A DNA stretch of 64,000 bases from Chlorokybus atmophyticus (taxonomy: Eukaryota; Plantae; Mesostigma and Chlorokybus algae). The position numbers and the translations under genes were made by a program. The stretch covers positions 1 to 64,000 of the forward strand of contig RHPI01003614.1 in the NCBI GenBank assembly GCA_009103225.1, in the 5' to 3' direction. Of the stretch, positions 1 to 64,000 are shown in pieces. The notes beneath the pieces are model-generated. The model ran no database searches and was not told the origin of the DNA. It saw nothing but the letters and a program-made list of their open reading frames with translations. The stretch's first letter is position 1. Each line of letters opens with the position of its first letter.

Positions 1-532
1 TGGGTGAATAACCACTCATATATAGGACTATGTGTGAGAGCAGATATGCTGTATTATTCAATCACAAATCATATGAATAATCACTCGCCAGTATGGTACA
101 TATGCTGTTGAAACAGCTTTAGTATGTGTGAACATTAAGCCAATATGCGTGTGAATAATTACATATAAGGAGGACATAGTGTGAGAGCAGGCGCTGTAAA
201 TATTCATGCACACAAAGTATGAATAATCACTTGGTGCCATGGTACAAGTCTAGGACCATGTATACCTAAGAAGACTGAATATGCAGTTCTGTCGCGAGTG
301 AATAACTACTCACATGTAGGAGGTTGTGTGCGAGATGGACAACTACAATTATTCATGACCAAAACGTGTGAATATCCATTGCTTGTATTCAGGGCATTTG
401 GCCTGAATAATCAGCAATCGTAACAGCGACCTCTGCAGCCACGCAAGTGGCGAGTTCACACATAAAACAGATGAGTATTCAGGGCAAATGCGCTGAATTT
501 TCAGAAATTCGGGGGGTCCAGAATTACCGGTG
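1..532. mobile_element. Terminal region of a CACTA/EnSpm-like DNA transposon (subterminal GAATA/TATTC-rich repeats, ends ...GAATTACCGGTG)
   Basis: Degenerate repeats of GAATAAY(C/T)AC...ATAGGA...GTGTG. The terminal ~39 bp (494-532) recurs in the same orientation at ~3200-3238 and reads CACCGGTAATTCTG on the minus strand, a CAC terminus typical of the CMC/EnSpm group. Confidence 0.5.
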
Positions 533-578
533 AATGTTTGCATGTCTTATGTGCCTTTGCCATGTGCATAATTGCAGG

Positions 579-2362
579 TCAAAGACAAGTAAAAGGCAAG
601 AGACAGCTCCTCGCTGCACCACTCTACCAGCGACGCCGAGAATGCCACCTCACAGGGTGAGCTACGGTTTGGTAAATGACTATGTTGAGAACGAAACGCT
701 TTGTGTTTGATGGTGCCTTATGTATGCAGGGTGTGAGGTGTGTATGATAGTCCCTTGTGCATGCACGGCGCCCACGCGTTCACCTCCCGCCAGCAACGCC
801 AGCGACGACCGAAATGTCACCTCGCAGCGTGAGCCATGTTTTGCGCGCGCGGGCCGCTGCGGGAGGTACTGTGTATACACTGGTCTGATCGGTGCCTTGT
901 GCGCGCGATAGGTAACAAGGAAGGCACTGCGCCACAACCCACAAGGTCACCCGCTACTGGTTCACAGGTTAGATGTCTGTCATCATTACACGAGCAGCCA
1001 AATGCTTGTACTCTCCTGTACATGTCATCATGACCGTTCATGACTGTTGTGTTCAGGCACCTGCCAAACAGGATGCTGATGTGCGTGATACCAGCTCAGC
1101 TCTCAAGGTATGCAACAACGACTGGAGCAAGTATCTAACAAGCATATCAGTTTTTGCAACCGAAATCGCACCACATGTAGACACAAGACGCCGCGAATGT
1201 CATGGAGCTCACGGAAGAAAAGGAAGGCAGAGGTTAAGGGAAGCGCAAAGTGTCTGGTGATGTACGCACCACTCTGCTTCACAACGAATGGCATAGCATT
1301 ACGTTGTGGCTCACAATCTGATGTGTATGCTGTTGGCAGGAGACTGAGGTGTCAAGCCCCCACAAGAAAGCAAAGACTGTTCGCTCAATTCCGGCTCCCT
1401 ACAAGTCTAAGGAGGCAGGCCCCTCGACTGGCAAGCAGGAGAAGATGTTGGATAAAAAGAGGGGCAAGCAAAAGGAGGTATGAAGGACCATCTATGTGCG
1501 CTTATAGGCTTCTTGGGTCCTTCTGGTTGCAGAAAAACTGTCACTGCAGCAGACTCGCATGCATGCCTATCAATTGTAAGCTTGATAACACGGCGTGCCA
1601 CCTGGTTGCACAGGATGAGCCATCGTATTCAGAAGTATCCGAGACAGAAAAAAGCGAGGACAACGATGAAGATGGCGCCAAGGACGATGCGAACAGCCCC
1701 AACGACAGCGACAACAACTCCCAAAAGGCAGTTTTTTTTACAAGCGCTATATAGGAGAGTGCATCTGTGTATGTGTCTGCCAGTTGATGTGTTTATCACT
1801 TGCATGCACAGGAAGACCTGAGCGACAAGGATGACACTGCACCGACGATGAAGGTTGGTGATGAAGTCAAGTTGTTCATCGATGGGCGCAAGGAGCCAGT
1901 AGGGGAGGCGCACGTAAGCGACATCAAGCCCGTCAACAAGTTTTATGGCAAGAAGATTGGAGAGGGTAACATGGTGGTCCAGTTCAGCCGCAGTCTTCAC
2001 ATCACTAGGACCAGACGTCCTGGTGCAGGGGAAGAAGAGGTTGTGCCTTTGCCAATCAGCTTCAAGCGTGATGGGGTTGGGGTGCAAGTGACCCACTTGA
2101 GAGGTGAACAATGATTGCGTGCTGACTGTGCGTGCGTTATGACAACACACTGCGTCTGACGTATTCACGTGTGGTTAATGCATGTGAAGAGTGCGAGGCG
2201 GGGTTGTTGCTACTTTGGCCTACTAGGTTGATGAAGACCATCAAGGTGAGGGAGCTGCCAGCAAAGGAAGGCACATCCACACCGCGGGGGAGAGGCCGTG
2301 GGAAGGGGAGTCTGGGTGGTCGGGGTGGTCGGGGTGGTCGGGGGCGAAGCAGCAGGAAGTAG
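579..2362 (+). pseudogene. Spliced TnpA/TNP1-like accessory gene of a CACTA-like element (degenerate)
   Basis: Short GT-AG-bounded exons encode charged low-complexity sequence. They are followed by EDLSDKDD..KVGDEVKLFIDGRKEPVGEAHVSDIKP...LLWPTRL, resembling the C-terminal TNP1/En/Spm domain. Frameshift near 2114-2132. Confidence 0.4.
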
Positions 2363-2616
2363 ATATTGCTGCAGGAGATTTCCACCTGCAAGTGCAGCTC
2401 TGGGTAGCAGACATACATTGTAGACAGCATTGAATGTGTTGTTGTAAGTCGGTTGCCATTCAGCTGACATTGCTGGGCTGGCTGGACGGACTGCTGTGAA
2501 TATTATTAGTAGCACTGCATATATCGGTCTTCTTCTACTCAATATCACTTGAACATTCATAGTAACATTGACGGTCGTAAAACAGCAGCTTACCATTGTT
2601 CAACTTCATTGCCATT

Positions 2617-3238
2617 GAATAACTACTCACATGTAGGACTTAGTGTGCAGGCTAGATCACTATGAGTATTCAAACAATACATGCGTGCATATTCAGTGGT
2701 GTAGTACAGTTGCAGCACCACACCATACAGGGTGAATATTCAACTCTACTGCAAGTGAAAGTTTTGGGTGACTGTAAGTGTTCAAACAATCCCTGCGTGC
2801 ATATTCAAGTCTGTTGCAGCTGCCATATGGAATACTACAGGTCTTCAAACGAACCTTGCCTGTGAATGTTCGACGCTTTTGCAAGAGTTTGTCCTGCCTA
2901 ACTACAAGTATTCAAACGATTCCTGCTTGAATATTCAGTGGTGTAATACATGTGATGGTCACAGCACTACACCATACAGGTTGAATGTACAGCTCCACTG
3001 CAAGTGAATAAATGCCCCACATATAGGACTAGTGTGCAATCTACTTGCCACAGGGATATTCACCGACAATTACATTGAACAGGCTTTAACACCTTTCAGA
3101 CCAAACGGTCTGAATATTCACCTCGACATGCAGGAGCCAGGGACGCCGTATTCTAGGCTATTCATCCCTGTTTTTGTTGTCTATTCAGACCAAACAGTCT
3201 GAAACTTCAGGAATCGGGGGGGCTCAGAATTACCGGTG
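2617..3238. repeat. Second copy of the CACTA-like terminal region with subterminal repeats
   Basis: GAATAACTACTCACATGTAGGA is shared with ~301-322. Multiple TATTCAAAC/GAATATTCA units; ends GAATTACCGGTG at 3238. Confidence 0.55.
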
Positions 3239-3487
3239 TGGGAGGAGGTCGTGTTTGTCTGCTGGTACACGAAGCTGGATGGGACGAGCGACACAAAGTG
3301 CATCGCTCTGGAATGGGAAAAGCGTCGAGGGGGTCCACATCTCGATGTCGTGACTCTACAGCAAGTAAAAGGCATTGTCCAGCTGCTCCCCATGTTTAAC
3401 AAGGACAGCACCCGTGTACAAGGGCAAGTATTGGGTGAACGTTCACTGCACTGCCACGTGACACATGTACTTGTACCACCACTCTGA
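3239..3487 (+). pseudogene. C-terminal fragment of a CACTA/Plavaka-like transposase, truncated by the inserted element end
   Basis: WEEVVFVCWYTKL...VVTLQQVKGIVQLLPMF resembles the transposase C-terminal pattern (xxVxW(Y/F)...VxLxPxF). It starts immediately after the 3238 terminus. Confidence 0.4.
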
Positions 3488-3528
3488 TTTTTAAGCATAT
3501 CAGTCAGTTAGGCATTGCTAATCGTATG

Positions 3529-4451
3529 CTAAGACTTTTGCATGTGGATGTGTACAATACCAGGCAGCACACGGCTTGACGTTGTCGAAGAACCATGCAT
3601 GGTCCTTTTACGGACCCCGCGGACCATGCATGATTCGAACCCCGCTGGCCAGGATCGCCTGGTCCGCGGGGGACGGACCGTTTCTGGTCCGTTCGGGGCC
3701 CCGCTGCCCGTGAATGGATGGCGCGGCGACGCGATCACCATTGCATTCGCCATTGCGGGAGGAGCTGCATTTGCTATGGTGACCGCCAAGGTCATCAATG
3801 GCACTCCCAGCGCTGTTTGCCATGCAGCAATGCTGCCCCTGGTGCTTGGAAGGCCTTAGATCGGATACATTTGCTGTGGCGCATTTGTTGTCGCGATTGT
3901 CTTCTTCGCGCTAGCGGACAGGTGCAGCGATAGCAGTCCAACCGCCTTGCCCGCGTGCGAGCAGCGTGCTGTTGGGGTATCTACCATTGGCTATCTCTTA
4001 AACAGACGTTGTCGGAAGGTTGATAGGGCAGACATCGTGCCACAAAGGGAAAGATTGGGTCTAAATGAGGAAGGTGCTCCTGACATTCTCAGTTACACAC
4101 TTGACCTGGCTTGCAAGCAGCAAATCGGACGAGCGATATCATATCCTGGTGTCTCCAGGATGTGCCATGTGCCGCCCGTTGAGGTGCCGGGATAGCACCT
4201 GAATAGGCTTGGCATGGTGGACTGGCCCATATGAGCTCGTACTCGCTCAATTCTCCTGCACTCAGGGTGCATACATTACGGTGTATAAAGGGCAACGGGT
4301 ACTCAGAGGAGGGACTTATGTCCATCCCGGTCACGTCAAGTCCTGCGTGATAAGGACCGACACTGGCACCGCCATTGCCGCAGAACAGATCGAGTGCCCT
4401 TGGTCTGCGTGTGCGTCCAAGCTTGTTGTTAAATGGCGTGTATGTGGTCAA
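3529..4451 (-). pseudogene. Small phage/bacterial-type C5-cytosine DNA methyltransferase (frameshifted)
   Basis: Motif I LDLFCGNGG (4368-4394) and motif IV ASPPCQAYS (catalytic Cys codon 4212-4214). ENV at 4082-4090 in a shifted frame, then GAPSSFRPNLSLCGTMSALSTFRQRLF and WQTALGVPLMT...AAPPAM. Two frameshifts and two in-frame stops (3991, ~3856). Confidence 0.85.
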
Positions 4452-5400
4452 GGTTGGCCGTGGTGCTGGCCATGGACTAACAATGATGCCGTCAGATCTT
4501 ACTTTGCGAATGACATTCTCCCCTCCGGCGCGCAGAACATGGCGTTCCCCGTCAACTGATGTGTATGCGAATACGTTGTGCCTCTTGAAGTTAATGGTTT
4601 ATGGTCGATCACCGTCATCGATTACTATATGGTGCTGCCCCGCAAGCCATTTTCCATTGCACAATGCATATATGATGCGTACTCAATCTCGCACGCCAAA
4701 AAGCGATGCTGAATTGACGCTTGCTTGAATGATTCCACAACGCCCGCATAACATTCCCCATCCAGCAGCTAATGCTCCATGACACTCACACCCATTAGCT
4801 GCTCGCATCCCAGCTTAAGTGCGTTCCGCAGCCAATGCAGTGCGCTGTTGAACGGTCGATGGTCTGCCTCCTCTACAGCGGCCAGGGGGTGGAACTACCC
4901 ACGCCGTGGAAGACTGCTGTGAATGCGACAACAGCTTCAACATGCATGAAATAAGCATACGCCCAACATAATATGCAGTGATACGTCGCTGCCCACTCTG
5001 CCGAATTACCTCCACAGCATCCACCACCTGTCCACTAACCACATGTCCCGGTGTTGTCCATGTGAAGAAGCGCATGGGTTTTCCTCGCCGCTCGAAGCAT
5101 GAGCGCGAGCACGATTCGCACACGCACTGCACGCAATTGAAAAACTCGGGTTCCTTGCACATCACTTTGCCGAGGTGGCAGCCAAACACGTCAACATTGT
5201 GTGTGGTATGATGCCAGCAAGCAGCACTAAAACCGTGGCACACTGTCTGCACTGCACTCGCTGGGATGCGGTCAAGTGCGCTCGAATATACTGCTTACGG
5301 CCATTGGCATATACGTACGCATTGCATTGTGGGCACACCAAGCATGGTCTCCTAGATGAGGGGGATTCAATTGCTGCCACCGATATCATGCAAAATATGA
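4452..5400 (-). pseudogene. Degenerate coding region upstream of the DNMT with Cys-rich and Tudor-like segments
   Basis: Minus-strand frames give VCHGFSAACWH...FFNCVQCVCESC, LMGVSVMEH*LLDGECYAGVVESF and HHIVIDDGDRP*TINF. The last runs in frame into the DNMT ORF. Confidence 0.35.
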
Positions 5401-6325
5401 ATTGGCACGACTGCCCACAAAAAGAGAGACTGAGCTACACTTTAGGGTATGGGCATCAATTTAGGGTTGCCAGCTCACGAACCCTATTTGAGTCACACTT
5501 CAAGTGAAGCACGACTGTACCGAGGACCACATTTCAGTACCATGCATGGTACTACATCAACATGAATTGAACTCCATCCATTAATGGCACTACAGTACAA
5601 GGATACTCGCATACTACCACGATTGTAGAGTAATACTGTGCTGTCATTCCATGGAACCCACAGCGCTGTCTGCGTTTGTTGTTGTCAACCACGCTTCAAA
5701 CCAGCAAGGTATGCAAGCCATGCATTGACTCATGCGCCGGGCAGTTATCGTACACATGTACAGCTAATGCTTCTGACAACAACAAATCTTGGGTGCACCA
5801 TGCACCATGCTGCAACCATACATGTACCTACATGGTTTAAAGGTGTTCAACACAAAACTAAAGTACATGCACAATTGTCATTAAGGCCGGGGCTAAATCA
5901 CCGACGGTATTGCTGGTTGATGCACTACTGGTGGAATGCCGGACGAATGGCCACGCGCTCCTGTGCTAAAATCAAACCTACTTCGTTCGGCACGTGCACG
6001 TGCGCGCGACTTCGCACGCTCACGCACATCCTAGCATGCAAAGGTAGGCATGCATTTGAGGTGCATGCAGTCAATTCACAGCGAGATTGGCAACAACATA
6101 CCGCCGCCCAGCTCTGTCTATCTGCTCTGGCTTTCGTAATGTCGGCTTGACTGTGGGGTGGGTATGGGTGAATAGTGGAGGCCTGCAGCCACGCTACATG
6201 TATCACATAGACTGCGCCCCCCAAACTCACATGATTGCTTGCAAGGAAATGCATGTGACTGCTGAGCGTACCTCTGCATTCCTTTGTGCTTGCTCCCACA
6301 ATCGCAATCGATCCCGCATGGTTTA

Positions 6326-8901
6326 GACAAGGGGCTCCAAGGATTGCTCCTGATCCACTCCTTGTTGCAGAAAGCGAGCCACCAAGCAGCTCTCTGTGTG
6401 AAGATGGTCCTTAATGGCTTGCCTGCTAGTTTGTGCAATGTTGGTGTTGCATATTGAACAGCCCCATTGCTGACGCCTGCCATGATCCATGACGTGGCGC
6501 CTGGTATTTGCAAGCTTCGCTGCTTGAACTCTTACAACCACTATTCTCGCAAGATGTGCCACGCCGCCGCCGCCGCCGCCTCCTCCTCCTCCTAATCGAA
6601 ACCAGGTCCACTATGCCTAACATTCGAGCCGCCATCGACCTGATGCCCCTGCGTGCCATCATCCGGCCATCAATGAAGCTGTTTGGGTGAGTGCACACCA
6701 ACTCCCATCAGGGCTGGTCGAGCAATGCCTATGTCGTATCATGATACGACAGAGCCATTGTACGAAGTGGCTGAGGTTGGACGAGGGATGCCTCTGTCGT
6801 ACCATTAATGTTACGCAAAGCCTTTGTTACCCTTGGTTGTACGAAGCATGGATGGCACGAATGCATAAGTCATACCATCAACCATATGAGAGAAGGACGC
6901 ACCACAAGTGTGATTCTAATGCGGGACACTACACGTTTAAAACCGCCTCATTTTCGTTTTCGCGCCTCGTACATATGAGCCGGCCACCTGGCGGCGGCAG
7001 CGTTGAATGCGCAGCGTTGAAATCAGCCAAGCAGGCGGCACCCGATTATCAGTTAGAGAGATGCCTCGTGGTCCATCTGCAGATGCACCTCATCGTGGAG
7101 GTCGGCGCCCCAAGTCCACATTGCCCCAAGTGTTCAATCAGGCAACCGTCGCCAACCAGCAGCAGCCACTCTTGGCCAACAAATCGCAGCAAGACCCCGC
7201 GCTAACGCCCAGCCCATCACAACAACTCCACCTGATACCGCAATTGCAAGAGCAAGCTAGAATGCATGCATTCGTGATGCACTGTGCACGTTGCTTCTTG
7301 CTCAACTTCATACTTTGATGCTTGCTTCTTTTATGACTAGCACAGCTACTCATTGCATGCGTTGTGGATACACTGCGCACGTTGTTCTTCTTGCTCAATT
7401 GTGAGGGTTGCATCTTTTATGGATGGGAGCATGACTCACGTGGTTGTGCTTGCAGAGGGTCGGTTGGAACCCCCAACCCAAACGCGTTTGGCCGTGACGT
7501 AGCACCTCGGCCGTCAGCAACCCTTCCCCAAGCAAGTGGAAGATTGGCAACGAGGTAAGCATTGTGTGACACTGTCACACTGTGTGCAACGGATTGTTTT
7601 GCTGTGGACAGCATTTGCGAGATGCTGTCGTTAAAATCATAAACGGCCACTAGGTAGACAGCCACGTTTATCCCAACGAGGACACTATTCGTAACGTCAC
7701 ATGTTAGGTGCTGTGAGTGCTTCATGACCTCACGGCACCTTGACACTAACCAACCTGCCTGTGACAGGTAGTTGGCTTCAACCATGACGACGAGGCCGAT
7801 GCAGCCAAGTTCTATGAGGTGTACTGGACGCCCAAGAAGTGCCCCTTCAACTGGAGTGTCGCCTTTAAGAAAGCTACGTCGGTCTGAGAACGTCACCAAG
7901 ATTAAGCATGTCCTTGAGAGGGAGTACAAGTGGACACTCTTTAACAGCAACAAGCGCAAGCGAGTTGGGTCCCCCACCACCATGTCTGCTATGCAACACT
8001 GCCTTCTCACTCAGCCTCCATGCACACGTACGCATCTCGCCTATTGTAACCGATTCAATCAGGCACATCGACACCCTAATGGACCCAAAGACCCCAAAAG
8101 CCCAGATGCGCAACGCGCTCCAAAGTAAGTCACAGGCACTATTCTAGCCTAGTGCAGGCTTAACTTGAACTATCTATATCGTGACTAATGCCTTATTTGT
8201 ATGACTCTCACAGACAAGTCATGGCGGAAATTTAAGGTGACCGACAATGCAGACCTGGAGCGGAGGAGATACATCCAGGAATGGGGCAATCCCATAGTCT
8301 GGCAAACGATCGTGCAATGCTGGTCTTACGACGTCACTACACCTGGTCGCCGGCAGCTAACAGTCAACCACCTCGCATATCTGTTGCTTACGGTGAGCAC
8401 TCTAAACTCATTCACTAGCAATTCAGGAATGCTGTAGCCCCAAACTACAGCCTTGCAAACGCGCTGCAGTGAATAGAGGCTTTCAATGCCACTCAAACAT
8501 GCCTGTAAACTGCGCAGGTGGAGCGCATCCTAAAGAGCAAGGATGGAGACCCTCTCCTAGCTGCCTTCATCGACACACATGAAGAGTACCTCAGCGAAAT
8601 CAACACCATGATCATGTTAATGAAGCGGGAGATGAGGCAACGGTACGCAGCCCTCCAGCCATTCACCCTTGTGAAACGCCGCACTGCATCTTGTGTCGAA
8701 TACCTGAAAGATCCCAATTGGCGCCTGCCGCAAAAAACAGCAGCTCGTGACGCGCTCGTTGAGGCAGAAGCGGCATTTGGTTGGCTGGCGCAACCGTTTG
8801 AGGAGGAGGAAGAGCAAGCTTCGGCGTCTCCTCTACAGGCCCCAGCGCGTGGTGCTTTGTTCCATGATGACGTGCAAGGCGATAATGGAGAGGAGCTATA
8901 G
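6326..8901 (+). pseudogene. Degenerate spliced gene of unknown function, probably transposon cargo or accessory
   Basis: Exon-like blocks with GT-AG borders (e.g. ~8212-8392, 8518-8901 ERILKSKDGDPLLAAFIDTHEEYL...). Internal stops upstream; no recognisable domain. Confidence 0.3.
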
Positions 8902-9313
8902 CGCAGTTGGTAGTCTGTTTAGCTGGTAGTGTACACAGCTGCAAGGCTCTTGTAACTTAGTGTTGTGAATTTTGAACCAGCTCAGTCAATCGTCATTATG
9001 CTCATGCATGTAAAAATTTGCATCGCTATGATATACAACAGAACGGCAGGCATTCGAGTCACATAATCGAACTACAAGCCTTGGCAAGTGACTGAGAGAC
9101 ACTGTACACATTTCAGGTTCCTGTTCACAGCACAGGCACATAGTGATGCTGGCAGTCGGTGACAGTCGCGTGTAGCCATACTATGCAAATACATATAACG
9201 ACAGTTAGGCATTGGTCACCTTCAGTTGCTTGAAGAATGCCTTATCTTGTCGATAATGACCTAGTTGGTGCTTGTGAATTAGGCTTCGCTGCGCTGGACT
9301 AGTGTGTAACCTG

Positions 9314-9575
9314 CAGGTGCCGGTCACATAGGCTGAGTCACCTAAGTAAGACTGATGTGTAATTTGCAGGTGCCTATTACTTAGGTATAGTCACCTGTTA
9401 AAGCCTGATGTGCAACTTACAGGTGCCCATTAATTGGTTATAGTCACTTGTTACAGCCTGATAAGTAACCGACAGGTGCATGTTAATTAAGCATAGTCAC
9501 CTGTTAAGGCCTAATAAGAAACTAACAGGTGCCTGTTAATTATGCTTAGTCACTGTTAAAGACTGAATTGTAACG
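9314..9575. repeat. Tandem array of five ~53-bp units (subterminal repeat of a DNA transposon)
   Basis: CAGGTG recurs at 9314, 9367, 9420, 9473 and 9526 (period 53). Consensus ~CAGGTGCCTRTTAATTARGYATAGTCACCTGTTAAAGCCTGAT. Confidence 0.85.
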
Positions 9576-9730
9576 GAAAGGGCCTGATAGTAACGGAAGT
9601 TATTCTCAGGTCCATGTATCGAGATTACAGGTGGACTGAGCCACAACAGTCTAAATAAGTATTCTCAGGTGCACGGCCGTTGCCAATATTTCGTCGGCCG
9701 GCAGGGGAAACATTATGCGACGTATGCTTA

Positions 9731-10190
9731 GCCTACTTTGATTTGCTTGCTAGGCACGTTCTGCCTTTTGGAACAGCCTGATTGCATGGTGGACTATGAC
9801 TTATACCCTATGCATTGGATGCATATGGTACAAGTCATAATCTATATAATCAAAGTGAAACATAGAAAAAATGCGGTGATTGCCTCTGCACAAGCATCGT
9901 TGTATGCTTCAGGTTGGTTGCTCCGTTAACGTATACTATCTGCCTCACCATTCCATTGCACAGCACATAAGAGCACTAAGTGTAGTGTGAGGTGGTGGCC
10001 CCGGGTGTAATTGATTGTCCATGTGTGCTTTGCCTATTTTGATTTGCTTGCTATGCACGTTCTGCCCTTCGGCACAGCTCGTCTGCATGGTTGACTATGA
10101 CTTATACCCTATGCATTGGATGCATATGGTACAAGTCGTAATTCATATTGATCAGATTTACGCATTGAAACATGCAGTGATTGCGCCATA
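9731..10190 (+). repeat. Two ~150-bp diverged direct repeats (offset ~301)
   Basis: GACTATGACTTATACCCTATGCATTGGATGCATATGGTACAAGTC is identical in both copies. Confidence 0.75.
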
Positions 10191-11355
10191 CCATGCGCAT
10201 AACATGCTTGGACACGTGTGTCACAATGCCATGCTAGTCATAGTCCAACAACAGCAGCATGCTAACATACAAGGCAACGGCAAGCAAGCAACTGGCCCAA
10301 ACCCTTTGCAAGCCCTACCTCTATTGCCAGCTAACGCACCTGCAGGGTGGTACAAAACGCCTGCCACACATGCAGAGTTATGCACACACGTGCACATGCT
10401 CAGATTTGCACTAATGGCGGATGCCAGGCAGACATGAGTGGGCATAGGCAGACAGCTGAAAGTACGCGAGGGGTCTATGTGCGCTAGGTGCACTATGTGC
10501 AAATATGCCTATGTAGCGCGAGGCAGTTGGCACCAACAGGCAGGGATTGAATGACAAAGTTGTACACACAAGCGTATCATGGATTCATATACACATGGTA
10601 TGGTCAGGTTCGTTGATCGACCACCACAACAGCGACAGACATGGAGCAAGGAGGGCAGGTGGGGAGATGAGAGCGGGGTGAGAGTGCTATGCTGTGCTGC
10701 GCAAACACTATCACCGCCATCACCTTCAAAATACATCGTGTGCTCTGCCTGCTTGTATGCTAGGTCCCAATCTTATTGTACGCATTAGCCAGCAAAAGGC
10801 ATTGGTACCTTCAGTGTTACCCAAGCGTCCATGCCCAATACACCGACCACATCTACACCAACTACACCAAAATAGTTGAGGACGTCAAGTGAGATTCAAC
10901 GCATGGCAGCGTCATCGAGTGTTGTAAATAAGCGGTAGTTGCGTCATAATGTTGCCTTCAGCCCAGAGACAAACCAATGCGCAAGTGCAGCTAGATCATG
11001 CTGCATTGAACTTCCGGACTGATGCACACAAATATTTAGAGTTGAGATTATGTCACAAGGTAATCTTGAGATAAGATTGTGTACGCCACAATGGGCCCCA
11101 CCTCTAGCTCAAGAGGTTCACAACTACCACGACCTGCTGCATTGCAAATTTCGTACCCAAACATTGTGTATCAGCTCGGACCCCTGATATAACGACCCCT
11201 GATAACACTGTAGAGCCAACACATATTACCTTTGTACTGTGTGACCAAGCAACAGAAATAGCCCTCTGATTTATTGCATGCCCACATGACATACTGTATT
11301 AGTGCGCACGTACTCCCCGTCTTAGTCTGGTGGCTGTAACACCACAAACTGCATC

Positions 11356-14300
11356 TCACAGTGTATACATCGGGTGCACTGAAGTTGGTGTCTGCTGCAC
11401 ATAACCGCAGTAACAAGCAGACAGCATCCAGCGGATGTTATTTACAGCCAGCAGCTCAAGGTACCTGGGCATGGGATGAAAAACACACAATGAGAATGCA
11501 TTGCACATATTGTAACAGGAACAACAGATGACTGTGCTCGAGGCAAAGCAACAAAAGCAACAACTCACCCCTGGAGTTGGCATGGAAAGCTGGTGGTATG
11601 GACTTGCTATGTGAGCGCTTGTGGGCGGGCCTGCTGGGGGAGCAGTAATGCTATACGGGTCATAGAGTGCTTGGTGTGCTCCATGGGAACCCGCATGGTC
11701 ACCTTCGTGACCGTTAGCATGCGACGCCAAACCCCACGGGTCCTTCTCATAATTGACTATGGAAGGAGGAGGCTTGTAGCTGTTGGTGCGTATGACGGGA
11801 TGAACAACTACATTCTCAACTGGGTCAACACGCAATCTTTGGGGAGCGCGGTTCGCATAATCCTCCATGTCATCAGCGATGCTGCCGTGATCCCGCTTGC
11901 TGCCCACATCAGCAATCTCGGCACTCACGCTACGAGGCGTGACATACCCGCTGCCACTTGAAGCAGAAGCACTCGATGGCGCGTGCAGGGGCCAGTGCGG
12001 GACGTGTGCATGTACATGTGGCATCTCCATGTAGGGCTGAGGCATAAAGTGCATAACAGGCTGCGCATATACAGGGTGGTGGTAGGTGCTGGTAGGGTGG
12101 GAACTGTGCATGTACATCTCAAACTGGTCCGGTCGGGGGCTGTACGGTGTGGCGTAACCAAGGGGCATGGAATGCACGTGCTCCGGTATGTGCAGTGAAG
12201 GCTCTGGAAGAAAGTGCGGTGGAGCATACCGAGCATAATCTTTTGGCCTTTGCGGGCGTGCTTCGCCACCAAAGTGGAAGCTGTTACCTGTCACAGCACA
12301 AACACCATGCTGAATGCATGAAGCACGAGTACACCGTGGCACAATGTTTTGTAACATAACAACATGCTTCATTCAGGACTTGCAAGAAACAAGTAACGCT
12401 TATGGCAGTCACAATAAAGACTGTAGCCAATCAACTCACCATGACTGAGTCGTGCGCTCTGCTTGCGTTCAAAATACTTGGCTCTAGATTGGCCCGGTCT
12501 AAGGAACTCAGACTCGGGCAGCTCGTCAAGAATCTTCTCCAGAGCTGCCGCAGCCGCCTCCTGCTTGGCCTTTGCTTTGGCTCGGCCTCGTCCCACACCC
12601 GATACAGTTGGAGTCTCGCTGCCGGGCGTGCAGATGGACGCGGTCACCTCGAAGGGTCCCATCTGAGACTCTGCGAGCGTATTGTACTGCACTTCCAGGT
12701 GATGCTTGGCGGCGTGCTCGTGCAGGAGCGACAGCGGGGTCTTGTTGGCCAGCTTTGGGTCTTGGTGCAGGCGGGACAGCAGCGCAGCCACGCGCCTGAA
12801 TTTGCTGGCCCACGCCTGTGCATCACTGGCCTGGGCTTCAGCTTCTGTCTTCAACTTGGCATCCGCAGCCGGATTGGGACTAGGGCTGGGGCTAGGGCAA
12901 CTCTCTGCTTTCATCTTTCTGTGAGGCGCAGGTGCAGGGCTAGGCAAGGAGTTGCTCTCAACCGCATTTCCCACGGTGTTTTCGGGCTGGATGCTCGAGT
13001 TGGACCGTATCAAGCTGAGCATGTGGCTCATACTCGACTCCGGTTCCGGCTTTAGCGGCTCCTGCCTGGCAGGACGTCTCAACAAAGGTGGCGCGTGCAT
13101 CAAAGGCACCGGTGCGCTATGCGTGTGCATGAGGTATGGCGGCCGCAACACCGGCGAGTCCACATAGTCAAGATACTCATGGTAGTACCCACCATAGAAA
13201 TTGTATTCGTCCTGCACGTAGTATGTTGGCGTCCTGCAAGCAAATCCAACACTGTGTTGTTATATTGTTCCTCAAGATACGAGTCCATGCATGACTCAAC
13301 ATGCTCCCAAAACCAAGAAACGCTGTTTGTGGTCACTAACCGCTCAGTACCAGCCGATGGTGGGCCCCACCTAGGTTGACTCTCTTTTTTCTCGTCTGGT
13401 CTGTTACGCATGGGTTTGGCAAGCGTAGCTTTAAGGCGCAGCAGCTTACCACCTTCGCTGATTTCCAGTCCATTCATGCTGTCAATGGCTTTGAGAGCGC
13501 TCTCACGCTCGGTGTAGTTAACAAATGCAAACTCTTTCCTCTTGGCTGAAGCGAGGTTTTTGGCCATCACAACTCGTTCCAAGTGGCCAAACTTGCCAAA
13601 CACCTCGCGCACCCTTTCTTCCGACCAACTTGTTGGCAAGCAGTCCACAAACACAGACTTGACTTGTGCCATCACATCCTCATCAGGCTCGTTGAGAGGC
13701 TGCGCCCATGCTACCTTCACCACCTGATCGCCCAGCTTAAACTCTGCTTTCTCCAGCTTTCGCAAAGCCTGATCATACACAGTTATGACTATGGTAAACG
13801 ACTCAGGATCGGCACCATGTCTACCACAATCAGGTAGATAGGTTTCTGTTAGTGTTGTTGTGCCGCTTCAGGCACAACAACACTGAGAGCAGGCTCTCAG
13901 TGTTGTGCCATCCACAAGCCCATATGCAACCTGACCCCAAGAAGTTCAGAAAACAACATGGCTAATGACTTGGCAGGTTGTTACCGACAGCATTGTGAAC
14001 TAAGTTCAGTGAACTTAGTTCACAATGCCTAGTGTCACGCGACACCTTACAGGGAGTTAGCGGTGAGTACACACCCACACTGTACCATGCAAGCACTCCA
14101 TTCATAACACTGAATGCGCCTTGTGAAGACAAGACGCTCTGTCTAACCTGAGTGGCGTGCTTGCGCGTCTCAAACTCCACAAAACAGAAACCCCTATTGC
14201 GGCCGAGGTTGGCAGGATCCTCCATCATGATGATGTCAACCAAGCCTTCCATTTCGTTAAGATACGTCTTCACAGTCTCGCGGTCCCAATCCTTCTTTAA

Positions 14301-15690
14301 TTTACCAACAAAGAGAGTGTCGTTCTCATCGCTCGGGAGCACCCCAACGGCCTTCCCAAGCACAGTGGCCTTGTCCAGCTCGGCCACAGCTTGCTTCGCA
14401 GCAGCAATGGTTGTATAACGAACAAACGCAAAGCCTTTATTCTTATTGCTCCCGTGATCCCAACACAGCCTGCGCAGCCAAATCAGTCACGCAAGTGTGC
14501 AACTGAAAGTTTTGACAGCTAATGAAGCTGCTCATAGCGCGCACATGTGCATGTCTTGTGCCAACTCAACACAAGCACATGCAGCAATGAACTGGCTCAC
14601 CTAACCTCAGCAATCTCCCCAACCGTCTCAAACACTCGCCGTACATCATCCTCTTTCGCATGCACGTCAAGTCCCCCAACAAACACCTCAGCACCTTTGA
14701 GCTTTCGCCTTCGCATGCGCATGCCGGCGTCCCCGCCATCCTGCTGCTGGTAATTGCTCTCCACGAGATCTGCAAGCAAGCGAACATGTGTGAGAGGTGT
14801 TGTGTACTGTTGGTCATAGCATGAAACTAGTATCTACGCATAGTAATGGAACACATCCATCTACACATACTCCACATGTTCACTTACTCCGGAGCAGATC
14901 TGTCTACACATATTCCACACACACCTCCTGAATGGGATGTGCTGGCGCTTGCAATGCTTCTGGGCTGATTGTCGCTGGAATCATCATTGTCGCCCTCGCC
15001 ATCAACATGCATGTTGTCAGCAGCGCCAATACTGGCGCCCGCATCCGTCTCCATTGTGATGACCTCCTGAAAATCTACCAGCATGCTGATGTTTATGAGG
15101 CTGGCAACGATGTAACCAAGGCCACAAAACACGCACTACAATCATCCTAAACAGCAACACTGATTGCAACCCATTGTGTCTGCATGACACCTGCAGCGTG
15201 CAAGAGTCATGTCAGCAGTGCACACCATTTCAGGCACACACACAGCTGCACCTAAGACGCATGCAATTACTATACGCTCTTGAGAAGCACAGCTAGGTAA
15301 GCTTTGTCTGTGAGACAGCTGCCTGAAACCCTAAGACACAGCAGCATGGCTTCGCTGCATGTTGCCTCCAAGCAATGCAAGCACTGCTTGAGCTTGCTTG
15401 GCTCAGTCACCTGGCGGCTGGGTTCGGGCCAGACCCGGTGCTTCTGAGCCTCCTCTGAGATGAAGAAGACCAGCAGCGTCCTCCGCCGCCCCACCCTCCA
15501 CCTCCTCCTCCTCCTCCTCCGGCTCCCCAGCAGGGGCTTCCCCCCGTGACCCCACCTCTGCCGGCGCAATCGTGATCGCCGACAGGGAAGTTTCCAGCTC
15601 CATGGCGGACTTCCTGAAAGACTCGGAGGCGGCAGCGGTGGTGCCCGCCTCCACAGCCGCCGCCGCCGCCGCCGCCGCCGCCGTCTCCAT
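11356..15690 (-). CDS. Multi-exon RNA-binding protein, hnRNP Q/R (SYNCRIP)/A1CF-like, with three RRMs and a dsRNA-binding motif
   Basis: RRM1 EVFVGGLD..KGFAFVRY, RRM2 TLFVGKL..NRGFCFVEF, linker VAWAQP, RRM3 SVFVDCL..EFAFVNY. dsRBM KTPLSLLHEHAAK...GVGRGRAKAKAKQEAAAAAL (~12530-12740). Pro/His/Tyr-rich C-terminus; GT-AG introns. First ATG at 15690; 3' end uncertain. Confidence 0.85.
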
Positions 15691-18179
15691 GCCCGCCGCC
15701 GCCGCTGGCACTGCGGCAGCCGCGGCAGCAGCCAAACGCTGGACGCCAATTGCTGGTACCAGACGCGATATCTACAAGTTAAGCGCTACATCGCTAGTTC
15801 AGGTCAATAGATTATGATATCTAGTGTCCATCAACGAAAGTATGTTGAGAATATTAGGCATCACCTGAGGTCATTAACTGCTGTGTGTCGGGTACCATTG
15901 CAGCGTACTGTGTTTGACAATGCCCGACACATGCGTGGCTCGGGCGGAGCCCATCATGCCATGTTTCTGTGGTGCGCTTGAGTTGCGCTGACAGTACTAA
16001 ACCATGGCCTAGTACTAATGAGCCTACTGCTGTAATTGCACTCGACCTTACGACACCCTCCCAATAGCGATGAAGTGTTGAATGACCGTTTTGCATTAGG
16101 TTAATTTAGTCATTCATAATGACTGTCACACTCCATGTAAGAACAATCGGTGCCAATAGGGAGCGTCAGTATAGCGAGGGCAAGTATGAAACTGATTGTT
16201 TAGGGCTTCGATACCTCGCTATAGCGACCAGTTGTTATGACCTGGAGTTGTAAGCACATCTGGATCCGTAGTAACCACCATTGCCATTGCATAGAGATGT
16301 TCGACTCTAAATCAATGTAGTAGTCATGTTTCGTAAGTAAAACCCTCGTTACATTGATAAATTGTCATTACGTAGCATTGACGCTTTATAACAATGATTA
16401 ATTACTGCATCTGAAGAACGACATTTTCGTGTCATAAGAAAATGATTATACACATTCGTGGTCATTATATCAAAAGTAGACTGTGACTCGTTGCAAATCC
16501 AAATGAGTCACCATTTGTTCACCGTTTCTCATAGGGACACAACCTGTTCCTTCAGTTATTAATCAATAATTTTAATAAAGTTCAAAGTTTTGAACCTTTA
16601 CGAATACGATAGACTTAAACTGCCATTAATGCAACTTAACCGCGCTGCTGTAACATGGCATAGGGTAAAACACAATGATTGAATTTTCTTCACTTTTGTC
16701 TTCTCCAATACTTGCGCATCTTTATGTAGCATATAGCAATATCGTGTTAATCTTGAATCTGAAATGGAAGTGTTCCAACCCAGCAGAATTAAAGCGGTAG
16801 TGGTTAAATATAACAACTCGATGCTTTACTCGGGTAGTAGGCTCTTAGAAAGAGGCCCACCCGAAACTCTCATCCCTACAGTGGCCTCAAGGAGCCAATG
16901 TAGGGTACAATGTAGGGTAGTGTAATAATTTTACAAGGTGACCCATACTATGCTATCCTTACCATTGGGTGTCTTAAGTATATGTACTCTCCTCTTTGTT
17001 TTTGTAACTGGCTTTGCACAATGGGTTTAACATGCACACCTGAGATGATCAAAACAATTTGCATTGTCAGTCAACCCGAGTGGATAAAGCCACTGGAAAC
17101 AACATTGCCGCTGAAAATGTTGATGCGAGCCAAGCCTGTTGTGTATCCATAATATGCATGGTGCAATGTCATTGAACGGCAACAACTATAAGCAAGACAC
17201 AATGGGGGGCCGCCCGCTGAATCAAGGCCAAGTGCCGAGGGACACTAGCACTGTTTCGAAGCATTGGTACCATGGATGTGTACAAAGTACATGATATGCG
17301 CGAGACAGCTGGAGACATGCATGATGCCAAACAATAGCGTACCAACCAGTGTTGGTACGCTATTGTTTGGCATCATGGAAGCATATGAGGTGTCATAAGG
17401 GGGCTACAGGTAAGCAGGCAAAGAAGAGGGTAATAGATACAGATGCTTGTCAGCAGCATGTAGATCAAAAAGCCATTATATACCATCATACACATTCCGT
17501 TGCGTTCTTGGTACATGCAGTGCGTGAGTAGTGCATGTTGCCATGGCATGCACTGCTGACAGTACCACATACGAGCGCGACAAGCACTGCTTGTTGCGAC
17601 ATCAGTGCATGATGCACTGCTGATGTCAGCAGTGCATTGCTGAAGATTACAATGGCAGACTATCAATGACATCAACAAGCAGAGAGGAGGGGCGAGGGAT
17701 GCGGGATTGCGGGAGGAGGGAGAGTCCGTCCGCCGTTGATGCTGCCGACTGCCTAGCGCTGCCGACCGCGACCAACTAGTTGCACGTTGCGCAAGTAATT
17801 GTATGTATCTGTACAATGTGCCGTATGTATGCTCATGCACAGAAACATGCAAGCATCCCCGCCCTCCGCCATGTCTAACCAGCCTGCGCTTGCTGCTGCT
17901 GCTACGCTCTATCCCTTGTCTTGCCCTTCACCTGCCAAGCCTTCGTTCTTATCCGTACTGCCTGTTGCACAGGTCCGCTTGCTCTTGTACCCTTGAACAT
18001 GCTTGCCCCTGCCCTGCTCTGCTGCCCTCGCCCCCACCCCCCGCTCACACCAAGCACATAGCTAGAGCACATAGCTACCTTGTTGCTTGGCCGTGTTCTA
18101 ATTGAAGTGCCCATGCTGGTGTGACTGCTGGTGTGACTGCTAATTGCTTGGGTGCGCCTTGCTGTGCTTGGCACGTTGT

Positions 18180-18597
18180 GCATACGTTTGGAAAGCCTAT
18201 GCAAGTGTAGGCAACATACAACATGCAGGCAGTCATAGTTGTTCAATATTTTACCACCGGGTTGACCTGTTCTACCTTCACTACTAACGCTACCACCCCG
18301 TTAGACATGCAAGCATCTGCCAATTACCTGCACAACCAGCCGCTACGCAGTTAGTCTTGGTCAACAGCGCCAGGCCGTCGGCAGCAACAGCAGACGGATT
18401 CCCCCTCCCTCCTCTCGCCAGCATTACCCTCGCCCCTCCTCTCCGTTCTGCTGCTGCCTTCGGCAGCCCTTTGTAGCCCTAAACCCCACACTGTTGACGT
18501 CAGCAGTGCACGCTTGCAGTGGTGGCGCGCGGCATGGTTCGGTGCAGGCGGTGGGGTTGGGTGGTGGGGTTGGGGGCCTGTGTCCTTCGCATGGGCA
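18180..18597 (-). repeat. Left inverted repeat (pLTR-like) of the Penelope-like element
   Basis: Exact 24-nt reverse complement 18550-18573 vs 20183-20206. Collinear blocks (CAGGTAATT, GAAGGTAGA, GACTGCNTGCATGTT) match 20159-20744. Partial direct copies at ~17690-17810 and ~18610-18745. Confidence 0.6.
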
Positions 18598-18799
18598 AGC
18601 CGCTTCATCATGCATATGTGCATGTATGTCTAACGGGGTTTGCGTACTGGTGAAGGTGGGTAGATAGTGATTTACTATATATAGCCCGCAGGTGCACTGA
18701 TGCATATGTCGTGCATGCCACATTCCCTCATTGCATACTTTGTACAGCAGCTACGACAGCCATAGCCCTCAAAGGTTTGCAACTCCTACCGTCGGTCGC

Positions 18800-20090
18800 A
18801 ATGTTTCCCGATTGCTAGTTCGGCTGCAGCTGTGACAACCGTAAGCATCCGTCCTTAGCAATCAACCAATACTGTGGCATTGTTCAGCTGTAGTAGTTGA
18901 AGACATGAATGCCCATCATACAAATCAGCACGGCCTGATTGGGTAGCAACCAAACAACCTGCTTAAGCATGTAACCCCTACACTACAACACACTCGCCTA
19001 GCGCATGTACTGTACATCCTGATAATCCTTCAACATACACACACGCATGGCGTTTGGTAGATTGCAATCGGTGTTCAATACCACTCGCACAGCCATCGAC
19101 AAACGGTGGCATCTGCAGCTCCAAACTTATGACTTTACTACGCAGTACACGCAGATACCATATCTGTGACAGCATGAGGACTTGCTGCTCCGCATGAGGC
19201 GTTTGGTGGATGCCACGTTCGCCATGCAGTGGAAGCTACAGCGCGCTACCCACTTACACCTGAGTGTTCAACCAGATGCTTCTGTGCGACATCACTGGAG
19301 CGCTGGCGCGCAGTACACCTCCGATGACGACAGCAACTGGCGCACAATCACCGTGCAGTCGCTGAGTGACATGCTGCAGTACTTGCTACGCAACTTGTAC
19401 ATCAGGACCAGCAGTGACGAACTGTACAGGCAGCAAGTGGGAATCCCAATGGGCAATAATGCTGGCGTGCACTTGGCTAATGGCTACTTATTGACTTATG
19501 AGCTGAACTTCATGCAACGGCTGCGCATGCAGGGCCACGGACACTTGGTGGGGCAGTACGCTCGCAACGTCCTACATTACATTGATGATTTGTTTGTGGT
19601 GGCCATTCCTAACTTTGAGCGACTGATGTATGTGGATCCAACCGTGCCCGGAGGTGGACTCTATCCGCGGGACATCCTCACGGTGTCGCGCACAGCGATG
19701 GGTGAAGCACTCCCCTTTTTGGACTTGTCCATATTCCAAACCGCTGATGGCATTTGTACTGAACTGTACAGCAAAAAGGAGCTGCCAGCCTTCCGCGGTA
19801 TTCCACGTCACAGAGCATCGCTGCCAGCCTCCAACATACCAAACAGCGTACAGCTTGGTGTGGTCGAGTCGCAGTACACACGGTTTGTACGCCTGTGTAC
19901 GTACATGACGCACTTCATCACAGCCATGGCGGACTTACTACACGCCATGCACGCCGACGGCCATTCGCTGAAAAAGCCATTGGCGATGCTGCGACAAAGA
20001 ATGTCAAAGACAGATGCATATGTCTACTGCACAGCACCAATGCTGCTCTACATGATGGTGGTCACGTACTTGCAGCAGCACTACCGGTGA
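18800..20090 (+). mobile_element. Penelope-like retroelement reverse transcriptase (5'-degenerate, no C-terminal endonuclease)
   Basis: QTYDFTTQYTQIP upstream of a stop near 19170. ORF 19182-20090 has QQVGIPMGNNAGVHLANGYL, YIDDL, PFLDL, LYSK and SNIP..GVVESQYTRFVRLC, which are PLE-type RT and thumb motifs. Confidence 0.8.
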
Positions 20091-20127
20091 TGAGCGACCC
20101 ATGCACTGCATGGGTCGCTCATCACCG
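20085..20127. other. Perfect hairpin with 21-bp arms and a 1-nt loop overlapping the RT stop codon
   Basis: CGGTGATGAGCGACCCATGCA-C-TGCATGGGTCGCTCATCACCG. Confidence 0.95.
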
Positions 20128-20158
20128 ATATGGGGAGCAGGCTGTTGGTAACACAGCG

Positions 20159-20744
20159 TGCCCGTGCGAACGAAGGAGGACACCAACCCCACCACCCAAC
20201 CCCACCACCGACACCTAACCGTCAGCAGCGACACTGCGCAACGCAGGGCTGACAGTGCTGGCAGTCGCCCTGCATGCGTGTGCCAGAGGGAGACAGGGCA
20301 GAGGGGCCCTGCCACATCAGCAGCGCCGAGGGTTGCGAGTCGCAGCGACTGCTGCCGAACTGAAGAGAAGGAGGAGCGGAGGGAGAAAGAGGCGGAGGAG
20401 GGAGAGGAGCAGGAGGGGGACGAAGAGAGAGAGGGAGACAGAGGGGAAGGAGGGAGGGAGAGGGAGGGGAAGGGAACTCATGGGCTGCCTGCTGACTGCA
20501 TTGCCACTGCTGCACCGCTACATCTGCTTGCTACCGTTGTTAACGCTGCCCTGATCGTGTTGTACAGGTAATTACACGTGCATGCATGTGTGTTGCAACG
20601 GGTATGGGCAGTAGTGAAGGTAGATAAGTAGTGAACTTGGACATCCCAGTGGTGAATAAAAGTGCGATGGTGTAGTGTGCGGACTGCATGCATGTTTGCT
20701 ACATTCTCATGCATGCCACAATCCTTGCATACTATATTATGCAC
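20159..20744 (+). repeat. Right repeat (pLTR-like) of the Penelope-like element
   Basis: Diverged inverted counterpart of 18180-18597, with a purine-rich GAG/GGA tract. Confidence 0.6.
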
Positions 20745-20844
20745 ACTAGTGAAAGTGAAACCGACCTATTACTACGCTATGCCAAAAGCACAACTGCGCA
20801 CTTGTTTCCAGTATGTACATAATAACATACTTGTATAAGCACGC

Positions 20845-23800
20845 TCACGTTGTCAGGTCTGATGGCAGTGTGGATGACTTGCAGCCAAGCACGGGTACAC
20901 TTGTGTCTGGTATGTACACGCAGCGAGGGTCTGCGTCCACGCGCCCATCCGGTTGAACAAGAATAGGGTAGGGTAGTATATGTCCCTGTGGAAGCGGGAA
21001 GGCCGCGTCGCGCAGGAATACATCATAATTGTAGCGTGCGACGGAGTTCACAAACTGTACACACTCTGGACTTTGCGGGCGCAAAAACACCTCTGGCAAG
21101 GCGTGTAGGCCGAGGTGTTCTGCGGGGTTGAGATGGCAACACAATCAGTGAGGTGGGGAAGCACAAGTAGTGATGGTGCTATGCCTAATAATACTTGCAA
21201 TGCGGTAGTGGCACATGCTGTGAGCTGCGCATGCACCACCACGCACACATGCAAACAAGTGCATAATCACAAACACGCATGTGCACATGGGTGCGCGCGT
21301 GCATACAACCATGCGCGAAAACAGGCGCGCACGCGCATATAGATACAGACATGCACGAGTGCGTGTCAGCCTGCCAACACACGCCCACTCATACACGCAC
21401 GCACACATGCGATTGCACACACACGTTGGCCGCGGGTACCTGTTTGTGCACATGATTTGGGTGCACAAGACACATACCTGCCCACAGAGACATGCGGAAG
21501 CCGTGTATGTGTCCACGTGGCAGCTCCCCGCCGGATTGAAGCATTGTGCGGTGCGGCTGATATGCACCAATGGCAATCTCAGAGTCACGCATACCGTCCA
21601 TTGAGCGTTGGTTGACATTGGCTGAGCCTGACAGGCACAGACACGTCTTTATTGTACCGTTTTCAAGTCACATTAATGCTGACACAGGTTTATAAACACA
21701 CAGCCATGCGTACCCAATATGATGTACTCGTCGTCCACCATCATCATCTTGGAATGCACGTATATCATAAATCTACGGGAGCGTTGATAGCGGCGCTGCA
21801 GACAACACAACACATGTTATGTTGTACCCACGTTGCATTTCTGACCTTCCTGTGACACAATGGGCTGCACATCCACCTGTTGCGGGCCGACATTGCCCGC
21901 AGGCGTGCCGTTGCCATCAGGTGCCTCGCGGTTGCCAATCCAATAAAAGTTGAGGTATCTGCAGAGCAACTTTAGCATAATGCATCCCGACAGTCATCAG
22001 CGCATGGATGCATCAAACAACATACTCTTGCGGGTGTGCATTAAGTCCACAGTTGCGTATCTCCTTGGCAATCAACTTGTACATGGCTTGCATCGTCAAG
22101 TGTTGCCAATGGAGAATCTCCTGCAGAAGAAGTTGAATGCAGATGCGGAAATATACAGCATTGTTATGAATTGAGTCATTTACATGAACTTGCCTGCACG
22201 GTGTCGCTTGCAGGGTCTCCATCTGGGTACAACGGAATTACAACATAAGCCGCAAAGCGCTCCCGGTATCTGATCTTCTGGCATATTTTAAGTGCGATCT
22301 CGATTGGGATCAGCTGGTTGCACTTCACGGACTGGCTCTCATCCCAGGCCTGTGCAAAGCACCCATTACAAGCAGTTGACAGCTGCCACATGCTTATTTT
22401 GTGCGTGCATGCTGATTATGTGCAAGCACGCACGCGTGCGTGTGTGCATGTCACGCATGTGTGCATAGGTGTGCATGTTTAGGTGAGTGTACGCATGTGT
22501 GGATGTGTAGAACTGTGTATACGTTCAGCGTGCACAATCGGCATGCACACATGGCGTGTGCATACCGAAACACACGCACGTGTGTGACAGAGCTTCTTGT
22601 GCCTGCCTATCTGGAAACGAGCATGTGTACTGTGCAATTCAAAGCCCAGCTAAGACTTGCTTGTGCACCACAACCTCACAGCTCTAAAGCACGTACAGAC
22701 ACTCTTGGCTTGATGCAAATGCCAAACCAGACGACATCAGCTTGCAAGCATCACACCTGTGAGGAGCCGAGGAAGTACTGCGATTCAATATAGATGAATT
22801 CCTGAGCGCGGCGTATGGCGGCAACATGCGCGTCGTGTATCGTCCGCTCCACCAGCCGGCCCTTCTGACCCACAAGACCGTCGTTTGCCACCGACGGGCG
22901 GTTCTCCCAGCCCGCAACACTCCTCGAGTCGATCGATCGCAAGACCTGAACACATGCACATGCGCGTGCGCAGTTGCGATCACTACTCATCCCATGTTCT
23001 TGACAACTTTGCAATGGCCCGATATTCACAATTCATGAACCAACTCGCGTGTCCGCCTTGTCTGATTTGTATTACAGTGTTGCTTACAAGTCAATCTTCA
23101 TGGTAGGTCAATCAAACATGTTGACGAGCACAAGTTCACCATGCCATGCGTAATGCATGGCACTGGTACTTGTGCCTTGCCTGAATGTGCCAGCAATTTC
23201 GGTTGTCATTGTCCACTGCAGGCTCATACTGGACCAACCCAGGCACCGTTGTTAGGTCCAGCAAGTCGCTTGCGTACTGCTTTGCCTGCACCATGACAGA
23301 CATAACACCACATTACATTACCGACTCCCAGGACATGAAGATGCTGTTCCTTGGGTTACCGCACACATGCGCGCACGTATATCCGCATGTATCACTGGTG
23401 AACTGCTCTCTGTACCTGTTTCAACCAGCGTTCGGTGAAATTTGTGAGGACGTCCCAAGCTGCAGGCCCGTCGACGAAAGCGTGCAAGTCATGCCAAGGC
23501 TCGCGCGGACCGCCGTTGTCCCTACGCGCGAGTGACATCATTACTAACACGTTCTCAAAGGCAGTTGACATCATGAGACAAGACCATGCTGAAGCCTTTG
23601 GCTGAATAACGCCCATGCCACAGCAGGAGTGTCTTACTGAGTGGCTCCTGGGATGCACTTCTGCCGGAAGTCTTCTTTGTGATAAGTGTGCAGCGTCCTG
23701 AGCACAGCAGCTGTTGTCATGCAATTGATGTAGACAGTACACATGCCATGTGCTTCATCGCAGCCACGCGCATGCACATGTACACGCACCCAATGCATCT

Positions 23801-26046
23801 GCTATCATGTGCACGCACACGTGCACACACACTCTTCAACAGCTAGCATTGGCTTTACTTGAAGAGCGGGTGTTCAGGCGTATCCCATCTGCCGCCGCAC
23901 AGGTCGAGACCGCCGAGGAAGGCCACGAGGCGGCGGCTGGACACGTGTGCGCCGGGAGCATCGCACACGAGCGTCTTCTGATGGTGCGTGTAGATGAGGC
24001 GTCCGACGCGTTGGCCGTCACGCAGACCGGACCTCCCACTTCCTTCCCTCGGCACAAGAACCACCTGTGTGTGCAAACTGTAATGAACAATGCTGACTGG
24101 TGCAGTGATGGTGAGTATGTGTGCAGTCATTGACATGTTTGTGCTGCACCTTGACAGCGGTGTTTGCAAAGTAGACTCGCGTACGCTCATCGTTTACTGC
24201 CATGACACCCATCACCTTCACCAGGGCGGTGTTGTATGAGGTCTGGTCGTCCCAAAGTAGGAGGTTTACAGACACACCCTGCCATTGCACAGTTGTAAGC
24301 AAGGAACATTGCCACAAGCGCCTGCGCACGCACGCACGCACGCACGCACGCACACCGCATGCATGCGCGCGCATGTATGTGTGTGCGCCATGCGGGTGCA
24401 TAAGCGTGTGTGCGCGCACGCTGGCACAGACGGTGCAACTAGTTGTTGACTAGTTGATGCATGTACCTCTGCAGCTTTACGCTTCAACAACTGCCCAAGT
24501 GTTTCCATGGACTCGCGAGGCCGGCGGACAGGGTCTCGCACGAGGTATATCTCCGTGTATACGGACCAGCCAGCGATGTAGATCAAGTGGCGCGCACCCT
24601 CTATCGTGTCATATATGTCCTCCCAACAGGCCTTCACACACACAGATCGGCTGTGGTTAGTAGTGTTGTGATTAGTACCGTTGATTGTGCTGCACATATC
24701 TATTTAGCGGCGCTTTACTACCTACCGGGACTCTTGCTGCGTAGTTAGGCCTAGTAGTACTTAGCCTACAACAAAGACTCAATGTGCACGAATGCTGTAT
24801 GTAGCCTTGTGAACAGCAGGCATCTGCGCAGAAACCTGTGTGCACATACCCGCTGTTTGAAAAATGTGCCATCATCCAGCGGTATTGAAGGTAAAGCTCC
24901 AGGAGGTACATGCGCATCCTGCATACAAAGAGAAGGCAGTTGCCAAGGCAGAATGAATAGGCAGCTTTGTGGATGCACAACTTGTGAGGCTGATAGTCCA
25001 GGTTGTGGGAGTTGTTGTTGATTTGCTGACTGGCAATAGGTGTATGCACCTGATACAGGATGACATTGTTTGCAGGGCGTATGGGGAAGTAAGTGTTGGG
25101 TACGCTAAGGGGGAAAGCTGGCGAGCGCACGCTGAACTGCGCATCGTCCTGGCCAAGTGGAACCAACTTGACAAAAATGCTCATTTGACCAAGGTCGTTG
25201 CGCTGCATGCCGTCTCTGATGTAAGCATGCATACACACAGGTGGTTATTGAGTGCATGTGTTCAAGCAGAGTATGTAGAGTGCAAGAAAAGACTGCTATT
25301 GAAGGGCATACTTGTCGGCCAAAGGAAACCAGCCATGAAAGGGCTGCCCGGTTGCGATGGTTTCAGCGGGCAATGAGACGGTGCCAAGTATATCGCGGCT
25401 GACAATATCGTGGTCCTTGACAAAAAACACCACCTGCGGAAGAGCATGCACATGAAGAAGCACATGCATGCGCTCATTGACAGGACGCGCACATGTGTGC
25501 AGGGCCGCATGCACGCAAATGCGCGCGCACGCACCCATGCACCCATGAGCAAGCAGCGTGCACACAACATGCGCCCTCCACATAAATGCAGTCAACAACT
25601 GCCTTGCCTGCTGCACATCGTGAGCAACCAGCACTTCATACTCTTCATTCCACACGGGGTTAAGGTTATTGTTGACCACAGCAGATCGGATGATGCGCGT
25701 GGGACCGAGCTCAACCGTTACATAAGGATCACTGCGATTCACAAACACTTGAGAAAAAGTGACGTCAACAACGCCAATGCCAACAACAACAACAAGCACA
25801 GCAGCAGCAACAGCAGCAACCACAACACGACAACGTCAGCGACAGCAACAACAACACATTGCGTAAGCTGTCCATATGTTGTGTGTCTCACCTAACATCT
25901 GATCTGATGAAGTCCTCGGCCTTGCGTAAGAACTTGGCAAGCTTCTTGTGTTTCTGAATGAGCTTGTTGGTGTTAAGCCCATCCGCATCACGCAAGCCTT
26001 TCGCCTCATACAGTTTTACGTAAAGGGTGCCATGCAGAAGAACCAT
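20845..26046 (-). CDS. PLD: C2-domain phospholipase D (plant PLD alpha/delta-like), multi-exon
   Basis: N-terminus [16 protein letters not shown]2 domain [20 protein letters not shown]1 [43 protein letters not shown]2 [13 protein letters not shown] (~21720-21760), C-terminal [14 protein letters not shown]...LPSDLTT*. Confidence 0.93.
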
Positions 26047-27269
26047 TGTGTTGTTTTGCTCTCAGTAGCTATGCCAATTGTTCATACTGTCTTCCGCATG
26101 CTCCCATGATTGTCTTTGTTTGCACTTGTGGAATTGTTAGGGGGAATCAGCACCTGTTCGGAATAAAAGCTAAAATGCAGGCTAGTCCCAACATACTGTG
26201 TAACACAAATGCACACTGGAACATGGCATAACTCGATGCTTGCATGCACATTGTCTCGTCACCTTAAGCGCATGCAACAGCATATTCGGTTCAAAGAGAG
26301 AGACATACTACACAACCATAATTCGCGTTTATGTTTGCAGTCCAGCATGCAAGCTAAACTTGAGCTGCATTAAGGTTCTCACTTGTCTTGCACACCTTAG
26401 TAACTGCGTATTGCATGCGGCAGCAGCAAAGAGCACGTGCAATTCGACGTCCAACCAACGGCAAGCCGCAATTACGCGAATGTAGCGACCGCACCCGTAA
26501 CCACTTATACCAACAGAAGAACAACGCCGCCACCGGCCCTGACGTCGCCGACGACGGGGTCCACCATTTGTCGCAGGCCACGTGGGTTGCTTATTTGTGT
26601 GCCAGCTGGCGGAGCATATGCCGCACAAGCACTATGCGCCTTGTGCGTCTTGTGCTCCCTGTGCGCTTTGTGCGTCCAGTCCAGTGCTGTCTGACACATT
26701 CCAGCGCGGCACAGAGTCGGCAACGAACGTGGCCCCTACGTGGCGCTGGTCACCTATGACCGGCCGAAAATTTCGACGACAAACACCTGGTGACGACCTC
26801 AAACTGCGACGAATCAGCATTTTACATGGCTGTTTTGACTGGCAACTCCAGGACATTGTGCTGGGCACGTACACAAAAGAGGCCTTACGGGCAGCGTTGA
26901 GTTTGCAGTCGGTTGTAGGTGGGGAAAGCGGCTGCAACTCCTTCGTTTGCCTGATGCCGGACTTAGACCCTTGAAGATCCGTGGCGGTTCGGACTGCTGA
27001 CTGGTAATAAAACGGCCGGTTGGACCCTCGGAGAGCACCGTCCCGTCAAACCACGCCAAGAGCCTGCTGTTTAACCAGACGGCGGCCGTTTGCCGTCAAT
27101 TGACTGCAGCAAACAGGCCGTGACGTGGCAAATCCTGCTTATAGCCGGGCGGCGGTGTCTCTGCCGTGGTGGGCGTTGTCGGCGTCGTCATTGGCCTGCC
27201 GGAGGCGTCCGTGCCTAGAACTAGCACAGTGTCTGCCTGATCGGCGGAAGCAAGCAGGTGGCAACGGCG

Positions 27270-30200
27270 ATGTTGGCTGCCAGGTGTAGGGGGTTGGTCC
27301 CTCGGGCGGCCGTCTCGGCCAGGGCGGCGGTGGGGGCGGCGACGGGATGGAACACAGGCGTGGAGAGCACCTCCTACGCACCGTGGCAGCACCATCGGAG
27401 CAGGCGGGGCGTCACCGACCTCGCCGTCCTGGACGACGACCTGCACGCCCTTCCAGCTGAACTGCGCTCAGCCGATCTCAGAGTTACCTTAACAAACCAA
27501 CCCCAGGTTTGCCTCTTTTGCTCACACATTGGTTTCTAAGTTGCTCTGTCAATTTGGGTTCAACTGGATCTGTTGAGATTGTGTGGAATTGAAGTGATCA
27601 TTTTGTCTCAGCCCAAGCCGCGGTTGGAGGATTTGAAATTTGGCAAGTACTTCACTGACCACATGATGGTGGCGGACTGGGTGGAGGGGTCAGGCTGGGG
27701 AAGACCTGAGATTCATCAACTCAAGCCATTGGAGCTTCATCCTGCCTGCCAGGTGAGGGCAATGCCATCCTTGACATGATGTAGCGCGTGCGTGTGTAGG
27801 GGACGAAGTCANGTTGCTCCTATCTGTAAGCGATAATACGACAACAACAACAACAACAACAGGCAGCAAGCAAGCAGAGCGATGGTGAAGGAGCGACCGA
27901 AGCTGGTGCTGATCATACTGAGGGCGGGCACGCGCGATCAACCGATGAAGTTCTCAACACTGTGCATTCACAGGTGTGCAATTCACCAGACACACTTGTT
28001 ATTCAGCCGCTTGCAGACGCTGACTTACATGTTGAAATGCAACCACAGTTTGAGGAGTGGGACTTGCGCAAAAAGGGCTACAGGCATCTCATGGCTTTCA
28101 TGCTGTTCACGGCACTCTACTTCATTGTGCTGTTCATGCAAAGGTAAGCATACTGTTGTCCACAAAAAGCAAGAAAGGATTATCATCACAACATACTGGG
28201 TTTCTCATTACAGGGATGCCTCGATGGTTTATGGCGTCAACAGCACAATATCAACACTGCTTCCGAGCGATGACAGCGGCAACACCCTGACAGAGTTTCA
28301 AGACACGGACAGCGTACTCTCCTGGTACGAACATCGTTCTGTCTTGCTGACAAATAACATCATCATCATCATCAACAACATCATCAGCAACATCAACAAC
28401 ATGTGTTCACAGGGTGAGGAGCATGCTGGCGGGCACGTTTACAAATCCAGTGTGTGGAGGTGGCGTGTGCGAGCGCCCATACGAGTTCAACGGCTACGGT
28501 CGCTTTGGTTGTCCAGAGGCAAGTTGGTTCACAAACATGTTGTTGTATTACAGGTGATTGAGTTGGTCATGTGGTCTGCTCAGGACTGTGGCTGGTCGAA
28601 ATATCTTACTAATGTGACTGTGAAGTTCGGCTTCAACTTTCGTACCGCCTCCGACCAGTCACGCTCCTTCTGGAACCTGTGGTAAGCCATCAAGAACCTG
28701 CGTGCGTGTGCACGTGCGCGCGTGCCCCCAACACACACACACTTACATACACACACGTGCACAGATACAAACATTTTCACACAACGCAGGTGCTGCATTA
28801 TGGCACGGAGTGCTTTGAAGGCATGAAGATATATCACGGCGCAGACATGCGGCTGCGGCTTTTTCGGCCCGACATGAACCTGCAGAGGCTGTCAACATCT
28901 GCTGCGCGCTTGCGCTTACCCGAATTTGATCAGGTAGTTGAAGTAGTAGCAGTAACAAACAAACACACATGCATACGCACACATTTGCCGTACGCTCACA
29001 TATATATACATGCACAAAACACGCGCACTTGCGCGGTTGTTTGTGCTTGCTGATGAGAGTGCTGTCTCCCCAAACAGGCAGAGCTGCTGGAGTGTTTGAA
29101 GCAGCTTGTGCGGGTGGACGCTTCATGGGTGCCGGACCGCGAGGGCTACGCCGTGTATGTGAGGCCGACGCTGGTGGGCACGACGCCGTGTCTCGGGGTC
29201 GCACCGCCCTCCCACGCAAAACTCTTCATCATTCTCTCACCTGTCGGACCCTACTTTGCCAATGGTGGCCTCAACCCCGTGAAGCTGTTCCTGGACGAGC
29301 GCAATGCTCGTGCGTGGCCCGGTGGCGCAGGTACTACTGTCTGTGTGCATGCGCGTGTGTGCCTGTGCCCGTGCGCGTGTGTGTGCGCGTTTGTCTGTTT
29401 GTGCGCGTGTGTCTGTGTGCGCACGTGTGTGATAGTGTTGCTATGATGTGTTGACATGGCACATGCATTCAGGGTATGCCAAGATTGGCGGCAACTATGC
29501 ACCGACAGTGCAGCCGCAGGTCAATGCTGCCCAGTACGGCTGCAGTCAAGTGATATATGTGCTTCAAACTCCAAGTACATGACACTCTCAAGCATCTGTT
29601 GCAGAAGCTTATGCCAGTTGCTAGCTTGTCTCAAGTGTTTCATCCATTCATGCAGATGGCGGATTCATCTCTGAGTCCGGTGCAATGAATCTGTTCTTCT
29701 TCCTGAAGTACGCCGACGGCTCACGTGAGCTCGTCACGCCCCCGCTTGACGGCACAATTTTACCTGGCGTGACACGTGATTCGGTGCTCGAACTCGCACG
29801 CTCGTGGGGCGAGTTCAACGTGTCGGAACGGCCGCTCTCCCTTGATGAAGTAAGCACCTGACATGTTGTTGTGCTTGTGTCTGAAGCCCGAACAAAGAGT
29901 AGTGTCCATATACTAATGGATTGTACTGCAGCTTCTGGGTGCAATATCGGAGAACCGTCTGCTGGAGGCGTTTGGGACAGGAACCGCCTGTGTGGTGCAG
30001 CCGCTTAGCGGGGTTGCGCGGTTGAATGAAAACGGTAGCGTTGCGCAAATGACGGTCCCATTCCAAGCTGAGGCTGCACAATGGTGGCTCAAGCAGGTGA
30101 GAGGATTGAGGGCACATGCGTTTGGAATTGAGTGACATGTTGTTGGGTGAGGTCAGAATGCTTACACATCATTGCTTGGGCAGATTGGTCGCGGCAACGA

Positions 30201-30312
30201 TAATCAAACAGCAAAGCTCGCCCCGGGTGAGTCGTTGAGTGGGCGGCTGATGCGTGCTTTGATGGACATTCAGTATGGCATCACTCCGCACCCGTGGAGT
30301 GTGCCACTATGA
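27270..30312 (+). CDS. BCAT: Branched-chain amino acid aminotransferase (PLP class IV) with N-terminal transit-peptide-like extension
   Basis: Exons 27270-27506, 27612-27752, 28790-28933, 29078-29330, 29473-29574, 29656-29849, 29932-30096 and 30184-30312 splice in frame. Motifs: FGKYFTDHM, LHYGTECFEGMK, LFRPDMN, YVRP, KIGGNYAP, ESGAMN, ILPGVTRDS, FGTGTACVV, DIQYG. Confidence 0.93.
27813..28725 (+). repeat. Apparently identical 913-bp copy of 33052-33964 lying inside BCAT intron 2
   Basis: Constant offset of 5239 and identical ORF translations. Begins immediately after an N at 27812. Confidence 0.9.
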
Positions 30313-31057
30313 TGGCCATCTTCATGCATAGAATTTTCATTGCCTTGTACATTAGTGGCGAGCTATTTGCGATGTATATAGATGCGATTGTGTGCGACAA
30401 CTAGCTGCACACCATGTGTGCAGCTTGCGAGGTTGCTTCATATGAACGGAAGGCTACATTGGCTAGCATTGCATTGGTAGGCGCTTGCCTATGCTATACC
30501 AATGTGCAGATATGATTGTTTTTCAAATGCGTCCACCCTACAGCTTGCCTATGTTGTCACTAGTGATTAACAACGACCATTTTAGCTTGCATTCTGCAAG
30601 AGTACACAACCAAGTGTTGTGGAATGCAATTGCAGGCCACATGCTCCTTGCTGCAATCTGTTCGTTGTGGCACTACTTGTATAGGTGAGGTGCCGCTACT
30701 TGCTACCTCTTGCTGCCTTTCCTTGCTAGTTTGGCGTGCTGATGTGTCTTGGGGCCTGAGGCCGAGGCACTCAACACAGTGCCGCTTTTGCCATGGATGT
30801 GATCAACCACAAAACTGCAATTAGAGACCACTCCAATCGACAACGCCTACCATTGCCATTGCTAGCCTAATGCGGTGATGTTGGTTGTAGGTGTATTGTG
30901 TTTATGTAAGTCACTTCCAGAGTCGTGCTACATCCTTGCAATTGCACAATGCGGCTCACATCATTATCCGCAGGCATGCATTCATTGCAATCAAGACCAC
31001 CGATTGATGGCAATTAATTGAAGACTTGGACATGTGCATTAAAATAAAACAACACGA

Positions 31058-31801
31058 TACCCATAATCTATTGAGTCTTATTCACATTAAACTTGTACAA
31101 CGTCAAGTTGTGAAACACGTTTGAGAAGCGCTCCTCTGCGTAGGCTCCACATATTTCATGATGCATTTGTAACATCCAATGAAAAGTGTACAAAAATTTG
31201 ATGATTACATTAAGCCTGCGCATCTAAGCGTTGCATGCGTCGATATGTACACGTATGCACGCGCACGTATCCATAACGCGCTTCTGCGTATATAGTAACA
31301 TTGCAAGCTTCAATATCAAGCATCGTGTTGTGAAAGACAATCGCAAGTAAGGGTGCGTATATTACAATCGCATGCTGCAATGGACTTGAGTGTAAATGTA
31401 TTGTAAGAGCGGACGATAGGGCTCCGGGACGGGGGGGGTACCCATAATCTATTGAGTCTTATTCACATTAAACTTGTACAACGTCAAGTTGTGAAACACG
31501 TTTGAGAAGCGCTCCTCTGCGTAGGCTCCACATATTTCATGATGCATTTGTAACATCCAATGAAAAGTGTACAAAAATTTGATGATTACATTAAGCCTGC
31601 GCATCTAAGCGTTGCATGCGTCGATATGTACACGTATGCACGCGCACGTATCCATAACGCGCTTCTGCGTATATAGTAACATTGCAAGCTTCAATATCAA
31701 GCATCGTGTTGTGAAAGACAATCGCAAGTAAGGGTGCGTATATTACAATCGCATGCTGCAATGGACTTGAGTGTAAATGTATTGTAAGAGCGGACGATAG
31801 G
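31058..31801 (+). repeat. Apparently identical 363-bp tandem duplication with a G-rich spacer, ending at an N
   Basis: 31058-31420 matches 31439-31801; N at 31802. Confidence 0.9.
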
Positions 31802-32091
31802 NCACTCGCATTGTGTGGCTTATTATCCAAGCTTATTGTGAAGCGCTTCATGCAAGAGTCAAACGAGGGTGTAAATACCACAGTAACCACAAAGGTAATG
31901 CAGCAAAACTATACTCTTACATAGGCATCTGATGACATCATTGGGGTGTGCGCGCGGACTCGGGTCGACCGATCCCGTTCCAGTCACATGCCACACCTGC
32001 GACATGTCCCACCTGAAACAACCCAACCGCACTTGCCGTGGCCCACGCCCACGCCCACACCGCCGCCGCCGCCGTGTTGCTGACAGGGGAG

Positions 32092-35000
32092 ATGAGCGTC
32101 AGGAACAGCGCCAGCACGTGGTACAAGTGGTAAGTGTCGTCAAGGGGGGAATGACGTGGAACAAGTGACACTTGATGGTAAGTGGGCGCTGGGCTGAGTA
32201 CCTAGGCTTACACGCTGCACTTGCTTTGCTGCTGCTGCTAGCGCAACTGTGTTTGCCCTGCAAGTAGCAGCCTGCAATGCCAGCTGTCTGATGCTTAGAG
32301 TTGAGATGGCTGGTAAGCTGTGAGTGTTTTTCGGTCGTCAGCTGGTCGGCAAGCTTGTTCAAAGTCCATCGTAAGCTTTGCTTGCCAGGGCGAGAGCAAC
32401 ATTTCAACATCACACAACAACAAACCATCAACAGCAAGTCTATGCTGCGTGTTGCGTTAAAGTTGGTTATCAAAGCATTGATGATTGTTTATGCCTGCAT
32501 CACAGGCCTTGACTATGGCTTGCAAGCAAGTACCTCAGTGAAGCAGGTCCATCAACTGCGACGCCAGCATGGCTGCAGCAGCCAGCTGCACTGCCATTTT
32601 CGTGACGCTGCGGCGAAATTTTGCTAGAAGACAGCTCACCAACCACGGCGCAACCGCTTTGAAGGTGCGTATGCGCAATGCTTGCATGGGAAGTGCAATT
32701 GCATGCACAATCACTCCGTTGACAGCAATAACAGTTGCAATCACAATGATAATGACAGCAACAATCAATGCCAACAGCAGCACAACAGTACTGACAGCAG
32801 CAACTTGCTATCGCTGCTGTATTGCTGTTAGCAACGCTGTTGCTGGTTGGTGTTGGTGTCGTTATTTTGGCTTCATTGTTGTTGCTGTGGATGCAGCTTT
32901 TGTTGTCGTTGTCTTCTTGGTTGTGACATAAGAAAAGTACGCAGCCACAACACAACACCACTGCTGTTGTTGGTGTAGCGGTTATCATTGCGTCATCTGC
33001 GTCTTCATTGCTATTGCTGTCACCGCCGTAGTTGTCGTTGTGGCTGTCGTGGTTGCTCCTATCTGTAAGCGATAATACGACAACAACAACAACAACAACA
33101 GGCAGCAAGCAAGCAGAGCGATGGTGAAGGAGCGACCGAAGCTGGTGCTGATCATACTGAGGGCGGGCACGCGCGATCAACCGATGAAGTTCTCAACACT
33201 GTGCATTCACAGGTGTGCAATTCACCAGACACACTTGTTATTCAGCCGCTTGCAGACGCTGACTTACATGTTGAAATGCAACCACAGTTTGAGGAGTGGG
33301 ACTTGCGCAAAAAGGGCTACAGGCATCTCATGGCTTTCATGCTGTTCACGGCACTCTACTTCATTGTGCTGTTCATGCAAAGGTAAGCATACTGTTGTCC
33401 ACAAAAAGCAAGAAAGGATTATCATCACAACATACTGGGTTTCTCATTACAGGGATGCCTCGATGGTTTATGGCGTCAACAGCACAATATCAACACTGCT
33501 TCCGAGCGATGACAGCGGCAACACCCTGACAGAGTTTCAAGACACGGACAGCGTACTCTCCTGGTACGAACATCGTTCTGTCTTGCTGACAAATAACATC
33601 ATCATCATCATCAACAACATCATCAGCAACATCAACAACATGTGTTCACAGGGTGAGGAGCATGCTGGCGGGCACGTTTACAAATCCAGTGTGTGGAGGT
33701 GGCGTGTGCGAGCGCCCATACGAGTTCAACGGCTACGGTCGCTTTGGTTGTCCAGAGGCAAGTTGGTTCACAAACATGTTGTTGTATTACAGGTGATTGA
33801 GTTGGTCATGTGGTCTGCTCAGGACTGTGGCTGGTCGAAATATCTTACTAATGTGACTGTGAAGTTCGGCTTCAACTTTCGTACCGCCTCCGACCAGTCA
33901 CGCTCCTTCTGGAACCTGTGGTAAGCCATCAAGAACCTGCGTGCGTGTGCACGTGCGCGCGTGCGCGCGTGCATGCGTGCATGCGTGTATGCATTCGTGC
34001 GTGTGCAGGTCGGTGCGTACGCATGTGTGCGCGTGTGTTTGCTCATGTGCGCGTGCGCGCGTGTGTGTTGCAACATAGTCTCACATGTTGTGCAGTGCCC
34101 CAGAGGACTGTTCCTTGGCCTCCATGTCAGACCCCAACACCAGTTGCTGGTAAATTTCACGGCTTTGACGGTCCGCTGTGTATGCAACATCATCAGGCCC
34201 TAAACCAATTTCGTGTGCACAGGTTCGGTACTCCTTACAACTTCTCGGCTGATGGTTTGACGGGGACGCAGACAACTAGTCTGTAAGCAAACTTTTCTTT
34301 TATCTTGTCCACTGGTGTGTATGCGTGTGATGAAAATGCAAACGGTCCATGCAACTGATGACTTACATTGCTATGACAGGTTCATGATTGATGGCAACTA
34401 CACAGTCTGCTTGCTTGCTCCTGGTACGTTGAGGTTTGCTGAACCTTCTATCAATACAGCAAGCAGGCGACACAGTGCTTAGACTTTTGTTTACGTGTGC
34501 GTGTGCGTGTGCTTACGTGTGTCTGCCTGTCTTGCTTAGGTGGCGGAGTGAAGGGACAAGTCCAAATCTCACCCACAAATGTTACCGGCATCGCCGTGGG
34601 TAATGACATTGTGTTTGCATCCTATTTGCACCTCTTCACACAGTTCATCATGTTGACATACATCCACCATCGCAGGCATCGCGACAACAACCACGGTGTT
34701 GAAAGGGGATGCTGATTACGTTGACTTGAATGTGACAACCAACAGCGATGACTCTACGCAAGCCGTGATAGCGGCGAGTTGGCCGTATTGCGGTACCGCC
34801 ATCACTCGCTGCCAGAAGATATGCACGCGTATCGCGGCGTGCTTCCTGCGTTGTCCCGGCAACGTCACGGCGAGCACGGACGACATCTACACGCGGTGCA
34901 CGCAGGCACTGTGCACCACACGCTTCTTCCCCAGGGTCAACATCATCAGCAACCGCGAAATCTGCCTCATTGTAAGTGCTAGCACCGATCATGTTGGATG

Positions 35001-36607
35001 TGCTCGTTTGTTCAGGTCCGCACAGACCCAAGCACGCACGCGCACGCGCGCACATACACACGCACCCACATACACATGCGTGCACGCGCGCTCAAGGAAG
35101 CTCGCATACGCACGCACAGATTCACACATACGCGCGCGTGCACAAACACGCACACACATACACACGTGATCAAACGCGTTAGCACGCAGACACATGTGCG
35201 CTCGCACACACACATGTCTTTTCGTAGGCGAGGCAGCCCATCCTGGAGTACTTGAACATTCCCGGCGCCAATGGGACACTTGAGAACCCTTCTGACCCGA
35301 TGTACGGCTGTCCAGCGGCTTATTATGACCGCATCAACTACCCGGGCCTCCGCCCAGACGGTAACGAGAGAATGTCATTGTTGTTGTGTTGAGAGCACGC
35401 AGAGACATGCTTCATTATGCGTGGGGGGGTTTAATGTGTCCTTCATTTGTTGCAGATTATTGCAGGGCACCTGTGGTGAACGGTGACCCAGCAGACTATT
35501 GCCAGTGGCAGAATGCGGGGGACTCCATCTGCCAGTCCAGCTGCTTGTACCCCGAGTGCGGGAACGATTATCAAGTGAGTTGCACATGCTTGTTGGTGGA
35601 TGTGCTCGTTGATGGCTCATCGCTTGATGCCAACATGTATGAATGGTTTGGTGCTCAGGACTGCTGCTCGCTTGGGTGGCCTCTCAATGGCAATGGTATG
35701 TTGAATTGCTGCACGCACGCACGCACGCGCGCATGTCCATATGCACACGCGCTCGCTCGTACAAGTTTCTGTTGAGAGTGTTGAGAGACGTATCAAGGTT
35801 GAACAAAATCACCAACCATTCCCATTGTCCAGATTTGGCCTGCTGCAATCTGATGGCTAGCAGCAGCACCTCTCCCCTCTCCTTCCCTTTCGCCTTCAAC
35901 AACTATCTCGACGACAACCTCACCACCTCCATCGAGTTCGACAACCAGCACACCGTGTACGACGTCGGACTCACCAACCGCATCCTCGCGGGCGTCCTGC
36001 TCCACACCACGAGGTACCGCGTCGACAACTGCTCCGCGACAAGGTTCGCGAAACTATTGCCGGACGGGAGGTGCAGGTCGTGGGAGGCAGATGTTGAACC
36101 GTACGGCGCGGATCCGGGTGTGTTTTGCTGGTCTCCCTGTGCAGCTGTTGTGTTGAGCGCGTTACGTGCGTGCGTGCATGCGTGCTTGCTCGTGTGCATG
36201 AGTGCGCACAGGCACGCACTCGTGCTTCCATGAGTGCTTCCGTCTGCTAACCCCACAGTTATCTGATCTGTATCAGTGTTTCTGAGGAGCAGCAAGTTCT
36301 ACACTGAGGCTGCAGCCAGGGATCCCCATGACTATTACAGGCAAGTCAGCTGCAGCTGGTAGTTTCAGTATCATTGTGCACACATGAATACAATTGAAGC
36401 GAGGGGGTGCAAACCTAGTTTCATGAGCTGCATTGGTGTGTGTGTTATGCTTGATGTCATTATCATCATTCTCAATGCAAGGTTCTGGTTGCAGTGCGTC
36501 GGAGATCAACAGTCACGGGGTCCCGTACGGCTTCTTCCCAATGCCTGCAGTGGTAAGAGAGCATAAAAATCGCCACTTCAACCAATGAGTGTGGTACACA
36601 CGCACAG

Positions 36608-36639
<32 letters not shown>

Positions 36640-37654
36640 GCGATTGCATGCGTGAACACGCATGAACATCAAGTTCAGGTTCAGTTGCTCGCAGGAAAAC
36701 TTCAGACCAGCGGGATTCCCTGCAGTGGTGGCGATTGATCTCGATGCAGGGGAGGCCGCACGGTGCGTGGTTGCTGTTTGGTTGATGCACAACATGTTTG
36801 TCAAGCACAACACACACATGAGCTTATCAACTGACAATACAGGTTTGTTGATTACCTTGAGGACGCGTTCTACATTGACGAAGTGCAAACCAAAGACCTC
36901 TACGTGCAGTTTGTCACATACAACGGTAGGGTGGGGTGGTACATCGTGTGTTGTTTTCGCGCAACGTCAACTTCTAGACTCACTCGCTTGTGTTTATGGC
37001 ACACAGTTGTCCTGCAACTCTTCTCTAGTTATCGGGTCGTATTCAATTTCAACGATGGCGGGAGCATAGCAATCAACCCGTCTATAGTCACAGTATCTGT
37101 TGAGCACTACGACAGCGCTAGCGAGTACTTCCGTGCGGTAAGTCCATTTCATACCCACACATCAATCTTATCCAAGTAGTCCAAGTAGTTGTCATGTGTC
37201 TGATCACACGCACACTCTTCTTCTATGCAGGCGCTAGAGGTGGTATTGCTGTTGTGCATAGCCGCAGAGGTTTACTTTGAGGGGTCGGACATATACCGCA
37301 CGTGGGTGAAGACAGGGTCACTCCTCGCACACTATTGCAGCTTTTGGAACTATGTTGATGCAGCCTCCATCGCACTACTCTTCACTGCCGTCATCACGTG
37401 GGTCACATTTGTCCTCAAGTACGCCAATGGGTTCGACATGCCGGTCTTCTACAACATATACGCCGCAAATGGGACGGACCGCTTTGGGCCGCACGCGCTA
37501 AAGCTTGATGCGGATGGAAGAGGCATGCATGACTTTGTGGCAATGCTCGCAGAAGTCAACACGCTCGTCACGTTGTGGCGCTTCTATCTCGCTGTCAACA
37601 GCATCAAGTACGCACACACGCACACACGCCGGCACGCACATGCACACGCACTCG

Positions 37655-37685
<31 letters not shown>

Positions 37686-39312
37686 GCACATGCGCGCGCA
37701 CGTGACACATACTAACGTCAGTGTTTTGTTTCAGTATTGTCTTGATGTTGCTGAGAATCATCAAGTTATGTGACTTCCAACCGCGCATGGGCCTTCTCAC
37801 GCGCACGCTCGACCGCGCCGCCATTGAGCTCTGCCACTTTTTCTTCGTCGCAATCCTTGTCTTTCTATGCTACGCCATGCTCGCTCTCATCGCCTTCGGT
37901 GGCACCATTCAAAACGTGAGTGTGGTATGCAGAGTCATATGTGTTCTTGTCTTTGTCCTTGTCTACACCTCATGTCGTACAAACAAGCGCCTTTGTTGTT
38001 GTTTGCAGTTTTCGCAGCTATGGCTCGCCTGCGTGACTCTCTTCCAGATGTTGCTTGGCGACACTGATGTAAGATAACATGCAAGCATGTTGGGAAGTTG
38101 CGTGCTTGTCTTGTAGCCATCAACAAGCATGGTAACAGTGACAACAATGACAACGTTGAGCGTTGTTGCAGGTGAACACCCAACTTATGCAGCAGTATGG
38201 GCTGCTGTACTTGGTCGGCGTCGTGTTCTTCTGGTCTTACATAATCCTCGTCTTCTTCATCCTTTTCAATTTCCTCATAGCCATCGTTATAGGTCAGTAC
38301 CTGGATACAGATGGCTTGCACTAGTCCCCGACATGACGGCACTGAAACAGCATAAAAACACACGTTTCTGTTGATGCAGATGCGTTTGCCGATGTGAAGG
38401 CTGATGCAAAGACCACGCGCTCGATGGGTTATGAGCTGCTGTCCATAGTGATGGACAAGTGGCGTGCGTGCTGGCGCGATTATCTTCCGGATCGCCAAGT
38501 GTATATGTATCTGCGCAGGTTACTCAGGTCCCGCACGCCTGCCATATGTGACAAGGTACTGACAACAACACAACTCTCTGTAATGCTGTGCTGCTTACAC
38601 CTCTATCTTGCACACATCAACATTATGTGTTATAACTCAATACGTAGGCTAGAGAAGCTGTTCCTGAGGATAAGTTGACTGTCGGAGAGATGACGTTGAC
38701 AAAGGCAGAGTTGGCACATGTGTTGTTCAACGCTGGCGTGGACCAAGCCCCTTCACAGGTGGGTGCTGTTGTTAGTGAATTGTTGTGTTGTTAAGTCTCA
38801 ACTTGCTATGTAGGCTATGGGTGGGTAATGTCCATAATGTGCGTTGCTCGTGTCGCACAGAGAGAGGCTGATAACCCTCAAGCTATGGCGGGAGCCATGA
38901 TATCTCGCATCAACCGGTTGCAACGCGCCAGCAAAGACACGGTGAGTTGTAATTGCTGGTGTTGTCACACTTGCTTACCAGGGTGGATTGCTTATTGAAT
39001 TGAGTGTCCATTATTCAGAGTCCAGACCCGGCGGAGATACTAGAATCATGTTTGAAGAAGATCACCGATCAGTCGCAACAAATTGAGCGATTACAACAGC
39101 AACTATCCGCAATGCAGAAAGGCGTTGAACCGATTGAGGCAGCAACAGCCACGGCGTCTGTGCGACAACAATCCGACATGCCTTATGGTGTGCTTGTGCA
39201 GTTGAATGCGCACGATGCCAACATTACTACCATCGCTGCATCACCCCACCAAGTGGTGCCGGAACGACAAGCTAATCATGGTGATGATAAGCAGCGCAAA
39301 GAGGAACACTAG
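32092..39312 (+). CDS. PKD2/polycystin-2 (TRPP)-like cation channel, copy A (5' end uncertain)
   Basis: S1 KKGYRHLMAFMLFTALYFIVLFMQR, large Cys-rich extracellular loop (CGGGVCERPYEF.G.GRFGCP, LNR-like repeat), EDAFYIDEVQTKDLYVQFVTYNG, SFWNYVD, RIIKLCDFQPRMGLLTRTL, pore CVTLFQMLLG, FILFNFLIAIV, coiled-coil C-terminus. Many GT-AG introns. Confidence 0.85.
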
Positions 39313-39387
39313 AGTTTTTAGACTTGGTTTGTATCAACTGTAGTAGCCTTATAAAATAAGATGTGAGCCATGTGGAAGGTGTCATGG

Positions 39388-39391
<4 letters not shown>

Positions 39392-39467
<76 letters not shown>

Positions 39468-39478
39468 NAGAGAGAGAG
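39392..39478. repeat. (GA)n microsatellite
   Basis: ~43 GA units (one N) between the two convergent channel genes. Confidence 0.95.
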
Positions 39479-40049
39479 GCCCTATGGCATGACTTGTACA
39501 TCTTGTCAATGCTCATTATATTGATTTCATCAATCCATCCCTACATTGTTTTACCCACCCCACCAACCCCTAAGCAGATGTACCTTCTGCATTTAGCGAC
39601 TTGGTTTGCCTGTCACCAAATATGGGCACCCTATATAAGGGCTTCCATTTATAGAATTTAGGCGGGGGCTGATATTGTAAGTACAGTGTCGTACCGACCT
39701 CGGTGGAGTCACCCTAAAATAAATTGTAATACCCGGAAGCGTTGAGTTCTTAAGCTAGCAGAGTCCCCTCATGCCTATTCTACCCAAGCATTGAGGACTG
39801 TGTCTGGTCACCATCCCCTCCCCCCCCCCCGCCCNNNNNNNNNGCCCCCTTTCCTATTTTGTCTCTTGTTGAGATGCTCTCATATATGCACATCCTCAAC
39901 AAGTAAAATTGATACGTTTTGCTTACAACTTGGTTTGGGCTATGGTGTTATAAGTGCTATTGGGCGAAGCTCAATAGGTCACCTTGGCTCACAGCTCAGC
40001 TGCCATTACTAAGTACTTTTTACTTAAACTTACTATCCAAACTTAGGTG

Positions 40050-43000
40050 TTACTCGGCGCGCTGCTCACCACCATCACGACTAGCATGCGCTTGCGGTGC
40101 CACTTGGTCGGCTGCAGTGACAGTAGTATCATTGGCATTACGTGCACCGCACTGCACATAAACTCCATATGGCGTGTTGGGTTGTCGCAACGTCGTGAGC
40201 GTTGCCGTCTCAGCGGTGTTTACGTCTTCTTGCAATGCAATGACTTGCTGCTGTAATCGCTCGATCTGATGCGACTGATCAGTAATCTTCTTCAAGCATG
40301 TTTCTAGTATACCCGACGGGTCCGGACCCTGAATGAAGGAAATTCACTAAGCAAGCAATCCACTTAGTGATACAAACCGTTACAACACCAACACTACTAC
40401 TCACCGAGGTTCTGCTGGCGCTTTGCAGCTTATTGATGCGAGATATCATCGCTGCCGCCATAGCTTGAGGATTAGCAGCCTCTCTCTGCACAACACAATG
40501 CAAGCACAACATCACCCACTCAAAGCCCACACAGCAAGCTGACACCAACACATCAATGACAGCACGCACCTGTAAAGGGGCCTGGTCCGCGCCAGCATTA
40601 AACAACACATGTGCCAACTCCTCTCGTGACAAACTCATCTCCCCGAGAGTCAACCTGTCCTTAGATAGAGCTTTTCTGGCCTGAGTGTGGACTCAACACA
40701 TTATTTGTGTGTGCGAGTTTATGTGTGAGATATAGAGGTATGAGATGCCTAAGATATAAAATATGAGTTGCGTGGTAAGCACCTTGTCACGCACGGCCGG
40801 CGTGCGCGACCTGCGCAACTTGCGCAAATACAAGTACATTTGGCGATCCGGAAGATAGTTTGAGCGGAAGTAATTGCGCCAGTACGCACGCCACTTGTCC
40901 ATGATTATGAACAACAGCTCGTGACCCATCGAGCGCGTGCATTTTGCATCGGCCTTCACATCGGCAAACGCATCTGCAATGAGGTAAATATGACTGGTGC
41001 GCAAAATCCATCATGTGGACTGCAAGCAACAGCTAGTTGTGTTGATACTGACCGATGACGATGGCTATGAGAAAGTTGAAAAGGATGAAGAACACAAGGA
41101 TAATGTATGACCAGAAGAACACTACGCCAACCAAGTACATAAGTCCATTCTGTTGCATCAGTGGGTTGTTCACCTGCAGCACACAGTCTTGTTACTCAGT
41201 ACCAAGATTGCTGCCACAATCAGTGGTGGCAATAACACAAACACACACGACATGCCGACTTGCTTGCAGTGACACTTACATCAGTATCTCCAAGCAGCAT
41301 CCGGAAGAGAGTCACGCAGGCGAGCCATAGTTGAGAAAACTGCAGATCAAGTTGCCGCTTTAATTTCAATGCAGGATAAGGCACGCGAAGCAACAAGCGC
41401 GTATACACACACACACACACACACTAACTCACGTCTTGAATGGTTTCGCCAAAGGCAATGAGAGCGAGCATGGCGTAGCATAGAAAGACGAGAATTGCCA
41501 AGAAGAAGAAGTGGCCAAGGTCGACAGCCGCGCGGACAAGCGTGCGTGTGAGCAGTCCCATACGAGGTTGAAAGTCACATAGCTTGAGTGTTCTCAACAA
41601 CATCAAGACAATACTGAAACACATACGTTAGTTCAGGATGCGTTTGTTACGTAACACGCACACACGCACACGAACTTGATGCTGTTGACGGCGAGGTAGA
41701 AGCGCCACGTCCTGGCAAGCATGTTGACTTTTGCGAGCATTGCCACAAAGTCCTGCAAGCCTTGTCCATTCGCATTAAGCTTCAGCGCGTGCGGCCCGAA
41801 GCGGTTCGACCCCGTCGCGGCGTATATGTTGTAGAAGACCGGTGTGTCAAAGCGTGTGGCGTACTGAAGGACAAATGTGACCCACGTGACGACGGCGGTG
41901 AAGAGCAGCGCGATGGAGGCTGCATCAACATAGTTCCAGAAGCTGCGATAGTGTGCGAGGAGTGACCCTTTCTTCACCCACGTGCGGTATATATCTGATC
42001 CCTCAAAGTACACCTCTGCGCATATGCACATCAGCAATACCAGCTCCAACGCCTGCATAGACATGGGGACATATGTTGATGTGTAAGTGCGGCTGTTGTG
42101 TGGTGCGGTATCAAGTTGACTTACCGCACGGATGCACGCGGTAGTGCTATCGTAACGCTCGACAGACACTGAGACTATGTATGGATTGATTGATATGCTC
42201 CCGCCATCGTTGAAACCAAAATTTACCCTAAAACTGGTGAAGAGTTGCAGAATCACTGTGTCACGGAAACAAGCAAGGGAGTCAGTAAGTCGAGGAGACA
42301 ACATGCAACATACAAGGATACCTTACCGTTGTATGTAACAAAATGCATGTAGAGGTCTTTGGTCTGGACTTGGTCAAGGAAGAAGCCGTCCTCAAGGTAA
42401 TCAACAAACCTGTGTGGATGCATTAGCTTAGCTTGCTGGTGATAATGTATGCATGCATGTTGTGTATCTACCAAGCAAGCCTTAACAGAAAGTATAAACA
42501 GCAAACACACACCTTGCGGCCTCTTCTGCGTTGAGGTCGATCGCCACTACTGCCGGGAACCCAACTGGTCTCAATTTGTTCTGCAAGCAGTTGGATTAGA
42601 TATGTCTGTGCTTGTGTGTGCGCGTGTTGGGAAGAGGGAAAATCATATATTTACCACTGCAGGCATTGGGAAGAAGCCGAACGGGACCCCATGTTTGCTC
42701 ATGTCGCCCGGACTGCAACAAAGAACTCGCATTGGTATCTATTAAGAAGAACAAAAACAGCCAATGCAGCACATTAAGTTACTATGCCGTGCACGCCCTC
42801 GCTTCAGCTTCATTGCACGTATGTATGTGTGCGTACATGTTGGTACCAAAACTTGCAATTGACTCGCCTGTAGTACTTCTGGGGATCCCTGGCTGCAGCC
42901 TCAATATAAAACTTGCTACTCCTCACAAACACTGGTGGCGGATCCAATGTGAAGTTAGCACACGTTGACAGCACACACAAACACGCGCGGACACGTTTTC

Positions 43001-46000
43001 AACATGTGTACCAGGGTCGGCACCATACGGGTTGTTGTCGGCCTCACGTAAGCGGCATTGCGCGTTGGGGAGAAGTTGAGCAAATCTACTGTCTGAGCAG
43101 TTGTCGCGTTGGTATCGCGTGGTGTGAAGCAGGATGCCTGCCAGGATGCGGTTGGTGAGGCCGACAACGTACGTGGTAGCGTTGGTGGCATTGTTGCCGG
43201 ACAAGCCCACGTCGTCGTGCACGTAGTTGTTGAACCCGAATGGGAATGAGAGGGGTGCGTGGGCGTCGCTTGCAACCAAATTGCAGCATGCCAAATCTGG
43301 AACAACCAGCGCATGAGCATCTTTCTCAACAAGACTTGTGAAACAGCACTCGCGCACGCGCGTGAGTATGTGTGCGCACGCACGCACAAACCAACGTACC
43401 GCTGCCATTGAGAGGCCACCTGAGAGAGCAGCAGTCCTGTGCACCAGAAGTTTCATACGTGTTGGCTCACACATGGCATGGACAGGCACAACCCACCAGC
43501 AGCTACACCTCACCTCAAAATCATTACCGCAATTGGGGTCCAAGCAGCTGGGCTGGCAGATGGCGTCGCCTGCATTTTGCCACTGGCAGTAGTCTTTTGG
43601 ATCACCGTTCACCACAGGTGCCCTGCAATAATCTGCAACAGAGAGAACAGGACACACACACACCTTCATTCTTCCTCACTCCAGCCCAAGCACATGTGTG
43701 GATGGCTTTGTGAGCTATCCCACAAAACAAGTTGCAATTACCATCAGGACGGTGGCCTGGATAGTTGATGCGGTCGTAATAAGCGGCTGGACACCCGAAT
43801 AAAGGGTCAGAAGGGTCCTCTAGCGTTCCGTTTGCGCCAGGAATGTTGAGATACTGCAGAATGGGCTGCCGCGCCTACACAGATGTGTTTGTATGTGTGC
43901 GTGCACACGCGTGTGTGTGATTGTTTGTGTATCCGCTTTTGACTGACATCAACAGCAATGATGTTGGCGCGTACGATCAGGCATAATGCGTGGTTGCTGA
44001 TGACGGTGACGTTAGGGAACAAACGTAGGGAGGTGCACATCCCCTGCACGCAGTGTTGATAGATGTCCTCCGGGCTCGCCGTGACGTTGCCGGGACAACG
44101 CAAGAAGCACGCCTTGACCCGCGAGCACCCTTTCTCGCAATTAGTTATTGTGCTCCCGCAGTACTGCCAACGCGCCGCTATCTCAGCGTCTGTCTCAAAG
44201 TCGTCACTAATGGTTATCACGTTCAGGTCAACATAGTCAAAGTCGGTCACCAACGATGTTGATGTTGTTGCAATGCCTGCCAAGGTGGCTGTGTCAACAA
44301 GATGGACCATTTCAAGGCGAATGTGTGCAGGCACACAATGACGGTGTCATCGTACCCACGGCAATGCCGGTAACATTTGCAGGTGAAATAAGGACTTGGC
44401 CTTTCACGCCGCCACCTGACAGACAGATAAATTCACACAGACACGCACGCACGCACGCACGCAAACACATACTTGAGAACTGTGTCTCGCCTGCTTGCAC
44501 TATTGTATGAGGGCTTCAGCAAGCCGTACCAGGTGCAAGCAAGCAGACGGTGTAGTTGCCATCAATCATGAACCTGTCATAGCACATTGAGTTGACAGTT
44601 GTATGTGTACCTTGCATTGTCACACACACACATACAGGTTATTCAATCAATATCACGTGAGAATGCTTGCTTACAGAGTAGTCGTCTGCGTCCCCATCAA
44701 CCTACCAGCGCTGAAGTTGTAAGGAGTACTGAACCTGTGCACTCAAGTGGTTAATTCTGGACATGTTGCATACACAACAGTCAGTCAACGCCGCATTGCA
44801 GTTACCAGCATTTTGTGTTGGGGTCTGTCATGGAGGACAAGGAACAGTCATCCGGCGCGCTGCACAACATATGAGGCTGTTTTGACACGCACATGCTCGT
44901 GCAAACAGCATCCTTCATGATTGCTGTGTCAACATTCTGCTCACCACAAGTTCCAGAAAGAGCGCGACTGATCAGTTGTGGTACGAAAGTTGAAGCCGAA
45001 TCTAACGGTGACGTTGGTAAGACAGCGAGACCACCCACAATCCTACAGACCGCACAACCGTCATTGAGCTGTAAACATTCGATTATAACTATGAACCACT
45101 TGCCTCTGGACAGCCGAAGCGACCGTAGCCTTTGAACTCGTATGGTTGCTCGCACACGCCACCCCCACACACGGGGTTTGTGAACGTGCGCACCAACATG
45201 CCCCTCACCCTTTGAACACACATGACGCTGCTGTTGCTGTTGTTGTTATGGATATTTGTGATCAGCAGCACGAAAGACTGTCGACAATACCAGGCATGGA
45301 GGCTGGCCGTGTCCTGAAACTCTTTGAGGATGTTGCCGTTGCCATCGGTTGGCAGCAGTGTTGATATCGTGCTGTTGACTCCGTAAACAACTGACGCATC
45401 CCTGTAAAATACCCACATGTTGTGGTTGCGCATCTTCATGTGTCGTGGGGGAAACAATATGCTCACCTCTGCATGAACAGCACAACAAAGTAGAGTCCCG
45501 TGAACAGCATGAAACCGATGAGATGCCTGTAACCCTTTTTACGCAAGTCCCACTCTTCGAACTGTTGCATCAAAGCATTTCAGTTGCTTGAAGCACCTGA
45601 TTGAAAATGTGTGGATGATGATATGCACCTGTGCATGCACAGTGGTGAGGACTTCATCAGTCGATCGTGCATGCCCGTCCTCAGCAATAGCATCATCGGC
45701 CTGGGCGGCCTCAACTGCCACTTCACCACCGCCCTGCTTGCTTGAGCTTGCTGCCTGTTGTTATAGCTGGCAACGTTGCTGTTGTTGTTAATGATATGGC
45801 AAAGGTGCCAGCGGTGATGACGACAGCGCCGACAATAGCAACACTTGTGATTGTGTATTGTTGTGGCTGTGGCTACCTTCTGTGACGTGCCACAACAGTG
45901 AAAACACTAACAGCGACAGGCCACCGCAACAGCCACAGCAGCTCAGACGAAGCCGGTGCCAACCGCAACACCAACAACAAATCAACAGCAACAGCAGTAC

Positions 46001-46700
46001 TAGCAACACAAGGCGACGAGCAAGCTGTTGCTTGATTCTGTTCTGCTACTGTTGGCATTGCTGTTGCTGTTGTTGTCGTTGTGACTGAACTATTGCTGCT
46101 ATCAGAGTGATACGTACCAGTGAATGCAATATCACAGGTTGCTTCCAATGCATCGCGCATATGCACCTTTGAAGCGAATGTGGCATGTGCAGTAAGATGG
46201 CAAAGCATTGCGCCAGTGTCACAAAGCTGGCAGTGCAGCTGGCTGCTGCAGTCATGCTGCGCCTCAACTAATTGATTGATGGTTGACTAACCACTGAAGC
46301 ACATGCGTGTATGCCGGTTGATAACGCTTGCGCAGCAGATAAAAATGCTCTAAGACAGCCACGAAACCCTAACCCTGACGCGACACACAGCAGCACAGAC
46401 TCGCTGTTGCTGTTGCTGTGGTCGTGGCTCTCAACCCTTGCAAGCAAAGCTTGGTGCCGCCTGTGATAAAAAGAGTCGGCCACTGGTGTGGCACCACTGG
46501 TGTGACAGCTCCTCAGACCAGCGGACTACATGCACACAGACACCCACAGCTGATAGACACAGCTGATAGACATAGCTGGATAGCTGGAGGCATGCGCTGC
46601 TAGCGGCAATGCAAATACTCTTGTACAACTGTGCAAGCAGCTTGCAGTCTGCTCGGCTCAACTCAGCCCACCCAACTTACCATCAGGCGCTGTTCCTCGA
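40050..46700 (-). CDS. PKD2/polycystin-2 (TRPP)-like cation channel, copy B, inverted paralogue (5' end uncertain)
   Basis: Same exon series and motifs on the minus strand (SFWNYVDAASIALLF, LKLCDFQPRMGLLTRTL, CVTLFRMLLGDTD, CQWQNAGDAICQPSCLDPNCGND). Diverged at many positions, so not an assembly duplicate. Confidence 0.85.
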
Positions 46701-46866
46701 CGTCACATTACGGCACAAGCGCCACCGACGCATGCAGTGCTTCTGCGACCCACGACACGGGCGCTGCCTCTTCCGCCGCCGCCCAGCTAAGCCCAGCGTT
46801 GTACGGCGTTGCATGCCGCAGCGGCTTGGCAAGCATGTGACGGGAACGGGATCGGGCGAGCCGGGT

Positions 46867-48035
46867 CTACCTTAGCACACTTGAGGACTGCCAGTCGTTC
46901 TGGGCGGAACAGGTGTACACGTAGCACAACATGTAGCCAGCAGCAGACCTGTCTACCACATGGTAAATAGCAGACTTCTTGCTGCACATGTTTCCTGAAC
47001 CAATATACAACCACCCATTTGAAAAGGGCCCTTTGCACTCTGCCTCCGCATCTGATGTCTCAACTTTGTGTATGAGGGCCTCACACAAAAGAATAAAGTC
47101 TTTCCATGTAATGACACCACTCACTTACTTGCTAGTCAACTTTGTGTATGAGGGCCTCACCAACTTACACACAAGCACAAGAACTGATGCACAACACACT
47201 TTAATGCAGCACCTCGCGGAGGGGAGATACAGCATTAGTGTCCGGTATGAGAGGATGACCGCCAGCCCTCCAACAGCTCCCACACACGCTAAAGTGCAGT
47301 CACCAACCAATGCCACACACTCACACCACTAGGGATGAGGGGGAGAGCCCCTTCAACAGCTACAACCAGGCACCCCACACCTAAGTGGCCCTCGAGTGGT
47401 GAACACGCTCTGATCTCTAATCAAGGTAGCAACTGACGTTTGATACCGCTTGCCGCTCTCCCATCTGGCACACAGCATTTCCAAGGCCTTGTCATTGTGT
47501 GCTGACCTTTCAGCACATGCTGACTGTGTCCACATAAGGCATGTCCCATCATAGGACATCAACCTCGGGATTATCAAATCTTGAGATTGTCAAACACAGG
47601 ACATGAGAGGGGGAGACGTCCGGACAGGGGAAGCCAAGCCTAAGGATTAAATAAATGGTCCGGGGAGGCAGGCCGAGGCGTAGTGGATTGCTGAGAAACG
47701 TGGTGTGAAGATGGAGCAGTGCGAATGCGATCCCTGGGCTCGCGGGGAGGCTGTCTAACCTCCGCATGCAGCTTGAAGAATGGGCAGCGCGACTCCGTGT
47801 GGCCCTTTACACTGCACAATCCGCATGGCCGGTGAAGGGGAGAGCTCGAGGTGAGGATGTCGATGGCGAAGGTAATCATCCTCCCCTCCGATTGCACCGA
47901 AAAGCAGAGCTTACGCGGGAGAGAAGCACCTGTCTTCAGGACCGAGCGGCAACGAGCCTCTGTGCCTGGCGAGGTGGAGATAGAGGGGCCCCAAGTTCTG
48001 GCGAGAGGGGCGCCCATCACACCATATGGGGCCAT
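46867..48035 (-). mobile_element. Degenerate non-LTR (L1/Tx1-like) retrotransposon remnants
   Basis: CCHC knuckle CGLCSVKGHTESRC in 47640-48035. Downstream WKDFILL..FSNGW fragment resembles a LINE C-terminus. Many stops. Confidence 0.35.
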
Positions 48036-48319
48036 AGCTGCTGGAAGAAAGGAAAGAAAAGAGGAGAGGAGCAGGGAAAGGATATTCAGTCCTTCACTTC
48101 ATTAACGTCCTCCTAACGACGGACCTTGACGTTGGAGCCTAGCCATCGTGCGAGAGAGTCCCGAAGCATGCCTCCAAAGAACCATGGAAGAACCTGTCGA
48201 GGAGAGAAGACAACATGAACCTCCCAGGCAGCAAGACAGTGCACAAATGTGTGTAACGGGACCGAGGCATCGTCCGCCCACTGACTCTATCCACAATAGG
48301 CGACTACAGCGAATTGTTG

Positions 48320-48548
48320 GGTCGAGGAGAGTCAAGGGTCACGCTGTCTCGGGCCGCTGCAGGGAAAGACATGCTTGCTAGCCCTGTTGCTGCAACATGT
48401 TGTAACGTGTAGCAAAAGCAAAAGATAATCTAGCTCGTATGGCGACGAGTGCTTGATGGAGCTACTCCGCTGTTGCTGAATGGCGTGGATATGTGGAGGC
48501 GGTGTCCTTATTAGTGTACATGCTGTAGGACACACAGTCACCAAGCCA
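48320..48548 (-). repeat. LTR-like repeat, copy B
   Basis: ~230-bp diverged direct repeat of 49162-49394 with the same TG start boundary on the minus strand. Confidence 0.7.
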
Positions 48549-49161
48549 CTACTATGGGTAGCGCTTTACACAGTTCTTTGCACGAGCGGAAAATGTGTTA
48601 CACTGGTAAGTGAGGTGAATGAGCGAGCAACACGTGGATACTATGCCCTAACTAATGCCAACAAGCACACTGCAACCATGCACACCAAGCTCACAGCAAT
48701 GACAGGCACGATGCACTCGAGCATGCACAGGCTCTCACATGGTGAGGGGTTTCTTGATAACCGGGACGGTGTGTTCGTAGTTCAAGTCGCTTGATAAGCT
48801 CTTAGCTTTCTCACTCATGTGATGACAGTGTTACCAGCTGATCCGGTAAACACCGTGACTACTTATACAAGTTAAATCATGACTGTTCTGAACATAAGCT
48901 AACGATCATATCAAGGCTATTTCCACAGCAATCCCCACTCGATGTAGAACACAACTTATAAACCTGAACTAACAACTAAACAGCTACGCGCGGTGCCTAT
49001 GTAGGCTATGGTCATGAGCTACTCCAGAGTAATGACCTAGCTACTGGTCAGTGACGCGCGCGAGTTGGTATGCTTGTAGGCCAGGCGATGGTTTCGATAT
49101 ATGCATGCTCGAAGAAGGCTGGCGTATACCAATACGCGAACAATAGGCATGTTAGCTGTCT

Positions 49162-49394
49162 GGTCGAGGAGAGTCGAGGGTCACGCTGTCTCGAGCCGCT
49201 GCAGGGAAGTACATACTTGCTAGCCCTGTTGCAACATGTTGTAACGTGTAGCAAAAGCAAAAGATAACTCAGCTCGTATGGCGACGAGTGCTTGATGGAG
49301 CTGCTTCGCTGTCGCTGAATAGTGTGGATATGTGTGGAGGCAGTGTCCTCCTTAATGTACATGCTGTGCTGTAGGACACACAGTTATCCAGCCA
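49162..49394 (-). repeat. 3' LTR (partial) of the Gypsy element
   Basis: On the minus strand it follows the PPT-like AGAGGGGG (49395-49402) and begins TG. Confidence 0.65.
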
Positions 49395-49478
49395 CCCCCT
49401 CTGAGCTTCTGAGGAGGTTCCAGCTCCAGAGCTCAGTTGCTAACGCAAGTGAGGAGGGCCGTTAACGCGGCTGTCGTC

Positions 49479-49604
49479 GCACCTGTACTCCTCCATGGGT
49501 ATTGCGTCCAATGGGGGCTCCAGACAGTAGCAATGCAGGCCCTTGTTACAGCCATCGCAGAGCATCCTGAGTGCGTCGTCGCTGGCGCTGCCGCAACGTT
49601 CATA
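49479..49604 (-). other. PHD finger at the integrase C-terminus (partly degenerate)
   Basis: YERCGS...MLCDGCNKGLHCYCLEPPLDAIPMEEYRC fits C4HC3 with the first and last Cys lost. In frame with the integrase ORF 49440-50282. Confidence 0.8.
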
Positions 49605-52600
49605 GCGTGTGCTGCGGGCGGGGCGAGGGTGCTTGATGCGCGCAAAGCCAGCTATATAAGGAAGGTGACAGGGCGCGCAGTTCACCATGTTGTCTTTCAA
49701 CCTCTCTCCGTTTTTACCGAGGAGGTCCAGCACCCCTGTGGGGTACACCTTGAGTACCTTGCAGACTGTGCGGCCCACGGAGGTGTCGAGCGTGTCCTTG
49801 GTGGTTGCCATGCGGTAAGTAAAGTCCCCTGCTTGAAACCGCCATTGACGCTCCTTGTAGAAGCCGCTGCGCACGCGCTCGTAGCGCAGAGTGTCGCGAT
49901 GCTGTGCGATGCGTAGGTTGTTTAAGGCCATAGGGACGGTGCGCTCAAACAGCGCGGCGCGTGTGGTGATGTTCAGATGCATCCAGTCGGGATCGTCGAG
50001 GTTGTTCACCGCACGATCTACTTCTTGCTGTGCACAAAAGGGAAGCAATGGCGGACGACCGAACAGCAGGTAGTATGGGCTGTGCTCGCGCAGAGCCGCC
50101 TGCTTTAACAGTCGGTATCTAAGGACCACCCACGGAAGGTGGTTGTCCCAGGTGTTCTTCTTATACTTCGGCACGTACTTGCGGAGTGCCTTCTTGATGG
50201 TCTGCACTGTACGCTCTGCGAGACCGTCAGCTTTGGGGTGGTCACGTGAGGTGCGGCGATGATGGATGTAGCATTTGTCCAACAGGGTGTCGAACTCCCC
50301 TCTAAGCTCAGTGCCTTAGTGATGACCTCAGCGCAGCTGCCGAACCGACTGAGGACATGAGAGAGGAAGGCTTGAGACACCCCCCTGCTGCTTTTGTTGG
50401 GTAATGGCACCAGCTCCACCCATTTGAAAAAGTGCTCAATCATGACCAGGATGTAACGGTTGCCACGTGCCGAGGGTGCCAACTCCCAAGATGTTGAGTC
50501 CCCAGCGCTAGAAAAGACCAGAGATGGGGAGAGGGTGCAAGGTGGCGCTGCGTGTGTTGAGGCTGGCGCGTACCATGTCATACTGTTGGCAGTGACTGAC
50601 GTACCCCTGCACCTGATTGGACAACCCATACCACCAATATTCCGCCCTTACCAGGCTGACTGTACGCTTGATAGCGAAGTGTCCAAGCTCAGTGTAGAGG
50701 GCAGTGATGATGCCCTCATGAGTGGCTGGTGTCGGCACCTCCTTATCTCCGTCATGGAAGCAGCGATATAGCTTGTCATCTGCCCACCGATGGTGGCGGG
50801 TGCGTTAGTTGACAAGACGTCTCTCTCGTGCACTCATGCCGGAGGGAAGCTGGCCACTTTGAAGGAAGGAGAGTGATGGCTTGTCTAGCCATATGTCCTG
50901 CCTGGTGTCAGTGGGTGCCAGCTCGGTGTCATCGACTTCAATGTCGACCGCGTGGGCGTCTTGTAGGGGTGCGGTCACTATGGGGCCGGTAGACTCAAGG
51001 GCAGGAATCACCTCCGCCGTTGATGTGGCAGTGGTGTTGATCTTGCGCCCTAAAGCGCAACGCGGCAACAGCAAACATGGCTGCCACAGTGGGAGCTGCT
51101 GCTGCAGGGCCGAGCTCATTCCGAGCTCCAGTTGCATCATTGATGCTGAGGTGAAGGTTACGACTGAGGCCATCGGCGTCTTGGTTACTGAGGCCGGCGC
51201 GGTGATTGATCTCAATGTCATACTTCTGCAACAACAAGGCCCAGCGAGCGAGTTTCCTTATTAGATGTTGGTTGATCATCAACCACTTGAGTGGCTGATG
51301 ATGGGTAAGCAGCTGAAAATGTCGATTGAAGAGGAAAGGTCCGCAGAAAGAGGTAGCCCATACTGCAACGAGGCACTCCCCCTCGTAGCTGCTGTGGTTG
51401 GCCTCGGCGCTGTTGTTGCTTCGGCTGGCGTGTGACACCACCCGCTCCTTCTTGTTCTCATCGTGCTGCACCAGCACAGCCCCATCCCGAGCTGGCTCCA
51501 GTCGGTGTGGAGGATGGAGGGCTTGGTGTAGTCAGGGCGTTTAAAAATGGGGGCTATGGTGAGCCTGCCCTTCAGCTCCTCAAACGCCTGCTGCTGTGGC
51601 TCCTTCCACGCAAACTCCACTTCCTTCTTCAGGAGCTCGTTGAGGGGCCGCGCAATTTTTGTGAAGTCCTTTACAAACCGGCGATAGTAGTTGGCAAGGC
51701 CTAGGAAGGCGCGCATGCGCATAAGCCCGTTGGAGCAGGGATAGATGCCATGGCCTCCATCTTTGCCTGCTGTGCGTACACACCGTGGGACACAATCATG
51801 TGCCTTAGGTAGGGTACCTTGTGAGTGAAGAAAGTGCACTTGCCGGGGTGCACAGTCATCCCCACCCCCTTGAGTCTCTCTTGCACCTCCTCAATGTGCT
51901 GTAGGTGCTCTGTGTTTCTGCGGCTGAAGATGAGAATGTTGTCAATGTAGCATCGCATATTCCAGCCCCTTCCAGACTTTGTCCATGACGCACTGAAACA
52001 TGGCAGGAGCATTCTTCAGTCTGATGGGCATGACCTTCCACTGGTACAGCTGCCGGATGCCCCAGAAAGAGGTCTTGTGCTTATCCTTCTTCTTGATGGC
52101 AATCTGGTTATACCCTTGGCGCATGTCCAGGATGCTGAAGATGATACAGTCTCCTACATCATCAAAGATTCCTTCTGCAGTAGGCATACAATACCTATCT
52201 TGCTTGGTCTTGTAGTTGAGGGGGCGGTAGTTGCCGCACATACGCCGGGCTGTCCAGCTGCCTGCTGAATCCTTCTTCAGGGGCATGACGGTCAAAAGTC
52301 CGATGTGGACTCCTCATCCAGGCCTGCATCTAGCAGAGCCTTGCACCTCTGCTCCACCAAGTCTTCTTCCAACTTAAAGAGTCGGTACTGTTGTCGGAAC
52401 ACCGGTTTAGTGTCCACCAAGTTGATGTCCATTTGGTAAACTGAGCAGACGCCCAGTTCCTTCACGCTGAAGTTAAACTGACTCCTCCACTTGTTGAGGA
52501 GAGCCTCGAGTTGACCTCGCGTCTGGCCTGTAGCTAGTGGTCCAATGGCATGGGGCCAAGAGGTAGCGCTGGCGACTACAAAAATGTCCTCCTTAGTGAC

Positions 52601-52720
52601 TGCTGCCTGCTCCTTCATATGGGCGATTTCGCGAGCGGTGTGTGCCGCTTTGATATCTCGCACGCGATCAGCTCACCCCTTTGCTAGGTGTTTGAGCGCC
52701 TGAAAGTACACGTGGCGGTC

Positions 52721-53700
52721 TTAGAGAGCAAAGCATATCTCCAATAACCACACCATGCTGTTTTGGTCCATAGCGCGTCCCAACAACTGATATTGCCGAG
52801 TGTCAGTAAGCATGAAAACTGTGATACTGCCTGGAGAGCATCCCATAGCGCGTTCGCGTTCTCGTTTGTTGGGTTCTTTCAGTCGGCATGTATTGGCATC
52901 CAACACCATGCCTTCGCCTTGGTTGCAAAAGGCGTATGATCCTTGGTATGACACTAAAGTGGGGAGCGCACGACGTGGTTGACCAGGCCGGTTCGTTGGT
53001 AGAAGTGGTGGTGATCGTGTCGCGGGACTGGTTGTGCTGTGCGCCGAGGGTCGAGGATAGCTTTAACGGTGACATCGCATGGACGACTGCTGTGCAGATA
53101 TTCAGCATCAAAAAGATTCTCGACTGTAGCTAGGTTGGTCCACTTGGCGCGGACGCGATGAGCACGGGAGCCATGACGCGCTGCGTTGATTTTGAGAAAA
53201 TGCCCCAGTAAAGAACACACCTATCGAAAGCTGTTGTCCACGTGATAGCGCTTATCGTCCTCGGAGTGCACATTCTCAATGATGTATCATAGAGGCCTGG
53301 ACAGCTGGTTGCTCTGCAGAGTTTTGATGACGCGCCTCGGTTCCTAGAACATTCGCGAGCGAGGATCAGCGTGTCCTTGGCCTCTGCCTGCTTTGGAGTG
53401 TTCTTGACACTCTAGTCCTTGTATTAGCAGGTCAATGTTGCTCACCGCCAGGAGGTGATCCGCACTAATTAAACGAATATCCTGTGGCAGTGCCTTCAGG
53501 CTGCCTTGCAGCACCGATAGCGGCAGCTGCTGCGGGTACTATTGGTGTAGTTGGCGCAAGTGGTGGTTTAGGGCAATTTGTGCGTGTGGATCAGGGTTAC
53601 AGTAGAGGTACTTGGTGACTGTCGTGCCGGTGTTGAGGACAGCGGCGAGGCCACTACCTATACCTCTAAATAGTTCTAACACGGTGATGCCTTGTCGTTG
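52721..53700 (-). pseudogene. C5-cytosine methyltransferase domain embedded in Gypsy pol between protease and RT
   Basis: Motif I VLELFRGIGSG (53650-53682), IV IDLLIQGLECQEHSKAG..DPRS (Cys 53407-53409), VI YIIENV (ENV 53269-53277), VIII AARHGSRAHRVRAKWTN, IX/X EPNKRERERAMG...LLGRAMD. Four in-frame stops between 53540 and 53221. Confidence 0.88.
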
Positions 53701-55956
53701 ACGAAACACGTGAAACTCCACTACTCCAATGGCCAATTGGTGTTGCTCCTGGCCGCAGCTTGGTCCTCGTAGAGAGGGAACCGTGCAGTGAGCCGTGGTT
53801 TGGTCAGCAGTAGATGTGCGACCACCTGTGCGCGCCAGTGGCATTCAAATGGTTTCAGGTGGGCCACTTTTTGAGTGGCATCTTTCTGAGACTCGTTGTG
53901 TTGTATAGGAGAGTCTTGATCCGCATTGTGGGTGACCACCGCAGATGATCTGTCAGTGGTTGTCGAACCCTGCCTGTGGTGGGCTGTCGCAACCGACCTG
54001 TTAGTGGTTGCCGACAACGACCTGCAGGTGGCTGTTGCAGCTGACCTTTGTTGAGAGCGAGTGCGAGCCACCAGCTCAAGAGGCAGATGTCCTTGAACCT
54101 CTCCATCCTCCCCATCTCAATGGGGACGAAACCATGCCTTTTCTATCCAGCAGTCCAGCCCCATGCCAACAGGGAAGTTGATGTCCTGTCCCAGCAGCAG
54201 GTCGAAGGATCCTGCATCGATGACCACACACTTCTGTATGACCTCGGTGCTGTGGGAAGGGTCCAACCCTGTCAAGCGAATGCAGATGGCCTGCTTGGTG
54301 ATGCCAATCACCTTGTCACGGCTGCTGTTCGCTGTGCCAAGCACGTATGGGCAAGGCATCAGCTTAGCGCTGGTGATGCCAAGGTCGCGTGCGAGGTAAC
54401 GTCCAATGATGACAGTCTAGGCTAAAGAGTCCGGCATCACGCGCTTGGGAGCTCGTCCATTAAAGGTGATTTGCTTGCCTTTGTTGGCGATCATAGCGCT
54501 GGTATGGATGCGCAGACGCTTGAATCGTTGATAGCATGGGGTGACTGCTGCTGCAGTCTCCTCCGATGGTATCGAGCGAAGTGCGGCAAGCGCCCCTCGA
54601 TCAGATGGATCTTCAGAACCTTCTTGTCCGCGGCCTGGCCCGAACCGTCCTTGTCTTGGCTGTTGGTATACCCGCTACGGCCTGGGTGCTGGCGGTGCTG
54701 CCTGTGGCTGTCCTGGTTGTGGCGCAGGGGGATTGCGCCTCTGTGTGGTCGGGGTCATACCTGGTGGCGTAGCCAATGGCTGATGTTGGGGAAACCCTGC
54801 AGGACTGGGTGTTTGTGGGCCCGCCTCTCGCGCAGCCTGTTTTTTTAAACAAGTGCAGCGTACAGCATGAGCTGCCTCCCTGACCAATGTACCTTCCCAT
54901 ATGGCCTTTCGATTGTTGACCACGTCACTACAGCGGTGATTCTAAGGCATGGGCTGGAGATACACTGCGCGCATGAGCCGCGCTCTTATGTCGTGGGTGA
55001 TGGTGGGAACCCTTAAGATCCCTGCCATGTAGGCATCCCATCTACCATTGACCACCCCCACTTCTAGCTCCGTTGTTGCTCGTGCCCTTGCAATGAGGTA
55101 AATCTCTGGCTGTTGGACATGCTGCTCATAAGCAGCTGCGATGCGTCTGCGTTGTCGCGCTGCTTCCACCCCTGGCAACCTCAGTATGGTCTTGTGAGCT
55201 CCTTCTAAGGTGTCAGTGGCTGCCGAGGCAACCTCGTCGTAGGCTTGCCGTAGCGAGCGAAAAAAAGCGTCCAACCATAACAATTCGGTGCTGAATGCGA
55301 ATAGAGGGACTACGGGGTGATTGGTGACCAGCCAAGTCACTAGTCTTGCTCTAGCTGCATTGCCACCTTCTCGCATCCCCATCATTTGTCTCAGGCCTAT
55401 TGAGTTTTGGACACTACTGATCATGCATGAAGTTGGTGCAAGCACAAGCACACACACTCTACCAAAGCATGCACACAAGGCTGATCCAAAAAGGCTTTCT
55501 AAGGATTACAACAAAGTCACACTGCGGGCTTTTATACCCGCCACTTCTGCACCTGTCTACTCCAAAAATCACTACGACTTTTACACTCAACCGAGTTTTG
55601 CGCTCTAAGTTGCAACACGTAGCTACTTTTAAGAGCTTTCCAACAAGCTATAACACGCGCCATACAATGATGTAATCATCGAGCTACAACGTTTCTTCTA
55701 CAGTGCCTGGAAGTCTCAAGACTCCGGACTCGACTCCGCGCCTGGAACCTTCTCGACTGAAGTCCTCGCCTGGACCTTAACCTTTCTTGACTGGCACTTT
55801 CTCGCGCCTGAATCTTCTCGCGGCTATTGTTATCCACAGGGCAAGCTGACTGGATACGGATAAGAATATCCTCAACAAGGCCGATGCCTTCTTGTCGATG
55901 TAGCATGGTTGCTTGTCGCAACAGGGCAGGTGGCAGAGGCAATGGAGGTCACAAGC

Positions 55957-57364
55957 ATGGACGGCATGAAGTTCACGATTGACCCACTGGACGTTAACAA
56001 TTACAACATTAAAAATTTTGAAGATGGAGCTGCTACTGACCCACAAGGAGTTGTGGAAGTATGTAGACCCGGCGGAGACAGTCCTTATAGGTGAGGCGAG
56101 TATTTAGATTGCGCAAGGGAAGAAGGCACTGTCGCTGATTGGCTTGCACATGGCGGATCATCACCTAGTGCTGGTGAAGGAGTGCAAAAGTACAAGGGAG
56201 CATTAGACGAAGTTGGAGAGCCACTTCAAGGCGCGCAACATGGCAAGGAGGTTGCAGTTGCGGTAAGAGCTCAACTCGTTGTGGAAGGAGAGCGGAGAGC
56301 CTATTACCAAGTTCATTGCGCGAGCAAAGGCGTTGTGAAGGACTTGCTGGGCGTCGGCCACGAACTCAAGGAAGTTGAGGTAGTGTGGGTTGTGCTTTCG
56401 GGATTGCCTAAGGAGTATAAAGTGGTGGTCACTATCTTGGAGTCCGGGACAGAGGACTTGTCGCTAGATGGAGTGACACCCAGGCTTCTTCAAGAGGAGC
56501 AGCGCTTGAGGAAGGAGGATGATGATGGAGAAGGAGCACTTTGGCATTCACGTTATCATTGAAGCATCATGTGAGGAAGGGCATTCGAGGCATCAATGTG
56601 GAGTGTTGGCACAACAAGGAGCGTGCTTACATCAATATGAAGTGTCCCAAGTTGAAGAAGGCTAATAGTGAGCACCGAGCGGTTGCTTTCTATGCATTGG
56701 ATGAGGGAGCAGAGTATCCAGAGTGGGTGCTGGACACGGGAGCGAACAAGCATCTCATAAGCAATAGGAGCAAGCTCGCCAACCTCACTCCTTATACTGA
56801 GCCTGTCACGGTGGACTTTGGGAACAGGAAGATGCTGAATGCTGTTGCAAAGGGCGACGTAAACTTGAGGTGCAAGGTTGGTAGTGCCGTGAGAGACGTT
56901 GTGCTTAGAGATGTACTGTATGTGCCAGGTGCATCTGCTAGCTTGTTCTCAGTACGTGTAGCCACGAGGGTTGGTGCTAGGGCTGTGTGTTTGATGCGGA
57001 CAAGGGTAGTATAGTCCTTGGGGACGTCACACATGTGGTAGGCATCAACAAGGGTGGGCTCTACTACGTTAAAGAGGAGGACATCGCACACAAGGTTGTC
57101 GCAAAGACAAGGGTGATTCAGAAAGAGTTCAAGACACCACAAGGTTTGAGCAACAAGGAGGCACTGAAGGTTGCTATGAAGCGGACAAGCTCGGAGCCCG
57201 TGGTAGCTGAAAAAAGTTACAAGCGAGTAGTGGAGAGCAAGGTGGCTAAGGAAGAGCCAAGGGCCATCAGAGCTAGAGTTGCTGTCTCAGGAGGACAGGT
57301 GCAACAGGCGCAGGTCGACAAGGAGCAAGTGCAGCATGGGAGCAAGATGCGAGAGGACATCTAA
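55957..57364 (+). mobile_element. Copia-derived gag + protease remnant lacking integrase and RT
   Basis: FTIDPLDVNNY, UBN2-type gag VLSGLPKEYKVVVTILE, protease WVLDTGANKHL, LRDVLYVPG. An unrelated Lys/Glu-rich tail follows, then a PPT. Confidence 0.75.
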
Positions 57365-57539
57365 AAGGCTCAAGTTGCTGTGGAGGACACATCTTGAAAG
57401 GATAATCGGTTCCAGGCGCTCATGGAAAGCATGGAAGAGCTGGAGGAAGAGAAGGTCAAAGGCTTTGTCGCAATCGTACGCAAGAAGAGAGGCAAGGCTA
57501 GCATAAGAGCTAGCGGTGCATGAGTTTTAAGGGGAGAAG

Positions 57540-57748
57540 TGTTGAAGGCCAAGCTGCCCACGTGGGAATCTTAATATAATATGGTTCACTGTGCTTGTGC
57601 TTAAGTCTGGTGGCGGCGGAAGCCTGAGCCTGGGCGTGGTCTTGACTGGTCTGGTCTGGCGTGGTCTACTCTGATCGTTTTTTGCTTGCACAGACGGTTT
57701 GAGGGTGTTGTGTTGTGTGTTTACGCCTAGGAAGCTTGCATCGTAACA
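57540..57748 (+). repeat. 209-bp LTR (TG...CA) preceded by a PPT and followed by a PBS
   Basis: PPT AAGGGGAGAAG 57529-57539; LTR TGTTGAAGG...CGTAACA; PBS GGTTATGGGCCCA 57749-57761. Confidence 0.8.
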
Positions 57749-57761
57749 GGTTATGGGCCCA
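57749..57761 (+). promoter_or_regulatory. Primer-binding site GGTTATGGGCCCA (half-tRNA-iMet type)
   Basis: Immediately after the LTR CA end; same motif as the Drosophila copia/hemivirus PBS. Confidence 0.8.
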
Positions 57762-60700
57762 CATACGCTGCGGTAAGAGCTTGTCTAGACATCTTGGCGG
57801 AAGTGTGCACTTTGGTAGCAAGGGTTATTCTGAGTCTGCCGTTTGGGGCTAGACTGTGGAGGTCTGGGAGCATGATCTGCTGTTCTGTCGCTTAAACGGC
57901 CTATTCTCAGCAGCGGGGTGTGCTATGACGACCAGCTACGACAAGGTGGTGATTGAGCCGTTGGGAGATGACAACTACAACGCATGGAGCAGCCGCATGA
58001 AGTGGTTGTTCGAGCACAAGAGCTTGTGGGACTTCGTGAACCCGGAGGAGGCTGATCCCCTACCCACCAGCCGGAGCGCTGTCTGAAAGCAAAACTCCAT
58101 GAAAGCACTTGCATTCATCGGTTTGACCGTGAGAGAGGCATGGGAGAAGTTGTCTGATTTTTTCAAGGCTAAGAACAATGCCAGGCGTGTCCACCTTAGG
58201 CGTAACCTAAATGCTTTGAGGAAAGACTCAAGTGAGCCTGACACCAAGTACGTTGCAAGGGCAAGAGAGCTTTGAAAGGAATCTTTTAGGCGTGGGCTGC
58301 CAGCTGCAGGAAGCTGAGCTTGTTTGAGCTACACTTTCTGGTCTTCCCGACGTGCAAGAGTTTGACACCTTGATTACGGTGTTGGAAGGTCTTGACACTA
58401 ATCCCACGTAGGATGAGGTGATGCGAAGGCTACTTCAAGTTGAGCAAAGGCTCAAGAAGAAGGAGGGTGCTTAAGATGCAATCGCTTTTGCTGCTTCCAA
58501 GCGTCGTTATAGCTGCAGACCCATGACAGGCGCTAATTCTTTGGGCCAGAGCGGTTCTTCAGGCCAGGGCGGTGAAAAGAAGAAGAAACGCAAGTGCAGC
58601 TACTGTGGCAAGCTTGGGCATGATGTGGAGAAGTGTTGGAAGAAGCATGGCATGCCAGGAGAGGGGGAAAACAAGGAAAAACCCGTGGCCTTCACTACAA
58701 GTGCTTCAATCCCTGTCCACACCTGGGCTTTAAACTCAAGGGCTATTTCTCACATGACTGCAGACAGATCTGCCTTTTGTCACCTTCCAGACCCTCAACA
58801 AGCCCATGTCCGTGGGGTGCGCAATGAAGGAAGCGTGATGGCTGCTACTAGTCAGGGCAATGTCATCCTTGACTGCCAAGTTGAGGGGTCAACAAGGCAA
58901 GTGCAGCTCAAGGATGTTCTTTTTGTGCCTTAGGTTGCTGCAAGTCTTTTCTCATCAAGGCTGCTGCTCGTGCTGGTGCTAAGATTGAGTTTGAGGGAGA
59001 TAAGGGCTGCATATTGCTTGGTGCCGTGAAGCACCTTAAGGCTTTCAGTTAGGGAGGAGGTTTATACCTTGTTTCGGGGAAGACTTCAGTCTAGACTTCA
59101 ATCCAAGCACTTGTTGCAGCATCCTTGCAGTCTGCTCAGCTTTGGCATAGGGGGTTTGGGCATTTGGGTTCTAAAAATCTAGCGCGCTTGGTGAAGGAAG
59201 ACATGGTGGAAGGAATTAACCTCAGTTCTGAAGACTTTTAGGTTGAGAAAGATGTCCTATGCAGTCTTTGTGTCCTAAGAAAGCGGACCAGACTGCCTTT
59301 CCTACCTCTTCTCACGTGAGTACACGTTGCTTGGAGCTGATCCATACGGATGTGTGCGGTCTCATGCCGGTGACATCCAATGGCGGGAGCTTCAAGCACT
59401 TTCTTGGATGACTTCAGCAAATTGTCCGTGGTCGTGCCATTAACCTTGAAGTCAGATGTGGCTATGACAATTCTAGAGTTTCTTGAGCTTGTAGAGACCC
59501 AGACAGGTCTGAAGGTTGCTGCAGTGCCCTCAGACCGTGGTGGAGAGTTTGTCAACACTCAGCTGAAGGACTATTATGCCAAGAGGGGGATTATGCATGA
59601 GACTACATCACCATACACTCCGGAGCAGAACGGGACGGCGGAGAGGCTTGACGGCACGCTCTTGGAGAAGGTTCGGGCCATGCTGTCTGATGCCAACCTG
59701 GAGGACTGCACGTGGACGAACGCATTGTTGGCTGCAAACTTTATGCGCAACCGTTCCCCCGTGCCATCTGACGCCAAGATTTCGTGGGAGCTCTTCACGG
59801 GCGCAAGGCATGATGTGAGCATGGTGAGGGTCTTTGGTTCTAGTGCCTTTGTCCACGTACCCAAGCAGCAACGACACAAGTTGGCCAAAGTTAGCCGGCG
59901 CGGCGTGTTCGTGGGGTACGAGACTGGTTTTAAGGCATTGAGGGTCTTGCTGGTTGAGACCAAGAAGGTTGTGGTGAGTTGTAATGTGACTTTTGCTGAG
60001 GGAGGAGTAGGAGCTGGAGTTTTAAGCGTTAACAACACCCTAGTTGGCGCTGAGCCTTCAGAACCAAGTCCAAACCAGGTTCCTGGCAGTGTTTCAGACC
60101 AGGTCTTAAGGTCTCCAGGCCAGTCTTTTTCAGCTCAAGGCAACAAAAGCACTTCAGCTCCTGTCACCACTGAAAACCAACACCAGCACCATGAGTCTCA
60201 AGAGCAGGGGAGGAGGTATCCCTTGCGTGAGAGGTGGGAGCCGAAGAGATTGATCAACCAAGCCATGGCTGCATCAGAGGCACTTGGAGGCTTAAAGGAG
60301 CCTAGCATCTATGAGGAGGCGCTTGCAGGTGCTGATGCAGATCTTTTGGAGAAGACAATGGATGAGGAGATTGCTTCTCTACTAGCCAACTAGACCTGGA
60401 GGCTTGAGACTGTCCCGGCTGACATTAGACCCTTCCCGGTCAAGTGGGTCCACAAGATCAAGAAGGATGGGCAAGGCAACATTGAGCGCTACAAGGCGAG
60501 GCTCGTTGCGAAGGGCTTTCTCCAGCATGAGGGCATTGACTTCAATGAGGTCTTTACTCCAGCTAGCAAGCACACAACCTTTCGCACCATGCTGGCTTTG
60601 GTGGTTGCTCAAGACCTGGAACTGCACCATCTTGTTGTTAAAACCGCATTCCTCTACGGCGAGCTTGAAGAGGACATCTTTGTGCAACAACCCAAGGGCT

Positions 60701-60972
60701 ACCATGAGGGAGGTCCACATGTGGCATGCAAGCTTGTGAAGGCCTTGTATGGTCTTCAGCAGGCTCCAAGGGTTTGGCACCTCTGCTTAAGCATTGTGTT
60801 AACCAGTGCTATACACAATGTCACCATAGCCCTAAAGAGATGCCTCGTGGTCCATCTGTAGGTGCACCTCGTCGTGGAGGTTGGCGCCAGTTGTCCGGAG
60901 CACGGTTTACGAAGGTGAGAGAGAGGAAGTGTGAGCGTTTACACCTCTACTTTGTAAGCGTAGTGTAGTGTA

Positions 60973-62250
60973 TTGGTGGAAATGGAGGATGTCCGTGTTG
61001 AGGAGCTTCAAGGTGCAATCCTAGCACTGCGAGAAGAGCTTCATCACACGCAAGCGGCTGCACAAGCACAATGCGAGGCGTACGAGGTGTGCAATGGCGC
61101 ACGCACAAGTTCCCATGGTATCGAGCTCGCGCGTGCATGTGAAGGTGCCAAAGCCATTCAAGGGTCAACGTGATGGAGATGCAGTAGACGAACAATTTTT
61201 CAAGTATCATCTTGGTTGAAGCTTATGGAGGTGCCCACGCATCTGCACGTGAAGGTTGCGACATTGCTTGAAGGTGCAGCACTTGTATGGTGGAGACATC
61301 GTTGTACGCGTGTTGCAAGTGAGTTGGCGCTACCATTAACCACCATGGAAGAGATGGCTCTGGAGATCAGGCATCAAATTGTTCCCGTGAAGAATGCGAA
61401 GGCCGCACGCGATAAATTGCAGCCCTTGTGCAAACGGAGTAGGTGACGGCGTACACGGCTACGTTGCAGCGTTTGGTGATGTCCCATACCTAACATGACC
61501 GAGGAAGAGCAGTTGGACAGGTACACACGTGGTTTGAAACCTTTGGGACGCAAAGAAGTGGAGCTACGGATTCCTAAACCATTGGCGGAAGCTATACGCA
61601 TCGCGGAGCGTTTCGACGCGTTGTACTTCAAGTCTTCTGCAACAAACGCGGACTGGAGGCATGGAAGCAAGCAAGAACGTGGTGATCAGCATAGCGGAAG
61701 CTTTCAACATGCATGGACACGAAGGGAGCCAAGTTCACAACTTGCAAAGGAAGGTGGAGCTGATTTTGGACTATTACCAATGGAGGTGGGTGCCGTACAC
61801 ACGCATAACGGCGTGGCGAAGCACAGTGGACGTGGTGAGGCAGTTAGCAGCGTGCGCAAGTGTTACGTGTGCGCTTCGATAGAACATTTGACATTCAATT
61901 GCTCAAAGCGGCGCACGCAAACGTCTGCATTAGCTGGCAAGACACATCGCGCACGATGCATCAGCGCAATGAAGGAAGATGGCGTGGAGGATCTGGGAAA
62001 CGACTCCCCCCAGCAGGTACGGAGGCTATTGGGGGTGTCACAGGAGGTGGCTATGAACACGCCTATGGTGGTAACTTATACAAGCGAGGAGGCAACGAAG
62101 TACGTTGGGCTTCTAGCACGCATTTGCAATGACCGAGGACAATGGAGGGAGTGCAACCTTATGGTTGATAGTGGAGCAAACAGCAACTTCATGACTGAGG
62201 AGGTTGCACGGCGCTACGGTTGGCTTTCACCTTACGAGGAGGAGAAGTGA
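60973..62250 (+). mobile_element. Ty3/Gypsy gag + aspartic protease remnant
   Basis: LLEGAALVWW, MTEEEQLDRYTRGLKP, PMEVG, CYVCASIEHLTFNC knuckle, LMVDSGANSNF. Confidence 0.8.
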
Positions 62251-62257
62251 AACTTGC

Positions 62258-63407
62258 CGATGGGGAACCACCCTTTGGAGGTACCGGTGCTGCGTTTAAC
62301 CAAGGAGTTGTGTGTTCACATGGAGAAGTTGGATAAAGCAAGACGGCTTACTATTGCATCATGGCCGCTTGTACATCCCCAATGTTGCATGTTTACGCGT
62401 TCAACTTTATAAGGAAGATCGTGACGTACCAATTGCTGGCCACTAAGAAGTGGAGAGGACGTTGGCAAGCTTAAAACAACGCTTTTACTGGCGGGAGATG
62501 CATTGTGATGTACGCCACTATGTGGCGTCGTGCGATGCATGTCAAAGGGTGAAAGCAACCAATTAAAAGCTAGATGGGTTGCTACAACCTATTCCCATGC
62601 CATTGTCCAAGTTGGACAATGGCATGGGAATAGGTTGTAGCAACCCATCTGGCTTTTAATTGGTTGCTTTCACCCTTTGACTTGAAGTGGGAGCAAGTTA
62701 GTATGGACTTTATTATGGGGCTGCCGAAGACAACAGAAGGGTACGACGCAATACTCGTGTCGGTAGACAAAACCAGCAAAATGGTACGCTTGGCACCGTG
62801 TTGTAGTAAGTCTTGCATGGCACCAGAGGCAATGAAGCGGGGATCATGATCGCTTACAACGCTTCATGGTAGTCCGTGGGAACGGAAAGACATGCTTCAT
62901 AAACAAGCTTGCTGCCTCTGGTGACATGCAAGACTCACAACACGGTGCCAAGCGTACCATTTTGCTGATTTTGTCTACCGACACGAGTATTGCGTCGTAC
63001 CCTTCTGTTGTCTTCGGCAGCCCTATAATAAAGTCCATACTAACTTGCTCCCACTTGGACAATGGCATGGGAATAGGTTGTAGCAACCCACCTGGCTTTT
63101 AATTGGTTGCTTTCACCCTTTGACATGCATCGCACAACGCCACATAGTCGCGTACATCACGATGCATCTCCCGCCAGTAAAAGCGTTGTTTTAAGCTTGC
63201 CAACGTCCTCTCCACTCTTTAGTGGCCAGCAATTGGTACGTCATGATCTTGCTGTAAAAGTTGAACGCGTATATATGCAACATTGGGGATGTACAAGCGG
63301 CTATGATGCAATAGTAAGCCGTCTTGCTTTATCTAACTTCCCCATGTGAACACACAACTCCTTGGTTAAACGCAGCATCGGTACCTCCAGAGGGTGGTTC
63401 CCCATCG
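62258..63407. repeat. ~1.15-kb imperfect inverted repeat (foldback) of Gypsy integrase sequence
   Basis: Left arm ~62258-62831 and right arm ~62913-63407 are reverse complements with an ~81-bp spacer. They encode the integrase zinc-binding region and WEQVSMDFI.GLPKT.EGYDAILVSVDK. Confidence 0.9.
62541..62681. other. Hairpin with 70-bp arms, a 1-nt loop and one mismatch, nested in the left arm of the foldback
   Basis: GTCAAAGGG...TTGTCCAA-G-TTGGACAA...CCCTTTGAC. Confidence 0.92.
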
Positions 63408-64000
63408 CCACTGCTAACAATAGTTGTGCGTGCAACAGAGAAGGAAAGCGCTATGCTGGAGCTGCCCTGGTGGCTGCTTTCCTCGCCAACAGCCAATGAC
63501 ATATTCGCCTCTGCCTTCCTGCCAGTACCTCTGCTGCTGCTTGCCTGCCCACCATTTCACTTAAATGATCTCAAGCTTGTTGCTGGTACTGCGCCTGGCT
63601 GCTAATGCTTGTGCCTTGATAGCAAATTTCGTTATTGTTGCTTGTGGCTTCATTGCCGTTGTGGTTGTCATGCATACTTGCTGCTATTCTCAATGGCTTT
63701 ATTGTTGCATTGTTGGCGTTGCTACTAGGCTTACATTACATTTACGTTTCAAGCTCGTATGTCGTGCTGTCTGTCAATTGCGTAATATGCTGAGCCCGCT
63801 AGCTAGATATAAAACATACGCATATGATTGGTAATACTCCAGCGGAGCTCCTCCCTCCTATAGGCGAGTTCACGGTCCTGCGCATTGTGCGCCTGCTACC
63901 TTGATATTTTCTCAAGTTATTAATGCAGCTATGCGTGCCTTTTCGCTGGTGTTGTGGCAATTACATATTGCTGTCACTGGAAGGTTTTTTAGGATTCTCT

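Follow-up and report, generated by a model that had tools for sequence, protein, structure and literature searches.

A decayed C5-cytosine methyltransferase gene in a likely CACTA-type element of Chlorokybus atmophyticus and its likely origin from giant viruses

The locus described here raises the question why a transposon should carry a writer of 5-methylcytosine (5mC). C5 methylases were known as cargo of retrotransposons, whose freshly made cDNA is unmarked. For a cut-and-paste element this reason falls away, and, therefore, a methylase on a DNA transposon would offer a direct test of this question. The window, i.e., the whole stretch of DNA that was analyzed, comprises 64,000 nucleotides of Chlorokybus atmophyticus (contig RHPI01003614.1, positions 1 to 64,000). 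An earlier note, made from the letters alone, had placed a compact phage/actinobacterial-type C5-methyltransferase (MTase) gene with two frameshifts at 3529..4451, inside a CACTA-like transposon and antisense between a transposase-like fragment and a subterminal repeat array. The features are compiled in Table 1.

Three-frame translation of the minus strand (3300-4750) revealed that all motifs named in the earlier note are present. LDLFCG starts at about 4391 and ASPPCQ at 4223, ENV follows at 4090 in a second frame, and GAP, LCGTM, RQRLF, ALGVPLMT and APPA all lie in the third frame. The C5-MTase motifs I (FxGxG), IV (with the catalytic PC), VI (ENV), and VIII (RxR) are, thus, intact and in order, but spread across the frameshifts. 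Both frameshifts are real losses of two bases, and the compact C5-MTase that had been recovered by joining them was confirmed. Tblastn with proteins of the family aligned their N-terminal half to 4418-4125 and their C-terminal half to 4086-3754. The lesion list had been incomplete, as in-frame stops at 3991-3993 and 3856-3858 are present in addition to the two frameshifts. Of 648 candidates from a homologue search with the N-terminal piece, 448 reached E<=0.001, with a best E of 1.8e-19; the 120 that were listed had identities of 41-60%, were mostly 211-300 aa long, and mostly carried PF00145. The N-terminal ORF alone matched PF00145 at E 0.03, which is under the Pfam cut-off. The MTase in the window is a real gene, and this copy of it is dead, i.e., a pseudogene.

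Table 1. Features of the methylase-carrying element and its surroundings in the window
Feature	Position	Strand	Remarks
Other CACTA-type element, right end (...ACCGGTG)	3227..3238	.	inserted in the transposase gene; same end at 521-532
Transposase of probable CMCT type (EnSpm/Plavaka), C-terminal tail	3239..3475	+	convergent with the MTase; broken off at 3238 by another element
Foreign 179-bp piece	3569..3747	.	stands in place of the last helix and the 3' end of the gene in the window copy
C5-MTase, C-terminal half	3748..4080	-	LCGTM, motif VIII (RQRLF), variable region of 44 residues lacking an MBD, APPA resembling motif X
C5-MTase, middle piece with motif VI (ENV)	4085..4120	-	flanked by the two frameshifts (near 4124 and near 4082, loss of 2 bases each)
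C5-MTase, N-terminal half	4125..4418	-	motif I (DLFCG), catalytic motif IV (SPPCQ), clade-specific insert behind motif IV
Linker plus two Tudor-like halves (~4790-4714, 4639-4599)	4419..4790	-	in frame; around an inferred GT-AG intron (4713-4640)
Decayed upstream exons	4800..6610	-	Cys/His-rich, C2H2-finger-like stretches, by eye
Second spliced gene of the element	7448..8901	+	inside the high-depth unit; possible TnpA-like accessory protein
53-bp subterminal tandem array	9297..9581	.	CAGGTG/CACCTG in both orientations
Likely right end of the element	9660..9707	.	candidates ...CAGGTG at 9671 or ...GCAGGGG at 9707

Part of the region was found in three of the six public runs listed (X1, X2, and X3, two studies), of which X2 and X3 represent one sample; in run X4 no contig aligned on 1-12000. 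Contig depth was determined over 1-12000 in 400-bp bins. Depth is not equal to copy number, and it was, therefore, used solely as a sign of one repeated unit. Over 3201-9200 it was 147-366 in X1, 85-179 in X2, and 4.6-11.4 in X3. To the left of this unit (1-3200) it was 17-48 in X1 and 8-37 in X2, and over 10001-12000 it was 0-2 in both of these runs (0-0.3 in X1 past 10000); in X3 it was 0-2 outside the unit. The shape was the same in all three runs, with a step up at about 3236 and high values until about 9700, and, hence, the region from 3236 to about 9700 behaves as one high-depth repeat. The repeat holds the MTase, the transposase-like tail, and the 53-bp array, in agreement with the earlier placement of the MTase inside a transposon-like unit.

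A 2521-nt contig of X3 covers 3236-3568 and 3748-4999, i.e., the transposase-like tail, the MTase, and the Tudor-like part treated below. It runs further left in other sequence, and the listed letters are in frame with the tail at 3239-3475. Because the contig continues leftwards in frame, the element must have been longer on this side, and a different element has interrupted it at 3238. These results bear on the idea that the MTase belongs to an endogenous giant virus or to a host gene family and merely lies near transposon pieces. Although the nearest kin of the MTase include a giant-virus bin as well as intronless, closely packed genes, the Pfam scan of 48 + 64 + 10 window ORFs did not reveal any viral hallmark gene, the depth is even over about 6.4 kb up to the subterminal array, one contig joins MTase and transposase-like tail, and the adjoining single-copy host sequence is without cover. 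This explanation is, thus, very improbable, and the methylase can be regarded with high confidence as cargo of a multi-copy mobile element.

The runs also revealed how the commoner copies differ from the window copy. The majority version has two extra bases at each of the MTase frameshifts (near 4082 and near 4124), a sense codon stands in place of the stop at 3856, and the frameshifts near 3420 (X1 and X3) and near 4643 are absent from it. Among the differences between window and majority, 40 of 104 were listed. Eighteen of the listed differences are in the MTase, and 8 of these are synonymous, an excess over the neutral share of 0.27 that is not significant (p 0.085). The 10 listed amino-acid differences were read in the majority direction: six lead to the commonest residue of the family, one does so mildly, one leads slightly away from it, and two are uninformative. 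The changes from the window to X1 were A>G 121 and T>C 122 versus G>A 64 and C>T 71, showing that the window copy has gained A/T. This gain is what an aged copy would show in a genome depleted in CG (CG observed/expected 0.57-0.89 in the region). Judged from these letters, the MTase of the commoner copies appears to be undamaged and devoid of most of the window lesions.

The 3' end of the gene differs between copies in another way. The MTase homology ends at 3748 and not at 3529, because 179 unrelated bases follow in the window, and the apparent gene end at 3529 is an artefact of this foreign piece. The extent given before, 3529..4451, had, therefore, to be replaced, as the homology of the gene covers 4418-3748 only. 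Other copies in the public runs carry 177 other letters at the joint from 3568 to 3748, with loose ends at 3568, 3592, 3703, and 3748, and the majority version past 3748 translates as the canonical last helix of the MTase family. One X1 contig matched the swapped version exactly over 203 bases and, thus, both 3' versions are present in run X1. The inserted piece itself is a GC-rich, palindromic small repeat that was found also in other contexts in the runs, and the exchange was nearly equal in length (179 for 177).

Next to be considered is the class of the carrier. The resemblance of the tail to the C-terminus of EnSpm/Plavaka transposases was seen by eye. In the Atlas the tail was at 0.95 to fungal hypothetical clusters, with a low recognition value (1495), and its nearest named families were DUF6830 (0.85) and DUF4216 (0.78), both presumably linked to Plavaka/CACTA transposases. 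It had no Pfam match, and a homologue search gave 8 candidates, none of them at E<=10. Subterminal repeats in which a short motif recurs in either orientation are a feature of EnSpm/CACTA elements, and such repeats are present in the element; the 53-bp array was detected over 9303-9566. The motif CAGGTG/CACCTG occurs 9 times in 383 bp (9290-9672), compared with 80 times in the 64 kb of the window, for which 61 are expected from shuffles. Two positions were considered for the right end. The end at 9671 fits the CAC..GTG rule that is given for EnSpm termini in the available part of PMC12730594, and the end at 9707 fits an X3 terminal contig that ends near 9699, as deduced from depth and distance to the end. 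A 163-bp direct repeat (9722-9883 and 10023-10184, 84%) lies just past the likely right end and may belong to the element end or to the flank.

Only the right part of the element is in the window, while its left end and the transposase core lie to the left of it, and the TIR pair and the target duplication fall outside as well. The order would be left end, transposase (+), MTase (-), second gene (+), 53-bp array, and right end; the second gene had no relevant Pfam match. Of the arrangement proposed earlier, the array was verified, and the transposase-like fragment stands less firmly. Tandem arrays occur in several transposon kinds, and the carrier could be of another kind (Helitron-like, KDZ, Sola, or another cargo carrier), in which case the CACTA label would be wrong. 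The tail without a family match and the ambiguity of the right end, with a GC-rich palindrome between 9671 and 9707, would agree with this, as would the fact that methylase cargo crosses the superfamilies of algal DNA transposons in the available parts of two sources (bioRxiv 2025.02.11.637652, PMC12477816). The fungal Atlas neighbours of the tail and its nearest named families, DUF6830 and DUF4216, speak against it, and the array motif equals the candidate CAC...GTG terminus for EnSpm (PMC12730594, as far as available). Another kind of carrier is, therefore, improbable, and a CMCT-type (EnSpm/CACTA) element is the likely carrier as judged from its letters.

On the left, window 1-3238 is occupied by another CACTA-type element. 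Its two right ends, at 532 and 3238, resemble each other, and it lies within the transposase of the methylase-carrying element. It contains a spliced basic/acidic gene at about 1040-2360, which may encode a TnpA-like protein.

The MTase gene is probably longer than had been noted, because its frame is open upstream to 4598; a stop follows at 4599-4601 in the window copy. The splice sites of the intron at 4713-4640 are damaged in the window. The majority letters at 4714/4713 and 4641, compared by hand, create a GT donor and a CAG acceptor, and splicing at these sites would bring both Tudor-like halves into the frame of the MTase. In addition, majority letters turn the stop at 4771 and nearby codons into W-P-x-x-x-x-W. 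The joined upstream text matches what we take to be the pattern of PDS5/MSH6-type Tudor domains. The halves are decayed and 33-34 residues long each, and they had no match in Pfam or the PDB; a search for the motif as text found no paper in the literature searched. By its motif, which was seen by eye, a Tudor-like domain appears to be joined to the MTase by way of an intron. A TET/JBP identity of the ORF upstream of the MTase had been considered from an H...R pattern and was rejected, as there was no Pfam match and the majority letters fit a Tudor-like domain better. Further upstream, the decayed exons with finger-like stretches had no Pfam match either and may belong to the MTase gene.

A search of 1.84 billion representatives was used to find the closest relatives of the MTase. 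The best matches after two tandem-domain proteins were P0123-P0126, which form a group with further matches, and many members of the group have an MBD inserted in the variable (specificity) region. The group profile matched MBD2 at E 2e-9 and DNMT1 chains in the PDB at E of about 0.9. A Klebsormidium nitens protein, GAQ92615.1, is in a 90% cluster of this group. The clade is made up of a giant-virus bin, metagenomic proteins, and a Klebsormidium protein, and the viral context is known for 1 of about 30 members. The member of a sister group in the giant-virus bin G001 matched with 42% over the length (E 4e-85); the bin has a strong VLTF3 and a weak capsid match under the cut-off, and an A32 ATPase was not found in it.

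The window MTase is 34-43% identical to 23 clade members and near outgroups. It shares the insert after motif IV with 29 of the 389 proteins that were fetched, all of which are in MBD or giant-virus-like groups; the pattern was written after seeing them. In its strict form it matched 0 of 353 loci, and it missed the giant-virus member, which has a variant insert. The variable region has 44 residues in the window versus 77-146 in the clade, and, thus, there is no MBD in the window copy. In P0123, P0126, P0269-P0277, P0168, P0386, and GAQ92615.1 the MBD was observed at the target-recognition region, and possibly the MBD-insert methylases would be read-and-write enzymes.

The earlier note had suggested a phylogeny with eukaryotic DNMTs; the trees left out host DNMTs, and in these the window MTase groups with the MBD/giant-virus clade (support 90-93). 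In the 64-row tree it is with the MBD/giant-virus groups (SH-aLRT 93) on a long branch. In the 45-row tree (20 dropped, 1 added) its 25-row set, which includes four other proteins, had a support of 91/90, and the sets holding the window MTase were unstarred. In the 31-row tree it is in a 14-row set with a support of 93. Forcing the window MTase together with four actinobacterial enzymes gave a p-AU of 0.051, which is borderline and not a rejection. A direct actinophage origin is disfavoured by the trees and the common motif-IV insert, with the AU result being borderline.

The structure predicted for a relative, P0126 (pLDDT 73), has a C5-MTase fold. Its top matches in the PDB were DNMT3 and DNMT1 (E 5e-6 upward, 11-18% identity). 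Among viral proteins, the C5 methylase of Pithovirus LCPAC201 (46% identity, E 3.8e-14) was by a wide margin the best match. Tailed phages and bacteria frequently carry members of the wider family; P0386 matches 324 GenBank phage records, and the Atlas neighbours of the MTase are mostly tailed-phage clusters. In IMG/VR, the search for the MBD-insert subgroup yielded general family members only, the DNA pattern had 0 matches, and the HIT-like protein that neighbours the MBD-insert gene was found in 0 of 32 candidates. In the JGI metagenomes at least 80 of 499 loci were kept, none with the strict insert, and in GTDB 80 of 267 were kept, with general family members and no MBD-insert subgroup among the matches listed.

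Sequence comparisons, with trees devoid of host DNMTs, support the view that the closest kin of the MTase are not host DNMTs and that it belongs to a compact prokaryote/virus-type family. The earlier assignment to a phage/actinobacterial type, thus, holds with respect to the compact, non-host family, and the nearest kin are instead in a giant-virus/Klebsormidium clade. Since these, and not actinophages, are the nearest kin, a giant virus is the more likely donor. A giant-virus route of the methylase is, on balance, probable, and the likely path leads from a phage or bacterium to a giant virus and on to the algal transposon.

The best explanation for the locus is a decayed MTase in a likely CACTA-type element, with an enzyme that likely came from giant viruses and would methylate copies of the element; we consider this explanation fairly probable as a whole. 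The transposon would have gained the C5-MTase from giant viruses, and an intron together with a Tudor-like chromatin reader at the N-terminus would have adapted the cargo to a eukaryote, the reader standing in place of the MBD insert of the closest relatives. The reader could bring the enzyme to the chromatin of element copies, and de novo 5mC might tune the expression of the transposase or the binding to the subterminal repeats, or might mimic host marks.

The main rival explanation is that the transposon took up endogenous giant-virus DNA in the way in which Pack-CACTA elements capture parts of genes, the methylase having no role for the element. The window copy is indeed a pseudogene, and the synonymous excess given above is not significant. 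Giant-virus inserts with DNMT genes have been reported in eukaryotes, and Klebsormidium has such inserts, according to the available parts of PMC11244446 and PMC12344493. However, the majority version is without both frameshifts and one stop and fits conserved residues, and the apparent intron and the in-frame N-terminal domain are hard to explain without expression. In addition, the GC3 of the MTase (about 0.53) matches the overall GC of the window (about 0.5). Passive cargo is, therefore, unlikely, though less so than the other rivals. A retained accessory enzyme that would methylate element DNA in chromatin is favoured in analogy to the proposals for retrotransposon DNMTs (PMC5890265) and for the algal ParB-methylase cargo (PMC12477816). 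That the enzyme would be active and serve the element is given slightly less than an even chance. The furthest-reaching version, a young high-copy CACTA-type family encoding an intact giant-virus-derived C5-MTase/Tudor chimaera that writes 5mC on its own copies, is put forward tentatively, as possible rather than probable.

The element was compared with known systems as they are described in the available parts of the cited sources. C5 methylases are carried by the algal retrotransposons KnitGypsy-Dnmt3, SymbioDIRS-Dnmt3, and SymbioLINE-Dnmt, for which self-methylation was proposed and CG activity was shown (PMC5890265). The likeness is a C5 cytosine methyltransferase on an algal transposable element. 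The retrotransposon DNMTs are in the elements' own ORFs, mostly derived from Dnmt3, and of eukaryotic origin (PMC5890265). In contrast, the window element has a separate, antisense, apparently spliced, compact gene of virus/prokaryote type and is probably a DNA transposon.

The earlier note had known eukaryotic DNMTs on transposable elements from retrotransposons; however, methylase-carrying DNA transposons are described, i.e., Mariner-1_OLpv, PAG2, and Sola1-1_Ec32. The red-algal Plavaka PAG2 (bioRxiv 10.1101/2025.02.11.637652) and Sola1-1_Ec32 of Ectocarpus (PMC12477816) have an accessory prokaryotic-type methylase fused to another domain. The carrier of PAG2 belongs to the EnSpm superfamily, and the ParB-methylase gene of Sola1-1_Ec32 is opposite to the transposase strand, like the window MTase. 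Their enzymes are putative N6-adenine or N4-cytosine methylases with SET or ParB, whereas that of the window is a C5-cytosine enzyme, i.e., of the type that sets the same mark as the host uses. Mariner-1_OLpv is a DNA transposon that encodes a C5 cytosine methylase, like the window element, but it resides in a virus genome, is a Mariner, and has a 344-aa methylase together with a restriction endonuclease; the available part of PMC3627910 mentions neither an intron nor a chromatin reader. The fungal TET/JBP-carrying EnSpm, Plavaka, KDZ, and Helitron elements are DNA transposons of the CMCT clade, the probable class of the window element, and likewise have a cargo enzyme that acts on cytosine marks, but their cargo is an eraser or modifier of 5mC and that of the window a writer (PMC12730594, available part).

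Among enzymes, mycobacteriophage PattyP gp85 and its kin and the bacterial compact C5-MTases have the same compact layout and motifs as the window MTase. The MBD-insert clade (GAQ92615.1, bin G001, and Pithovirus LCPAC201) has the layout, the motifs, and the motif-IV insert in common with it. The window MTase differs from this clade in its short variable region without an MBD and in the upstream in-frame extension with the inferred intron.

That transposons carry DNA-modifying cargo is already known, and the likely addition is a C5 methylase in a probable CACTA-type DNA transposon. The literature searched, which extended neither to subscription papers nor to Repbase and supplements, described no nuclear CACTA-type element with a C5 methylase and no MBD-insert methylase. 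If the explanation is true, a cut-and-paste element carries the writer of the mark that silences it, and a route is given by which viral DNMTs can become new eukaryotic DNMT families. Orphan or viral DNMTs do occur in eukaryote genomes, according to the available parts of PMC12344493 and PMC11244446. With its core of phage type, its place in a giant-virus clade of which some members have MBD inserts, and its apparent intron and reader, the gene resembles a transitional stage on the way to 'orphan' eukaryotic DNMTs. The MTase can be cloned and assayed, because its family appears to be multi-copy, its majority version is apparently intact, and its catalytic domain comprises only about 240 residues.

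A second, unrelated C5 methylase was observed in the remainder of the window. A decayed Gypsy element at 49400-54400 (-) carries it between the protease and the reverse transcriptase; behind the integrase there is a PHD finger. This Gypsy element (49.4-54.4 kb) resembles KnitGypsy-Dnmt3 as described in the available part of PMC5890265. Two element classes in this genome have gained C5 methylases independently.

The window further contains spliced genes with RRM, dsRBD, and C2 domains as well as LTR elements, which mark the DNA as eukaryotic, and there were 0 matches to Rfam. The spliced genes and the KnitGypsy-Dnmt3-like element would fit a green alga, probably a streptophyte. An open frame of 306 residues at 19170-20130 (+) has reverse-transcriptase-like motifs and is Penelope-like by eye, without a Pfam match. 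A near-perfect palindrome at 20082-20130 follows it, and another one is located at 17320-17377. An inverted pair of paralogous spliced genes at 27800-46300 is 70-75% identical and polycystin-channel-like by eye. The exact duplications 27813-28725/33052-33964 and 31058-31801 lie beside N gaps and may be assembly artefacts. In the last region, 56000-63400, fragments of Copia type lie together with a frame for Gypsy gag/protease, and 62255-63410 is taken up by a large inverted repeat.
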